A stretch of DNA of 61,769 nt, filler included. It is 5 parts of 5 records of this genome, joined end to end, with 100 filler letters (N's around TTAATTAATTAA, not from the genome) between each part and the next. Parts side by side here need not be neighbours in the genome. Positions count along the whole stretch, not along the records: positions 19,968 to 35,446 come from SRR31147125_17685; 4 more parts are not named here. The stretch is one strand, 5' to 3'. Positions 1 through 61,769 of the stretch are shown here, in pieces. The translations under genes were made by a program, and so were the position numbers. The notes under the pieces were generated by a model. That model was not told where the DNA came from. It made no database searches and saw only the letters and a program-made list of their open reading frames with translations. Numbering within the stretch: position 1 is the stretch's first letter; each line of letters begins with the position of its first letter.

Positions 1-1028
1 TTTTTTATATTTTCGAGCTGACTTTTTGCCCGATTGATTCCTTCCTGGTAGAGGTAAACAATACTTTCCACCTCTGTCGATTTTGTTTTGATATCTTTAA
101 AGTCAATGATGATATCAGCCATTTGTAACTGTTTTTCATTATGCTCTTTCTGCATAAGTGTTGTCACCTGGTCTGCAATCTCCCAGGCTGCTGTCATCTC
201 ATCTTTTTTTCTTAACAGGGCTGTTGTATTGACAGCAATAACAATGTCAGCACCACTATCCTTTGTTTCTTTAACTGGAATATTATCAAGCAAACCTCCG
301 TCCACCAGAATCATAGTATCCATCTCAACAGGTGTTAATAAAAGAGGAATTGCTATGGATGCCCGTATAGATTCTATTAAATAACCTTTATCAAATACTA
401 TTTTATTGCCGCTCAACAGATCTGTAGCTACAATTTTTAGTGGGACCGGAAGATCAGTAAAAATTTGAGAATGATATGGGGCGTTTAAAAAGATATTGGT
501 TAATATATCATTTAATTTTTGTCCTGGCGTAAAGGCTTCCGGCAAAACCGGTTTTAAACCATCCAACCGAAAATGAAGTAAGGATCGAGCTCTTTTTTGT
601 TTTTCGCCAATAAATTGTGCGGATCTTTTTGGTGAATCATTGAATATTTCGTTCCAGTTTATTTTTTGACTTTCTTCCCATATTTCATCCGGCGAATAAC
701 CGCTGGCAAACAGACCCCCAATCACCGAGCCGATGCTTGTTCCCACGATATAATCAATTGGGATATTATTTTCTACCAGGACTTTTAGAACACCTATTTG
801 ACAAATGCCTCGAAATCCCCCTCCACTTAGTGTAATTCCGATTTTAGGTCTGGATATTTTTTTACATGGTAAAAAGCATTCCGGGATTTTATTTTCTTTT
901 TCAAAGTCCAGGTTAAATCGTGCAATCACATTATCATGAGTCGCAGGAAAACATGGCCAGGAGAGTGTTAACAGTATTATAAATTGGATGAGAACCGTGA
1001 AAATCAAATTTTTTGATAATTTATTCAA
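1..1028 (-). CDS. Patatin-like phospholipase with signal peptide, 3' end outside window (not in the ORF track)
   Basis: Manual translation from TTG at 1028: RPKIGITLSGGGFRG (oxyanion loop), IVGTSIG (GxSxG nucleophile), LVDGG (catalytic Asp); frame stays open to the window edge. Confidence 0.9.
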   Translation of the reverse strand, partial: MNKLSKNLIFTVLIQFIILLTLSWPCFPATHDNVIARFNLDFEKENKIPECFLPCKKISRPKIGITLSGGGFRGICQIGVLKVLVENNIPIDYIVGTSIGSVIGGLFASGYSPDEIWEESQKINWNEIFNDSPKRSAQFIGEKQKRARSLLHFRLDGLKPVLPEAFTPGQKLNDILTNIFLNAPYHSQIFTDLPVPLKIVATDLLSGNKIVFDKGYLIESIRASIAIPLLLTPVEMDTMILVDGGLLDNIPVKETKDSGADIVIAVNTTALLRKKDEMTAAWEIADQVTTLMQKEHNEKQLQMADIIIDFKDIKTKSTEVESIVYLYQEGINRAKSQLENIK

Positions 1029-1115
1029 AATAACCTTTTTTTATAATGAATGTTATTGTTTATATAGCATTTAATTTATCAAAGCAATTATGTAAATGCA
1101 ATATTAAAATATAAT

Positions 1116-1152
1116 AAAAAAGGCTCATTGGAACAAGTCCAATAAGCCTTTT
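1116..1152 (-). terminator. Rho-independent terminator after hflC
   Basis: AAAAGGCTCATTGGA-ACAAG-TCCAATAAGCCTTTT hairpin with U-tract on the minus strand. Confidence 0.7.
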
Positions 1153-1176
1153 AAAATACGAAAGATATTTGTATTC

Positions 1177-2121
1177 TTATTGCAGCGATTTCAAGTATTT
1201 TAAATACTCTGAATCTGTACTCAGTATGAGCATGGTGGAACTATCAATCGTTGAACGATATGTTGTCAAAGTCTGCAGAAAGGAATAAAATTCCGGATCT
1301 TTTGAATAGGAATTAGCATATATTTCTGTCGCCGTTGCATCCGCATTACCTTTAAGCTGTTGCGCCTTACGATAAGCTTCTGAAGAAATGCGCTGCAATT
1401 CTTTTTGCATTTGACCTTCGATTTCAGCCTTGCGTCCTTGTCCTTGCGATCGATATAATTGCGCGATTCTTTTTCGCTCGGATATCATTCGATCAAAAAC
1501 CTTCCGTTGCACTTCTTCTATATAGTTGACTTGCTTTATACGCATGTCTTCAACTTCAATACCATACTGCGGTACTGTCTGCTGAACCTTTGCAAGGATG
1601 GCTTTTGTTATAGCCTCACGACCTTGTTCTATCTTTAATGAATCCGCTTCTAATGCTATCTCATCTTCTTCTTCTGAGGATATAGCCATGGTACGATTCG
1701 AATTACGTACGATTTCAATGAGTAAATTTTCACTGATAAAATCACGCGTCACACCATCTATGATGTCATCTAACCGACCCATAGCATTACGCTCGTTATT
1801 AACGGATTGATAAAATTTGAGCGGATCTGAAATTCGCCATCTGGCAAATGTATCCATGAGAATGTATTTTTTATCTTTTGTTGGAACCTGGTTTCTGTCA
1901 CCATCCCATTCCATAATTCTTTTTTCAAAAAATGTTGCTTTCTGGATAAATGGCATTTTGACATGTAAACCTGCTGAGGTAACCGGGTCTCCAACCGGTT
2001 CACCGAACTGGGTGATGATCACTTGTTTGGTCTCATCAATCGTATAAACCGCATCAGACACGATAATGATAGCCAGAAAACCTAAAATCGCATAAATATA
2101 AAGAATCTTTTTCTTAATCAT
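1177..2121 (-). CDS. hflC: FtsH protease modulator HflC (SPFH)
   Basis: N-terminal TM, TKDKK, RMISERKRIA, YSKDPEFYSFL; overlaps hflK stop (ATGA). Confidence 0.95.
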   Translation of the reverse strand: MIKKKILYIYAILGFLAIIIVSDAVYTIDETKQVIITQFGEPVGDPVTSAGLHVKMPFIQKATFFEKRIMEWDGDRNQVPTKDKKYILMDTFARWRISDPLKFYQSVNNERNAMGRLDDIIDGVTRDFISENLLIEIVRNSNRTMAISSEEEDEIALEADSLKIEQGREAITKAILAKVQQTVPQYGIEVEDMRIKQVNYIEEVQRKVFDRMISERKRIAQLYRSQGQGRKAEIEGQMQKELQRISSEAYRKAQQLKGNADATATEIYANSYSKDPEFYSFLQTLTTYRSTIDSSTMLILSTDSEYLKYLKSLQ

Positions 2122-3101
2122 TTCCCGACCTCCTTTCCCATTTGTAAAAGAGGCAAGAAAGATTTAATATCATCATCGATAATATATTTCTTGTCAACTT
2201 TAGTAAAAACCTCATTCATCATTTCTAAATAAAGCCGTCTTTTTGTGACATTTTTTGCTTTATTATACTCTTTCCAGACAGATAGAAATCTTTCCGCGTC
2301 ACCTTGAGCGCGGTTGATCCTGTTCGTGCTATATCCTTCTGCTTCGAAGATAATTTGTTCTGCCTGACCTTTTGCCTTTGGGATGGCACTATTATACGCT
2401 TCCCATGCCTCATTTGTTATTCGTTCTTTTTCCTGGCGTGCTTCATTAACTTCATTAAAAGCAGGCTGAACAGGAACTGGAGGATTGACATCCTGTAAAT
2501 TTACCGTGACAATGTCAACGCCTGTTTGATAATCGTCCAATAATTTCTGCATTAATTCTGTCGCCTGTAACGCAATATCTTTTCTGCTCAGAATAATGAC
2601 TTCATCTACACTGTTATCACCCACAACCTGTCTCATGACAGATTCCGATACATATCGGATTGTGGCTTCCACGTCACGTACATTGAATAAATAAGCAGCC
2701 GGATCCTTTATCCGGTATTGAACAATCCATTCGACAAGAGCTGTGTTTAAATCACCGGTTAACATGAGTGATTCTGAATTAAAATCTCCCTTGACATAAT
2801 CCGTGCGAATTCCAGGTCGGGCGGTACGAAATCCAAATTCTTCCTTGAAAACACGTTGGATCTTGACTTTTTTTACAGTCTCAATGTCCCACGGTAATTT
2901 GAAATGTAATCCCGGATTTGTGGTATTAACATATTTGCCAAAACGTTGGATGACACCGACTTCGTCAGCTTCTACCGTGTAGACAGACGATAGTATCAAC
3001 CAAAGTGCGATCACACCAATAACGGCAATTAAGATAAAACGATTTTCAATAGCCGGTATTTCTACGTTTTCGCCACCAATATTTACGACTCGACGTTTCA
3101 T
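2118..3101 (-). CDS. hflK: FtsH protease modulator HflK (SPFH)
   Basis: PGLHFKLPW, MLTGDLN, VQPAFNEV, RAQGDAERF, RLYLE motifs. Confidence 0.95.
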   Translation of the reverse strand: MKRRVVNIGGENVEIPAIENRFILIAVIGVIALWLILSSVYTVEADEVGVIQRFGKYVNTTNPGLHFKLPWDIETVKKVKIQRVFKEEFGFRTARPGIRTDYVKGDFNSESLMLTGDLNTALVEWIVQYRIKDPAAYLFNVRDVEATIRYVSESVMRQVVGDNSVDEVIILSRKDIALQATELMQKLLDDYQTGVDIVTVNLQDVNPPVPVQPAFNEVNEARQEKERITNEAWEAYNSAIPKAKGQAEQIIFEAEGYSTNRINRAQGDAERFLSVWKEYNKAKNVTKRRLYLEMMNEVFTKVDKKYIIDDDIKSFLPLLQMGKEVGK

Positions 3102-3215
3102 GCTTTTCCTTTCAGAAAAAATAAATTGTTTTTACGAGTATAGTCGAATCTTGATTGAGTTAAAGTTATGAAATTCCTTAAAATGTGATTTTAACAAACC
3201 AGGCCAAAAACTCAA

Positions 3216-4171
3216 TTACGATTGGCTATAAAATTTAAATTTTTGTTCCATTTGCTCTTTGCTTCGAGTTCCATCATAAATAATTACCTGAAACTTGAAT
3301 AATGCGCTCTCGCCCTGTTGTAATGTGAGTGTGAAAGGTTCGGGGTTTTCTACACCAGTCGATTTTTGAAAGACATCCTGTCCTAAAGGATTTGCTGAAA
3401 ATAATCCATAATTTCTGGCGTGCCAAAAGTCGGATAGTTTGTGCTCTCAGGATGGTTTAAAATGGCAATTCCTACTTTTTCTGTTTCTTTAGAACCTTCC
3501 AGAATAACCCATTCGGAGCGTTTGCCCCACACATTTTTAGCAGTCTCTTCGCCTTTAGCATTCATATATTTACCAGAACCACCCTTTTCTTTCAGCCAAT
3601 GCGCCACGCGTATGGCAAACATACCTTCTTTTGTATCATTAAATACGACAGCGGTATCTTTGGCTGTTAATTTCATTGTCAGATCAATCACATATTCGTT
3701 CTGACCTGGACTGAATACCATGGTTCGTTCTTCTTCTAATAATGTCTTGCCGCTTTTTCCGTTCCAATGACTGATCGTCGATAATGTTCCTTTCTCTTTT
3801 TCACTTTTCATCTCTGTGATCTTGATATGTTTGATCTGGGGTGGAAATTCGGTATTGTTCCAGAATCCGTCCTTATTTACAAGGTCGTATGTGAAAAAGA
3901 GACCTGCGTGATGTGGATGATCATGGCTCTCTCCTTCAACTTCTGCAAAAGGATAGCTTCGGGTCATGACAATACCAGAGGGAGTGTTTAGCGGGTAAAG
4001 GATAGGCTTTGTATAATTGGCTGTGTGCATATAGCTCGTGAATAGCTTGCCATCAATCATGACATCGACCTGGTCTTCTTTTTGCACGAATTCTACCTTA
4101 TTACCTGTAGTACAAGCAGTTGTTACTACCAAAAATGCCAGAACTATAAGGATGGAACAATATTTTTTCAT
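3216..4171 (-). CDS. DUF6807 / PmoA-like-family lipoprotein (beta-sandwich); frameshift near 3425
   Basis: Lipobox VTTAC, KPILYPL, DHPHHAGLFF, DTKEGMFAIRVA; restoring one base in the A4 run gives YPTFWHARNYGLFSANPLG to a stop at 3216. Confidence 0.75.
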
Positions 4172-4258
4172 AACGTCACCTCTTTTTTTAATAGGAAAAA
4201 AATTAATTGATTTATTGTAAAGTCTAACAGAAAATAATATAATGAGAGCAAAAAATAT

Positions 4259-5542
4259 TTAAATTATGGTATCATCATTGATTACGGCATTCTTTGTAAC
4301 AATGACAATACCATCACGAATCCACACGTCCTCACCTTCTAATTCCTGTACACCATCTTTATTAATGATTTGTACATTTTTGCCGATATGAGCGTTTTTA
4401 TCAATGATAGCCTTGCGTATTAGGGTGTTATTGCCAATACCCACAGGTGGTTTTTCAGAATTCAGGTGTTCTTGCCTGTTTTCTTTGGATTCAAAAAAAT
4501 CCGCTCCCATAATTAAGGAATCTTCTATCGTGACATCTTTACCGATTTTAGAACGTATACCCATAATGGAATTGCTAATTTTAGAATCTTCAATAATGCA
4601 GCCTTCTCCTAACATAGATTGAACAATGTCCGAGTTGATGATTTTTGAAGGAGGAAGAAATCGTTGTCGGGTATAAATTGGTGCGTTTGAGTCATAAAAG
4701 CTAAAATCCGGATTCGGATATCTGACTAAATCTATATTAGCCTTGTAAAAGGCTCCGATAGTTCCAATATCTTCCCAATATTCATTGAAGAGGTAGGTTT
4801 GCACTTTCAAGTTTCCAATAGCTGCCGGAATAATTTCTTTACCAAAATCTTGTTGTTGGAGATTATTTGTCAGTAATTCGATCATGGCTTTGCGTTTAAA
4901 AACATAGATACCCATGGAAGCAATATATGGCGATTGTGCTGCTGATTTTTCATCCAGACCCAATACGGTTGTGTCGACTTGCATGGACTTTAGTTCATCA
5001 CCTTTGGGTTTTTCCTTAAACTCGATAACCTGACCGTTTTCATCTATTTTCAATAATCCAAAATCAGAAGCTTTAGCCTCATCAACAGGAACGACCGATA
5101 TTGTGACATCTGCATCACTTTCTCTGTGAAGTTCAATAAAGGGTCTGTAATCCATCCGATATAGGTGATCTCCGGAAAGAATAAGATATTCTGACACAGC
5201 CATCCCTTTTAACGGATTTAGATATTGACGAACAGCATCAGCCGTCCCCTGAAACCAATCAGAACGATCTGGTGTCTGCTGCGCGGCAAGAACTTCAACG
5301 AATCCTTCTGAAAAGGGGGAAAAATTATAAGTCCGGGTTATATGCCGATTCAATGATGCCGAATTAAATTGTGTGAGCACATAGATCTTTTGGATACTGG
5401 AGTTTATGCAATTGCTTATTGGAATATCGACAAGTCTATATTTTCCTGCAATCGGAACTGCCGGTTTCGCCCGTAACAAAGTCAGAGGATTCAGGCGTGT
5501 TCCGCGTCCACCGCCTAAGATGATAGATAAAACGTTCCTCAT
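4259..5542 (-). CDS. glgC: Glucose-1-phosphate adenylyltransferase (ADP-glucose pyrophosphorylase), cyanobacterial/plant-like type
   Basis: [62 protein letters not shown]. Confidence 0.97.
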
Positions 5543-5668
5543 TATGGAGCTCCAATTTTAAGTGGCTATCAAAGTTATTTAATATAAACAGCTAACACTG
5601 TTACATTGTTATATAATACCAATAATTTCATTATCTATCAAGAAAATATTCTTAATTTTAGTCCCAAT

Positions 5669-6730
5669 TCAAAATTGCATTTCCAGGTTTATGTTGGTGA
5701 TAAATTTTTTGTAATAGAGGTTTGGCGAGGGAGATTCATTTTTATACCAGGCGATTCTGGCGGATAAAGAAAGTTGGCGGTAGAGACGTCGGGAAAGATC
5801 ACATACGATAAAGTTGGTTTGCTCTTTTTCTGGATCTAATTCGAGGGGATAATAGGGTATAAAATCTTCCTTGTAGCTTTTTTTCTGTAAAGAAGTATAA
5901 ATCCGTAAGAGATATTTTTGCAGCTGTTTTGCGATGATTATTGAGAAAAGATTGTTGCGATATTCAGAACCGAAACTGTTAGAAGAGTTATTTTGAAAAT
6001 AATATCCACAATTTATTAATAAGCCGTGGTAATACCAATCGACTACTAATCCAACGATTATTAATTGGTCATTCTGCTTTTTATCTGTTTGGACCCATAT
6101 CGATTCACTCTTTACAAAAGTAAAAGCAGAACGATTCCAGTTTAAATGGCTGTATGAAAGTTCCGGAGTTATGGTAAATCCTGGTACAAGCGATTTTGAA
6201 AGGCGAAAATTTAAGGATGGACTTTTATAGTCATATATATTAAAATTTGTGTAATTTAGATTTTCATATTTTAGTGCGGAATAGAGAAAAAGTGTACGTG
6301 AGAGAGAAAAAGTGATAAAAGGGCTCGCATAAAATAGAGAATAATCCGTGTCTCGATCAATACGAAATTTAATTTTACCCTTTGTATGTAGGCCATATCT
6401 CATTTTTTTGCTATTAAATTGTATTTTCCCACTGGCCTCATTAATAAATTTATTTTCGTTTGATATATTTTGATAAAGCTGTATACCCCCCAGATAGGAT
6501 AGGTTTAAAACAGCGTTTTTTCGTCTATATAGAGCTTTTGTATCATAGTAAAGCCGGAAGGACTGGGCTCTCTGGGAATTGCTAACAGATTCGGTTACAT
6601 TATCATCTGTTTCCAGGCCCAATTGCATACGATGGGTGTGTTTCCAGCTTGCCGTTTTCACATTTTGAGCTGGCAGTGAGGAAAAAGAAAAACATATATA
6701 GATAAAAAGAGGGACACAGAAAAGGTCAAA
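5669..6730 (-). CDS. Putative outer-membrane beta-barrel protein (start uncertain, about 6730 rather than 6940)
   Basis: Tyr/aromatic-rich amphipathic strands, C-terminal INLEMQF, hydrophobic signal-like stretch starting just after the upstream stop. Confidence 0.55.
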   Translation of the reverse strand, partial: FDLFCVPLFIYICFSFSSLPAQNVKTASWKHTHRMQLGLETDDNVTESVSNSQRAQSFRLYYDTKALYRRKNAVLNLSYLGGIQLYQNISNENKFINEASGKIQFNSKKMRYGLHTKGKIKFRIDRDTDYSLFYASPFITFSLSRTLFLYSALKYENLNYTNFNIYDYKSPSLNFRLSKSLVPGFTITPELSYSHLNWNRSAFTFVKSESIWVQTDKKQNDQLIIVGLVVDWYYHGLLINCGYYFQNNSSNSFGSEYRNNLFSIIIAKQLQKYLLRIYTSLQKKSYKEDFIPYYPLELDPEKEQTNFIVCDLSRRLYRQLSLSARIAWYKNESPSPNLYYKKFITNINLEMQF

Positions 6731-6734
6731 TGTG

Positions 6735-7787
6735 CTACTTGTTAGAACGTTCGACAGGTTCGCGTAATATTTTGGCTTGACGATCGAATTCCTCCGCAAC
6801 TTTTGATAAACTGTCCGCAGTAGATAAAAGTTTCTGTTTTTTAACTTCCAATAGTCTGATATATTCATCGATCTCATATATCGGCATATTCTGGAAGTTA
6901 TATTGTAATAATTGATCTGTTGCGGTAATCGATACGTCATTTGCGCCTACCACTGCTTCATAATAAAACCAATCTCCTCTTGATTCCACATCCGATGGGG
7001 CATTTTTACTGTCCGTGGAGAGCAATTTATCAGAGTTTGAGGTAAATGCTTCTTCTCTTTGATCAAACAACCGAATATCATCAACAAATTCTGCCATTCG
7101 TTTACGTATAGTGATTTCCTCTTGCACGTTATTTAATCGTGATTCGATAAGAGTCGCATGGTGCCGTGCTTTGTCCTCCTGATCCCGAAAAAAATCTGCT
7201 TTTGCTTCTATCTCTGTGGGCGTGTCATCTGGTTCCAGAATAGGGCTTTCTTTAGAGGAAGAACTGACAAAAGCTGTGGAAGATTGTTGTAACTTTACTC
7301 TTTTGCTTCTTAATTGGCCTATTTGCTGAATAATATCGTTTCTTGCCGTTTGTCCTTTTATTTTGTTTTCTGCCACGTCTATCAAAGAATCAATCCGGAA
7401 TGTGTAAAGAACAATCAAGGAATCGGCAAGACTGTTTTTCCGATTTTTTAGCCTTTGCGAGTATTCAATGGCTCCCTCCTGTTCACTGGCTAATTGCAAT
7501 GATATTCGCAAATGACCATTCAGTTTTCGGCTCTCAAAAAATCCAGGTTCCCCTTTTTCTTTGATATCAGAGATGATTTGAGCCAATGAATCAGACTGAT
7601 GTTGAAAAGTCCTGATCGCCACATCCATTGAATCGAGTTGTGAAACACAGTCGTAATATAAATTTTCAACTGATTTTATTTTATCTTCAGCACGAGCATA
7701 ATTAAAAGAGCTGAGCAAATAAAAAATCAGTGTTGTCAAAAGAATATACTTAATTATATTTATTTTATGCAACAATTGTTTCTCCAA
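6735..7787 (-). CDS. Exported coiled-coil hypothetical protein
   Basis: Signal peptide ending ARA-ED, long heptad helices, DDTPTEIEAKADFFRDQEDK segment. Confidence 0.6.
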   Translation of the reverse strand: MEKQLLHKINIIKYILLTTLIFYLLSSFNYARAEDKIKSVENLYYDCVSQLDSMDVAIRTFQHQSDSLAQIISDIKEKGEPGFFESRKLNGHLRISLQLASEQEGAIEYSQRLKNRKNSLADSLIVLYTFRIDSLIDVAENKIKGQTARNDIIQQIGQLRSKRVKLQQSSTAFVSSSSKESPILEPDDTPTEIEAKADFFRDQEDKARHHATLIESRLNNVQEEITIRKRMAEFVDDIRLFDQREEAFTSNSDKLLSTDSKNAPSDVESRGDWFYYEAVVGANDVSITATDQLLQYNFQNMPIYEIDEYIRLLEVKKQKLLSTADSLSKVAEEFDRQAKILREPVERSNK

Positions 7788-7801
7788 ATTTCACGATTAT
7801 T

Positions 7802-9043
7802 TTATTCACCCGGATTAACAATTTTACCTGTAAATAAAATTGTTTGCGAATGATTTTCCCGGATCATAAAAAGAAAAGGTCTGTCTACTCTCATGATAAA
7901 ACCAGGATCTTCTCCACCGGCTGATGTTCGTCCTATTTCAACCACAGTTACGGCTGAAGCTTCAGTCCCTTCCTCATCTACGTCCACATAAGCCTTGTGT
8001 TTGACTTGCGAAATTAAAAGATTTTCTTGTTTATTTATGTTTGAAAAATCAGCCGCATCGGTAAAAGCAACGGTCATACCTAAGGATTTTAATACATCGT
8101 TTAAATTTTTCTCATAACCTATTTTGAATTTTGGCAGGTACAGTGTTCCTTTTGCCTTTGATAAACCTGTTGTTATTTCAGCCAGTTTTTGGGAATTCAG
8201 GTTTGTAATAAATTCGTATAAAGATTTATTTTGTTCCGTCAGGATAACCGTCATGCGAAACTGACCATTTCCATAAGGCAAATCAATAACCTGATAATCA
8301 CTTGTGGAATAGTAGGCAAATTCATTCTGCTGCTTCATCATCATGCAGTTGGTTTTCGAGCCATCGGTTTTATAAAAATTATCCGATCGCGTCAGATTTT
8401 TATCAAATTCGAACTTCCAGGTGCCATTAAAATACATGGCATTAATTAAAAACATGACTGTGCCGCGGTTGATTCTGTCGATTATTTTATCAATATTACC
8501 AAAGGTCTTGTCATTGACCCAGGAATTAATTGTTTCGACGGCTGATGGTGAAGCAAAGTCCAGGCCCGAAACGACCGCATCAAAATAGTTTTGATTAATA
8601 TCGATAAAATCCTGTTCCACAGCAAAACCCAGACGATACCAGATTGAGTTGGCAATCTGAAAACGGGTTTGTGGATCAACTTCTGTTAACAACGCAATTA
8701 AACTGGCATAGGATTCATTAATGTCGGTTTTCGACATACCACCAAATCCAACCGTGTTTTTTATGGCATTTGCTGTTTCTCCGGCTGCTCCGTTAAAAGT
8801 CATTCCTAATGCTATGGAGATACTGAGTGGAGAAATAAAGATATTTGTGTCCGGTTCACTTGCCTGGATTTCCTTTAGTAATTTAAAACCAAATTTTTCA
8901 CTTTCATTGACGAGTTGTTTTTCCACCGATGTCACACTGCGGAATGAGGGTGTCATGGTTGTTGAAAAATCCCGAGAGCAATTCAGCATAAATAATACAC
9001 CGACAATGATTGGTAAAATGAACCATTTAAATTTGATTATCAT
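7802..9043 (-). CDS. Serpin (serine protease inhibitor), lipoprotein
   Basis: NIFISPLSI, INAMYFNGTW, LPKFK, hinge EEGTEASAVT, DRPFLFMIRE; lipobox MLNC. Confidence 0.95.
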   Translation of the reverse strand: MIIKFKWFILPIIVGVLFMLNCSRDFSTTMTPSFRSVTSVEKQLVNESEKFGFKLLKEIQASEPDTNIFISPLSISIALGMTFNGAAGETANAIKNTVGFGGMSKTDINESYASLIALLTEVDPQTRFQIANSIWYRLGFAVEQDFIDINQNYFDAVVSGLDFASPSAVETINSWVNDKTFGNIDKIIDRINRGTVMFLINAMYFNGTWKFEFDKNLTRSDNFYKTDGSKTNCMMMKQQNEFAYYSTSDYQVIDLPYGNGQFRMTVILTEQNKSLYEFITNLNSQKLAEITTGLSKAKGTLYLPKFKIGYEKNLNDVLKSLGMTVAFTDAADFSNINKQENLLISQVKHKAYVDVDEEGTEASAVTVVEIGRTSAGGEDPGFIMRVDRPFLFMIRENHSQTILFTGKIVNPGE

Positions 9044-9123
9044 ATTAACCTCTAAATTTTCAAAAATATTCTTATTCTGATGTACATCGACTTACATTTT
9101 GGGACTATATTATTTACAACACA

Positions 9124-10494
9124 TTAGATGAGATTATACTTTTCCAGTTTATAATATAGAGCGCTTGTTTTTATTCCCAAAGCTCTGGCTGCTTCTGTCT
9201 TCATACCATTCGCTTTATTCATGGCCTGGATGATAGCTTGTTTTTCCACTCTGGCAAGCGTTTCATTCAGGTCCAGGTTTTCATTCAACAGGCTTGTTTC
9301 CGATGCCTCTGACAGCTTGAGGGGCAGATCAGAAACGGTTATCAACTCATTATCCGCCAGCACAGCTGATCTTTCAAGCACGTTTTCCAGTTCCCGAACA
9401 TTACCTGGCCAGGAATATACAGTAAGAGCTTTTATGGCATCGTCAGAAAGTGTTAATTTTTGACGACCAATTTTAGGGCCCATTAATTCCATAAAATGCC
9501 TGGCTAAAATGACGATATCTTTTGACCTTTCGCGCAATGGTGGCAGGTAAATAGGAATAATATGCAATCTGTAATATAAATCCTCACGAAAACGGCCCTC
9601 TTTTACCAGTTCCTCAAGCTTTCTGTTTGTCGCCGCAATAACACGAACGTCAACTGTCAGGGTTTCTTCTCCACCGACTCGCTCAAATTCGCGTTCCTGA
9701 AGAACACGGAGTAATTTCACCTGTGTGGAAGCAGGCAAATCTCCGATTTCATCTAAAAAAATAGTACCGCCATCAGCGAGTTCGAACCGTCCTTTTTTTC
9801 TCCGTAAAGCTCCTGTGAACGATCCTTTTTCATGCCCAAATAACTCTGATTCCAAAACACCTTCTGCCAAAGCACCGCAATTTACACGAATGAATGGAGT
9901 ATTTGAACGAGCACTGGATTTGTGTATGGCTCTGGCAGCCAATTCTTTGCCCGTTCCACTTTCGCCATAAATAATGACAGAAGAATCTGTTCTGGCTACT
10001 TTAGATATGGTGCGGTACAGTTCCTTCATTTTTGGCGATTCACCAAGAATTTCTCCAAAATTGAAATGATCATCAATTTCCTCTTTCAGATAAACATTTT
10101 CTTCTGTCAGGCGATTAATCTTTTCATCCTGGTCGATTTTTCGTAAAATCTTTTTGACACGAAGTTGAAATTCTTCGTGTGAAAAAGGTTTGGTTATAAA
10201 ATCAGCGGCTCCCTCCTTCATTGCTTCAACAGCAAGATCTATGGAACCATAGGCTGTAATGATCATCACTTCTGTTAATGGAAACTGCTCTTTCACTTTT
10301 TTTAGGATTTCAAGACCATTTATATCATCTAATCTATAATCCGTTATAACAAGGTGGCAGTGATTTTTATTAAAAGACTTTAAAGCCTCTGAACCGCCAG
10401 CCGCTTCCATAACTGTGAGTTTTAAATTGTTTAGAATCTGAACCATACCTTCGCGCATGGTATCATTATCCTCTATAACGAGGACCTTTTGCAA
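9124..10494 (-). CDS. Sigma54-dependent response regulator (NtrC/AtoC family)
   Basis: REC domain, GESGTGKE, ESELFGHEKGSFTGA, WPGNVRELEN, Fis-type HTH. Confidence 0.95.
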   Translation of the reverse strand: MQKVLVIEDNDTMREGMVQILNNLKLTVMEAAGGSEALKSFNKNHCHLVITDYRLDDINGLEILKKVKEQFPLTEVMIITAYGSIDLAVEAMKEGAADFITKPFSHEEFQLRVKKILRKIDQDEKINRLTEENVYLKEEIDDHFNFGEILGESPKMKELYRTISKVARTDSSVIIYGESGTGKELAARAIHKSSARSNTPFIRVNCGALAEGVLESELFGHEKGSFTGALRRKKGRFELADGGTIFLDEIGDLPASTQVKLLRVLQEREFERVGGEETLTVDVRVIAATNRKLEELVKEGRFREDLYYRLHIIPIYLPPLRERSKDIVILARHFMELMGPKIGRQKLTLSDDAIKALTVYSWPGNVRELENVLERSAVLADNELITVSDLPLKLSEASETSLLNENLDLNETLARVEKQAIIQAMNKANGMKTEAARALGIKTSALYYKLEKYNLI

Positions 10495-10513
10495 TAGAAC
10501 CTCCTCTAAAAGA

Positions 10514-11908
10514 TTAATTTTGAACGGAAAAAGTGAGTTCGAAACACGAATGAAAAGAATCTGTTTTTTTTAGAATAATATGGCCTTTATTTTTTTCCAC
10601 CAGGTTTTTTACAATTGCCAGGCCTAATCCCAATCCACTTGCTTTGCTGCTAAAAAAGGGTTCAAATATTTTATTCTGTATGTCTGATGGAATACCAGAA
10701 CCTGTATCTTGAAATAGAATTGTTACTTTTTTATTATTCGTTTCAATATTTATAACGATCTTGTTTTCTTCACTAGGATTCATAGACTGGATAGAATTAA
10801 GAGCAAGATTTAAAAATATTTGTTTCAAGTGTTGCGCATCCAGAAATATAACAGCATCGCCTGTAAAAATGACTTCTACTTTTTTTGTATGTATTTGGTT
10901 CTCTAAGAGATCATATACTTCATTCCAGCTTTCCGATATGTGACAGGGTTGAGGATTCGGATTAATGGGCCTGGCGTAATCTAAAAAATTCTGGATTAAT
11001 GTTTTCAGATTTTTACTTTCTTTTAATATTTTTTCTGTCCTTGCCTTTTTTTCCGGATCCTGCAGTTCATCATGTAAAAGTCCGGCGAAAAGCTCAATAC
11101 CCCCTAACGGATTACGAATCTCGTGAGCCACTCCCGCCAGCATTGCTTTTTGTTGTTCATCCCTTTGTAAAATACCTTTTCTCATTTCCTCCATAGTCGC
11201 GGCAAGAAAGCCTATTTCATCTTTACCTTTTACAGATATTGCTTCATTCATCTTACCATGACCTATGCGATTAGCTGCGGTTTGTAACTTTTGTAATGGC
11301 GCTGTAATACTTTTTGATGTAAACAGTGCCAGAAAAAAGGATACCAACATGGAAAATAAGCCAATTTGCAGAATAGTTTTTTGAATGTCTCGAATGGAGC
11401 GTAAGGACTCTGCACTTCCTTCCACTGCCACGACTCCAATGACATTTTCTTTGTTTTTTAACGGCGCGTATCCGGTTTTATATAATTTCTTATGAGTGCC
11501 CTCGAACAGGATTGAAGAGGCTAAATATCCCTCTTTAACCCTGGATATTTCGAATTTATCAAATATATATCTCGGATATGTATAACCAATAGTGCTCTTT
11601 TTGGTGTCAAGCCAAACTTGTCCGGAATTGGAAAAAACAAATACATGTTGTATTTGTGTAGCTTCTTTTAATTTTAATATATTGTATAATAGTGCTTTAA
11701 ATGTTCTGGTACTCTCATCTCCGGGTACCAGCCTGGTAACGAGAGAGGGTTCCAATTGAATAGCAATGGCAGCTGCCGTTGTCTCTAATTTTTTTCCCAA
11801 TTCCTTTTCCAGTACATTTTCCAGTCGGTAATTGAGATAGATGCCTGAAAGAATCAGAACAAATCCAATCTGCAGCACAAAGAGAATTACAAGTCGTTTT
11901 CGAATCAC
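10514..11908 (-). CDS. Membrane sensor histidine kinase (HAMP, HisKA, HATPase)
   Basis: Two TMs, HAMP, AHEIRNPL, DTGSGI, GLGLGLAI. Confidence 0.95.
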   Translation of the reverse strand: MIRKRLVILFVLQIGFVLILSGIYLNYRLENVLEKELGKKLETTAAAIAIQLEPSLVTRLVPGDESTRTFKALLYNILKLKEATQIQHVFVFSNSGQVWLDTKKSTIGYTYPRYIFDKFEISRVKEGYLASSILFEGTHKKLYKTGYAPLKNKENVIGVVAVEGSAESLRSIRDIQKTILQIGLFSMLVSFFLALFTSKSITAPLQKLQTAANRIGHGKMNEAISVKGKDEIGFLAATMEEMRKGILQRDEQQKAMLAGVAHEIRNPLGGIELFAGLLHDELQDPEKKARTEKILKESKNLKTLIQNFLDYARPINPNPQPCHISESWNEVYDLLENQIHTKKVEVIFTGDAVIFLDAQHLKQIFLNLALNSIQSMNPSEENKIVINIETNNKKVTILFQDTGSGIPSDIQNKIFEPFFSSKASGLGLGLAIVKNLVEKNKGHIILKKTDSFHSCFELTFSVQN

Positions 11909-12043
11909 GGATTTTGCACCTTTAAGAATAAATAATGTAATGCAAAGCGTATACCAGAAAAATGTAAGGCTATTAATAATTTGTTAATTTTAAATATATA
12001 ATAATTAATTGTTTATAGACAGTCTTCCAAAAACAGCAAAGAT

Positions 12044-12078
12044 CGCTATTCAAAATTCTATCAAAATTTTGAATAGCG
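12044..12078 (-). terminator. Perfect 14-bp inverted repeat downstream of bshA, probable terminator
   Basis: CGCTATTCAAAATT-7nt-AATTTTGAATAGCG. Confidence 0.5.
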
Positions 12079-12097
12079 TGTCAGATATCTGATATCT

Positions 12098-13216
12098 CTA
12101 TGAAAGAGTCGATTTATATAAATTCTCATATTCAGGAATAATTTTTTCCATATAAAAGTCGGTTAGCGCTTTATCCCGGGCTGATTTTTTAAAGCTATTC
12201 ATCAGTCCATCATTGGTCAAAAGCTCTACGACACTATCAGCCATATTTTCCACATCTCCTACAGGGTGAAGAAATCCATTAATATTGTCATCAACAACCT
12301 CGGGAATACCACCGAAGCGTGACCCGACAACCGGTGTTTTACAGCTCATGGCTTCAAGAGCAGCCAGACCAAAACTCTCCTCACTACTGGGAATCAGAAA
12401 GATATCAGCACATCCAAGTATATTTTCGATATAAACCTGAGTGCCCAGGTAAATAACATGATCCTGAACACCCAGTTTCAATGCCAAATCGTAAGAAGCC
12501 TGACGATCAGGTCCTTCTCCCACCAGTAAGAGTTTCGTTGGAACATGCTTTATAACCTGAGCTAATATTTTTACCGTATCGGTCAGTCGTTTTACAGGCC
12601 GAAAGTTTGAGGTGTGAATCAAAATTTTTTCATCATGTGGAGCGAAATATTTTCTGTTACAATTTGTAACCACACCGTTAAAGCGGTCTGTATCTACAAA
12701 ATTATAAATAACCTGAATATCTTTTTGAATAGAGAATTCTTTGATGGTTCTCTCTGCAAGATAGTTTGAAACAGCTGTCACGGCATCTGATTCCTCAATC
12801 CCAAATCTTACAGCCTCAAAAAAGGACGCATCTTTACCTACAAGGGTTATATCCGTACCATGTAATGTAGTCACTATTTTAGGACTCTTTCCTCGCATCA
12901 TTTTTTTTGTTAAATACGCACTAATAGCATGGGGGATAGCATAGTGAGCATGTATGATATCCAGACCATATTCCTTTGCAACTTCCAGTATTTTTGTTGC
13001 TAAACTCAGGTCGTACGGCGGATATTTAAAAAGTGGGTAGGCAGAAACATCAACTTCATGATAAAAGACATTTTGTTGAAATTGACGTAACCGGAATGGA
13101 GTACCATAACTAATAAAGTGTACTTCGTGACCTCTCTGCGCCAAACCCAATCCTAATTCCGTGGCAACAACACCACTGCCACCATGGGTGGGGTAGCAAA
13201 TCATGGCAATTTTCAT
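12098..13216 (-). CDS. bshA: N-acetyl-alpha-D-glucosaminyl L-malate synthase (bacillithiol biosynthesis, GT4)
   Basis: [62 protein letters not shown]. Confidence 0.95.
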
Positions 13217-13492
13217 ATAAACACCCTTATTTTATAATAATGAAATATATTTATCAAGCATCTGTTTAAAGAAAACAATACAACCATGTTTTATATTTAG
13301 AAATATATTGATTCTGATCGCACCTGTCAATAAAAAGCGAACAACAGGTATCGATATATGAACCACCTCTTTTTTATTGATTTATTGGGTATTTATGGTT
13401 ATTTTAAAGTCTGTAAAAATCCGTTTATAAATAAAATAATATTATTGTTTAATTATAAAATAACCTAATTACTATATGAATTATATTACCTT

Positions 13493-15286
13493 ATGAATCA
13501 GAAATATATTAGAAATTTTTGTATTATTGCCCATATAGATCATGGCAAGTCCACTCTTGCAGATCGTCTTTTAGAAGCGACCGCGACTCTCACCAAGTTT
13601 GAGATGAAGGATCAGGTTCTGGATAGTATGGATTTGGAACGGGAACGCGGTATCACAATTAAAATGCATGCGATTACAATGGAGTATAAAGCTGAGGACA
13701 AACAACGGTATACTCTAAATTTGATTGATACACCAGGACATGTGGATTTTACTTATGAAGTTTCGAGAAGCCTCGCTGCTTGTGAAGGTGCCTTGTTAAT
13801 TGTTGACGCTGCCCAGGGAATTGAGGCGCAAACGCTGAGCAATCTGTATCTTGCTATTGAAAATGATCTTGAGATAATTCCTGTTATTAATAAAATTGAT
13901 CTTCCCAGTGCCCAGATTGATATGGTTAAACAACAGATTATTGATGTTCTTGGTTGTCAGGATAGTGATATTGTTCTGGCAAGTGCCAAAGCTGGTCTGG
14001 GTATTGAAGAGACGTTAGAAGCAATTGTGACAAAAATTCCACCTCCCACTGGTGATTTAACAGCGCCCACGCGTGCTCTCATTTTTGATTCCATATTTAA
14101 TGCTTATCGTGGTGCCATCGCCTATATTCGTGTTATTGAAGGTGAAATCAAAACAGGCCAGATCATAAAATTTATTTCCACTGGTAAGACCTTTGAGGCA
14201 CAGGAGGTAGGTATACTTCGCCTGGGACAACATAAACGAGATTCTCTTAAAGCTGGCGAGGTGGGATATGTGATTGCCGGTGCTAAGGAAGTAAAGGATA
14301 CCAAGGTTGGAGATACAATTACTCTTGCCAATAATCCGGCCAAAGAACCGCTTCCGGGATATCGGGATGTAAAACCCATGGTGTTCAGCGGTATGTTCCC
14401 TTCCGATGCTGAAGATTACGAGGATTTACGTGCAGCACTGGATAAATTAAAATTAAATGACTCTTCCTTGTTCTTTGAACCGGAAACATCCATTGCCCTG
14501 GGCTTTGGGTTTCGTTGTGGATTTCTTGGATTATTACATATGGAAATCATCCAGGAACGACTGGAACGTGAATATGAACTGGATTTAGTGTCCACAGTTC
14601 CAAATGTAGAGTTTCATGTACATACGAAACAAGGTAAAATGCTAGTCGTCGATAATCCTTCAAATCTACCATCACAAGGTGATATCGACAAGGTGGAAGA
14701 ACCGTATATTAAAGCCAGTATTATGACCCCGGCTGAATTTGTCGGCAATATCATGACTCTTTCAAGAGATCGAAGAGGTGTCTACATTAACACGGAATAC
14801 ATTGATAAAACACGGGCCATATTGCATTACGAATTTCCTCTGGCTGAAGTCATTTTTGATTTTTATGATCGACTTAAATCCATTACAAAGGGGTATGCTT
14901 CATTTGATTATGACTTCCATGGATTTAAAGATGGAGATGTTGTCAAACTCGATATTCTTCTCAATGGCGAATCTGTGGATGCACTGTCTGTGATTGTTCA
15001 TCGTGAAAAAGCCTATGACTGGGGACGACGGGTTTGTGAAAAACTTAAAAATCTTATACCAAGACAAATGTTTCAGGTAGCCATACAAGCATCTATCGGA
15101 AGTAAAGTTATCGCCAGAGAAACCATTAATCCTCTGAGAAAAAATGTGACAGCTAAATGTTATGGTGGTGATATCAGCCGTAAACGCAAATTACTTGAAA
15201 AACAAAAAGAAGGTAAAAAACGAATGAAACAGCTGGGAAAAGTTGAAGTACCTCAGGAAGCTTTTCTGGCTGTACTTAAAGTATGA
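13493..15286 (+). CDS. lepA: Elongation factor 4
   Basis: [47 protein letters not shown]. Confidence 0.99.
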
Positions 15287-15336
15287 TGTTAAATTCTGTA
15301 AGAGTATATCAATTAATGTATTATAATAAATTGTCA

Positions 15337-15363
15337 AACAAGTCGGATTCGTTCCGACTTGTT
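15337..15363 (+). terminator. Hairpin after lepA
   Basis: AACAAGTCGGA-TTCGT-TCCGACTTGTT perfect 11-bp stem; weak U-tract. Confidence 0.55.
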
Positions 15364-15396
15364 AATTATGAACCACTTCCTGGTTGCCCTTCCTAA

Positions 15397-16155
15397 ATGA
15401 TTTCCATAAAAAATTTAACAAAAGAATACAGCACAAAGGTTGCTGTTAAAAACCTCAACCTGCAAATAAATAACGAACTATTCGTTTTTCTCGGTCCAAA
15501 TGGTGCCGGAAAAACGACAAGTATCAAAATGATGACCGGTTTATTAACACCAACCTGTGGATCGGTGTTTATTGATGGTATTGACATTCAAAAAGAACCT
15601 GTTCGGGCAAAAAAGATATATGGTCTGGTGCCGGAACGCCCCTTCCTGTATGAAAAATTGACCGCAGTTGAGTTTGTTCAATTTATGGCGAATGTCTATA
15701 AAGTTCCTTCAGACGAAGCAGGCCGACGCGCACATCAATTGTTTGATTTGTTTAAAATTGATGACCGTTGTAATGAACTCATTGAAAATTACTCACAGGG
15801 CATGAAACAAAAAGTGGCTCTTATCGGTGCTCTCGTACATAATCCAAAGGTGCTGTTTTTGGATGAACCAACAATTGGTCTGGACCCTCAGTCGGCTCGC
15901 AATTTTAAAGACCTGCTGAGAGGGTTGGTGGATAAAGGCACAACAATTTTTATGTCGACTCATATACTGGAAATTGCTGAGCGTATGTGTGATAGAATCG
16001 GTATTATTGATAATGGGGAATTAAAGGCATTGGGTACCCTTGAAGAGCTATTCGAACAATCATCTGACAAAGCTTCAACCCTGGAGGATATCTTTTTAGA
16101 ACTGACCGGTCCTTCTGATAATGAAAAAGTATCCAACTATTTACAGGACTATTAA
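15397..16155 (+). CDS. ABC transporter ATP-binding protein (ABC-2 exporter type)
   Basis: GPNGAGKTT, YSQGMKQ, LFLDEPT, STH switch. Confidence 0.95.
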   Translation: MISIKNLTKEYSTKVAVKNLNLQINNELFVFLGPNGAGKTTSIKMMTGLLTPTCGSVFIDGIDIQKEPVRAKKIYGLVPERPFLYEKLTAVEFVQFMANVYKVPSDEAGRRAHQLFDLFKIDDRCNELIENYSQGMKQKVALIGALVHNPKVLFLDEPTIGLDPQSARNFKDLLRGLVDKGTTIFMSTHILEIAERMCDRIGIIDNGELKALGTLEELFEQSSDKASTLEDIFLELTGPSDNEKVSNYLQDY

Positions 16156-16160
16156 GCCAT

Positions 16161-17779
16161 ATGCTGTCACTATTGCTGAAGAATAAATGGACTGTCTTTA
16201 AAAACAATCTTACTTTGGTCGCCAGGACGAAAATGCGCTCAAAACTGTTTCGTTATCTTTTATTGACAATATGGCCTGTTATTTTATTTCTGAACACAAG
16301 AGAACTCTTTTCATCCTGGATACTCTTGCCATCCATGGGCGAACAAATCATAGTAAATTTTATTTCTGTTTCTTTCCTCGGTATTCTGGTTTTACTTCTA
16401 GTGAGTGGTGTTACTCTGGTATTACATTATTACTTTCTTTCCAGCGATATAACGTTATTGTTTTCTTTACCTCTACCAAAAAAAGATATTCCAGTATAAA
16501 TTTATCGAGGCAACTATTGCCAACGCATCTCTATTTATCATCCTCGGATTACCTCTCGTGCTGGCATATGGTGTTGTGGTAAATGCCTCTATTTTCTTTT
16601 ATCTTATTTTAATCATATCAACCCTCATTTTTTTGGCTATACCGACTGCCCTGGCCACAACCATCAGTACTATTATAATACGAATTCTGCCGCCTCAAAA
16701 AGCGAAAAATGTTACAACTATTTTGATGGCTGGTATATTGATCTTTGCATGGGCTGGTTTTCAATTTATCAAATTCTCCGCTCTAAATCCTGCATACTCG
16801 GATTTTGATCCGAACTACATGCAGAATTTTCAGAATGTTATATCCGGTTCATTACTGAAACTTTTACCATCATACTGGTATGTGAAATCTATACATGGGG
16901 TCGCCCACGGTAATATTCAGGAAATAGTTTACCTGATTGCTCTTTTTGTTGTTCTTTATGTTTTATATGTTATTAGTAAAAGATTAGTTGAAGGGGCTTA
17001 CCAACAGGACATCATTGGTAAAGAAGGCATGTTTGGATTTGTTTATGTGAAGAAAAATTCAGGCATGAAATTAAAATCGTTAAATAATTCCACACCATTT
17101 TTTGCTGTATTACAGCGGGATCAAAAACTCCTTTTACGAGATTCGCGAGTTTTGATTCAATTCATGTTTTTTCTCGCTGTGATGGTTGTTTTTCCGTTTA
17201 TGGTCAAAAATATGGAATTAATGGATTCATTTTTAGGAGTGTATCTTCTTTTTTATTATTATGCTGATTGGAACCTTGAACGCGTGTTCTTTGGCGGCTC
17301 GTTTTTTACCTCTTGAAAGATTATCTTTTAATATCACCAAATGTGCTCCTGTGCCTGCAAGAGTTTACCTGTTAGCAAAACTTACTCTTGCTTTTGTGTC
17401 GACATTGCTTATATTTTGGATAGCCATATTTTTTCTTGTAACAAAGTTGCAGACCTCGTTTTTGGTTACTGTAACTATTATGGTGATGTCCATTTTTTCG
17501 TTTTTAAGCTCAGCGAGTTTTGGTCTTTTTATAGCCTCTGCTTTTTCAAATTACAAGTGGGATAACCCGAAGCGAATGTTCTTTGGTTATGGTAATATTC
17601 TGCTGACAATAGGTCCTTTTACATTACTGGGATTGGGACTGGTTATATTCACCACCGGGCTCTTATTTTTTAACACATTTTTTGCTACTCTATTTTTCTG
17701 TCTGTACACATTGATTCTCTCTGTGGTGGGATTATGGGCAGCGACTCGTAAAATGGAAAAATATGAGTGGATATTTTAA
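16161..17779 (+). CDS. ABC exporter permease, split in three by two homopolymer frameshifts (about 16480 and 17250)
   Basis: Consecutive multi-TM ORFs 16161-16499, 16558-17316 and 17261-17779 join into one protein (SSDITLLFSLP, RDQKLLLRD, WDNPKRM). Confidence 0.8.
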
Positions 17780-17938
17780 TATGATATATAATTAATTCAT
17801 AAATGTATTTCAATTTCCGCAAAAAAAACATTAACTTGTGTTCTTTCCGGATAAAAAAATAATTGTAACGTTTATATTGATTTTAACGTCTTAAAACTAA
17901 AGATTATAGTCATTTTTGCGACATCGAAAGGAAAAGGA

Positions 17939-18667
17939 ATGGATAAAAAAGGAAAAAACGTTATCCGTGAGTATATTGAAGCGTTTTCAGTTGCACTGAT
18001 CGCCGCACTCATCCTGCGCGCGCTTGTTATTCAGGCATTTCGAATTCCAACTGGTTCCATGAAAGATACCCTGCTTGTTGGGGATTTCCTTCTGGTTAAC
18101 AAGTTTGTTTATGGGGCTCAAACCCCGGAACGTATTCCACTTGTTGATATTAAAATACCATCATTTCGGTTTCCAGCCTTAAAAGAGCCTAAAAGGGGTG
18201 AAATTATTGTTTTTAAATATCCCCTCGATGAAAAATTGGATTATATTAAAAGGTGTGTCGGTGTTGCCGGAGACACCATCCAGATTCGAAAAGGTATTGT
18301 TTATGTCAATGGAAAACCAGAGGGCGAAAGGAAATTTATAGAAAAAAAGTTCGACTCTAGCGAGGGAACGTATGTCAATTATTATCAGATAAACTCCCCA
18401 AATGGATTCGAATATACGATTCGGTATTATGCCGAGAGCAATCCCCGTCATTCGGATTTTGGACCTGTTGTGGTTCCGCCTAATAGCCTGTTCATGATGG
18501 GAGACAATCGCGATAATAGTCAGGATAGCCGTTATTGGGGTTTTATGCCCATGGAAAATCTGGTTGGCCAGGCTCTGGTTATTTACTGGTCCTGGGATAA
18601 AACAGAAGTGTTGTGGAAAATATATAATAAAATCAGATGGTCCAGGATTTTTAATGTAATTCGTTAG
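17939..18667 (+). CDS. lepB: Signal peptidase I
   Basis: IPTGSMKDTL, YIKRCVG, MMGDNRDNSQDSRYWG. Confidence 0.97.
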   Translation: MDKKGKNVIREYIEAFSVALIAALILRALVIQAFRIPTGSMKDTLLVGDFLLVNKFVYGAQTPERIPLVDIKIPSFRFPALKEPKRGEIIVFKYPLDEKLDYIKRCVGVAGDTIQIRKGIVYVNGKPEGERKFIEKKFDSSEGTYVNYYQINSPNGFEYTIRYYAESNPRHSDFGPVVVPPNSLFMMGDNRDNSQDSRYWGFMPMENLVGQALVIYWSWDKTEVLWKIYNKIRWSRIFNVIR

Positions 18668-18670
18668 CTT

Positions 18671-19860
18671 ATGAATACTGGCGCTCTTTACATCCATTTC
18701 CCATTTTGTAAACAAAAATGCAGCTATTGTGATTTTTATTCTATCACGACGCTGGCATTAAAACAACGATTTTTGGATTCTCTATTCAGGGAAATTATAC
18801 GATATCAGGAAAAGCCTGTGTTTCAGGCTTTTCCTTTTTCAACACTATTTTTGGGTGGTGGAACTCCTTCCTTATTGAATGGTGAAGAAATGAAATCTCT
18901 TGTCCATCGGATTTTGTCAGGTTTCAGGACCACCGATGCCATAGAGGTTACATGTGAAGCCAATCCTGGCACATTATCACCACATCTTTTAACTGATTTT
19001 TTACAATCCGGTGTGAACAGATTAAGCATAGGCGTCCAGTCCTTTGATAACCGTGAATTAAAGGCACTGACTCGAATACATACAGCTGAAGAGGCAGTTG
19101 CGTCTATCAAAGAAGCGAAAAAAACGGGTTTTAATAATATCAGCATAGATCTGATTTTCGGAGTACCAAATCAAACTCTTGATTCCTGGGAAAAAAACCT
19201 GGAAAAAGCAATCGATTTGGGGCCACAACATATTTCATCCTATTGTCTGACCATTGAACCTGGCACACCTTTATTTAAGTCAATACAACGAGGCGCTCTT
19301 TTAAAGTGTGATGAAGAGCTGGAAAGAGAAATGTTCCTGATGGGAAAGGAAAAACTCGAATCCGCTGGTTTTGAACATTATGAAATTTCCAATTTTGCTT
19401 TACCCGGTTTTCAATGTCATCACAATTTAAAATATTGGGATGAAAGTCCTTATCTCAGCTTTGGACCATCGGCTCATTCCTTTGATGGTTTTAAAAGATG
19501 GTGGAACAAAGCGGATATTGAAGCTTATTGTAAAAGTCTGGAAAAAAACGAGTCACCCATTCAAGAGACAGAGGTTTTAAATAACCAACAAAAAAAACTG
19601 GAACTTATTTTGTTGGGTCTAAGAAGACGAAATGGAATTCCCTTGCTCTGTGGAATAACCTTTCAGATCAGGATTTCCTGAAAGAGGCTGATTCTATTTT
19701 GATAAAGCTGGGCGGTATCGATAATAAAGTAAAACCATTTGAATCTTCCACATCCGGAAAGCTCCTCGGCCTGGAGCATGACCATCTTTTTCTGACAACC
19801 GAAGGTTTGTTAGTATATGATTCCATATGTTCTGAATTGTCTGATCTCATTTCAATTTGA
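18671..19860 (+). CDS. hemW: Radical SAM heme chaperone HemW; frameshift near 19640
   Basis: YIHFPFCKQKCSYCDF, YEISNFA, HNLKYW; shifted frame continues to LFLTTEGLLVYDSICSEL, stop at 19860. Confidence 0.9.
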
Positions 19861-19867
19861 TTTTTTT

Positions 19868-19967
19868 NNNNNNNNNNNNNNNNNNNNNNNNNNNNNNNNN
19901 NNNNNNNNNNNTTAATTAATTAANNNNNNNNNNNNNNNNNNNNNNNNNNNNNNNNNNNNNNNNNNNN
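19868..19967. other. Artificial contig-joining spacer
   Basis: 44 N + TTAATTAATTAA (stops in six frames) + 44 N. Confidence 0.98.
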
Positions 19968-20347
19968 CTGGCAATAAAGACATCGGCATAATTATAGTGC
20001 AAACCAATGAAAATTCATTGATTTTACCCTAAAATATACGAAAAGTTGCTTTATATAAAATCGCCTTTAACGTCTCTATTAAGACATTAAACGATAAAAA
20101 GCAACTTGGTATAATCAACCTGTCTTGTCATTACTAAGTTTATCATGTTTTTCACTAAAAAAATAGCGTGTTTTACTCTGGAGTTATACCAAGTTTACTT
20201 TTTGTGCACTAGAAGCTTACAGCTTTGAGCACAATCGTCATGAATTTCAGTTCTTCTGTTGACACGTTTATTAGCCTATATTTAGTACAACTTTTTGGTT
20301 TCAGTTCACAATATTGAGATTCTTTTTCAGATAAATCTCACCAAATA

Positions 20348-21073
20348 CTAGATTTCAATGACTAGTATATCTTCTTTTCCAAATTCAACTCTAGTTATAT
20401 AATCCTTTTCAAACCCAAACGCGCCTCCATGTGTAGAAGGTGACATTATGTTATTAATCATATATACCTGTTCAGAAAACTTAAGTGCTTGCTCGTGGTA
20501 ATTATTTAGTTCCTTATTCCATTCTTCCAAACTGAAATCAACATGAACTGGCCAAATTATTATCGATTTATGAACTTCGATACTGCTAAACAAATGCATT
20601 GTGTCCTCATCCCATAAGTCACCACATAAAGCAATTGTAAATTTACGACCATTAATTAAAGAATATTCTACTTGTTTTCCTTCGCGATAATGTTGATCTG
20701 TAATTGAAAACTCTTTCCATTCCTTTGATAATCGACGATAATTCACTGTCTGTACACCGTCGCTTGAAGCAACTAAATAACTACTAAATATAGCATCGTC
20801 AGCAAGTTCAAAATAACCAAATCCTACACCTATATTGTATTGTTTAGCTATATTTAATATATTAATGATAATTTCATCTTCTTTATCTAAAGCAATTTTT
20901 ATATCATGAGTAAAATTCCAATTAAGACTATTAAACCCCTGTAAGAATGATTCACCAAAAAATATATATTCAATGTTACTTTTAGCTGCGATTTTGAAGA
21001 ACTTAATTATTTGATTTGCATTATGCTTGATATCTCCATTGACACACTTTGCAGGAATTAGTCCTATTTTCAT
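20348..21073 (-). CDS. Carbon-nitrogen hydrolase (nitrilase superfamily)
   Basis: FFGESFLQG (Glu), YRRLS at the usual YRK site, ALCGDLW (Cys). Confidence 0.85.
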   Translation of the reverse strand: MKIGLIPAKCVNGDIKHNANQIIKFFKIAAKSNIEYIFFGESFLQGFNSLNWNFTHDIKIALDKEDEIIINILNIAKQYNIGVGFGYFELADDAIFSSYLVASSDGVQTVNYRRLSKEWKEFSITDQHYREGKQVEYSLINGRKFTIALCGDLWDEDTMHLFSSIEVHKSIIIWPVHVDFSLEEWNKELNNYHEQALKFSEQVYMINNIMSPSTHGGAFGFEKDYITRVEFGKEDILVIEI

Positions 21074-21074
21074 A

Positions 21075-22202
21075 TTATTTAGCTAACTTCCTAAATTGAT
21101 ATAATCCTGCAACTTCATTTAACTGCATATATCTTATCTCATAAAGGTCAATTAAATTACTCTTTTGATATATCTTTAGGATTGGATAATATTCCTCATC
21201 ATCCCAAATCAAACTATATTTTTGTTCTAATAGATCCATTTCATCTTGTATAATTGATGAAACATCACCTATAATAATCGTTCCAGAATCTTCTAGAAAT
21301 TGATTTAGATTTATTAACAAATCAATTTGTTCATCATATGACAAATGATGTATAGAGTAATTAAATATTATAAAATCAAATTTAGAATTTAATATACTCA
21401 TAATTTCAGTAAATTCTTTTTTAATAAAGGTCGCTTTTGGCATCTCAATTTTCGCTAATTCTATCATCTTTTCAGATATATCGACACCAGTTATATCATA
21501 TCCTAAATTATAAAGTGGAGAAGTCATTTCGCCTGTCCCTACACCCATATCAAGGATCTTTGCAGATTTTCTTTTAGTAATTAACTCGATGATTTGATAT
21601 TTAATCTCAGAATAACCTGCAAATGGATATGTGCCTTGCTGTTCTGATTTAATGACACTTCGATTGTAGTTACTCGCCCAGCGATCAAATAATTGCTTTT
21701 TAAGATATGCTTCTACATTCAGTTTATAAAGTATGTTTACCTCATCTTGTCCGTATTGAATGAATCCAAGTTTACGTTGCAAGCCATTTGATGCATCATT
21801 CCATTTACGAGCCTCTGAATATATTGTTGTAATCCCATCTATTTTCAAATCATTTATCATCTCATTAATCAGTTTTGTTGCAAAACCTCTACGCAAATAG
21901 TTTTTATGTGTTTGTAGTCCTTCAAGTAAAAACTTATTGTCATAAATATTAATTCTACAAACACTGATAATTTTTGTATTATCAGTTAGTATATAGTACT
22001 TGTAAAAATTAGTCGCTTTTGCACAACTGTCAATGTATGTCAAATAATCATTTTTTATTTCTTGTTGCTTTTCTTTTAATAATGGATCCAATAAAGAGAT
22101 ATTTCTGTCTTCTTCTAATTTGTCATTTAATACTTCAAACCACTGATTCTTTTCATTCAAAGATAACTTTGATATTTTGCTTTTATTCCAAATCTCTACC
22201 AT
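21075..22202 (-). CDS. GNAT acetyltransferase / class I SAM methyltransferase fusion
   Basis: LQTHKNYLRRGFATKL and NDASNGLQRKLGF (GNAT), then FDRWASNY, ILDMGVGTG, GVDISEKM, YSIHHL (MTase). Confidence 0.85.
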   Translation of the reverse strand: MVEIWNKSKISKLSLNEKNQWFEVLNDKLEEDRNISLLDPLLKEKQQEIKNDYLTYIDSCAKATNFYKYYILTDNTKIISVCRINIYDNKFLLEGLQTHKNYLRRGFATKLINEMINDLKIDGITTIYSEARKWNDASNGLQRKLGFIQYGQDEVNILYKLNVEAYLKKQLFDRWASNYNRSVIKSEQQGTYPFAGYSEIKYQIIELITKRKSAKILDMGVGTGEMTSPLYNLGYDITGVDISEKMIELAKIEMPKATFIKKEFTEIMSILNSKFDFIIFNYSIHHLSYDEQIDLLINLNQFLEDSGTIIIGDVSSIIQDEMDLLEQKYSLIWDDEEYYPILKIYQKSNLIDLYEIRYMQLNEVAGLYQFRKLAK

Positions 22203-22325
22203 AATAATCGCCCTCGTTTCATTAATTATATCATACTAACAGTATGTGATAAATACAATTTAATACCTAATAAAAAGAAAAAAGTTCATTTCTCAAACAA
22301 GAAATAAACTTAGCAATATCAAACT

Positions 22326-22414
22326 TGGCGGAGGAAAGGGGATTTGAACCCCTGCATCATTTCTGACCTACAAGCTTTCCAAGCCTGCCTCTTCAACCGC
22401 TTGAGTATTCCTCC
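22326..22414 (-). tRNA. tRNA-Ser(GGA)
   Basis: GGAGGAA...TTCCTCCGCCA acceptor stem, anticodon loop TTGGAAA, long variable arm, GTTCAAATC. Confidence 0.95.
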
Positions 22415-22417
22415 AAT

Positions 22418-22494
22418 TGGCGCACTCGACATGGATCGAACATGCGACCTCAATCTCCGGAGGATTGCGCTCTATCCAACTGAGCTACGAGTGC
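22418..22494 (-). tRNA. tRNA-Arg(CCG)
   Basis: GCACTCG...CGAGTGCGCCA acceptor stem, anticodon stem-loop CAATC-CTCCGGA-GATTG, GTTCGATC. Confidence 0.95.
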
Positions 22495-22551
22495 AACTCC
22501 TTATATATTTTAACATGTAATTCTATTTTTTAATCATATTTTGTTTATGAA

Positions 22552-22584
22552 TTTAAGGTTCTTTTAAGGCTAGTGTGTGATAAT
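22552..22584 (+). promoter_or_regulatory. OmpR/CiaR-type direct repeat plus extended -10 promoter element
   Basis: TTTAAG-GTTCT-TTTAAG, then exactly 10 nt, then GATAAT preceded by TG-n. Confidence 0.65.
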
Positions 22585-22666
22585 ATATCATACTTATGTG
22601 AAGTGCTATATTAAACTTGTTTTTACATAAAGTTTACGTTTTAATAGAGCTATCATATACGAGGAG

Positions 22667-24391
22667 ATGATGTTTATGAAAAAAACACTTTTAATATTTA
22701 CAATTTTACTAACACTATTTATTCTAACTTCTTGCTCACTATCATTGTTTAATGATGAAGAGGCTGAAGACACTTCTTCTAACTTAGAAGAAAATCTTAA
22801 TGAAATCGATTTACCAAATTTGGATGACGAAGATGCTTTATTAGAAATTTCAGCAGTAGATGGAACAATTACTTTTTCTAATTCAACAATTACTTCAACA
22901 TCAAATGAAGTAATTATTAATGATGATGTCATTACAATTGATACAGAAGGTACCTATGAATTAACAGGGCAATCAACACAATCAACCATCTATGTTGAAG
23001 CATCAAGTGATGATACCATTACTTTTGTATTAAATGAACTTGATCTATCTTCATCAACTGGTCCAATATTTTATATAGAAAATGCCGATAAAGTTATTAT
23101 TAATGTTAAATCAGATACAACCAATACTTTAACAGATTTATCAGATAGTGAATATGACAAAGATTCTATCATTTATGCTAAAGATGATCTAACAATTAAT
23201 GGTACTGGTACATTAACCATAAATGCTGGATTACAAAAAGGCATTAAAGCAAACGATGACTTAGTCATCAATGGTACAACACTAAATATTACTTCTGAAG
23301 GTCATGCGATTAAGGCAAACAATTCAATTACCATATCTGATGTTGACTTAACCATTCACTCAAATAGTGATGGTATCCAAAGTGACAATGAAGATGATCC
23401 ATCAGAAAGTCTTATTTATTTAATGAGTGGTACTTATGAGATCTATGCTTATGGTGATGCATTAAGTTCAACTTATGATTTAACTATTTTTGATGGTACT
23501 TACACATTATATTCAGGTTATCAAAATAATAACACAAGTGATACCAGTGGTAAATCAATTAAAGCTGATCATGGCATCTACTTAATCAATGGTACATTTG
23601 ATATGACTTCAAGTGAAGATGCTATACATTCAGATGATGGCCTCATCATTTTCGATGGTATCTATACAATTTCTGCTGAAGATGATGGTATCCATGCAAA
23701 CCAATCACTTACTATTCAAGATGGTACTTTCTATATTAATGAAGCTTATGAAGGTCTTGAAGGAAAATATATTGACATTAGTGGTGGATTATTTTATATC
23801 GATGCATCAGATGATGGTATTAATGCATCCGATCCAGACATTAGTTCAACAGTTGCTGATGTCCCAAATGGAGGGACAGCAAGTGCTTCTACTTCTACTG
23901 CTGTGATGAACATTAGTGGTGGAACATTCTATATTACATCAGATGATGACTCGATTGATGCGAACGGAACCATCACAATTACAGGTGGCTCATTCTACAT
24001 TAATGGCCCAACAAGTGGTATGCAGTCACTTGTTGACTATGATATTGATTTTTACTTAGAAGGCTCAACTTTTGTTGGTGTCTCAGGTTATGGAAATGAA
24101 ACAAAATATCCATCAGATGAATCAACACAAGTAAGCATTACATATAACACTGGTTCTACACAAGCAAGTGGTTCAACCATTGAATTATTAGATGAAGATA
24201 ACAATGTCATCTTAACATTTACAACATCTAAAACATATCAAGTGATCTTTTTAACATCACCTGATTTAGAACAAGATGCAACTTATACATTAAAGATAAA
24301 CACTATGATAGAAGATACGTTTACATTAGATGACATCACAAACACATTTAATGTAAGCAGTTCTTCAACAAATACACCACCAAGAAGATAG
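22667..24391 (+). CDS. DUF4353 / Cthe_2159-type beta-helix carbohydrate-binding lipoprotein, extremely acidic
   Basis: Lipobox ILTSC, KDDLTINGTGTLTI, DAIHSD, DDGIHA, YEGLEG, ASDDGINA, DSIDANG repeats. Confidence 0.85.
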   Translation: MMFMKKTLLIFTILLTLFILTSCSLSLFNDEEAEDTSSNLEENLNEIDLPNLDDEDALLEISAVDGTITFSNSTITSTSNEVIINDDVITIDTEGTYELTGQSTQSTIYVEASSDDTITFVLNELDLSSSTGPIFYIENADKVIINVKSDTTNTLTDLSDSEYDKDSIIYAKDDLTINGTGTLTINAGLQKGIKANDDLVINGTTLNITSEGHAIKANNSITISDVDLTIHSNSDGIQSDNEDDPSESLIYLMSGTYEIYAYGDALSSTYDLTIFDGTYTLYSGYQNNNTSDTSGKSIKADHGIYLINGTFDMTSSEDAIHSDDGLIIFDGIYTISAEDDGIHANQSLTIQDGTFYINEAYEGLEGKYIDISGGLFYIDASDDGINASDPDISSTVADVPNGGTASASTSTAVMNISGGTFYITSDDDSIDANGTITITGGSFYINGPTSGMQSLVDYDIDFYLEGSTFVGVSGYGNETKYPSDESTQVSITYNTGSTQASGSTIELLDEDNNVILTFTTSKTYQVIFLTSPDLEQDATYTLKINTMIEDTFTLDDITNTFNVSSSSTNTPPRR

Positions 24392-24402
24392 GAGTTGATC
24401 AT

Positions 24403-25146
24403 ATGCAACAACGGACATTTGATCGCATTGAAAAAAAATTCTTACTCACACAAACACAAAAAGAGTTTTTGGTAGAAGAAATCCAAAAACATCTTACATA
24501 TGATCCAAACATTGTAAAGGGTAAACCTTATCATATCTATAATTTATATTATGACACAACTGACTTTCAATTTATTAGACGCTCGCTTAACAAGCCCGCA
24601 TATAAAGATAAAATAAGACTTAGAACTTATCATTATCCATTAACTGATCATGATGCTGTATTCTTAGAAATTAAAAAGAAATACCAAGGAAGAATAAATA
24701 AGCGACGTATTGTCATGACTTATAAAGAATTTAAAGATTACTTAAACCATCAATATCAACCCGATGAACATGATTATCTTAATCAACAAATATATGAAGA
24801 AATTAATTACTTACTCACAAAAGATGCGCTTAAACCTAAAGCATATATTGCTTATGAAAGACTTGCTTTTCACAATGAATCAGATAGTCTAAGAGTTACA
24901 TTTGATCATAACATTAGATTTAGAACAGAGCAAGTTGAACTAGAAGATATGGATACACATCAAATATTAGAATCGGAATCAGAATGGCTGATGGAAATAA
25001 AAAGTACTCAAAACTTTCCATTCTGGCTTGTGCAACTTCTATCAGAACATCGTATATTTTCTAAAAGTTTCTCAAAATATGGCAAAGCCTATGAACAATT
25101 TATAACTGGAGGTTATTATGAAAACAAATTTATCCCTCATACTTGA
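24403..25146 (+). CDS. VTC-domain (polyphosphate polymerase-like, CYTH/TTM) protein
   Basis: RIEKKF, IYNLYYDT, KIRLRTY, FLEIKKK, KRR, LRVTFD, MEIK, SFSKY. Confidence 0.9.
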   Translation: MQQRTFDRIEKKFLLTQTQKEFLVEEIQKHLTYDPNIVKGKPYHIYNLYYDTTDFQFIRRSLNKPAYKDKIRLRTYHYPLTDHDAVFLEIKKKYQGRINKRRIVMTYKEFKDYLNHQYQPDEHDYLNQQIYEEINYLLTKDALKPKAYIAYERLAFHNESDSLRVTFDHNIRFRTEQVELEDMDTHQILESESEWLMEIKSTQNFPFWLVQLLSEHRIFSKSFSKYGKAYEQFITGGYYENKFIPHT

Positions 25147-25810
25147 TATGGAAACACTATCCGTATCTAATTTACTCATCATTCTTATCATATCAACATT
25201 GCTTGGTATGGCATTAAGTGGCATATTCTTATTTACGCATCGTAAAGAAGTTTATGACAAATCTTTTCCCGCAACGTTGCTACTGCTACCTTTGGTGATT
25301 GCAATCATCATAGCGTTAGTTTCAGATAATTTAGCAAGAGCTTTTAGTTTAGCTGGTGTATTTACACTTGTTAGATTTAGAACTGCCATTGCAGACTCAA
25401 GAGATATCACATATATTCTAGCTTCAGTCGCTATCGGTTTATCAACTGCCTTAGGTTATATCCATTATGCCCTAATCATTACAACATTTATTTCCCTCGT
25501 ATTTGTTTGTATGAATTTATTATCCGGATACCAAGTTGCAGAACCACAAGCGAAGCTAAAAATACTCGTCCCTGAAAACATGCAATATACGCATGCCTTT
25601 GATGATATCTTTGAAAAGAATTTAAAGAACTATAAACTCCAAAAAGTTAAAACAACCGATTTTGGTACAATGTTTGAACTTACTTATTTCATTAAAATGA
25701 ATAAGCAATTCAATCAAAAAGAGTTTTTAGATGATTTAAGAGTTAGAAATGGTAATTTAAATATTAGTCTATCAAGTGATTTTGCATCTCTAATAGAAGA
25801 AAACAGTTAA
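25118..25810 (+). CDS. DUF4956 membrane protein
   Basis: NLARAFSLAGVFTLVRFRT, KVKTTDFGTMFELTY, LRVRNGNLNI. Confidence 0.9.
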   Translation: MKTNLSLILDMETLSVSNLLIILIISTLLGMALSGIFLFTHRKEVYDKSFPATLLLLPLVIAIIIALVSDNLARAFSLAGVFTLVRFRTAIADSRDITYILASVAIGLSTALGYIHYALIITTFISLVFVCMNLLSGYQVAEPQAKLKILVPENMQYTHAFDDIFEKNLKNYKLQKVKTTDFGTMFELTYFIKMNKQFNQKEFLDDLRVRNGNLNISLSSDFASLIEENS

Positions 25811-25836
25811 GCATTTATTTGCTTAACTGTTTTTCT
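25798..25836. terminator. Bidirectional terminator between DUF4956 and gpx
   Basis: AAAACAGTTAAGC-8nt-GCTTAACTGTTTT between convergent stops. Confidence 0.8.
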
Positions 25837-26354
25837 TTATAATATTTCTTCAATATATGGTATTAATAAATCTGGTTTAAATCCTGGTGAAAATCTAGCA
25901 ACAACTTCACCATTTTTGTTAACTAAGAATTTTGTAAAATTCCATTTAATTTTGTCCCAAATATCAATTTATTCAATAACCCTTGCTGTTTTGATGGACT
26001 TGAATATTCAAGCGGTGCTGCTTTTTTTAAATATTTATAAAGTGGCGCTGCTTCTTTACCATTGACTTTGATTTTTGAAAACTGTGGGAAAGTTGTTTGA
26101 TAATTAAGTTCACAAAACTTCTTTATCCCTTTTTCATCTTCTGGTGCTTGATTCATAAATTGGTTACAAGGAAAATCAAGAATAACAAACCCTTTATCTT
26201 TATATGTATCATATAATTTTTGAAGTGGCTCGTATTGTGGTGTTAAACCACAGTGTGTTGCACTGTTAATCACTAAAACTGTTTTTCCTTTATAATCGCT
26301 TAAGCTAACAGCATTGCCTTCAATATCTAATACTTTAAAATCATATATGTTCAT
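25837..26354 (-). CDS. gpx: Glutathione peroxidase family (Cys-type); frameshift near 25957
   Basis: NSATHCGLTPQY, DFPCNQF; restoring one G gives IKWNFTKFLV to a stop at 25837; SD GAGGTG before ATG 26354. Confidence 0.9.
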
Positions 26355-26428
26355 ATGAATCACCTCTTTACTATATATTAACATAAAGCACGGTTCACGT
26401 GATAGAATATGGTAAAGAGGTGTTATAT

Positions 26429-27916
26429 ATGAAACTTTGGACAAATGGATTTTTTCATACTTTAGAGGATGAACATAAGGTTTATACTGATATTGTCACA
26501 AATCATGGTCACATTATTTCGTTTGATCCCCATGACTTTAATCACTTCGATGAAATCATTGATTTAGAAGGTGCACATGTTTATCCTGGATTTGTTGATG
26601 CCCATCTTCACATACTTGGTTATGGTGAAAAACTAAGTCAAATTAGTCTATCACACTGCAAGTATAAAAAAGATGTACTAAAACTTATCAAGGAGAAATT
26701 AGATGAAGGTTATATGACTTTTTATGGATTATCCATAGAGACGATTACGCTGCATGATCTCAATTCAATATCTTTAAATAAACCGATTATTATTAAATAT
26801 CATGACTACCACTCCTACATAGTCAATGATGTCGTTTTAAAGCGTGCTAACTTATCTAGTCAAAATGGATTATTAGAACTTGAAGATATGATTAAAGTTA
26901 ATCGTCTATTTTTATCTTATGATAAACATGATTTAACTGAACTTATCAATCGTGCGGTGACATCACTTTATCAATACGGTATTACAGGGGGACACTCTGA
27001 TGATCTTCATTATTTTAATGGATATTTTGAGACATTAGATGCTTTTAAAGATAGTCTTTTAACACATCCGTTTAGAACCCATTTACTCATTCACTATTTA
27101 GAACTCGATGCACATATTGCATCTAAAAATCCTTTTTTAGATATCAATAAATATTTGCAATTGGGTGCGGTTAAAGTATTTTTCGATGGAACCATAGGAT
27201 CTCAAACTGCCTATTTATATCACCCATATAAAGAAAGCGTTTCATGTGGAAGACTTGAAATGGACAAAGATAGTTTTATAGATATTGTTAAAAAAGTACG
27301 TGCGCTAAATATGAGTTTAGCTATTCATGTCATCGGTGATCAAGCGCTCGATCAACTCATCGAAATCTTACAATTATATCCGCCAAAAGAAGGATTACAT
27401 GATCGCATCATTCACGCTTCCTTAGTATCTCTTCATGCATTAAAAGCATTAAAAAATATGCCAGTCATCATTGATATTCAACCACAATTTATCCAAAGCG
27501 ACTTTCCAAATAGTTTTAATGTATTGAGTAAAAAACCTGAATACATCTATCCATTCAAATCATTTTTAGATCATAAAATCACCATATGCGGATCAAGTGA
27601 TGCACCTGTTGAAACACCAAATCCCATGCTTGGTATGTATCATGCTATCACAAGAAATGGTTTAAATAGTTTTGAAAACAATCATGATGAAAAACTTTCT
27701 CGTTTTGAAGCATTAAAACTCTATACGACTTATGCCAATATACCAACATATCACACACACAATCGAGGTTTCATTAAACGTGGTTATTTAGCTGATTTTA
27801 CTGTTTTTAATCATGATCTTTTATCTATTGATCTTCAGAAACTTAAAATTATAAGACCCATCATGACAATTATTGATGAAAAGATTGTCTATCAACAAAA
27901 AAGACTTCATGTGTGA
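26429..27916 (+). CDS. Amidohydrolase 3 family (YtcJ-like)
   Basis: PGFVDAHLH, KVFFDGTIGSQTA, IHVIGD, RIIHAS, GSSDAPV; SD GAGGTG before ATG 26429. Confidence 0.9.
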   Translation: MKLWTNGFFHTLEDEHKVYTDIVTNHGHIISFDPHDFNHFDEIIDLEGAHVYPGFVDAHLHILGYGEKLSQISLSHCKYKKDVLKLIKEKLDEGYMTFYGLSIETITLHDLNSISLNKPIIIKYHDYHSYIVNDVVLKRANLSSQNGLLELEDMIKVNRLFLSYDKHDLTELINRAVTSLYQYGITGGHSDDLHYFNGYFETLDAFKDSLLTHPFRTHLLIHYLELDAHIASKNPFLDINKYLQLGAVKVFFDGTIGSQTAYLYHPYKESVSCGRLEMDKDSFIDIVKKVRALNMSLAIHVIGDQALDQLIEILQLYPPKEGLHDRIIHASLVSLHALKALKNMPVIIDIQPQFIQSDFPNSFNVLSKKPEYIYPFKSFLDHKITICGSSDAPVETPNPMLGMYHAITRNGLNSFENNHDEKLSRFEALKLYTTYANIPTYHTHNRGFIKRGYLADFTVFNHDLLSIDLQKLKIIRPIMTIIDEKIVYQQKRLHV

Positions 27917-27928
27917 AGTCTTTTTTTT
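27897..27928. terminator. Bidirectional terminator ending the jetABC-pepC and amidohydrolase transcripts
   Basis: AAAAAAGACTTCA-TGTG-TGAAGTCTTTTTT. Confidence 0.85.
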
Positions 27929-27932
27929 ATGT

Positions 27933-29255
27933 TTATTTTGCAAGTGCACCCATTGGATCCCAAGGTTTTAACACTTTAGGTTCTTCTTCCCATGCAGCAC
28001 TTTCTTCTTTAGATAAATATTTTTTATTGACAACAGCTTGATACACATATTGATCAAACCAAGAGTCTGATGCTAAATAATATCCTTTATTTCCAGTTGT
28101 ATCTCCCCAACTGTTTTCTATTTTCCATCTAACTGGTTTATGATCATCTAAATGAACACCGGTAATTACCATGGCATGTGTCATCAGTGATTGTGCATAA
28201 TCAAGTTGATCAGCTTTTGACATATCAAAATTAAGTCCTAATAAGTCAAAGTCATAGGCACCATCATCCCAAACACCTTTTTTACGATCACCAAATCGAC
28301 CAACATCTGAACCAAACCATACAACTTCACCGTCTTGTAATTGCTTAATGACAAGTGCTTTTAAGCGTGACATTTCTAAATTGATATATTTAATATCATG
28401 CCCACCAATCACATTGCCTAAATAAGCCACTGTATAAGTTTTCATAAATGGTTTATCTATAGTTGGTGAATTAATCACACTGACATAATCTTCAATTTTA
28501 TCACCATATATTTCTTGATAAAAAGCTTGTGGTGTTAAATCTTTAATGACATGATACTTATCTTTAGACACATATTCAAAATCGAATTTTTGTGGTGGTA
28601 TACCAAAACATGTCACTAAGAATGTATAAAAATCATCTAAATAATTTGCTTTTACACCAGCAATTTCATCAGCTTTACCTGCTTGATGTAGTTTTCTAAC
28701 AACTGCTGCATACTGACGTAGTTTAATATTTATTAAACGATTCATAAATCTTGTTGAACTTGAAGCCTTCGTTTCTTCCATGGCTTCTTTTGGGACAACA
28801 CCATATTTTTCAACAAGTGCAACAAACATATCCCATTGCCCACCATCTTGAATACCAGTTTGTAATAAATGTTTTAATGTGCGATCATCGCTATCAACAT
28901 CTAAAAAATCATCCATTGATTGTAAAAAATAATTAATCTTTTCAAATTTATCCCAAAAAGCTGTATAGTTTTGTGATAACTCAAATGATTTTAAATCATA
29001 TGTTTTAGCAACTTCTTCACGTATGACGTTAAGTCCGGCAAATATCCAACATCTACCACTTTGCTTTTGATTGGCAACAGGTAATGTTTTAATTTCATGA
29101 GAAAACTTAAATTGATTTACTTGATTTTTCTCATGAACTTCAAACGCCGTTGCTAAATCATTTTTATACAACACACGTCTTAATACTTTTTGTTCTACTT
29201 TTTTTTCGTAATTAGCATTCAAATGGCTAATTTTTTCAAATGATATATCTTTCAT
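27933..29255 (-). CDS. pepC: Aminopeptidase C / bleomycin hydrolase (peptidase C1B)
   Basis: NQKQSGRCWIFA (catalytic Cys), DGGQWDM, THAMVITG (His), IENSWG (Asn), WDPMGALA C-terminus. Confidence 0.96.
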   Translation of the reverse strand: MKDISFEKISHLNANYEKKVEQKVLRRVLYKNDLATAFEVHEKNQVNQFKFSHEIKTLPVANQKQSGRCWIFAGLNVIREEVAKTYDLKSFELSQNYTAFWDKFEKINYFLQSMDDFLDVDSDDRTLKHLLQTGIQDGGQWDMFVALVEKYGVVPKEAMEETKASSSTRFMNRLINIKLRQYAAVVRKLHQAGKADEIAGVKANYLDDFYTFLVTCFGIPPQKFDFEYVSKDKYHVIKDLTPQAFYQEIYGDKIEDYVSVINSPTIDKPFMKTYTVAYLGNVIGGHDIKYINLEMSRLKALVIKQLQDGEVVWFGSDVGRFGDRKKGVWDDGAYDFDLLGLNFDMSKADQLDYAQSLMTHAMVITGVHLDDHKPVRWKIENSWGDTTGNKGYYLASDSWFDQYVYQAVVNKKYLSKEESAAWEEEPKVLKPWDPMGALAK

Positions 29256-29263
29256 AGTGCCTC

Positions 29264-32200
29264 CTACAGTCCTAATACTCTTTCATCATTAAACGTTTCT
29301 ACTATCGCATAATCATTATCTTTGACCACAACAAGACTCGTATTCACATAATGAATAATATTTGAGACTCTTTGAGGCGGTACTGCAATAATGAGTTGAA
29401 TAGATAAACTGTTATAAAATTTCATCATTGCATCTATTCTTGATTCATCCATATTGTTAAATGCTTCATCAAATAAGACAATGCAACCTGCATCCATTCT
29501 TCTATTTTTAGAAAGTAATTGTTGGAATGATGCTGCAATCACGATATAAAATGGTACTTGCGTTTCTCCACCACTCTTTTCACGACTTACTTTTGAAAAT
29601 AGTGATTTATTACCATTTAAATTGGTAACCTCAATATCATAACTCATATAGTTTCTATAATCTAGAAATTTATATGTCAATTGATCATATTCAGGACTAT
29701 TTGATGCGATCTTTTCGAATAATTCTGATAATATAGTTTCTTTTCTCTTTGATAGACCTTCAGTAAATAATGTATGATTTTCAATTGCTTGATTGCTCAT
29801 GATAATATCATAGTATAATTTATAATCAGGATCTTCACTTGCTGTATAAATGAGTTGATATGCATCACTACCGAATGTTTTATCGGTTAAAGCATAATTA
29901 AGTTCAGCAATTTGTTGTTGCGCATTTTCAATACTTGCACGAAGTTTTCCAACAAACTCTTCTTTAAATCCTATTTCAGAATGCTTACGTAGGTCGATAG
30001 CTTCTTGCTCATATCTGACTAAATCATTGTTTCTAATTTTATTGGCTTCTTTTTCATACGTATCAAGACCATCTAAATTAGGCTCACCACTAAAATGATA
30101 ATCTAGATTGTATTGTTTCATATGACTTGATAACGTATATGTGGCACGATCAATTTGTGAATTAAGCGCTGTTGATGATTCTGATAGATAAGATGATACT
30201 TTATCATGATCACCATCATAACGTTGTTTAAGTGCATAAAACTGTGTATTTGCAATCGATAATTTTTCAGGATGCTTTTGACTGAGTTCTTTTTGAGCAA
30301 CCATAAATTGATCGAGTTTAGTTTGAATATCATCAACTAAATCCATAATACGTTGACGTTCATCACGTTGCGTTGTAATTTTACCAACTATAATATCTGA
30401 TTGACGTCTTAAATCTTTTCGATTATTTTTAGCTTTTTCAATTTGTATTTCTAATTGTTCTAAACTTTGATCTTTACCTAATGCAGCAACTTGATCTTCT
30501 ATTTGTGCATATTCTCTACGTGTTTGTTTAATTAAATCAAGATATCTAATTTGTCCTTGATGAACAAGTTGATTACTCTTTGATTGATTAAGCAAACGAA
30601 CAACTCTTGTTTGTTGATCAGTTAAATCATATAAATGATTGATTTGATCTTCAAGTTGTGCAAGAATCTTAGATTCACTTTCTAGTTGAATTTGTGTTGC
30701 TTGTTGACCTATAAATGGAGTTTCATAAATTTTAGGATTCATTTGTCTCGCAGTGTAGTTACTATAGGTCATGCCTGATGGTGTAATTGATCTACGATAT
30801 TTTTTTAAATCTTTGACATCATCTACACATGCAACACCATTAAGTAGCATATTCGCATATAATCTTGCGTAACGGTGCTCTGATGATACTTTTGATGATA
30901 ACATACCTTCTGTGATTTCATCATAACTATCAAGCTTATTTGTATTAACCAAACCTACACCATATATTTTTTGTTCAAACTTAACGCGATCATAAATTTC
31001 AAGTGCATCATTAAAGTATCTAGGATCAACGATAATGTTAAATCTTTGATTGCCTAAATATCCTTCTAATGCATTTCGCCATTTTTCATCAGCTACTTCA
31101 ATAAGTTCACATAAAGGTTGAACATTCACTTCTTTTTGATAATAATTTGATAGTTCATCATTTAAAGTACGCATAAGCTTTTCAACATAAAACGGATATG
31201 TCTTAACATGTCTTCTTAATTGATGTATGCGCCCTTTTGTTTGATTAATGGATGCTGATAATGCTTGTTTCTCTCTTTCAACTTTATCACGTTCTGTATG
31301 ATATGCTTGTAAAAGTGCAGAAACATCACTGCTTAGCGTTTCTAAATGCATTGATAATTCATCAGCTTCAAGTTTATCGCTATATGTTTGATAATAATTA
31401 ACAAATGCTTTTACTGATTGATTCGGCACATATGTTAATAATGATTTCATGGTAGAAAATTCTTTTTCCAGTGTTTGTCTTAACTGTTGCAACACTTCTT
31501 TTTGTTGATCAAATTCTGCACCTTTTTTACGAAGTGCTTCTTGATATTGCTGAAGCGTTCTCGATAAATCACTATCATTTTTTGCACGTTCTAAATTCAA
31601 AATTGCTTGATCATTTTCATCTATTTGTACATCTATTTGTGATTTCGCTTCTCGTAAATAATCAAGTTGCTTACCAATATTTACAAGTTTAGCTTCGTTA
31701 TCTTTAATGTATGCTTCTCTTTTTTCAATCCAATTTAATTGATCGACTAATTGATTGATATCTCTTTGATCTTTATTAAGTATAATATCTTCACCAAGTT
31801 GATTAATTTGATCTAGTTTTTCTAGTTTTTCTTTATCAAACTGGATTTGTGCTTCTACTTTTTTAAGTTGAGCAACATTGTTTTTAAGTGATTGAATATC
31901 AATAGGATTATCATCAAGTAAAAAATCAAATACAAACTGTTGTAAATCAATTGATTTAAATGCTAAAGCTTTTGGTAGTATTTTTGCATATTTAGTTGCG
32001 TCCATACCAAAAAATCTAGCAAGTGCTGATTTATACTTTCTTTGAGAGTCAAACGGTGATAAATCCATATCAAGAGTTTTTAAATATGCTTTCATTGATT
32101 TATAATCTCTTGGATATTTTTTATCTAAAAATAATGAATCATGTATAGACACATTATCAAGTAAATAAAATCTTTCTTTTAAATTACCACTTTTTGGAAG

Positions 32201-32539
32201 ATCTAAAATAACGCCTATGGTCGAATATTTTTTATGTTGTTCATCAAAAAATTCTAAAGCAAGATGTGAAATAACATCACCATTTCTTAAATATTCTTTA
32301 TTTTCAGCACCAATACGACCTCTTACATAACCTTCAAGTGAACGTCTTGCATCATCAGTTGCTGCAATATTAAATTTTGCGCCACTACGACCACCTACAA
32401 GTAGATATTGAATGGCATCTAATAGTGTGGATTTTCCAGAGCCATTTTCACCTGACACAAGTGCACTATCTCTAATGTCAATGGTTTGATTTGCAAATAA
32501 ATGCCAATTTACCAATTTAATCTTCGTCAGTTTCTTCAT
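29264..32539 (-). CDS. jetC: SMC-family ATPase, Wadjet JetC / MksB type
   Basis: KLVNWHLF, Walker A GENGSGKSTLLDA, FN.AA..RSLEGYVRG, long coiled coils with hinge, LDYRNY, KSGGETQ signature, Walker B LFDEAF; 1091 aa. Confidence 0.9.
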   Translation of the reverse strand: MKKLTKIKLVNWHLFANQTIDIRDSALVSGENGSGKSTLLDAIQYLLVGGRSGAKFNIAATDDARRSLEGYVRGRIGAENKEYLRNGDVISHLALEFFDEQHKKYSTIGVILDLPKSGNLKERFYLLDNVSIHDSLFLDKKYPRDYKSMKAYLKTLDMDLSPFDSQRKYKSALARFFGMDATKYAKILPKALAFKSIDLQQFVFDFLLDDNPIDIQSLKNNVAQLKKVEAQIQFDKEKLEKLDQINQLGEDIILNKDQRDINQLVDQLNWIEKREAYIKDNEAKLVNIGKQLDYLREAKSQIDVQIDENDQAILNLERAKNDSDLSRTLQQYQEALRKKGAEFDQQKEVLQQLRQTLEKEFSTMKSLLTYVPNQSVKAFVNYYQTYSDKLEADELSMHLETLSSDVSALLQAYHTERDKVEREKQALSASINQTKGRIHQLRRHVKTYPFYVEKLMRTLNDELSNYYQKEVNVQPLCELIEVADEKWRNALEGYLGNQRFNIIVDPRYFNDALEIYDRVKFEQKIYGVGLVNTNKLDSYDEITEGMLSSKVSSEHRYARLYANMLLNGVACVDDVKDLKKYRRSITPSGMTYSNYTARQMNPKIYETPFIGQQATQIQLESESKILAQLEDQINHLYDLTDQQTRVVRLLNQSKSNQLVHQGQIRYLDLIKQTRREYAQIEDQVAALGKDQSLEQLEIQIEKAKNNRKDLRRQSDIIVGKITTQRDERQRIMDLVDDIQTKLDQFMVAQKELSQKHPEKLSIANTQFYALKQRYDGDHDKVSSYLSESSTALNSQIDRATYTLSSHMKQYNLDYHFSGEPNLDGLDTYEKEANKIRNNDLVRYEQEAIDLRKHSEIGFKEEFVGKLRASIENAQQQIAELNYALTDKTFGSDAYQLIYTASEDPDYKLYYDIIMSNQAIENHTLFTEGLSKRKETILSELFEKIASNSPEYDQLTYKFLDYRNYMSYDIEVTNLNGNKSLFSKVSREKSGGETQVPFYIVIAASFQQLLSKNRRMDAGCIVLFDEAFNNMDESRIDAMMKFYNSLSIQLIIAVPPQRVSNIIHYVNTSLVVVKDNDYAIVETFNDERVLGL

Positions 32540-33152
32540 CTGGTTTCACCCCTTCTACATAGCCTTCATACTTATCGACAACTTCTTTGATTGAATCATA
32601 ATTTGTAACATATAAAATCGTTGGGTATATTTTAATTCTTGCATCATCATGCAACCCTTTATCAATATAATCAATTAAATTATAATTTCTTAGAAAAGTA
32701 AGTGCTGGTTTAAGTCTATCTTTTGTAATACGTTTATGATCGAGGTAACCAATTCTTGTTAACTCTGAATGAATCTCATGCAAAAAGATTTCAACATCTT
32801 CATCTAATGTGACATAATCTTTTTTATGTTGATATAAAATTCTAAGTACAAGAATTAATATACTCTCAGTTTTTCTAAGTCTCATATGATTAAATAACTG
32901 CTCATTTTCGATGTAGACGACTTCAGTTTCTCTATGTATATTTAGTCTAAAATCTGCAAGCGCTAAATAGCTTTCAAAAACTTCTTTAAACGCTAAGATA
33001 AAACGATAATCATTGGTATCGCCAGGTTTTCTTTTTGTGATAAAGTTGACTTGGAATAGTTTATTAATAATACGTGATACATTATTCTTTTCACTTTCTT
33101 TTAAGTTTAAATAAGTATCACTTAATTGCATCATCGCTTGTTTTTTATTCAT
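32517..33152 (-). CDS. jetB: Wadjet JetB / MksE KITE subunit (DUF4194-like)
   Basis: ESILILVLRILY, LTFLRNYNLI, IKIYPTI; 211 aa; overlaps both jetA and jetC. Confidence 0.8.
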   Translation of the reverse strand: MNKKQAMMQLSDTYLNLKESEKNNVSRIINKLFQVNFITKRKPGDTNDYRFILAFKEVFESYLALADFRLNIHRETEVVYIENEQLFNHMRLRKTESILILVLRILYQHKKDYVTLDEDVEIFLHEIHSELTRIGYLDHKRITKDRLKPALTFLRNYNLIDYIDKGLHDDARIKIYPTILYVTNYDSIKEVVDKYEGYVEGVKPDEETDED

Positions 33153-34530
33153 AAGATTTCCCCTTTATAATGAAGTTTTGGAAAGTTACATAGTTGTTTT
33201 TAACTGTTTGCCCAGTTAAATGAACATCATAGTGCATACCTACCGATTTAGAATATAAGAAAATCAATATTAATTTTACATAATCTTCTTGTGTATCTAT
33301 ATTGATATCTTTTGCTTCAATCTCTTTTTGTTTACCAAGAAGAGATTTCACATACATATCAATTTCTTTTTTACCAAAGATATTATTCTTAAGCAATGCT
33401 TTGATTTTTTGTGATCGCATTTCCTCACTAATAAATCCTTGATCAAATGTGATTTCTTCTGCTTGTGTATCTATTCTTTGACGTCTTTTTGAGTATAGTG
33501 ATTGCGTATCTAGATTTCTAGATTGCGTGATGTGAAATAACTTCGTATAATCAAATGAATCATCCTTTAAGACAATTTGGAATAATCGATTGAATATCCC
33601 TTCAATATCATCTGATTGATTTGTTAAGAATAAAATCTTAGATGCTGCAGCTGTGACATATTGCTCATTTTTCTTGTCAATCGATAAGATTAAATATTCT
33701 AACGCATTAAAACTATCTGATATATATCTCAGTTTATCTTCAACATAATTAAATGCTTCGTTATAATCTTCTAAACGCTTTTTATACATCGTGATTTTTG
33801 CAAGTTCATCCATCATATCTTCGTTATGAATAATATTAGAAACTCTTTCTAATATCCCACGCTTGTAGCGTGATAGACTATCTGTTGTTTTTAAATTATA
33901 ATATGCTGAATCAAAGAAGTTTTGTTTATACTCAATTAACAATTTTTCTAGCAAATCATGAAGATCATCTTTTGATCTTTTTGTTGTAATATCATAATAA
34001 AACCTGTATATATTTGCTTTTAATGCTTTTAACTTTCTAATAATGTCGCTTGTTTTTAAAGTTGCTTGTTCTAATACACCAAGACCTTCTTCTATAGAAA
34101 AAGAATCCAATAGTGAAAATACTGTATATATTTCACCTGTATATTCGTTTTGTGTATTATTTTGAATACGTATTAGTGTATCAATTAATTGAATAGCATA
34201 GTCAAAAAGGTTAAGTGATGTCTTATAATCACCTAACTCTTCTTCGCCTAACCATCCAGTTGATTTTAATACTGAAATGACATGAACTGCTTTTTGTCTT
34301 GCTGTATGGGCAAGTTCGCCTTCTTCAACATCATCAAATAATTCTTCTGCACGATCATCAAAATAATCTATAAGTTTTTGAACAATATATTCTCTATCCC
34401 CTTGGAAAGCATCCTCAATACTATCTACTGCATGAAAAATAACTAATATGCAGTCAATATATATTTCTTTATTTGGGGAGGCAAGGACACTGAAAAAATT
34501 AGACGGTAATCTATCAAACAAATGTGCCAT
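33145..34530 (-). CDS. jetA: Wadjet JetA / MksF kleisin (DUF5716-like)
   Basis: LFDRLPSNFFSVLASPNKEIY N-terminus, L..TGWL, YYNLKT; first gene of the overlapping triplet; SD GGAGG. Confidence 0.8.
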   Translation of the reverse strand: MAHLFDRLPSNFFSVLASPNKEIYIDCILVIFHAVDSIEDAFQGDREYIVQKLIDYFDDRAEELFDDVEEGELAHTARQKAVHVISVLKSTGWLGEEELGDYKTSLNLFDYAIQLIDTLIRIQNNTQNEYTGEIYTVFSLLDSFSIEEGLGVLEQATLKTSDIIRKLKALKANIYRFYYDITTKRSKDDLHDLLEKLLIEYKQNFFDSAYYNLKTTDSLSRYKRGILERVSNIIHNEDMMDELAKITMYKKRLEDYNEAFNYVEDKLRYISDSFNALEYLILSIDKKNEQYVTAAASKILFLTNQSDDIEGIFNRLFQIVLKDDSFDYTKLFHITQSRNLDTQSLYSKRRQRIDTQAEEITFDQGFISEEMRSQKIKALLKNNIFGKKEIDMYVKSLLGKQKEIEAKDINIDTQEDYVKLILIFLYSKSVGMHYDVHLTGQTVKNNYVTFQNFIIKGKSYE

Positions 34531-34577
34531 TTTTTCCTCCTTATTTTATAAATAAAATAACTTTATATATCATTACT

Positions 34578-34606
34578 ATTGTATCATGTTTGCAATATAT
34601 TTACTA
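34578..34606 (-). promoter_or_regulatory. Putative sigma-A promoter of the jet operon
   Basis: Extended -10 TGATACAAT (34586-34578) with weak -35 TAGTAA at 17-nt spacing. Confidence 0.5.
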
Positions 34607-34646
34607 TTTATGACGATCTTTTTCTATTTAAAATACATCTAAATAT

Positions 34647-34680
34647 AAAAAAACAAACGATAAATATATATTTATCGTTT
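34647..34680 (-). terminator. Terminator separating the DsbA-family gene from jetA
   Basis: AAACGATAAATA-TA-TATTTATCGTTT palindrome followed by G and a T7 run on the minus strand. Confidence 0.65.
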
Positions 34681-35324
34681 TAATGAATACGTTTTCTGCT
34701 ACAATTTTCACCAATGCAATGTTCATTTTGCTTTTTAGATGTGTGCTGACGCAGTGCATCTAGAATGATATCACTTGTCTGTAGTCCTTCTAATTTAATG
34801 CCCCGATTGATTCTTAAAAACGGTAATGATTCTACACCTTTTAGCAAGCCATTTTCTTTATTTGAAATTACAGCATCGCTATATAAATTAGAACAAATCA
34901 CTTGATTAACTTTGTCTTCTGATAATCCAACAGCAAGACTCAGTGTTCTAAGTTCATGAACAAAAGATAGATCAATTCTATCCTCATACATAGCTTTAAA
35001 TACTGCTTTGTTAAAAGCGTATGATTTCTTTTCTTTTTTTGCTAAGTGTGCCATTTTATGGACATTATGGATGGGAAATAATCTGATTTCTAAATTTGTG
35101 TCTCTTAAAAAATCAACGACTTCATCTTTTGGTAGATGTTTGTATTTTGAAATGAAATCTACAAATGCTAAGCCTTGGTCAAATTCATTTTCATCAACCA
35201 TTTCAAAGCTTCTATATATAATATCATGTTGACTAATTTGCTTTTGATTAATCATATGTTCTAATGTTTTATGTTGTAAATAACATTTAGGACATAAATA
35301 ATCAAGATAAAATTCTATTTGCAT
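34680..35324 (-). CDS. DsbA/FrnE-family thioredoxin-fold protein
   Basis: IEFYLDYLCPKCY, YRSFE, GVESLPF, C-terminal CIGENC. Confidence 0.8.
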   Translation of the reverse strand: MQIEFYLDYLCPKCYLQHKTLEHMINQKQISQHDIIYRSFEMVDENEFDQGLAFVDFISKYKHLPKDEVVDFLRDTNLEIRLFPIHNVHKMAHLAKKEKKSYAFNKAVFKAMYEDRIDLSFVHELRTLSLAVGLSEDKVNQVICSNLYSDAVISNKENGLLKGVESLPFLRINRGIKLEGLQTSDIILDALRQHTSKKQNEHCIGENCSRKRIH

Positions 35325-35394
35325 AAAAACACACCCTTTATTATTCATTGATATTCTATCAATAAAAGGGTGTGTAATTCAATTCATTTACATT

Positions 35395-35446
35395 TTAATT
35401 TTCAGTATCAATCATATTTTTAATCTTCTCGCTTGAAAATCCTTTT
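35395..35446 (-). CDS. 3' end of a truncated gene, possibly RecX
   Basis: KGFSSEKIKNMIDTEN-stop resembles the RecX C-terminal RKGF..E.I helix; only 16 residues visible. Confidence 0.25.
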
Positions 35447-35546
35447 NNNNNNNNNNNNNNNNNNNNNNNNNNNNNNNNNNNNNNNNNNNNTTAATTAATT
35501 AANNNNNNNNNNNNNNNNNNNNNNNNNNNNNNNNNNNNNNNNNNNN
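35447..35546. other. Artificial contig-joining spacer
   Basis: N44-TTAATTAATTAA-N44. Confidence 0.98.
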
Positions 35547-37071
35547 AAAAAAAGGGTTACGACTTGCCTGTATGGCGATTCCATCCGAAGATACCGCCAT
35601 CGAGCTTCTGGATAATTACGTCTATGAAAAAGGAAGCCGAAATCAAGGCCGGATTTTAGCCGGAAACAGTGAGAATAAAAATGAAACCGTTGCAGTTTCT
35701 CCAGCAATTCGAATCGAGAGAGAGGAACCAACCGACGGCTCATCTACCAACACGGATCCTCCCCCATATCGACTTTTTTTAGATCGAGCAGATGCATCGG
35801 TTCCACTGACAGAATGGGATACCTCCAAAAGCCCCAAAGGCGTGGCCATTGATATCGGTACAACCACCATGGTGCTCAGTCTGGTGGATCTTGTCACCGG
35901 TAAAGTATTGGCTTCGGAATCGAGCCTCAATCCCCAGGTGATACACGGTCACGACGTTTTGAGTCGTATCCAGCATGCTTCCGAGGAAAAGGGACTTACC
36001 GAACTGGCGTCCCTGGTTCAAAACAAACTTAACGAACTGATCGAAGCAACCTGCGCTCGCTCAAATGTCAACAAAAACGAGATTTTAGATATCACCGTAG
36101 GCGCCAATACCACCATGCTGGAGCTGGCTGCCGTCATCGATCCCACGCCTTTGGGTCATCTTCCATTTAAAGTGGACATCAAAGGGGGGACGAACTATCC
36201 GGCCACCCGATTCGGCCTTCAGGTTCACCCCCAAGCTCAAGTTTATGTCCCACCGGTCATGCACGCTTTTGTAGGATCGGATATCAGTGCCGGTCTTCTT
36301 CTCTGCCCGGAATTTTTTGATGACGACAAATCAATTCTCTATTTGGACATGGGCACCAATGGCGAAATCGGCCTAAATGTAAAAGGCAACCGCCTCACCA
36401 CCTCCACCGCTGCAGGTCCTGCGTTTGAAGGCATGGGGCTCTCCACTGGAATGCGGGCTACGGATGGAGCTGTTGAGAAGGTAGAAACGAAGGATAATCG
36501 ATTGACTTTCCAGATCATTGGTGGCGGAAAGGCCAGGGGCATCTGCGGCAGCGGTATTGTCGACTTCATTGCCGCTCTGCTTTCGGAAGGCTTCCTCAAT
36601 CCCTCGGGCAAGCTGACTTCCAGGGGAGATGACGCCTGTCCGGTGGTGGACATCGATGGGCAACCGGCGTTCCGATATGGGGAAGATGTGCATTTGACCC
36701 AGAAGGATATCCGGCAAATTCAGCTGGCAAAGGGCGCCGTCCGTACCGGAATCGATCTCATCCTGGAGAAGGCCGGCATCACTTGTGACGAATTGGATAA
36801 AATATACATCGCCGGAGGATTCGGATATCACCTGAACCCGGTCAACATGGAAAAAATCGGTCTGCTTCCGGATCAGGCTGGGGCAAAAGTGATCTTTTGC
36901 GGAAATGCCTCCATTGACGGCAGTATGCGACTACTTCAAAACGGATCCCAGAGAGCCTTCCTTGAGGGAGCACTCAATGACATGGAACATGTCCAGCTGG
37001 CAGACTCTCCAAAATTTATGGATTGTTTTGTAACGAGTTTGAATTTCCCACTCACAACATTGGAAAATTGA
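35547..37071 (+). CDS. ASKHA-domain reductive activator of corrinoid proteins (RACo/RamA-like, DUF4445), 5' truncated
   Basis: Frame extends upstream as KGLRLAC (end of a 2Fe-2S domain); AIDIGTTT, GHDVLSRI, FVGSDI, DMGTNGEI, AAGPAFEG, GICGSG, QLAKGA, AGGFG. Confidence 0.9.
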
Positions 37072-37073
37072 TT

Positions 37074-37781
37074 ATGCAGACAGAAATCGCCCCGGTTATC
37101 ATCGCCTGCGGCTCATTGACCCACGAATTTGAATCTCTGATACGGCCGGATCATCCGGTTCGAATCACCTATTTGGACACGGATCTTCACCGAACGCCGG
37201 TTCGGATTCCGGAAATTCTTCAAAAAGAGATCGATCAGATTGATGGAAAAATCTCCAACGATGCAGACGATCTCAATGGAAACAAGCCTCCCATTATCAT
37301 TGGATACGGATTATGCTCCAATGCCGTGGTGGGTATTACAGCTCTAAAACGTCCCCTTGTCATCCCCCGAGTTCATGATTGCCTGGATCTTTTTTTGGGT
37401 TTCATGGGTAAGGGGAGGCGTCGATCCGACAGCAACACCCGCCACTATTATCTGACACCGGGCACCCTTCTCAACCGGAAGGATCCGTACAGCATCATGA
37501 CCCATGAATACACCCCTAAAATGGGAGAAAAGACAGCGCAGTGGGGGATGAAAGAGGAGCTGAAGCATTACACCCACTTTGATCTTATCACCACGGTAAG
37601 AGATGACATGGAAGAAATCAGAAAGGCTGCACAAATCAATGCCGATTTTTTTGACATGGAATTGAACGAAATTGCCAGCGATCTTAGCTGTCTGGAAAAA
37701 ATATTGTACGGCCCCCATGACGATCACAGGTTTATTCGGGTTGAGCCGGGTAAAACCGTTGAACAGGGGCTGTTCATCTGA
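37074..37781 (+). CDS. DUF1638 domain protein
   Basis: IIACG, LH..P, GYGLCSN, PRVHDCL, YYLTPG; typical partner of RACo genes. Confidence 0.85.
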   Translation: MQTEIAPVIIACGSLTHEFESLIRPDHPVRITYLDTDLHRTPVRIPEILQKEIDQIDGKISNDADDLNGNKPPIIIGYGLCSNAVVGITALKRPLVIPRVHDCLDLFLGFMGKGRRRSDSNTRHYYLTPGTLLNRKDPYSIMTHEYTPKMGEKTAQWGMKEELKHYTHFDLITTVRDDMEEIRKAAQINADFFDMELNEIASDLSCLEKILYGPHDDHRFIRVEPGKTVEQGLFI

Positions 37782-37826
37782 AAAATTTACTCTCAACGTC
37801 TATCAACGTCAACGGAAGCACCTTAA

Positions 37827-37864
37827 GCGGGATTTGACCGTCTCACTGAATCCCGCACTTTTTT
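37827..37864 (+). terminator. Rho-independent terminator
   Basis: GCGGGATT...AATCCCGC followed by ACTTTTTT. Confidence 0.6.
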
Positions 37865-38052
37865 TACTACCGGTTTCGCGACACGCGCCCCCTCTTTTTA
37901 CCAATCATTTTATCCCTGAATATTCTTTGTCAACTCACTTTTTAGTGGTATATCCACACAAGTGTTGATATAATACAAATATTTTTGCACATTCGGAGAA
38001 AAGTAATTTGATATCGACAGTTGCCCAACTACCTAATGGTGGAGATAAAATC

Positions 38053-39713
38053 GTGTCCAAATCATCCTTTGATTTGTTTAAGTCCTTTGCCGGAGAGCTG
38101 GATCCTCAAATTCTTCAAAAAAATTCCTCCACTCATTACTGAAACTTCAAAATGTCCGACGTGGTTCCATTTGGATTAAAAAAGATAAGCATTATCACTG
38201 CATTGAAGCGGCTGGGACGGAAAAAGATGCCATTCTCGGAATCGATATTTCCAGCGATCAAACCAGTATCGTGGGATGGGTCATTGAAAATGGGCAACGG
38301 ACCATTGCCGAACCCCAAAGCGATGACCGACATTTTAAAGAACTGGAAGATAATCTTGCAATTAAAAGCAGCTTAATTCTCTGTTTCCCCTTACTTCTAC
38401 AAGATAAGACCGTCTATGGCGCCGTCCAGATCATTGACACCACACCACCGGAAAAGAGCCGTGTCAATCTGGATGATGAGTATCTTAACTATATTCAAAA
38501 TCTGGTGGATATCGGTTCAGTGGCACTGGGAAATGCCATCCAGTTCCATCGTCAGGTCAAGGAAACGGAGTCACTGAAAGAGACGTTGTACCAACTTCAA
38601 AAGAAGAACGATCTCATCGGTCACAGCAAAGCATTCCAACAATGTCTTACCCTGGCCCACAACTATGCTCGGTCAGACCTTCATGTGCTGATCACCGGGG
38701 AGAGCGGTACGGGTAAAGAGCTGATCGCCAATGAAATTCATCGGACGGGCTCTCGAAGTGATCAGCCGTTTCTGGTTCAAAACTGCAGTGCCATCCCGGA
38801 GACGTTATTGGAAAGTGAACTGTTCGGCTACAAGAAGGGAGCCTTCTCAGGCGCACAAAAAGATAAAAAGGGACTTTTTGAAGCCGCCAACGGTGGGACG
38901 GTCTTTTTGGATGAAATCGGAGATATGCCTTTCAACATCCAGGCTGCGATTTTACGCGTCCTTCAAAATAACGAGATTAAACCGGTCGGCTCAAACAAAG
39001 TGGTTCATGTGGATGTCAGAATCATTGCCGCAACCCATAGAGACATCAAGCGGATGATCACGGCAAATCGATTTCGTCGGGATCTTTATTATCGACTCTC
39101 AGTACTCCCATTACGCCTTCCGCCACTGAGGGAGCGTCGGGAAGATATCCCTCATCTGATCAGGCATTTTCTAAAGCAGGAAAGCCTGAGCACGGGATTA
39201 ACGGAAAAACGGCTCAAAGCGGATGCCATGCACAAGCTCATCACATGGACGTGGCCGGGAAATATTCGGGAGCTTGAAAATCTCATAAAATACTTGACGG
39301 TTGCGGTGATCGGTGACGAAATCGACGCGGATGATATCCCATCTCATTTTTTCGAACTTTCATCCGGCGACGCTATTTCTTCTGTTGGAGATCCCAGAGC
39401 GTTGTCTCGGCAGACGTATTCCCTTAGCAATCATGAAAATCCGCAAATGACGCCCCATGGGGCACTCCACAGCGCCGACCAAGCGGGTTATCCGGATGGA
39501 ATCAATGCAAGTGCGCAACCACCCGGTCAAAGGGATATTGATTTCGGAAATCTATCGTGGCAGGAAGCTGAATCGTGCTACATCCATTTCATTCTCAACA
39601 AAAATAATTGGAATGTCACATGGGCCGCAAAACAGGCGGGCCTCAATCGCTCCACATTTGCATCTCGAATGAGGCGTTTGGGGATCAAAAGAGCTGAACG
39701 AAGAGTTACATAA
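38053..39713 (+). CDS. GAF-domain sigma54-dependent transcriptional activator; frameshift in an A7 run near 38120
   Basis: GTG start after GGAG, GAF (SIVGWVIENG, LCFPL), GESGTGKE, ESELFGYKKGAFSGA, WPGNIRELEN, HTH. Confidence 0.88.
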
Positions 39714-40184
39714 AATAAAATCCTAATTGTTTATTGTAAGCTTCGTCCAAAAATTCACAACCAATGGATTGGGTTTTTACAGACCGAACCACCGCTCTTT
39801 TATGTATTTCATCCGCATTTTTATTATCCAGAACAAACTCCAATGTCACAATGTCACCGACCTCTATCTGGTTCAAATACTGTCGATGCACAAACACAAA
39901 CTCAACTCCTGCCCCACCCAGTGAAATATCTTTGATAATCACATCACTGAGTAGCTTTCTTTTTTCTATCAAGCAAGATCCAAGTAAAAATACATTTTTC
40001 CTGATAAAATGCCTATACTCGAGTTGGAGCTCATACCCCTCACCACATTTGCATTTTACGTTTAACTTTTTTTATTTTGTTTCACATAGACAGAAGCATC
40101 CAACTTCTTTTCAAATCCGCAATGGGGGCATAGGTAAACGGCAATTCCATCGTCATTGACATAACTTTTCAGGATATTATCCAT
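39706..40184 (-). CDS. Zn-ribbon + PilZ protein, copy 1; frameshift near 40070
   Basis: CPHCG...CKCG then RHFIR (RxxxR) and DISLGG (DxSxxG); ends KQLGFYFM. Confidence 0.8.
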
Positions 40185-40254
40185 ATTGCATTCCTTTCAC
40201 CACGATGAGCCGGATTTAATTTTTCACCCATTATGGTCAATCCCCATTGAAGTT

Positions 40255-40300
40255 CATGAACAACTCCAGCCCAACAACATGAACAACTCCAGCCCAACAA
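40255..40300. repeat. Perfect 23-bp tandem duplication
   Basis: CATGAACAACTCCAGCCCAACAA twice, no spacer. Confidence 0.9.
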
Positions 40301-40342
40301 ATTGATAAACAGGTCGGTATCTGTAAAATGTCAACCATCGAT

Positions 40343-40854
40343 TTAACTCATTATATAAAAGCCCAACTGTTTCGTGTAATTTTCATCATCGAATTCTGCC
40401 CCAACAAACAATTTTCTCACAGACCGAATGATGCAATCTCTCGCAATAAGAGTCCCTTTTGCATCATCCAAGACAAACTCAACTTTCAGCCCATCCCCCT
40501 GATCGAAATTTTGTACGGTCTTTCTATCTCCAAACATGAACTCAATTCCGATCCCCTGCTGCGACAAATCCTTTACGAGGATATCATGCTTCTGTTTGGT
40601 TTTTCTAACGGTACACGTCCCAATTATATTGACCTGCTTTCGAATATACCGTCGAAACTCGATCTGTATTTCAGAAGGTTTCCCGCATTTGCATTTGATC
40701 TTGACATTTTTTTCTTCCCTTTAAATGAAGAAGCATCAAATCGTTTTTCAAACCCGCAATAAGGACAGATAAAAGTGGCTTGATTATTTTCATCCACATA
40801 TACTTTTAACATGGTTGTATTAAAATCTGTAACCCTCTTTTCTTTCATCCACAC
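40343..40854 (-). CDS. Zn-ribbon + PilZ protein, copy 2; frameshift near 40710
   Basis: CPYCG...CKCG then RRYIR and DLSQQG; ends KQLGFYIMS. Confidence 0.8.
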
Positions 40855-41019
40855 TCATTTTTCAACAACAGCACAATCCCCAAAAATCGTTCACTTGTCA
40901 TACCACCCCTGTGCTGTTCTGTCGAGACTCCCTCATCAGACCATCAGAAATTAATTCCAACAAAATTATAGGCATCTTTCATATCACTTCAAAAGAAGTT
41001 TACACTTTTCTGAAAACTC

Positions 41020-41100
41020 TTGAACCATGATTAAAAGGATTTAAAGATGAACATGATAAAAATCAAGATAAATCAGTTAATCATGACCATCATGGTTCAA
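41020..41100. repeat. Intergenic palindromic (REP-like) element
   Basis: 12-bp terminal IR TTGAACCATGAT/ATCATGGTTCAA with internal GAT and ATC units at about 9-nt spacing. Confidence 0.55.
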
Positions 41101-41433
41101 AACAGTGTAAATTGATAAATAAAAGATGCCCCAAATTAATGCAGCATTTCAATTCCACAATATCATTGAACATTTTCTTTGAGTATTTCCTTATATACGG
41201 CAGACAATCAAAAGATACATTAGATAAAAATTTTATCTTTTCAATGCATATAAATATCAAACCAAAAAATCAGAACCATGTTATTATTACGTATGCTAGC
41301 AAACATGATGTAAAAACACTATCTTTTTCACCAAACAGTCAAAAACATAAATGACATCACTGTGACTATGGGGCATTTAGTCCAAAATATTTTATATGAA
41401 AGTCTGCGGAAACCGCAGAAAACTTTCATCTTT

Positions 41434-41533
41434 NNNNNNNNNNNNNNNNNNNNNNNNNNNNNNNNNNNNNNNNNNNNTTAATTAATTAANNNNNNNNNNN
41501 NNNNNNNNNNNNNNNNNNNNNNNNNNNNNNNNN
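41434..41533. other. Artificial contig-joining spacer
   Basis: N44-TTAATTAATTAA-N44. Confidence 0.98.
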
Positions 41534-43558
41534 GGCTAATATGTCACATGAATTACGAACGCCATTAAATTCTTTACTTGTATTATCACGAATGCTGATT
41601 GAGAACGGAGAGGGGAATTTAAATGACAAACAGGTTGAATATGCGCAAACCATTAATGAATCGGGTAGTGACCTTTTAGCGACCATTAATGACCTGCTGG
41701 ACCTGGCAAAGGTGGAATCCGGCAAAATGGAAATCGTTTATGAACATGTTTCCTTAGCAGACGTCGCTTCTTATGCAGTGCGTAATTTTAAGGTACAGGC
41801 AAAACAAAAAGATCTGGATTTCGATGTATTTCTCGATCCCGTTTTACCAAAATCATTAATAACAGACAAACAACGTCTGAATCAAATTTTGAAAAATTTT
41901 ATATCCAATTCATTAAAATTCACCAGCAAAGGGTATATTCATCTGGATATAAAAAGACCTAATGGAGAATTCAAGTCATTATCCCTGGATTCCAATAATT
42001 ATATAATTTTCTCAGTATCAGACACGGGAAGAGGTATACATAAGGATAAGCAAAACCTTATATTTGAGGCCTTCCAGCAGGAAGATGGAACCACCAGTCG
42101 GAAATATGGTGGTACGGGATTGGGTTTATCCATTTCCAAACAGATTGCTCAAAACCTTGGTGGAGATATTTATGTGCAGAGTGAAGAGGGCAAAGGAAGT
42201 ACTTTTACTCTCTGCCTGCCGGAGGATAGTAATATATTTGATCAATCTAATTTTGCCGGCACTAATACAGTTAAAAAAAACGTATGGAATGAAACGGTTA
42301 TGCAGTTAAATCCGGATAAAAAGAATGGTTCATCCATACACTCAAAATCTGATCAGGATGCGAAAGAAAAAAACGATCCGGGCACAAAATCCTTACTTAT
42401 TATTGAAGATGACAGGATGTTCGCCAATCTGCTTAAAAATAGTGCTAAAAAGCGTGGATTTAATTGCACGGTTGCCAAAGATGGTAAATCGGGATTGTTA
42501 CTTGCGAACCAAATGAAACCCAGTGCTATCATTTTAGATATTCACCTTCCGGATATTGACGGCTGGAAGATACTTGAGGATTTGAAGGAAAATTCGGCAA
42601 CCCGGCATATACCCGTACATTTTATGTCCTCTGATAAAAGCAGTAAAGAAGCGTTTTTAATGGGAGCTATTGGTTTTTTAACCAAGCCGGTCAGCAAGCA
42701 AGACCTGAATAAAGCGTTAAATAATATCGAAAAAACAATATTGAAGAAAATTAAAAATGTCCTTGTCGTTGAAAAAGATACGAAACTGAGATTTTTGATT
42801 CTCGAGTTGCTGCAAAGTAATGATGTTCAACTTACAGCTGTAAAAGGTTCGCAGGAAGCGTTTGATCTATTGGATAAGCAAGACTTTGATTGTATAATTG
42901 TTGATTTTCATTTTATAGATATGCCTATACCGAAATTCCTGAAAAAATTAGAAGCGAAAAAGGATTTTCAAACACCCATTATCATTTATACGGATAAAGA
43001 GTTAAACAAAGAAGAAAAACAACTCATTCAGCAGTACAATGGAGCTGATAATATTATTATAAAGGATGCACAATCACCCGAACAACTCCTTGCCGAGTCG
43101 ACCCTTTTTCTACACCAGGTCGAATCAACTTGCCTGCTGATAAACAAAAAATGTTACATCGAATTTATGATAATGAAAAAATATTTGAAGGTAAAAAGAT
43201 ACTTTTATTTGATGATGATATTAGAAATGTGTTTGCATTGTCTAATCTGTTAGAATCCAAAGGTGCGAAAGTTGTTGTAGGAAGAAACGGTAAAGAGGGT
43301 CTGGAAAAATTAAAAATGAATCCGGATATTGGCCTTGTGCTGATGGATATTATGATGCCGGAAATGGATGGTTATCAGGCCATGGGGGAAATTAGGGAAC
43401 AGGAAAAATATAAAAAACTACCGATCATTGCATTAACTGCAAAGGCGATGAAAGAAGATCGCGCAAAATGTATTGATGCCGGTGCAAATGATTATTTAAC
43501 AAAACCAGTTGATCAGGACAAGCTTTTAACTCTCATGAGAATTTGGCTATATAATTAA
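41534..43558 (+). CDS. Hybrid histidine kinase with three receiver domains, 5' truncated; frameshift near 43127
   Basis: ANMSHELRTPLNS, DTGRGI, GGTGLGLSI, REC x2, then shifted-frame third REC (DDDIRNVFAL, LMDIMMPEMDG, TAKAMK). Confidence 0.9.
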
Positions 43559-43582
43559 CCGCAGCATATCGATTGGATTAGA

Positions 43583-44408
43583 ATGAAAAAAGAAAGTATT
43601 GAGGCACTGGAAATTGATCTGTTATTGGATGCCATTTTTAGAAAATATGATTACGATCTGCATGGATTTAATCGCGATACGTTAGAACGAAGATTGAATC
43701 ATTTTCTTCAGGCATCACGCTTAAAATCCGTTTCTCACGTCATTTACAAGATATTGAGAGATAAAGTTTTTTTCTGAATTGCTTTCAAAACTGTCCATTA
43801 ATGTGACAGAATTATTCAGAGATGCAACCTTTTATCAGGCTATGCGAGAGCAGATAATACCGAAATTGAAAGATCATTCCATCATAAAGATCTGGCATGC
43901 CGGATGTTCTACCGGTGAAGAAGTCTATTCGCTGGCTATTTTGCTTTATGAAGAGGGGCTCCTGGATAAATGTGTTATATATGGAACTGATTTTAATCAT
44001 GAAAATATTGAAAAAGCGAATAATGGTATTTTCCCATTGCATCTGATGCGTAAATATTCAGATAACTATCGAAAATCCGGCGGCAAGAATTCCTTTGCCA
44101 ACTATTTTAAGACGAACTATGATAATGCCATCATTAGCCCGGACATAAGATCAAAAATTATCTTTAGCTATCATAATCTGATTTCAGACAATCCATTTGG
44201 AGAAATGAACCTTTTACTTTGTCGCAATGTATTAATTTATTTTAATGCCCATCTGCGGGAATCTGTTATTAAATTATTTTATAAAAGTCTGGAAAAGGAT
44301 GGTATATTTTGTCTTGGAGCAAAAGAATCATTGTATCTTTCAGAATTGGAAAACCATTTTAAAGAACTTGTCAAGGAAGAAAAAATATATTTGAAAAAAC
44401 ATGATTGA
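43583..44408 (+). CDS. cheR: CheR-type protein-glutamate methyltransferase; frameshift in T-run near 43770
   Basis: [48 protein letters not shown]. Confidence 0.9.
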
Positions 44409-44491
44409 GGCGGATCATAGGAATTGCTGCTATACTATCGATAAGATGGTATGCGGGGAGTGTGAAATATAAACAAGGAGGTGGGATCAGT

Positions 44492-46558
44492 ATGGATATT
44501 GGATTAACCAGTACAAATATTCTCATAGTTGACGACAAACCAGCAAATCTTCTTGCTCTGGAAAGTATTCTGGAACCTCTTGGAGTGACTCTTTTAAAGG
44601 CCTCATCCGGGGCAAGGGCTTTGGATCTTGTTCTGGAACATGACCTGGCTCTGATTCTTTTGGATGTACAGATGCCAGACATGGACGGATTTGAAACAGC
44701 CGAAATCATCAGAGGGCATGAACGATTTTGCCAGATTCCGATTATTTTTGTGACAGCTATAAACAAGGAACAAAAGTATATTTTTAAAGGCTATGAGACA
44801 GGTGCGGTAGATTATCTGTTTAAACCGCTTGATCCGGACATTCTCCACGCAAAAGTAAAAATATTTATAGACCTTTACAGGCAAAATAAAAAAATAAAAA
44901 ATCAATCGAAAGAATTAAAGGCAAAGGTTGAATCCTTAAAAAAGACGCTATGTGAACTGGAAAAAGTGAAAAAACAGGCAGAAGTCGCATCACAGGCGAA
45001 AAGTGAATTCCTTGCCAATATGAGTCATGAGATCCGAACGCCGATGAATGGCATTATTGGTATGACCGGATTGCTCATGGACACAAATTTAAATCCGGAA
45101 CAAAAAAGTTTTGTTGAAACAATTCGGAATTGTAATGATGCTCTTTTGTCCGTTGTTAATGAAATTCTTGATTTTTCCAAAATCGAAGCCGGAAAACTGG
45201 ATCTGGAAAAACAACCTTTTTCCATTTTTGGCTGTGTAGAAGATGCCATTGATTTCTTTACCCAGGAGGCAGGTGAGAAAAATATTGAGCTTTTGTTTGA
45301 ACCGGATATTGATTTTAAAAACATTGTCATTGGCGATGTTACCCGTGTCCGTCAAATAATTGTCAACCTGTTGAGTAATGCTCTCAAATACACGCAGAAT
45401 GGATTTATAAAGATAAAATTGCACTCGCAGAAAATAGCTGAAAATGATATAAAGTTAAATTTTAGCGTTCAGGACACAGGCCTTGGCATACCAAAAGAGA
45501 AACAAGACAGGTTATTCAAGGTCTTTAGTCAGGTCGATGCCTCAACAACACGGTGTTTTGGTGGCACGGGTCTTGGATTAGCTATTTGTAAACGCTTATG
45601 CAACCTGATGAACGGAACTATATGGGTGGAAAGCGAAGAAGGTAAAGGTTCTACATTTTATTTCAATATTATTGTTAGTGTCTCACATCAAGTTGATGAC
45701 AGTGGCCTGTTTGATAAAGAATTTCATACAAACAATAAACTACTCATCCTGCAAAGTGATACGTTTCATTTTGATTATAAAAAAATATGTGATCCATTAA
45801 ATCTGAATTATGAAATAATAACCGATCCGGAATCCCTGGTTCAATGTTGCGAAAAAAACGACGAATTTAGCCAGATTGTTATAGATTATGACATGAATGA
45901 TTTATTAGAAAATAGAATTTTTGAAAAATTATCATTATCGAAAAGCAAGAAATCCGTATTATTAATTTATCCACGGACAAAAGAATTCAGTAATATACAA
46001 TCATCGCTAAGTCCAAATTTAAAACTTGGCTTTATGAGCAAACCTTTTCGTCGATATTCCTTTGTAAACCATCTTTATGAATCACTGAATCAGGACAGTT
46101 CGGATATAATGAAGAAAAAGGAACCTGAATTCAATAAAGATGGTAAGGTCATGTATGCAGCGTGGCGGATATTACTTGTCGATGATAATCTCGTAAATCA
46201 AAAAGTGGCCACATTATTACTTCAAAGATTAGGTTTTACTATTGTTGATGTAGCATGCAACGGTAAAGAGGCGCTCCAAGCAGTGCAAAATTACCCCTAT
46301 GATGTGATCTTTATGGATGTGCACATGCCTGTCATGGATGGTATTGAAGCCACAAAACAAATTAAACTTTTATATGCTAAAGACAATAAGCCCAGTATTT
46401 GTGCTATGACAGCCAGTTCAATGAAAGAAGATCAGGAAAATTGCCTGGCTGCAGGAATGGATTATTACATCAGCAAACCTGTTAGAATTGAAGAGTTGAA
46501 AAAGGTTGTTTTAGCAATAGCAACAGCGGAAGAGCAAGCCGATGAGGTGTTGTTATAG
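44492..46558 (+). CDS. Hybrid REC-HisKA-HATPase-REC histidine kinase
   Basis: SD GGAGGTG before ATG 44492; [48 protein letters not shown]. Confidence 0.93.
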
Positions 46559-47052
46559 GAAAAGGTGAAAGTCTGATTCAATAATTTGTAATTCGTTAGC
46601 TTATTTGTCTGTTACCTGCATTTGACAGTCTCGTTTTATTATATTTTTGTGCTATTTTTTTATCATTCTATGATAGCTGCTTATTTTTCCCACAACCTGA
46701 ATAATACTTATTACCGGTAAATCGGAGCATTGTATCTATATCCACATGATTTCGAAGAAAAAGACAAGTATAAATCGTTGTCATGTTTCAGGTATGAAGC
46801 AAACAATGGTTCATCGATCTTCACCATAGCTAATCAACGTCTATTAGTATTTACCATATTTATTTTTATAGCAACAAGAATGAATAAGAGGGTCCTTCAG
46901 AAATGTAATCCTCACATAATCCCTGTTATCTACGAGTTATTTTACTCTTTTTTCTGCTATATTTTGTTGGTTATTTATTAGATTTTAATATCTTATATTA
47001 CTACTACCGACTGCAACCTGTTTCTCACAAAAAATATCATTTCTTTTTAATA

Positions 47053-48666
47053 ATGAAAAATAATGGTAAAAAAATGGCAAAATATAATAGACGAGATTTT
47101 TTGCGATCCCTGGGTTTGAGCGCATTCGTTTTAACAACAACAAGCTGTATGCGTTCTAAAAGGACAATAACTGAAAAACCCAATATAGTCCTCATCATGG
47201 CTGATGATATGGGCTTTTCAGATATAGGCTGTTATGGCGGAGAGATTAATACGCCCAATATTGATAGTTTGGCGAAAGGAGGCGTGCGATTTACGCAATT
47301 TTATAATAATTCCATATGTGTACCAACGCGAGCCTCTCTACTTACCGGACTATATTCGCAGCAGGTTGGTGTGTTTGCCAATTCACCCAAAGTGTATGAG
47401 AATTGTGTGACATTGGCGGAGGTACTCAAAACAGCAGGTTATCGCACGCTTATGACCGGTAAATGGCACGCGCAGGAAATTCCCACTCGGAGGGGATTTG
47501 ACCGGTATTTTGGATTATGTGACGGGTGCTGTAATTTCTTTAATCCCGGACCCCGTCGTCCGGGTGAAGCTGAACCGGGTCGCAAATTGACCAGTTACGG
47601 TTACCCGCGTCGCTGGGCTGTGGATGATAAAGAGTACCAACCCTATTCACCAAAGGAAAAGGATTTTTATACCACAGATGCATTTACAGATCATGCTCTG
47701 GATTACCTTGATTTGTATGGTAAAGAAGAAAAACCTTTCTTTTTATACCTGGCTTATACGGCTCCTCATTATCCATTACATGCCTGGCCTGAGGATATCG
47801 CAAAATATCGGGGTAAATATAAAATTGGTTGGGATAAATTAAGGCAACAGCGATTTGAACGTCAAAAACAGTTGGGATTGTTTGATAAAGATGTTGACAT
47901 GTCACCACGGGATGAAGAGGTACCGGAATGGACAGATGTAAAAGATAAAGACAGCTGGGATCTGACCATGGCTGTGTATGCCGCCATGATTGACCGAATG
48001 GATCAGAACATCGGCAGAGTGCTGCAAAAGGTGAAGGACCTTGGCAAGGAGGAAAATACCCTGGTATTGTTTTTATCGGACAATGGCGGTTGTGCCGGCA
48101 AGGCAAACTATACACCGGATATTCCTCCTGGCCCGGTAGAGTCTTATCGGTCGGTAGATCCACCGTGGGCAAACGCCAGTAATACGCCGTTTCGTAAGTA
48201 TAAAGTATGGGATCACGAAGGCGGTATCTGTACACCATTTATAGCATATTGGCCTGCTATTATAAAGCGCAAAGGGGAATTAACCAGACAAGTCGGTCAT
48301 ATCGTTGATATTATGGCGACGTTTGTCGATATCACCGGGGCAGAATATCCTGATGCTTACAATGGCCGCAAAGTTCTGCCGATGGAAGGACAGAGTTTGC
48401 TGCCTGTTCTCAAAGGTGAAAAAGAGTTGGAACGCAAGGCGCTTTATTGGCAAATCGCACCAGGTAAAAACAGGGCTATCCGCCAAGGTAGCTGGAAGCT
48501 GGTATCTACATCAGCAAAGGCTCCATGGGAGTTGTATAACCTTGAGAAAGACCGGGTTGAAATGAATAATGTGGCCGCTGACTATCCGGAAAAGGTAGAA
48601 GAAATGGCACAAATGTACGAGAGCTGGGCTAAAAAGGTTGGTATAAAAAACAGGCAGTCACAGTAA
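47053..48666 (+). CDS. Tat-exported arylsulfatase (Cys-type, formylglycine-dependent)
   Basis: NRRDFL twin-arginine signal, PNIVLIMADDMG, CVPTRASLLTG, GKWH, SDNG. Confidence 0.95.
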   Translation: MKNNGKKMAKYNRRDFLRSLGLSAFVLTTTSCMRSKRTITEKPNIVLIMADDMGFSDIGCYGGEINTPNIDSLAKGGVRFTQFYNNSICVPTRASLLTGLYSQQVGVFANSPKVYENCVTLAEVLKTAGYRTLMTGKWHAQEIPTRRGFDRYFGLCDGCCNFFNPGPRRPGEAEPGRKLTSYGYPRRWAVDDKEYQPYSPKEKDFYTTDAFTDHALDYLDLYGKEEKPFFLYLAYTAPHYPLHAWPEDIAKYRGKYKIGWDKLRQQRFERQKQLGLFDKDVDMSPRDEEVPEWTDVKDKDSWDLTMAVYAAMIDRMDQNIGRVLQKVKDLGKEENTLVLFLSDNGGCAGKANYTPDIPPGPVESYRSVDPPWANASNTPFRKYKVWDHEGGICTPFIAYWPAIIKRKGELTRQVGHIVDIMATFVDITGAEYPDAYNGRKVLPMEGQSLLPVLKGEKELERKALYWQIAPGKNRAIRQGSWKLVSTSAKAPWELYNLEKDRVEMNNVAADYPEKVEEMAQMYESWAKKVGIKNRQSQ

Positions 48667-48683
48667 TTCAGGGAGAATGAAAT

Positions 48684-49229
48684 ATGGTTTGTCGGTGTAA
48701 AGCACTACTATTTTTGTCATTAATCTATTTTATAGCTGCAGCTCCCGTAAAAAGTCAATCTATTCGGATAAACAATGGCGAATATCTATTTTTAGATAAC
48801 GAGCTTGTTGAAAAGACCGAAAACATAACCAGACGCATCAATAAAGCGCGTAAATATGTTCAAAATCCGGTCTTAATACCCGACAAACCATGGGAAGGGA
48901 GCAGAGTCCTCTTGTTTGGTTCTGTTATTTTTGATCAGCAGGAAAACCTGTTCAAAATGTGGTATTATTGTGACGGCGGGCATGTGGCTTATGCCACAAG
49001 TGTTGATGGTATCATGTGGAAAAAACCGGAGCTTGATGTGGTTTTGCGGGATGGAGCAAAGACGAACATTGTTATCGAACGTGGTAATTTCGGCTACTTT
49101 TATGAAATTTTTGGTGTTTTAAAAGATGATCATGATCCGGATCCGACCAGAAGATACAAGGCCGGATATGTCAGCATCCAAAAAAAATATTCAGGTGAAA
49201 ATGAGGATCCTTTTCATAGAGGACAAAAA
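48684..49229 (+). CDS. Exported glycoside-hydrolase-like beta-propeller protein, 3' truncated
   Basis: Signal peptide, LFLD, NPVL.PDKPWEG, FKMWY, YATSVDGIMWKKP, D.HDPDPTRRYK. Confidence 0.6.
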
Positions 49230-49329
49230 NNNNNNNNNNNNNNNNNNNNNNNNNNNNNNNNNNNNNNNNNNNNTTAATTAATTAANNNNNNNNNNNNNNN
49301 NNNNNNNNNNNNNNNNNNNNNNNNNNNNN
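49230..49329. other. Artificial contig-joining spacer
   Basis: N44-TTAATTAATTAA-N44. Confidence 0.98.
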
Positions 49330-52300
49330 AAAGTTAAAGTTACCGAGTAGTTTAAGTGGCCCTTTTTGCAGGAACTTTACTTTCTTAAATGGTTCAACAA
49401 GTTTTGGCCGGTTAACGTAATTGTACGATAATACAAAATTGTGTGTTTTCTCTATTTCATGTTCGGTTGTTTCATCGTGAGTAGAAGTTTCGTTATAAGA
49501 GTAGGTAAGCGAAATATTGTCAGGATCCCACAAATGAGTTTTTTCTTTTGGTTTTTGAGGTGTGACCTTAACATTGGTGAAATTAATACTTTTGCGTTCA
49601 ACCACTTCCTGTGCAATACTCATTAACGAGTCTTTATCTTCTTGTGTTTCTAAGGCATCCAGTGCATCATCCAGTTCAATATCCGGATCGAGAGGATTGT
49701 ATTCAGGTGTTGTAACACTTTTAGAGTAGCCGTAATACATTGGTATTTTCACTCCGGCTTTTTCAGGGAAGAAACGGCCCCAGTCGATAGATGCAGTAAC
49801 ATCAATTGAAGAATAGTCTTCCATCGACCGTTCGGTTACACTTTCATCAATACTCCCAAAACCAGCGGTGCTTCTTTGTGTGGCAACAGTAACTGTTCCG
49901 AGGTCGGCCAGGCGGGTAGTCATTCGGGCATTTGCGGCCCATCCTCCCTCGTTGTCAAGTCCGGATAAACGTAACTCGTTTGCCCACACTTCAACCGATT
50001 TAGAGCCTGTATTAACTTGTCCCTGCGGATTTCGGATACCCATCATAAACACTTCTACATCGCCAAGGTTAGGGCTTCCTTTTATTTTTATGGTATTTTT
50101 TCCATCGTTGGTATCTCCGTCGGCTGCTTCATATACTTCCGCAGTTGAAGCAGTTCCATCGCTAATGGCTGAGTTACGTTCAAGTTTTAAATCGGTGAAT
50201 ATTTCGAACGAAATATCTATATTATTTGCTTCAGGCCAAACAATATAACGGTCGTCTTCATCGTCGTTGTCGTATTCCACGCCACTGTAAGCAGGAGTTA
50301 ATTGTAGAGGAATTTCGTATTCGTAATAGTTGTTGTTGTAGTCGGAGCCCATTCGGATGAAGAAGTACATTTCTTCATCTTCTAAATCATACCCTTCAAT
50401 TTCTTCAGCATGAACATACATCTTTAGTTCTTCGTAATTTCTAAAATCCATGTATAACGATTTGTAAGCTGCAACAGCATCGCCATTGCCCAAATCGGTT
50501 ACTTCCATAGTTATCGATTGTTCGTCGAGTTGTGTTAAAGAAGTGCTCGACGCATCAATGTCGCGGTCTACTCCCGGAGGAAGTACATAGTTAACCGGTT
50601 CGCGGCTTCCATTTTCTTCAATACTAACTGCCGATATTTCGAATTCGGTATCGGGCGATTCAACCACATTTGTTTCGTCAATAATATCGCCGGAGTATTC
50701 GCGCCAATCTGCCCGCACAAGATCGAGTGTGGCAAAACGCATAATCATAGAATCTGAAAAGCCGGTCATAAACATCCTCATAAAACGAATGGAGCTGTAA
50801 TCGTCAATGTCACCAAATGTTTCATCGGGCGAGTAAACCGGAATTTGAAACTGGTACCAGTCTACTTCGCCAATTTCGCCGTTTTCGAGCTCTACCGAGG
50901 AGCTTTGTTTATCGGTGATGTAATTCTCGCCAACAACCATATCTTCTCGTCTTACACTTACTTTATACTGGTAATAAGCTTCGTACTCGCTCAGTGTATT
51001 GTCGTCATTAATATCTTCAACATCAGGAATGGTGGTAGCTGATGTGGTGTAACTTTCATCCGACATTTCAGAAGTAGGAGAGTTACCATCGGGGCCGTTG
51101 TATTTTTTATACCGTGTAAGAATATCTACCTCATCGTCGTCGTAGTCTGAGCCCCGGTAATAATGGTAATTGTCGGTCGCGGGGTCGGCTTCTGCCGCCA
51201 GATAAACAGCGTCTTCTACCTTCATTTTAAGTTTTTCGAGGTATTCTTCAAAAAACGAGGCTTCATCGTCATCGTTTAATCCGTCGAAACCAATATCCTG
51301 GTATTGTCTCGATGAGGTAGTATTGTCGAAGGAAGTAACAAGCGACTGTTCTGTTGATACACGTCCCCAAATAGTGGTGTCAACATCTGTTACTTCTTCG
51401 GTAGTAGGAAGTCCGTTTTCGAAAGCTTTACGCGAGTCTTTTAAAATATCTTCAGAAACGCTGCCAAGGTTAAAATACAAGTCACCACCCTCGTGATCTT
51501 CAAGAGTGTCGTTTATGAACGGATCCATTACCCAAAATTCGATGTACTGGATATTGGCAGTTTCAAAATCGCTTGTTGAAATTTCGCGCATTATACCTCC
51601 CCAGCGACTTTCCGGATCGCGAAGGGTACCATCAGAATTTACACCGGCCGAATAGCTGGAGCTGCCGGTATCGAAGTTATATGGTCCACGTTCATCGGGA
51701 TAATACGCCAGGTTGAGTACGGTAATGTTTGTTGTCTCTCCGGTTTCGTATTCCCTGTCGGGAAAAATTTCTTGTTCGTAAATTTCCCGAACCAGGTGGT
51801 TCGACTGCATATCCGGATCAGTCTTAATATGGTCGGGGGTATACGAATTGTTTCTTAAAAATATTGGATCGATGTTATAGAATGCCAGTTTTGCACGGTT
51901 AATACCGTAGTCGGTACTACTTGTAAGGTTGCCTTCGGGGAACATATCGTACTGGTATTGCGGAGTACTGGCCAGCGCCCACGACGTAAGCGTCCTCATG
52001 TCGATATCTGTTGTTGTTGATTCAAAGTCATCAATATAAACGCAACCATCGGCAGAGCTTGAAGTTCCGGGAACCAGTTTGGCATACTCTCCTTCGAAAC
52101 TAAAGGCCGATGTAGCAGAACTACTGTAAAATGGTAATTTATTCAGCAACCTTGTAATCCCCATACTTTCGGTGTCGTAGCTGGCATCGAGACCAAACAT
52201 TAGGTTCGAAATCGGATCGTCGCCATAGTCTACCTTCTCGGTTAATGCCCTTTCGTTCATATACAACATGGTACCTCCAATGTTAAAATTATCGGAAAAG

Positions 52301-54486
52301 GCATAATTGGCATGAGAACCCATCAGGGTTTTTGTTTGCATAGAATAGAGGTCTTCGCTTTCGCTCGATACTTCGATTGGAGTACCGGCCTCCAGCAATG
52401 CCGAGTTTATAATTGTAACTGTTCCCAAAGTGTAATCAACTATATAGTCAACATTTTCGGTTAAAATAGAGCCACTGGCAGATACTGTAACCGAACCTTG
52501 AGTAAGGTTATACGAGCCCAGCGAAATACTTGAGCTGGAGGTACCCGTGTAGCTACCCGTTAATTTAAATTTATTGTGCTCGGCATCTTGTTCTGCGTAA
52601 ACTGCAGTCGAGTCGTATAACGATTGGAAGGTATATGTCTCAATGTCGGTGGGACTTTGTATGGAATCGGCCAGGTGGCTTCCAAAAGGTTCCAGTACCG
52701 GAAAGATAATTCTTCCGTTATCAGAATTGATTGTTATGTCTTCAACATAATCGAATACCCCATCCGATGTTTCATCAAGCTGACTGTTTAGATTATCCAG
52801 GTTCATTACCTGAAGTAAAATATGGCCTTCGAGCGAGCTGCCCGGCAAATAGTTTATGTCGGTACCCGATGAATCGCTTTGATAAACAACGTTTAATTCA
52901 AAATCTTCGTCGGAAAGAGAATAAGCATTTAGGTTGTAAATGTTTTTCATCATCAAGTCCCAGGTGGGTTTACTTGGCGAAAGGTTGGTGCCTTTCAGCA
53001 TCTTTACGAACAATGTTTTTGGTGCGTCAATTCCGTCGGTAGAGAATTCTCCAACCTGAAATGTTTCTCCGTTTACGGTGTAATTGTAGGCTACGGCAAG
53101 AACCTCGTCGGAAGTAAGTGCAGAGCTTAATGAAATATACCCCAGTGTTTCGCTGTAAGAATATTCCGAGTCATCCAATAATCTGGCTTGTTCTACCTTC
53201 TCGTAATCGGTACCTCCAACAAATTGAGATCCAAATTGAGATAATACAGTGGTAATATTTGAAACCGTCCGAACATCGGAATATGTTCCGCTAAGCTCAC
53301 TATAAATGCCGTTTGCACTGTTGTTGGGATACGTGTTCTCGGGATAGCCCTGGCCTCCTGATTCCTGAAATTGTGCAACGTCGTTGTAAATGTGAGGATC
53401 GTGTTCGCCAAGATCATGTACTGCCAGAATATTTCTTGCATCGCTATAATCGCTTGATTTGTTGGTTACCCATATTTCAATTTTATTAATGGTAACCGGC
53501 GAACCGGGAATAGCGGTATTTTTTAGCCATTCATCGTAGTGATCGCGAAAATAATGCGAAAGAAAAAAGTGTCGCTTGGCATCGTAATTGGCTGCCGATA
53601 TCTCGAAAGTAGCAACTTGTGCTCCTCCTTCTGTCGACACGGTAGTAGTTTCTCCTTTACTTTGCGAGAACAGGGTTGTAACATTTAATTTACCAAATTG
53701 CATATCTGCCTTAACACCAAAAAGGTTCGATGCGCCGGTAATTAACGAGCCGTTTAAAGGCAGAGAAACATTACCGGCTTCAATTTTTTTCAGAATCTCA
53801 TCTTCGTCGCCGGTATATTCTATGTTCATTTTATTTTCATAATCGAATGTTGCCTCGGTGTTATAGTTCACACTCATATTCATTTTTGTACCAATTTGCC
53901 CGGTAACATTCATCTGTATTTTTTCATCGAAATCGAAAGTAGGAACCGATCGTAAATTTTCAGAAATAGAAGGATTTTCGGTGGTATTTACCTCGTAACC
54001 AAAACTTACCTCTACGTAACCTTGTGGTTGTATATTAATAGTATTCCCTCCAAAAATTTGGCTGAATGCTTCGCTTTCTACAGTCAGTTTTGGTATCATG
54101 CCTCCCCGGCTATCCATATCTTCGAGCTGCGAACGCGATTTCCAATAAGCGCGCACCGATTTATCGAAATCGTAATCGATATATTCACCGAGCGACATAC
54201 TTTGCGGCAAACGATAATTCATGGTTCCCACTTTTTCGTAGAAAACATATTCGCCAAGCACAGGGTCGTATTCAATTTCGTATTTAATATTATTTGGTTT
54301 GTTCAGAAATAATTTTGAAGAATCCTGATTGCTATATCCAAAGGCGGGTTGGTCTTCAAAAGGGTAGGGAAGAGTTCCGCTGGTATCGACTTCGGGTAAA
54401 TTCTGGGCTCTTCCGGTAAAAGGAATAAGGGTAACAATAACAGTAAATATGAAGAATATCTTTAGAAAATCTTGGTCAAACGTCAT
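49330..54486 (-). CDS. sprA: T9SS outer-membrane translocon SprA/Sov, copy B (acid-shifted), 3' truncated
   Basis: Signal peptide ending GRA-Q; IFGGNTINIQPQG, YTGDEDEI..IEAGNVSLPL, WDLMMKNIY, RWGGIMR, VWANELRL, GGWAA. Confidence 0.95.
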
Positions 54487-54841
54487 CTCTTTTAGCTCTT
54501 TTAAAATGCTGAAAAATCGTAATTGTTTTCATCTTCACGGGTTCTTTCCCGGATGAAAACCCTCTTCGTTTTATTACGTTTTCAGGTGGTGCTAAAAGTT
54601 GTTTCTGAGTAGCTATGAAACAATTTGTGCAATACAAAGTCAAGAATGACTAAAAAACAGAATAGCTAAAGCAGATAACGATTCACCTTTGATTGTATTG
54701 TCTACAGTGTGTAAACTTTTGCAGGTATTTTGTAGCTTTTAATTTGAGTTTGTGCAGTTTTTGTGCGTATGTGGCTAATAACCTTTTAGATATAAATTTA
54801 GGCGATTAACGTTTTTAGAGAATAAAATTATTCGAAATATG

Positions 54842-54876
54842 AAAAAAATCCGGTCCTGATTAATATAGGGACCGGA
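54842..54876 (-). terminator. Rho-independent terminator between the sprA copies
   Basis: TCCGGTCC...GGACCGGA stem followed by T7 on the minus strand. Confidence 0.75.
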
Positions 54877-54918
54877 ATCTTATATTTTTAATAGAACAGA
54901 GCTTACTGGTTTAAGCGC

Positions 54919-57900
54919 TTAATTTGTTAGCGTAAACTTGAAACTTACTCCAAAATTTACATTCGTTGTACGGTACGATAACGATGTAAAAGGATCGTTA
55001 ATAATCCGGTCGTAAAATACACGCATTTCAAATTTATCGCTTAAACGATAATCGGCGTAAGTTTTTACAGTAAAGTTTCCCTGGCCTGCTGTAATTTGGT
55101 TGTCGTCTTCGTCAAGCTGGCGCAATAAGGTTTTACTTTTTATATACGAAACATCAGTACGAATATTCAAGTCGTTAGAGTAAGCTTTTTGCGAATTTTT
55201 TGTTTTTATAATTAAGTCCATGTGCGTGAAACGGTAGCCCACACCCAGAACATATTCGTTACTTAAAATTTCGGTTAGCTGGTTGTTTGCAAACGACATG
55301 TTTAGATTACGCGTACGATTTATTTCGGCCCGGGTTGTAAGGTCGCTTTTCCATGTAATGTCCATGTTAATAAGCGGATTTAAGGCCTCTATAATACTTA
55401 CAGAGTTGAAATCGTAAGCCGGCACAAAGTTGTCGGCCAAATCTCGTACGTAACTGTAACCATCGGTTGATGCCAGGTAATTAAGGTTAGTGGCATACGA
55501 ACCTACAGTGTAGTTTGATGTGTAAGTATGCTGAAAGTTTAGCGAACGCATTACATTGTTCAGTCCCGGAATTTTTGAAACCATACCTTCGTAGCGGATG
55601 GTCCAGTTTGGCCTGATATTTTTAAGTGATGGGAACATATCGAGCGAAACTTTCTCAGGATCTTTATTCTGATAAGCTGCCATAATGCAGGAACAAGAAC
55701 TTCAACAGAGTTTGGTCCATATCCATCGGGGAAACTTGGGGTTTGGGAGTGCGACTGACTTGCATTATAACCGCTGGTGTTTCCCCGGTCCTGGGCTAAA
55801 CGATTGGCAATAACCAAACGATAATCTTTCATTTTTTCGAATGTTGCCGAGCTGGTAACTTCCTCTTTTCCCATTTTAAAGAAGGCTGTTCCCCAGGTTA
55901 GAGTAGACATACTAAAGTTACCCGTTTCAGAAAAACTGTTGGCAACAAATTGTCCGCTGTTATAATCGTAATCGTAGTATTCCGTAACATTTTTCGAGAA
56001 CGAACGATTGGCATTAATATCAATTCTTAAATCGGGCAGAGGTTCCCATGTTATCCTAAAATTCACACGTTCGTTGTCGTTAAACATGTATGGTTGATTA
56101 AGCGTTGAGTCGGTAGTAATCCAGCCATTTTCTGCTGCTTTTACCGCAAAATCGCGATCTTGCCATCCAAACAGGAATGGTAATCCCGGAGCAAAATTTG
56201 ACTGCGCACTAGGTACTCCCCATTCCGGATCGCCTGAAAAATTGCCGGCTCCAAACAATGTTGGTTCGGGCAAATAACCCGGTAAAGCAGTACCGCCATT
56301 TTTACTGTACGTAACCGCAATCGAACGGAATCCAATAATCATACGCGTTGTAACATCGAGCATGTCTTTTAGTAAAGGTTGGTCGCCGCGTTTCCCGGTT
56401 ACCGAAAGCATTGCTTGTGCGGCACTGGCCGTTGGCGTAAATTCAATGGTATTTCTGTCGAGTATTGAAACCTTTCCGGCAACTTTCTTACCATCATTAT
56501 CCGTAACTAAAACACTAACTTTTTTGGTGTCAAGTTTATGGTTAATCTTTTGTGCTTTCTGAGCCGACAAACGTACTTTTTTTGTAAACGACTCTTCTTT
56601 CTTTGGTTGTATTGGTTGGGTATCTCGCTGACTACTGCTCGAACTTCTTCCTCTTGACGTGCTCCTGTTCATACTGCCCCTGCGACTTCCCGTTCGTTTG
56701 AATTTTTTATTAAGATCGCGGAAATAGGGTACTTTGTTAAACAGTGTTTGCGTATTCGCATTTCCTGTTACCGTAAGGTTCCGTGTATTGGTAATGGTAT
56801 TACCCAGGTTTATTGATTCATCGTTGGTTAGCGAGCCCGCATCCCAACTGTATGTTCCCGAATAACGTATTGAAGAGCTGATAAAATTTAGTGCTTTTAT
56901 ACTACGAATAGGTACCTTATATGTGGCATTAAAACTGTGGTTATAAATTGTTGGTCGTCCCATATCCCACAGGTTTGTAAGAATTGAGTCGCGTTTCCAT
57001 TCATAATCGTCATCATCTTTATTTATTCTTCCTTCCGGTTCATCTATTCTGGAAGTTGACTGCGATGAAAAATCAAATTTAAGCGAACGCGTAACATCGT
57101 AACGAATATCTAAATATCGGTTCCACAAGAAATCTTTCTCGAAAGATGCCGGCAAAATAAAATCGGGATTGGTAATATTTCGTGTTTGTGTTTCGTGATA
57201 CTTCCTGTATAAATTTGTACGAAACGATATTTGTGTAGGAAGCGGATAAAAATTGAAATCGCCAATTAATTTTAATGGCCCTTTCTGTAGTAATTTTACC
57301 TTTTTAAAAGGTTGTATAAGTTTTGGGCGATTGCTATAATTGTACGAGAACATAAGTTTGTGGGTTTTGTCCACATCGGTTTCTGTTGTTACATCGCGTT
57401 TCGATACTTCGTTGTATGAATAAGTAACCGCAAAATTTTCCGGATCCCATAAGTGTGTTTTTTCGCGTTGACGTTTGGGCTCTACTTTTACGTTGGTGAA
57501 GTTGATACTTTTTCGCTCGGTAACCTCCTGTGCAATAAATTTAAGCGAGTCTTTCTCATTCTGTGTGTCAAGTCTCGATAAAGACTGGTCCATTTCAATA
57601 TCCGGTTCCAAAGGATTGTATTTCGGATTGGTTGCGCTTCTCGAATAACCGTAATACATTGGGATACGCACGCCTGCTTTTTCAGGGAAGAAGCGACCCC
57701 AGTCTATAGATGAAGATATATCAATTTCAGACAGGTCGTCTACTTGCTGACTGTTAATATTCTGGTCAATACTTCCGAATCCTGAAGAGCGTTTCCTTCC
57801 GGCAACTGTTACACTACCTAAATCAGCCAGTCGTGCCGACACACGTGCATTGGCAGCCCAACCTCCTTCATCTTCGAAATCAGACAGACGCAATTCGTTG

Positions 57901-60900
57901 GCCCAAACTTCAGCCGATTTTGGCCCGGTATTTACTTGCCCTTTTCTGTTACGGATACCCATCATAAATACTTCTACATTGCCTAGATTCGGGCTACCTT
58001 TTACTTTTATTCTGTTTTTGCCGTTATTGGCATCCGGGTCGTTACCCTCGTAAATACTTTGAGTGGAGATTGTTGAGCCCGGGGCACTCAAGGCATCGTT
58101 ACGATCCAATTTCAGGTCAGTGAATAAATCAAGCGAGAAGTCAATCTGGTTTTCTTCGGGCCAAACTATGTAACGGTCGGCTTCGCTTTCATTATTATAA
58201 TTAACACCATTTTTATGAGGAGTTAATTTCAACGGAATTTCGTATTCGTAGTAGTTGTAATTATAATCCGATCCCATACGAATGAAGAAGTAAAGTTCGT
58301 CATCTTCTAAAGGTGAACCTTCAATTTCTTCGGCATGGACATCCATTTTTATTGTTTTGTATTTTCTGAAATCCATGTACAGCGATTTGTAGGCCGCTTT
58401 GGCATCGCCTTGTTCCAGGTCGGTCACTTTCAGAACCATCGATTGCTCGTTCAACTGTTTTAACTGAGCATTTGCCGGATCGATAACCCTTGATACTCCC
58501 GGAGGAAGAACGTAGTTTACCGGGTCGCGGCTGCCGTTTTCTTCAATACTTACAGCCGAAATTTCGAGCTCGGCATTAGCCGACGGAATTGCATCAGCAT
58601 CAGAAATGTCATCGGTATAACGACGCCAGTCGGCACGAACCAAATCAAGAGTTGCAAAACGCATGATGGTTGAATCGTTAAAGCCGTGCATAAACATCCT
58701 CATAAAGCGAATAGATGAGAAGTCGTATATATTTCCCATTACCGCGTCTGGACTATTCACAGGAATTTTGAATTGGTACCAGTTTACTTCACCGATTGAA
58801 CCGTTTTTTAATTCTACTTTACTGTTTTTAATGTCAGTAATGTAGTTTTCGCCCAATACCATGTCTTCTTTTCGGATACTAACCTTATACTGGAAATAAC
58901 GTTCGTATTCGTTAAGTGTGTTATCACTGTTTATATCTTCGATATTGGGCAGAGTAGTTGCCGATGTGGTGTAGCTTTCTTCCGACATTTCGCTTGTTGG
59001 CGAGTTACCGTCAGGGCCGTTGTAATTTTTATACCGGCTTAAAATACTTCTTTCCTGAGTATCGTAATCAGAACCACGGTAATAATGGAAGTTATCACTT
59101 GCCGGATCTTTTCGTGCTTCGTCGTAAACATCGGAGTTTACTTTTAAGCGCAAGCTTTCCAAATAATTGGCAAAATAGTCCTGCTCGTCGGTGTCGTTCA
59201 AACCATCAAAACCAATGTCCTGGTATTCGCGCGATGTTAAGGTATTGTCGAATGCATTTACCAGTGATTGTAATGTCGAAACACGTCCCCAAACAGTTGA
59301 GTCAACGTTGGCTACTTCTCCGGTAGTTGGCAACCCGTTTTCGAAAGCTTTTCTTGAATCTTTTAACACATCTTCCGAAATATCACCGAGGTTGAAATAT
59401 AAATCACCACCTCTGTGGTCGCCCATTGTATCGTTTATAAACGGGTCCATCATCCAGAATTCAATGTATTCGATATTGGCCGTTTCAAAGTTGCTGGTTG
59501 TTATTTCGCGCATAATACCACCCCAGCGTGATTCCGGTAAACGCAGAGTTCCATCAGGATTTACACCGGCTGCGTAGCTACTTGTTCCCTCGTCGAAGTT
59601 ATAAGGCCCTCTTTCTGTTGGATAATAGGCAAGGTCGAACATTGCAATATTGGTTGCCTGACCTGTATCATATTCTTTTTCAGGAAATAATTCCTGTTCA
59701 AACACCTCACGCACAAGATGATTAGACTGCATGTCGTAGTCTCTTTTAATATGATCTGGTGTTAATGAGTTATTTCTTAAAAACAGAGGGTCGATATTGT
59801 AAAAGGCGAGCTTTGCACGGTTTACACCATAATCAAGCGAGTTGCTTAAGTAGGCTTCAGGAAATAAATCGCTCTGGTATTGTGGTGTACTTGCCAGCAT
59901 CCACGACTGAATGGAACGCATGTCGATTTCTGTTTTTGTCGCTTCAAAATCGTCGATATACACCGCTCCGTCAATGGCGCTTGAACTTCCCGGAATCAAT
60001 TTGGCATATTCTGCTTCAACATCAATTGCCGATACTGCGTTAGTACTGTAAAACGGCAATGCATTCAAAGCTTTGGTAAGAAACATGCTTTCAGTACTGT
60101 AACGGGTGTCGAAACCAAACATTAAGTTCGAAATTGGGTCCTCGCCGTAATCTACTTTTTCAGTAAGCGGCCTCTCATTCATATAAAGTAAGGTTGCCCC
60201 AACATTAAAATTATCGGAGAATGCATAGTTTGCATAAGAGCCCATTAGTGTTTTTCGCTGCATGGAAAACAGGTCTTCACTTTCTGTTGAAACAGAAATT
60301 GGAGTGCCTGCTTCGAGCAAAGCCTGGTTAATAATTTTTACCCGTCCGAGTGTGTAGTCAACAGTGTAGTCAACATTCTCAACCAGTACTTGTCCTCCGG
60401 CAGTTACTTTTACCGAACCTTGTGCAAGATTTAGTGCTCCCAGAGTAATGTCCGAACTCGACGAGCCTTTGTAACTACCAACCAGTTTAAACTTGTTGTG
60501 TTCAGCATCTTCTTCGGCGCTTATCTGGGTTTCATCGTACAGCGTTTGAAAGGTATATTTTTCAATGGCATCTGCATCCTGAAGCGAATCGGCAAGGTGG
60601 CTGCCAAATGGTTCAATAACGGGGAATATAATTTTACCTGCTGTTGAGTTGATGGTAATGTCTTCCACATAATCGAATATTCCGTCTTTTGTTGGATCGA
60701 GTTGTTTATTCAGCATGTCGAGGCGCATTACTTCCAATAAAATGTGTCCGTTTAGTCTGCTGCCCGGGAGATAGTTGATATCTGTTCCGGTTGAATCGTT
60801 TTGGTAAACAATATTAAGCTCGAAATCATCACTGGTAAGCTGATAGGCATTCAGATTATAGATGTTTTTCATCATCAGGTCCCAGGTTGGTTTTCCAGGC

Positions 60901-61769
60901 GATAAGTTGGTGCCTTTCAGTAATTTTACATATAAAGTTTGAGGAGCGTCGATACCATCGGTAGAGAATTCCCCAACCTGAAATGTTTGCCCGTTCGAGG
61001 TGAAATTGTATGCAACTGCAAGTACTTCGTCGGTATTAAGTGCACTGCTCAGCGAAATATAACCAAGTTGTTCGTTAATGCTATATTCCGATGAACTCAG
61101 TTTCCTGGCTTGTTCCACCTTTTCGAAATCGGTTCCACCAACAAAGTTCTGTCCGAACTGTGCCATGGTGCTGGTAATATTTTCAACCGAACGAACGCCG
61201 ACATAAGTCGTACTCATTTCGGAGTATAAACCATTGGCATCGTTGTTTGGGTAAACATTTTTAGGATAAGCAAGTCCGCCTGTAGCTTGAAATTGTGGAA
61301 TATTATTGTAAATATTCGGTTCGTGTTCTGCCAAATCCTGCAAAGCCAAAATATTACGCGACTCTTCAAAATCGCTCGATTTATTGGTTACCCAAACTTC
61401 AATTTTGTTAATGGTAATTGGCGATGTAATAATCGCTGTATTCTTCAGCCATTCGTCGTAATGATTACGGAAATACTGGGACAAAAAGAAATGTCGGTTG
61501 GCATCGTAATCAGCTGCCGATATTTCGAAGGTTGCTACCTGTGCTCCGCCCTCTGTTTCTACAGTTTGTGTTTCGCCTTTACTTTGAGAAAAGATAGTAG
61601 TTAAATTCAGTTTCCCGAATTGCATTTCTGATTTTATACCAAACAGGTTAGATGCTCCGGAAATTAGCGAGCCATTTAAAGGAAGCGAAACATTACCGGC
61701 TTCAATCGATTTTATAATTTCATCTTCATCACCGGTGTATTCAAGGTTCATTTTATTTTCGTAATCGAA
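54919..61769 (-). CDS. sprA: T9SS outer-membrane translocon SprA/Sov, copy A, 5' end outside window; frameshift near 55685
   Basis: Same motifs as copy B; ORFs 55560-61751 and 54919-55683 join as VLVPAF-MAAY when one T is restored; C-terminal strand NFGVSFKFTLTN. Confidence 0.95.

Follow-up and report, generated by a model that had tools for sequence, protein, structure and literature searches.

We identified the Cthe_2159 lipoprotein as a second, new outside partner of the known but unexplained VTC-DUF4956 cassette. VTC and DUF4956 form a fixed core and the third gene is variable: the outside partner can be either the lipoprotein or CotH, an alternative that the initial annotation of this locus had overlooked. 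The CotH form of the cassette is already in print and was missed by the same annotation; cotH, polyphosphate-polymerase and DUF4956 genes were described as accessory genes in Gram-positive pel loci (Whitfield 2020, PMC7112168). Our literature search found neither a link between Cthe_2159 and VTC-DUF4956 nor a co-mention of “Cthe_2159” and “polyphosphate”. It also yielded no demonstrated function for the trio, in agreement with the initial annotation.

Organisation of the locus

The window, by which we mean the whole stretch of DNA analysed (61,769 nucleotides), consists of five contigs joined by N44-TTAATTAATTAA-N44 spacers (19868-19967, 35447-35546, 41434-41533 and 49230-49329). The trio lies on a single contig of 15.5 kb (19968-35446), and the joined contigs differ in composition. 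ORF calling recovered three co-directional genes, encoding from 5′ to 3′ a Cthe_2159 lipoprotein, a VTC-domain enzyme and a DUF4956 membrane protein. The lipoprotein gene (22667..24391, plus strand) encodes 574 aa if read from its first ATG; judging by the Shine-Dalgarno spacing, the third ATG (22676, MKKTLL...LTSC) is the more likely start. A gap of 11 nt (24392-24402), in which no terminator was found, separates it from the VTC gene (24403..25146, plus strand, 247 aa). The adjoining DUF4956 gene, on the same strand (25118..25810, plus, 230 aa), overlaps the VTC gene by 29 nt (25118-25146). Each gene has one Shine-Dalgarno-like site: GAGGAG for the lipoprotein, TAGGAG for VTC and GGAGG for DUF4956.

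The array is closed by a two-way intrinsic terminator (25799..25834) with a 15-pair stem and a T run on both strands. Its folding energy was -22 kcal/mol (z -6.79), and 0 of 200 shuffles folded equally well. A convergent glutathione-peroxidase gene on the minus strand (25923-26444) shares this terminator. The gap, the overlap, the ribosome-binding sites of the individual genes and the terminator support the reading of the trio as one operon, and the initial description of a tightly linked trio closed by a terminator was reproduced in each of these features. That description had extended the unit over 22552..25810. The three genes do occupy 22667-25810, whereas 22552-22666 is a non-coding leader, with the GAGGAG ribosome-binding site of the lipoprotein gene at its end (22655..22666, plus strand, by sequence inspection). 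No convincing promoter was found for the lipoprotein gene; the promoter-like sites counted in the scan numbered 24, against a shuffle mean of 23.1. Two tRNA genes, Ser-gga and Arg-ccg, lie on the minus strand just upstream of the leader.

Among the chosen ORFs of at least 80 aa on the trio's contig none matched CotH, and neither pel genes nor glycan-synthesis genes were found on that contig (19968-35446). A 99%-identical variant of the sequence was present in another run, with 25 differing coding sites, 17 of them silent, which we take as a sign of selection. The closest named relatives of the VTC protein (about 50% identity) came from Acholeplasmataceae and Tenericutes MAGs, the one hint towards the wall-less host that the initial annotation considered probable.

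The three encoded proteins

All three family assignments made initially (PF14262, PF09359 and PF16316) hold. The lipoprotein matched the Cthe_2159 family PF14262 in Pfam with an E value of 1.4e-80 (270.8 bits, cut-off 25.8). Its signal peptide closes with the lipobox L-T-S-C, and its pI is 4.05, with 95 Asp and Glu against 17 Lys and Arg, and 144 Ser and Thr; its identification as an acidic beta-helix lipoprotein was borne out by the family match, the lipobox and the pI. Residues 64-276 aligned with PDB 4peu_A (E 7.3e-23). The protein therefore shares its Pfam family with Cthe_2159 of Clostridium thermocellum (PDB 4peu/4phb) and aligns directly to the solved chain. Unlike the solved protein it is a membrane-anchored lipoprotein and is about 300 residues longer. 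It probably binds Ca. The solved Cthe_2159 protein is described as a lyase-like beta-helix that binds cellulose and pectin (PMC6712302).

The VTC-domain protein, a candidate polyphosphate polymerase, matched PF09359 (E 6.6e-44, 150.6 bits, cut-off 23), with residues 8-233 covering profile positions 2-234 of 235. This domain was its sole Pfam match. The protein is predicted to be cytoplasmic and has neither a membrane segment nor an SPX domain. Its sequence alone found no match among PDB sequences at E values up to 1, and the family profile matched Vtc4 (3g3q) with an E value of 1.3e-8. When its predicted model (pLDDT 87.9) was searched with Foldseek, the top matches were Vtc4 structures (3g3r and 3g3q, E 4e-14 to 9e-14, TM 0.71-0.73), against an E value of 2e-8 or weaker and a TM of about 0.5 for tunnel enzymes outside the VTC family. 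By profile and predicted fold, the protein thus appears clearly nearer to Vtc4 than to the hydrolases.

Mapping onto chain 8i6v_E paired R8 with R196, K12 with K200, R72 with R264, R74 with R266, K91 with K281, K100 with K294, Y151 with Y359, R153 with R361 and R164 with R373. These tunnel residues, including the counterpart of K200, were invariant in 121/121 VTC proteins (R164 in 120), and the basic tunnel motifs noted initially are accordingly present throughout the family sample. E10, E89, D168, E198, K200, S224 and K225 were also identical in all 121. Work by Hothorn in 2009 reportedly assigned the roles of the basic tunnel residues of Vtc4 and of its catalytic lysine K200. The bacterial proteins have the motif R-x-E-x-K where Vtc4 has R-x-T-x-K, that is, Glu and not Thr at position 198; a Glu kept there is characteristic of tunnel hydrolases. 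A search for extended, fused versions of the VTC protein of the window found none, which is weak evidence. A single natural DUF4956-VTC fusion was recovered (genome G395). Used as a query it gave 26 matches, each covering at most 49%, with no fused relative among them. It could reflect a misassembly or the loss of a stop codon, and we treat it as a hint at most.

The DUF4956 protein matched PF16316 (E 3.3e-15, 56.7 bits, cut-off 30.6), as did all 59 of its aligned relatives, and no other membrane family was matched by this partner of VTC. Five helices are predicted, followed by a C-terminal ACT-like domain (model pLDDT 87.7). A conserved patch, R86-F87-R88 with D96, lies in the loop joining helices 3 and 4; in the alignment of 59 sequences R88 and G80 were invariant, and R86, F87 and D96 were kept in at least 90%. 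The C-terminal domain is ACT-like with Z scores up to 9.1. Against the C-terminal domains of MgtC it scored 8.2 (2lqj) and 7.9, and many ACT domains tie with these values. The MgtC/SapB family has the same layout of five membrane helices and a small ACT-like domain. Weak matches to the MgtC family PF02308 occurred in 29 of the 59 members (best E 2.7e-4), and the window's own protein had no match to it at E values up to 1. MgtC is a regulator; to our knowledge it is known neither as a channel nor as a partner of a tunnel enzyme. The membrane part of the DUF4956 protein had no Foldseek match among solved structures at an E value of 0.001 or below, and a wider structure search returned common helical arrangements only.

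Conservation of the pair and its outside partners

We examined a locus set of 113 sources, consisting of 112 loci and the window. A DUF4956 homologue was found in 103 of them, adjacent to VTC and on the same strand in every case (103/103). Seven of the 10 sources without one had less than 330 nt of downstream room. Querying genome contigs with the single protein gave one locus only. In a separate sample of 401 genomes, VTC was detected at 82 places in 68 genomes. All but one of these 68 genomes also had DUF4956, and at 76 of the 82 places a DUF4956 gene of the same orientation stood no more than 1.5 kb away, downstream in 65 cases and upstream in 11. In a survey of the neighbours of 76 loci, two-component systems stood beside 21. 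All ten of their proteins that were typed scored under the NCBIfam cut-offs, with RppA/B, PnpS, PhoB/PhoR and WalK as the nearest names, and we claim no phosphate control.

The third gene was more varied. Within 5 kb, the secreted protein CotH was encoded at 48 of the 82 VTC places and Cthe_2159 at 12-13. The CotH count was made irrespective of pel genes and may be compared with a 2025 paper, which states that the three-gene arrangement was not found beyond the Pel locus (PMC12345266). The initial claim that the trio recurs in Firmicutes agrees with its presence in Firmicutes-type genomes, where Cthe_2159 lies near 12-13 of the 82 VTC places. The present cassette shares with that of the pel loci the VTC-DUF4956 core and an exported third protein. 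It differs in having a Cthe_2159 lipoprotein instead of CotH, in the lack of pel genes on its contig and in its VTC protein, which falls on the opposite side of a deep split into two clades. These clades were taken from a quick tree, and correspond to CotH-linked and Cthe_2159-linked VTC proteins, with the window in the second.

Could the lipoprotein gene be a mere neighbour, so that the two genes for VTC and DUF4956 make up the real unit and their grouping as a trio is a local accident? The four closest syntenic relatives (loci L034, L036, L037 and L040) have VTC-DUF4956 without the lipoprotein, which therefore appears to be accessory, and Cthe_2159 lay within 5 kb at no more than the 12-13 places given above. 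Against this stands the distribution of the family across genomes. Cthe_2159 occurred in 30 of the 68 VTC-bearing genomes and in 8 of the 333 without VTC (odds ratio 32, Fisher p 2e-19, uncorrected for kinship), and all matches with an E value below 1e-40 were in VTC-bearing genomes. Fifteen of the 34 tabulated Cthe_2159 places had VTC or DUF4956 no more than 5 kb away. The position of the gene relative to the pair varied (upstream, downstream or divergent), which argues for selection on the linkage itself. In addition, locus L038 repeated the trio in identical order with a 9-nt gap, the 11-nt gap in the window holds no terminator, and all 31 Cthe-linked VTC proteins fell into one of the two clades. 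A chance neighbourhood is thus very improbable. The partner proteins also resembled one another: among those of at least 400 aa, 28 of 29 had a pI below 5, and most had a signal peptide ending in Cys.

Proposed function and alternative readings

We tentatively suggest that the operon may well encode a membrane-coupled polyphosphate system that produces the polymer at the membrane and hands it outward to the lipoprotein. All three steps, namely the synthesis of polyphosphate, its transit through DUF4956 and its arrival at the lipoprotein, are proposed from gene linkage, residue conservation and the yeast precedent. Like yeast Vtc4, the cytoplasmic VTC enzyme would use the gamma-phosphate of ATP to assemble polyphosphate inside its basic tunnel, and it would dock on the cytoplasmic face of DUF4956. 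The latter would expose its ACT-like domain to the cytoplasm and the Arg-x-Arg/Asp patch on the inner side of the membrane; it would accept the chain and convey either the polymer or its phosphate to the other side. Outside, the acidic lipoprotein might hold or process the polymer via bridging cations, the purpose being cation capture or envelope modification. Eukaryotic VTC (yeast Vtc4 with Vtc3 or Vtc2 and Vtc1; 3g3q, 7ytj, 8i6v) has a tunnel domain of the same family and fold, its K200, R264, R266, K281, Y359, R361 and R373 have counterparts here, and its enzyme is likewise tied to a membrane protein. However, the bacterial enzyme lacks both SPX and membrane helices of its own, its partner is DUF4956 with five helices and an ACT-like domain instead of a three-helix Vtc1-type domain, and the proposed target is the outside of a bacterial cell and not a vacuole.

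Several observations speak against this reading. DUF4956 resembles MgtC, its membrane part is without a match among solved structures, and the VTC proteins have R-x-E-x-K in place of the R-x-T-x-K of Vtc4. The lipoprotein is missing from the four closest syntenic relatives, direct binding of a polyanion by so acidic a protein is impossible, and our literature search turned up no bacterial VTC-domain protein for which synthesis of polyphosphate is reported. The counterpart in Streptococcus intermedius is SIR_1592-1594, whose CotH partner is exported, in line with the proposed reading, and has a kinase fold (PMC12345266). The same study states that deletion of VTC (SIR_1593) did not change aggregation, unlike deletions of the DUF4956-like and CotH genes; in the aggregation assay, VTC and DUF4956 therefore do not necessarily work as a single unit.

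It is conceivable, though we consider it unlikely, that polyphosphate or a short phosphate chain stays inside the cell. DUF4956 would then be an anchor or an MgtC-like ACT-sensor regulator, and the lipoprotein would be co-regulated for divalent-cation homeostasis, with Ca or Mg captured outside by the lipoprotein and sequestered on polyphosphate inside. The MgtC-like architecture of DUF4956 (the weak PF02308 matches in 29/59 members and the C-terminal Z scores of 8.2 and 7.9), the two-component systems beside 21/76 loci and the richness of the lipoprotein in acidic residues are in keeping with such a store. PPK1 was not detected in 48 of the 68 VTC-bearing genomes, and VTC could therefore be their storage polymerase. 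Yet VTC was not traded against PPK1, which occurred in 20/68 VTC-bearing genomes and 50/333 others. A storage enzyme needs no dedicated membrane protein, whereas DUF4956 was present at 76/82 places, and the consistently outside location of the partners (Cthe_2159 lipoproteins and secreted CotH) is hard to explain by a store inside.

The Glu of the R-x-E-x-K motif bears on another proposal, namely that the VTC protein is no polymerase and works as a hydrolase or transferase of the tunnel type, with triphosphate, ATP or polyphosphate as substrate. This activity would drive or gate DUF4956, or supply phosphate for chemistry on surface glycans bound by the beta-helix. Of the ExExK signature of the hydrolases, one Glu survives in the motif, and other tunnel enzymes also matched the VTC model structurally. 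The descriptions of Cthe_2159 as a cellulose and pectin binder (PMC6712302) and of a kinase fold in CotH partners point the same way. We nevertheless regard this as quite doubtful: sequence and predicted fold place the protein clearly closer to Vtc4, the first motif position is Arg (R196 of Vtc4) in 121/121 proteins, and the trio's contig carries no glycan-synthesis genes.

Polyphosphate in bacteria is credited to PPK1 and PPK2, both of them cytoplasmic, and we know of no explanation for the origin of the extracellular polyphosphate found in some bacteria. A Vtc4-like enzyme with a dedicated membrane protein, encoded beside exported proteins, is a concrete candidate for a route by which polyphosphate reaches the outside. 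The occurrence of Cthe_2159 almost only where the pair occurs ties a structurally solved and functionally vague family, so far filed as carbohydrate-binding beta-helices, to phosphate-polymer biology. A bolder proposal, which we consider somewhat unlikely, is that VTC-DUF4956 represents a third type of polyphosphate synthase in bacteria, which threads its polymer out of the cell during synthesis. The Cthe_2159 family as a whole would then be its surface receiver, anchoring the polymer through Ca bridges, depolymerising it or transferring phosphate. If true, the receiver role would explain the near-confinement of Cthe_2159 to pair-bearing genomes, and the cassette would provide a genetic answer to how bacteria place polyphosphate on their surface.

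Operon structure and source contig

Three genes on the plus strand encode a Cthe_2159 lipoprotein (22667–24391, ORF of 574 aa, Pfam E 1.4e-80), a VTC-domain protein (24403–25146, 247 aa, E 6.6e-44) and a DUF4956 protein (25118–25810, 230 aa, E 3.3e-15). Close linkage and a terminator had been proposed in the initial annotation; the 11-nt gap, the 29-nt overlap and the hairpin at 25799–25834 were all confirmed, and the trio is a real operon. The hairpin, a 15-pair stem with a T run, ends the unit (−22 kcal/mol, z −6.8), and equal folding was seen in none of 200 shuffles. A Shine-Dalgarno-like site stands ahead of every gene; for the lipoprotein, its spacing makes the third ATG (22676) the likelier start, from which translation would yield a typical signal peptide with L-T-S-C at its end. 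Upstream, tRNA-Ser and tRNA-Arg lie on the opposite strand. All three products exceeded the curated Pfam cut-offs and are ordinary members of their families, and an NCBIfam search with them returned no usable name. A variant contig from another run was about 99% identical over 22326–26500, with 38 differences. Twenty-five fell inside the trio genes and 17 of these were silent (silent and replacing: lipoprotein gene, 7 and 5; VTC gene, 6 and 2; DUF4956 gene, 4 and 1).

Four artificial spacers (19868–19967, 35447–35546, 41434–41533 and 49230–49329), each of 44 N, TTAATTAATTAA and 44 N, divide the window into five contigs. These differ in composition, and findings that cross pieces, or a host inferred from other pieces, would be unsound. 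The trio contig (19968–35446, 15.5 kb) has a G+C content of about 30%, and its tetranucleotide profile correlated more strongly with those of pieces 1 and 4 (0.85–0.88) than with that of piece 3 (about 0.5). The other pieces, which carry a T9SS SprA protein, sigma-54 activators and a corrinoid activase, among others, should not be taken for the organism of the trio contig. In piece 5, a 2069-aa frame open at the window end (55560–61769, minus) matched SprA_N (E 1.5e-201); SprA is the type IX secretion translocon, and the frame suggests a Bacteroidota-like source, in contrast to the trio contig. Piece 3, a short contig with a tetranucleotide make-up far from that of the trio contig, holds a RACo-type corrinoid activase and a DUF1638 gene (35572–37781, 45–54% G+C). 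A bacterial serpin of 413 aa in piece 1 (7802–9043; PF00079, E 1e-113) adjoins a sigma-54 two-component pair. An ABC_tran_2-type gene in the same piece (16161–17779) is apparently split over three ORFs, two covering profile positions 8–92 and 116–340 of 542 and the third matchless, and may represent a frameshifted gene or assembly errors.

The closest named VTC relatives, at about 50% identity, were from Acholeplasmataceae and Tenericutes MAGs, and a wall-less host is a guess. Near-identical DNA was found in 14 run rows from five studies, labelled as aquatic, sand and seawater metagenomes and two coded organisms. The gene order of the trio contig recurs in four metagenome loci (L034, L036, L037 and L040) as a GNAT-methyltransferase (L034 and L040 only), VTC, DUF4956, a C1-like peptidase (absent from L040) and Jet genes, with JetC in all four and JetB/JetA-like genes in all except L036. 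In the window, genes for a JetC-like SMC ATPase (1091 aa), a DUF4194 (JetB-like) protein and JetA are consecutive at 29264–34530 (minus), an order common to L034, L037 and L040, and the C1-like peptidase follows where a JetD gene would stand. The set resembles those of the MksBEF/Wadjet type, with no evident nuclease partner.

The VTC-DUF4956 pair

A profile of 39 VTC relatives matched yeast Vtc4 among solved structures (E 1.3e-8). Vtc4 was also the best structural match of the window VTC model (pLDDT 87.9; E 4e-14, TM 0.71–0.73), other tunnel enzymes reaching E 2e-8 or weaker and a TM of about 0.5. In the profile alignment (numbering of chain 8i6v_E), R8, K12, R72, R74, K91, K100, Y151, R153 and R164 of the window protein correspond to Vtc4 R196, K200, R264, R266, K281, K294, Y359, R361 and R373, which Hothorn and colleagues reportedly found in 2009 to be important for catalysis. 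These nine were identical in 121 of 121 VTC proteins from both clades (R164 in 120), as were E10, E89, D168, E198, K200, S224 and K225 (window numbering).

We collected 112 VTC loci (80 from metagenomes, 31 from genomes and one from genome contigs). Counting the window, 103 of 113 sources had a DUF4956 homologue, on the same strand and adjoining VTC in all 103; seven of the ten others had less than 330 nt downstream of VTC, and there was room in L016, L050 and L096. VTC occurred in 68 of 401 genomes (82 places) drawn evenly from the phylum to which an Oscillospiraceae MAG belongs, and 67 of the 68 possessed DUF4956. A same-strand DUF4956 gene lay within 1.5 kb at 76 places (65 downstream, 11 upstream) and about 2 kb off at one; at five it was absent from the same, often short, contig. 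The core unit is the two-gene VTC-DUF4956 pair. One sampled genome, G395, encodes a 489-aa fusion with DUF4956 N-terminal and VTC C-terminal (L113:5161-6630, minus), which counts as a hint only, since none of its 26 matches was fused or spanned both halves. A 210-aa lamin-tail-domain membrane protein is encoded downstream of it.

The DUF4956 model (pLDDT 87.7) has helices at 16–40, 49–67, 71–88, 94–111 and 115–136, followed by an alpha/beta domain. By the positive-inside rule, this domain and the basic loops that follow helices 1 and 3 are probably cytoplasmic, and the most conserved residues would lie on the inner face (R88 is invariant; R86, F87, D96 and Y37 are conserved in at least 90%).

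The third gene

Within 5 kb of the 82 VTC places, the partner was CotH at 48, Cthe_2159 at 12, both at one and neither at 21, several of the last being at contig ends. Each open frame contributed a single Cthe_2159 row to this count (34 places, E up to 6e-7), with extra stretches of counted frames and weak rows left out; 15 of the 34 had VTC or DUF4956 no more than 5 kb away. Among the best matches to the window VTC (76 loci: the window and 75 of the 80 metagenome loci), Cthe_2159 occurred between genes −4 and +5 in 21, window included, whether upstream, downstream or divergent, and CotH in two. A two-component system was also found in 21 of the 76, its OmpR/PhoB-type response regulator and histidine kinase adjoining VTC-DUF4956, often divergently (e.g. 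L058:7778-9814, L068:7623-9849 and L107:4110-5989); all ten of the proteins compared fell under every NCBIfam cut-off.

A rapid maximum-likelihood analysis of 121 VTC proteins (midpoint root, long branches, metagenome loci skewed towards the window's clade) resolved two groups (SH-aLRT 99). Of the 21 rows in the smaller, 17 were CotH-linked; the larger had 100, including the window and all 31 Cthe-linked rows. One subclade has a fixed order of the module, a ribbon-helix-helix protein of about 230 aa and ClpB (L067, L077, L081, L087, L088 and L101; without Cthe_2159 between in L043, L045, L078 and L098).

For Gram-positive pel loci, Whitfield et al. (2020, PMC7112168) list as accessory genes cotH, a poly-phosphate polymerase, DUF4956 and DUF4832, and a C. 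perfringens locus listed by Lepp et al. (2010) has VTC-domain and CotH genes. According to a 2025 mBio paper (PMC12345266), the three-gene arrangement was not found outside Pel loci; the 48 CotH-linked places above, scored by CotH distance, may or may not be such loci. Unlike the printed cotH-VTC-DUF4956 cassette, the window has Cthe_2159 in the place of CotH, and this swap is new relative to that cassette. Our literature search found no paper naming both 'Cthe_2159' and 'polyphosphate', though the wider literature could differ.

Possible functions of the module

We tentatively prefer to read the trio as a candidate membrane-coupled polyphosphate synthase. With neither an SPX domain nor a Vtc1-type channel, it falls outside the eukaryotic VTC complex. 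That the VTC protein is instead a hydrolase or transferase and no polymerase appears unlikely. The bacterial motif R-x-E-x-K shares its Arg with Vtc4 and has Glu where Vtc4 has Thr, and this Glu is a hydrolase trait. The literature search found no assay of any bacterial VTC protein. An internal polyphosphate store with an MgtC-like regulator is a doubtful alternative. The C-domain of DUF4956 resembles ACT domains (Z up to 9.1), with MgtC C-domains among the ties (Z 8.2 and 7.9), and weak MgtC matches came from 29 of 59 DUF4956 relatives and none from the window protein; the membrane part had no explanatory match among solved structures. In the S. intermedius work (PMC12345266), the DUF4956-like protein is said to combine a membrane domain of MgtC type with an ACT domain, and aggregation in sputum medium was more than halved by deletion of its gene or of CotH, with no such loss on deletion of the VTC gene. 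PPK1, present in 20 of the 68 VTC-bearing genomes versus 50 of the 333 others, does not decide between these readings.

It is very improbable that the lipoprotein gene is a chance neighbour. In the window's nine-member VTC subclade it is found only in the window and L038, the latter with the same gene order and a 9-nt gap. Across the 401 genomes, Cthe_2159 follows VTC, occurring in 38 (30 of 68 with VTC versus 8 of 333 others; odds ratio 32, Fisher p 2e-19, which overstates the case because kinship was ignored, although the trend itself is clear). Matches in the eight VTC-less genomes were weak or incomplete: the strongest (E 2.5e-38) covered part of the model, and the rest had E values of 1e-25 or weaker. 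Of the 29 Cthe_2159 partner proteins of at least 400 aa, 28 had a pI below 5 and 18 a strict lipobox pattern, several others having a Cys at the end of the signal peptide; the window lipoprotein has a pI of 4.05, its acidic residues (95) far outnumbering the basic ones (17). Under the synthase reading, VTC-DUF4956 would couple polyphosphate synthesis to the membrane, product or phosphate would be handed outward through or along DUF4956, and the surface recipient would here be the acidic, putatively Ca-binding beta-helix lipoprotein.

Follow-up and report, generated by a model that had tools for sequence, protein, structure and literature searches.

A tandem pair of sprA genes in a Draconibacterium-like bacterium, with a downstream copy depleted in conserved basic residues

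Introduction

SprA is the 36-strand beta-barrel translocon of type IX secretion systems (T9SS), capped on the extracellular side and open laterally, and it binds PorV or Plug. To our knowledge it has been treated as a single-copy, invariant part of the T9SS core, and the mechanistic work on SprA that we know of has all been carried out on the F. johnsoniae protein and its P. gingivalis counterpart. At ordinary loci, ruvA ends 9–130 nt ahead of sprA. Adjacent, partly redundant paralogues do occur among T9SS parts, namely GldN/GldO of F. johnsoniae and multiple SprF/PorP, as described in PMC9127263; these are ring or adaptor proteins, whereas at the locus described here the translocon itself is doubled, and the literature that we searched yielded no report of a paralogous T9SS translocon.

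Here we analyse two sprA genes, A and B, in DNA of a Draconibacterium-like bacterium. Compared with SprA/Sov of F. johnsoniae (PDB 6H3I/6H3J and the 8GL6 series), the N-terminal segment, the signal peptide and colinearity are kept, but there are two tandem copies instead of one, and copy B is partial. We regard the tandem pair as very probably real.

Two colinear sprA genes

The window, that is the whole stretch of 61,769 nucleotides analysed, consists of five contigs with four identical N spacers between them. The sprA pair makes up the last contig (49330–61769, 12 kb, minus strand), separate from the other DNA. The contigs range in G+C from 0.29 to 0.49 and may come from more than one genome. 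The source is a fragmented draft, in which both sprA copies are incomplete and copy A is frameshifted. A Pfam scan of the 30 other window proteins found no PorV, SprE, GldKLMN or similar components. The features are as follows.

49230..49329, no strand: artificial contig spacer, N44-TTAATTAATTAA-N44
49330..54486, minus strand: sprA copy B, 1719 codons with ATG at 54486 (open reading frame; TIGR04189 2088 bits, profile 4–1643 of 2319; PF14349)
54487..54918, minus strand: 432-bp spacer between the copies, defined by the flanking reading frames
54649..54738, minus strand: decayed ruvA relic, residues 133–162 of 193 (RuvA queries; in-frame stops on both sides)
54842..54876, minus strand: terminator-like hairpin behind copy A, G+C-rich 8-bp stem TCCGGTCC/GGACCGGA, 12-nt loop, T7
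54919..55683, minus strand: last 254 codons of sprA copy A in the post-deletion frame (TIGR04189 221 bits, profile 2068–2318, E 1.7e-65)
55683..55686, minus strand: site of a 1-nt deletion in copy A (sequence and orthologue alignments)
55560..61769, minus strand: sprA copy A, 2069 codons (open reading frame; TIGR04189 2262 bits, profile 161–2065)

Both copies match PF14349 and pass, with colinear profile coverage and more than 2000 bits each, the 200-bit cutoff of TIGR04189, an equivalog model for the 'T9SS outer membrane translocon Sov/SprA'; the tandem, colinear arrangement seen by an earlier sequence-only reading is borne out. Copy A loses its 5′ end at the end of the window, so that the first approximately 213 residues are absent and it starts at the equivalent of copy B residue 214. 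Judged by its sequence, it is an ordinary Draconibacterium/Maribellus-type SprA, approximately 81% identical to its orthologues (77–81% to the Prolixibacteraceae proteins of loci L001–L036, from Draconibacterium, Maribellus and Mariniphaga). Its frame shifts approximately 250 codons ahead of its stop, near position 2066 of the TIGR04189 profile: all ten printed orthologue alignments require a 1-nt gap at 55683–55686, where the orthologues read P-A-F-L-A-A-Y-Q, and one of the ten requires a second, later gap. The final approximately 41 codons of the 55560..61769 frame are out-of-frame read-through.

The frame of copy B is open up to the contig end and stops at residue 1719 because the contig does; relative to full-length relatives of approximately 2490 aa, the C-terminal approximately 770 residues lie outside the data. 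It begins with a hydrophobic leader, or signal peptide (MTFDQDFLKIFFIFTVIVTLIPFTGRAQ), and aligns to residues 36–1722 of 6h3i_A with 1185 bits. Its G+C content is close to that of copy A (0.423 and 0.414, respectively; GC3 0.405 and 0.401).

A ruvA relic between the copies

The 432-bp gap does contain a terminator-like element, as the sequence-only reading had proposed. The hairpin has a minimum free energy of −21.5 kcal/mol (z −4.2), and was missed in a simple terminator pattern scan because of its 12-nt loop. Copy B could have its own transcription, from the approximately 330 nt between hairpin and ATG. The exact Bacteroidota-type motif TAnnTTTG is absent from the spacer, whose sole 1-mismatch site lies 156 nt before the ATG, so that any promoter of copy B is putative. 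Of the separately regulated second translocon suggested earlier, the second sprA, the terminator-like hairpin and the signal peptide of its own hold up, and separate transcription is a conjecture from this layout.

The spacer also carries the remains of ruvA. All eight RuvA queries matched 54738–54649 with 43–52% identity and codon-periodic conservation, a weaker, frame-shifted continuation extends to about 54785, and more than 40 loci have, just ahead of their sprA, a 46-nt match to the spacer. The relic lies 162 nt upstream of copy B, a 3′-end remnant and distance similar to those of the ordinary ruvA–sprA locus, from which this one differs in having a second cassette after the first, with its ruvA portion decayed. 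The relic also marks the breakpoint of the duplication of a 7.5-kb outer-membrane gene. Because of it, we propose that copy B arose from a cassette comprising sprA and the 3′ portion of ruvA, which would have been duplicated, or brought in from a close relative, right behind the terminator of the resident sprA.

Directional divergence between the copies

Copies A and B are identical at 1098 of 1505 aligned residues (73%). Nucleotide identity is 59–83% per 50-codon bin and does not increase at the contig end, and the divergence at synonymous sites seen by the sequence-only reading amounts to saturation (pS 0.75, dN 0.20). With dN well below saturated dS and no in-frame stop in its 1719 codons (89 and 133 stops in the other two frames), copy B is under purifying selection.

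The substitutions are strongly directional. From A to B, 44 Lys/Arg are lost and 8 gained (binomial p 4e-7), which upholds the predicted directional loss in a sign-type test; Asp/Glu show 67 gains and 32 losses (p 6e-4) and Ser/Thr 89 gains and 41 losses (p 3e-5). The 407 substitutions include 103 that shift the charge of B downwards and 40 that shift it upwards (p 1.4e-7). Over the approximately 1500 shared residues, copy B has 36 fewer Lys/Arg and 34–36 more Asp/Glu than A (K+R/D+E of 100/264 in B and 136/230 in A), giving net charges of −94 for A and about −164 to −165 for B, with pI values of 4.54 and 4.15. As B retains 100 Lys/Arg against 136 in A, to call it 'stripped' of them, as was done before, overstates the change, and a suspected trend of proline loss disappears on counting (9 lost, 6 gained, p 0.61).

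The charge change is present in each 100-aligned-column bin except the first. Residues 29–100 of copy B are conserved and free of the shift, and over residues 29–130 the alignment with relatives shows no shift in charge. The SprA N-terminus is given as the SkpA/SprE docking site in PMC10994853, and by this correspondence the predicted SkpA-binding N-terminus of copy B is spared from the charge shift.

Copy B is the changed copy

Comparison with outgroups showed that copy B is the outlier, that is, B changed and not A. In 112 ordinary full-length SprA proteins, the shared approximately 1500 columns hold 151 ± 7 K+R and 212 ± 9 D+E, with a net charge of −61 ± 15, which puts copy B 6–7 SD off the family mean. 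We then defined 100 conserved basic columns, those with Lys or Arg in at least 90% of 114 ordinary sequences. Copy A retains 95 of them and copy B 76, whereas among the 927 other columns of a conserved class B retains 865 (Fisher p 3.5e-7). A distant orthologue, L039_1, has no such bias (78/100 against 770/927, p 0.21). The loss in copy B singles out conserved basic (and amide) residues and is not general decay.

Similar proteins exist elsewhere. Taking as the mark of an acid-shifted form a net charge lower than about −120 across the approximately 1500 shared columns, together with selective loss of family-conserved Lys/Arg, we found it in copy B and in P0001, P0023, P0024 and P0045. P0001, the nearest relative of copy B (78% identical), is full length at 2493 aa with a net charge of −169; the others stand at −160 (P0024), −137 (P0023) and −120 (P0045), and the five forms keep 68 to 81 of the 100 conserved basic residues. 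Glycines, aromatics, hydrophobics and the predicted SkpA-binding N-terminus are kept in this lineage, and conserved Lys/Arg and Asn/Gln are selectively replaced by Thr, Ser, Glu and Asp. The trees suggest that a diverged, acid-shifted lineage of SprA unites copy B with the other four: B groups with P0001 and P0023 with P0024 (both at 100% SH-aLRT), the union of the two pairs receives 74–93%, and P0007 and P0002, both moderately acidic, lie inside the same wider clade. The composition of these sequences violates the tree model. Overlap in the sites of loss is weak evidence for common descent, since copy B also shares 31 Lys/Arg-loss columns, where 15 are expected, with an ordinary long-branch orthologue, L014_1.

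A tandem pair in a relative

A count of sprA copies in relatives, which the sequence-only reading had called for, found a single sprA in 79 of 80 related loci and a tandem pair in one, L018 (CAXXTY010000001.1, a contig of 2.0 Mb from an uncultured Draconibacterium sp.), where two full-length genes lie 268 bp apart. As here, the two genes follow one another in the same direction, the canonical one being upstream, and the downstream copy is diverged, odd in composition and K/R-poor (K+R of 123, the second lowest of 72 sequences, against a mean of 150). In contrast to copy B, L018_2 has no gain of Asp/Glu (215), the 268-bp spacer yielded no ruvA relic, and by a narrow margin L018_2 comes nearest to the group of the gene beside it (64%). 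The L018 tandem is probably a separate event from that on this contig.

Origin of copy B

We considered four other accounts of the locus. Copy B might be a xenologue, a ruvA′–sprA segment of a related species from more saline surroundings that entered by recombination after the resident sprA; the shift in charge would then have been made in the environment of the donor and would tell little about the role of B here. Monophyly of A and B is rejected (dlnL 203, AU p 0.0002), in a test whose group was chosen after the tree was seen and whose model the composition of copy B breaks; B is nearer to P0001 than to A, and acid forms occur on contigs elsewhere for which the 120 matches listed include no second sprA, a weak inference. 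Against such a transfer, GC and GC3 of B equal those of A, and the tree is accounted for just as well by an old duplication after which sister lineages lost the A type. The heavily decayed relic and saturated synonymous sites would make any transfer old, with B retained since. On balance we consider this origin rather unlikely.

A replacement in progress, with A a fresh pseudogene, the acid-shifted B the sole working translocon and one sprA type displacing the other, is unlikely as well. The deletion in A, seen against all ten printed orthologue alignments, cuts off the last approximately 250 residues. L002, in the clade of copy B, occupies the canonical site directly behind an intact ruvA without a second copy, and the 310-kb contig of P0001 has no second sprA among the 120 matches listed (a weak inference), so that the acid form may be the only translocon of some lineage. 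The 254 codons past the shift are nevertheless still open, which makes the lesion either very recent or a sequencing or assembly error in a short T run.

Relaxed constraint on a redundant duplicate or truncated remnant, with the charge shift as a by-product of decay, would fit the loss of family-conserved residues, the longer branch of B in the LG tree (0.27 against 0.13 for A, approximately twofold) and a C-terminus that lies beyond the contig end. It accords poorly with the retention of 93% of other conserved-class columns against 76% of the basic ones, with a frame free of stops, with dN of 0.20 beside saturated dS and with the existence of full-length acid-shifted relatives of 2484–2493 aa, and we hold it to be very unlikely.

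Finally, the joining in one contig of sprA genes from two co-occurring populations is extremely improbable: the draft is fragmented with N spacers and a wide G+C range, and the contig ends within copy B while copy A passes the window end, but a chimera would need a k-mer shared between the downstream region of one sprA and the upstream region of another and would carry an intact ruvA rather than a 30-codon relic between stops, A and B share no exact repeat beyond a 14-nt seed (best repeat-family identity 77%), which together with the relic speaks against the chimeric join raised by the sequence-only reading, and the 2.0-Mb contig of the relative also holds a tandem pair.

Discussion

Our preferred explanation is that the duplicated or inserted ruvA′–sprA cassette gave rise to a second translocon whose water-exposed surfaces would be far more negative, and which would keep the 36-strand barrel fold and dock the same periplasmic partners. 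That copy B is a working translocon seems probable; to the explanation as a whole, with the ionic cause left aside, we give about even chances.

As to that cause, the shift might adapt copy B, an envelope protein, to a high-ion exterior and periplasm (saline, or rich in divalent cations), rather than to another cargo class. The change of cargo class offered by the sequence-only reading finds little backing: P0001 is as acidic as copy B, and the 120 matches listed show no second sprA on its contig. Among the causes offered by the sequence-only reading, salt or the ionic environment appears, on composition, to fit the pattern of change best, a reading that leans on the protein signatures of halophiles. 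The other window proteins are not unusually acidic, most of them carrying net charges of −5 to +3 per 100 aa, which sets the organism apart from salt-in halophiles. We propose an ionic selective cause tentatively, as a possibility that we consider somewhat doubtful.

A broader conjecture, to which we assign a low probability, is that tandem translocon duplication occurred at least twice in Draconibacterium-like bacteria, with the downstream copy each time losing conserved basic residues. A second SprA class, re-charged in its interior or on its surface, would then be recurrent beside the canonical pore, with the same SkpA/SprE dock and another condition or other substrates.

The pair illustrates the duplication, and then the retuning, of a 7.5-kb outer-membrane gene. 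If it is indeed a natural pair in one cell, it would be a ready-made mutational experiment, approximately 70 net charges apart over approximately 1500 shared residues, with the residues that determine the fold and the periplasmic dock preserved, which could show the basic pore residues needed for substrate passage, PorV/Plug binding and lipopolysaccharide contact. If the shift tracks salinity, it would serve, in Bacteroidota of marine sediments, as a marker of how the envelope adapts.

Architecture of the tandem sprA genes

Two minus-strand genes for SprA (Sov), the translocon for type IX secretion (T9SS), lie in tandem on the last contig, copy A upstream of copy B. The features of the pair are as follows.

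61769-55560, minus strand: sprA copy A, first frame, an open reading frame of 2,069 codons to its stop
~55683-55686, minus strand: 1-nt deletion (frameshift) in copy A, relative to 10 of 10 ortholog alignments printed
55683-54919, minus strand: true continuation of copy A in a second frame, 254 codons
54876-54849, minus strand: terminator-like hairpin 3′ of the copy A stop, with an 8-bp G+C-rich stem and a 12-nt loop
54848-54842, minus strand: run of seven T in the sequence after the hairpin
54738-54649, minus strand: ruvA relic, RuvA residues 133-162 of 193, found with 8 of 8 RuvA queries at 43-52% identity
54486-49330, minus strand: sprA copy B, an open reading frame of 1,719 codons without a stop, running into the contig end

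Copy A enters at the window end, 61769, at the equivalent of copy B residue 214, and the final ~41 codons of its first frame are out-of-frame read-through past the deletion, where orthologues carry CCT GCA TTY YTN GCN GCN TAY CAR (P-A-F-L-A-A-Y-Q). The NCBIfam equivalog TIGR04189 is matched at profile positions 161-2065 by the first frame and at 2068-2318 by the second; judged by this profile, the deletion has cost copy A only its frame. Between the genes, where the sequence-only reading had placed a terminator, a terminator-like hairpin followed by seven T is indeed present (54876-54842; −21.5 kcal/mol, z −4.2 against shuffles); it is absent from a simple terminator pattern scan because that scan permits loops of at most 8 nt.

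Copy B, which opens at 54486 and carries a hydrophobic signal peptide, matches TIGR04189 with 2,088 bits over profile positions 4-1643 as well as PF14349, and its residues 57-1719 align to residues 36-1722 of Flavobacterium johnsoniae SprA (6h3i_A). Any C-terminal remainder would lie past the contig end at 49330, so the sequence speaks neither for nor against the truncated copy B C terminus that the sequence-only reading had named as a refuting result. Per 50-codon bin, nucleotide identity between the copies is 59-83% and does not increase on approaching the contig end. A collapsed repeat, in which A would equal B, was therefore ruled out as the cause of the break, identity remaining ~70% up to the last codon.

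Copy B has undergone a directional charge shift

An alignment of the two copies contains 1,098 identities among 1,505 residues (73%) and three gapped columns in total. Their synonymous sites are saturated (pS 0.75, dN 0.20), in agreement with the initial description of two paralogs diverged at synonymous sites. Base composition is the same in both (G+C 0.414 in A and 0.423 in B; GC3 0.401 and 0.405). That description also took copy B to be systematically stripped of Lys and Arg and to have lost several Pro. The direction was borne out: going from A to B, 44 columns lose Lys/Arg and 8 acquire it (P = 4e-7). 'Stripped' overstates it, as copy B retains 100 Lys/Arg, and the loss of proline (9 lost, 6 gained) is not significant. 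Columns gaining Asp/Glu number 67 against 32 losing it, and those gaining Ser/Thr 89 against 41; for Asn there are 37 losses and 14 gains. Overall, Asp, Glu, Thr, Ser, Val and Tyr are commoner in B than in A, and Lys, Arg, Asn, Gln, Leu, Ala and Phe are rarer. Among the 407 substitutions, 103 go toward negative and 40 toward positive charge (P = 1.4e-7), and the pI falls from 4.54 to 4.15. The charge change is present in all 100-column bins except the first and peaks at about aligned columns 900-1200.

To polarize the change, we compared both copies with 80 related loci (one genome per species) and 120 related proteins listed. The nearest relatives were Draconibacterium, Maribellus and Mariniphaga, which upholds the earlier placement in Prolixibacteraceae. 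Counted over the shared columns, Lys/Arg number 151 ± 7 and Asp/Glu 212 ± 9 in 112 ordinary full-length SprA proteins (net −61 ± 15). Copy A (136 and 230, net −94) lies ~2 s.d. from the ordinary mean and copy B (100 and 264, net −164) nearly 7 s.d. from it. Copy A is 77-81% identical to Draconibacterium and Maribellus orthologues. For copy B the highest identity is 72% within the species set and, among the protein matches listed, 78% to one metagenome protein, P0001.

A set of 100 conserved basic columns was defined by the presence of Lys/Arg in ≥90% of 114 ordinary sequences; copy A retains 95 of them and copy B 76. Where the conserved class is another one, copy B retains 865 of 927 columns (Fisher P = 3.5e-7). 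Conserved Asn/Gln columns are also depleted in copy B (76 of 95 kept). A distant ordinary orthologue, ~52% identical (L039_1), had no Lys/Arg bias (P = 0.21). By these retention counts, the change in copy B is a class-specific shift and not general decay.

Two other candidate explanations were rejected. Gene-conversion or chimeric tracts were not found, as 100-residue sliding windows always placed A nearest to ordinary orthologues, and B nearest to P0001 in most. Nor did the gained Ser/Thr and Asp create Bacteroidota O-glycosylation sequons of the form D-[ST]-[AILMVT], which PMC10994853 mentions: both A and B have six, against 6.1 ± 0.9 among 119 ordinary relatives.

Copy B groups with acid-shifted SprA proteins

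Full-length acid-shifted SprA proteins (2,484-2,493 amino acids) exist elsewhere, namely P0001 (net −169), P0024 (−160) and P0023 (−137); P0045 is acid-shifted too (−120) at a length of 1,969 amino acids. The C-terminal thirds of these relatives are mildly shifted (−3 to +1 versus +8.6 ± 5.2). In a site-heterogeneous tree, copy B paired with P0001 (100% SH-aLRT). The clade around this pair also includes P0023/P0024 as well as P0007 (= L002_1, net −92) and P0002, which are moderately acidic, and copy A was sister to the whole B-containing set (99%). The relation of A, B and L002_1 was unchanged under LG+G4. Constraining A and B as one clade cost 203 log-likelihood units (AU P = 0.0002, for a group defined after the tree was seen and with a copy B composition that violates the model). 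We take copy B as a probable member of an acid-shifted SprA lineage.

L002_1, encoded on a 6.46-Mb chromosome, immediately follows an intact ruvA, and no other sprA was found within 10 kb of it; the 120 relatives listed weakly suggest that P0001 is alone on its 310,059-bp contig. With no second sprA seen beside either protein, the acid type is not necessarily a 'second' translocon. P0023 (2,484 amino acids) lies on a contig of 35,594 bp and is 72-74% identical to both A and B; were it from the same assembly as the window, the bin would hold a third sprA.

A ruvA relic precedes copy B

Within the A-B spacer, a 46-nt stretch matched sequence upstream of sprA in over 40 loci. Its conservation is codon-periodic, and a conserved RNA element upstream of sprA was ruled out because the match is ruvA coding sequence; an Rfam scan of the sprA contig returned nothing near threshold. 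The relic frame is closed by stops at both ends, and a weaker piece corresponding to RuvA ~110-125 extends in a different frame up to ~54785. In ordinary loci ruvA ends 9-130 nt before sprA; the 162 nt between the relic and the copy B ATG are within the range of ordinary spacing. Where the open reading frame was extracted, ruvA lies directly upstream of sprA (8 of 8 loci), and over 40 of the 80 loci have a 3′ ruvA match in this position (among L001-L064, ~100-600 nt upstream of sprA). From these alignments, ruvA-sprA is taken as a conserved gene pair from Prolixibacteraceae to Odoribacter.

The relic indicates that copy B arrived together with the end of the gene that ordinarily precedes sprA. 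A segment comprising the 3′ part of ruvA and sprA was either duplicated to a place behind the first sprA's terminator or recombined in from a relative carrying a like segment; the ruvA remnant has decayed since. An assembly chimera joining two populations is highly improbable: it would bring an intact ruvA rather than a relic, and it needs a common k-mer where none is expected, and the copies have no exact repeat in common beyond 14-nt seeds. We read the pair, from sequence, as a real and old tandem of T9SS translocon genes.

One of 80 related loci has another tandem sprA pair

The 80 loci include at least 3 kb of upstream flank in 72, at least 3 kb downstream in 60 and both in 57. A second sprA was found in one, L018 (CAXXTY010000001.1), a 2.0-Mb contig of an uncultured Draconibacterium with a tandem pair at 9827-25067 (the first copy occupies 9827-17383, and the second begins at 17652 and reaches the end of the locus). 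The order is that of the A/B pair, a canonical sprA followed downstream by a diverged one, L018_2. L018_2 has 123 Lys/Arg (mean 150), the second-lowest of 72 sequences, and keeps 82 of 100 conserved basic columns; unlike in copy B, its Asp/Glu content is ordinary, with no gain. By a narrow margin, the group nearest to L018_2 is that of its own neighbour (64%); it sits on a very long branch of unstable placement, and no ruvA relic was found in the L018 spacer. The L018 pair is probably a separate event. No report of duplicated or paralogous SprA was found among the literature matches listed, which comprised open-licence papers and preprints; a review describes tandem GldN/GldO and multiple SprF/PorP in T9SS (PMC9127263).

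Composition of the window

The 61,769-base window is five contigs and not a single molecule. The sprA pair spans 49330-61769, exactly the last contig, and DNA left of 49330 is not physically linked to it; the other four contigs encode genes unrelated to the pair.

19868-19967, 35447-35546, 41434-41533 and 49230-49329: four identical spacers, 44 N + TTAATTAATTAA + 44 N
7802-9043, minus strand: bacterial serpin (PF00079, E 1e-113)
22667-24391, plus strand: Cthe_2159 carbohydrate-binding domain protein, 574 amino acids (PF14262, E 1.4e-80)
29264-34530, minus strand: Wadjet-type defence module with JetA (PF18982), DUF4194 (JetB-like) and an SMC/SbcC-like ATPase
35572-37781, plus strand: RACo-type corrinoid activase (PF14574, PF17651) followed by a DUF1638 protein, on the high-G+C contig

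Contig G+C spans 0.29 to 0.49 (~0.29-0.32 at 19968-35446, 0.43-0.49 at 35547-41433 and ~0.41 on the sprA contig), strong differences that possibly reflect a mixed bin. Acidity is not unusual in window proteins other than SprA, with one exception, the Cthe_2159-domain protein. This protein is extremely acidic (Lys + Arg 3.0%, Asp + Glu 16.6%) and is encoded on the low-G+C contig, which may or may not share a genome with the sprA contig. The serpin gene adjoins a sigma-54 two-component pair. In the Wadjet-type module, the JetC-like ATPase has 1,091 amino acids and the next gene is interrupted by the contig end.

Implications for T9SS function

The weight of the tandem-sprA finding is limited, as it comes from a draft assembly, lacks both gene ends at the contig borders and includes a frameshift in copy A, the canonical one. 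The open frame of copy B (1,719 open codons, where the two alternative frames contain 89 and 133 stops), a dN far below the saturated dS and the retention of 93% of conserved non-basic columns speak for a working gene. The hairpin, together with the ~330 nt beyond it, suggests that copy B may be transcribed separately. No exact match to TAnnTTTG, the Bacteroidota-type promoter motif, was found before copy B; one single-mismatch site lies 156 nt before the ATG.

In F. johnsoniae, according to PMC10994853, a SkpA trimer encloses the N-terminal segment of SprA, which links SprE to the pore; when this segment is removed, transport is abolished. The corresponding segment of copy B (29-100) is conserved and without charge shift, so by analogy copy B can probably use the same periplasmic partners.

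The spread charge pattern of copy B resembles that of proteins exposed to high salt, and outer-membrane and periplasmic proteins meet external ions even in salt-out organisms. With modest confidence, we prefer to read copy B as a translocon that may have been retuned for ion-rich surroundings.
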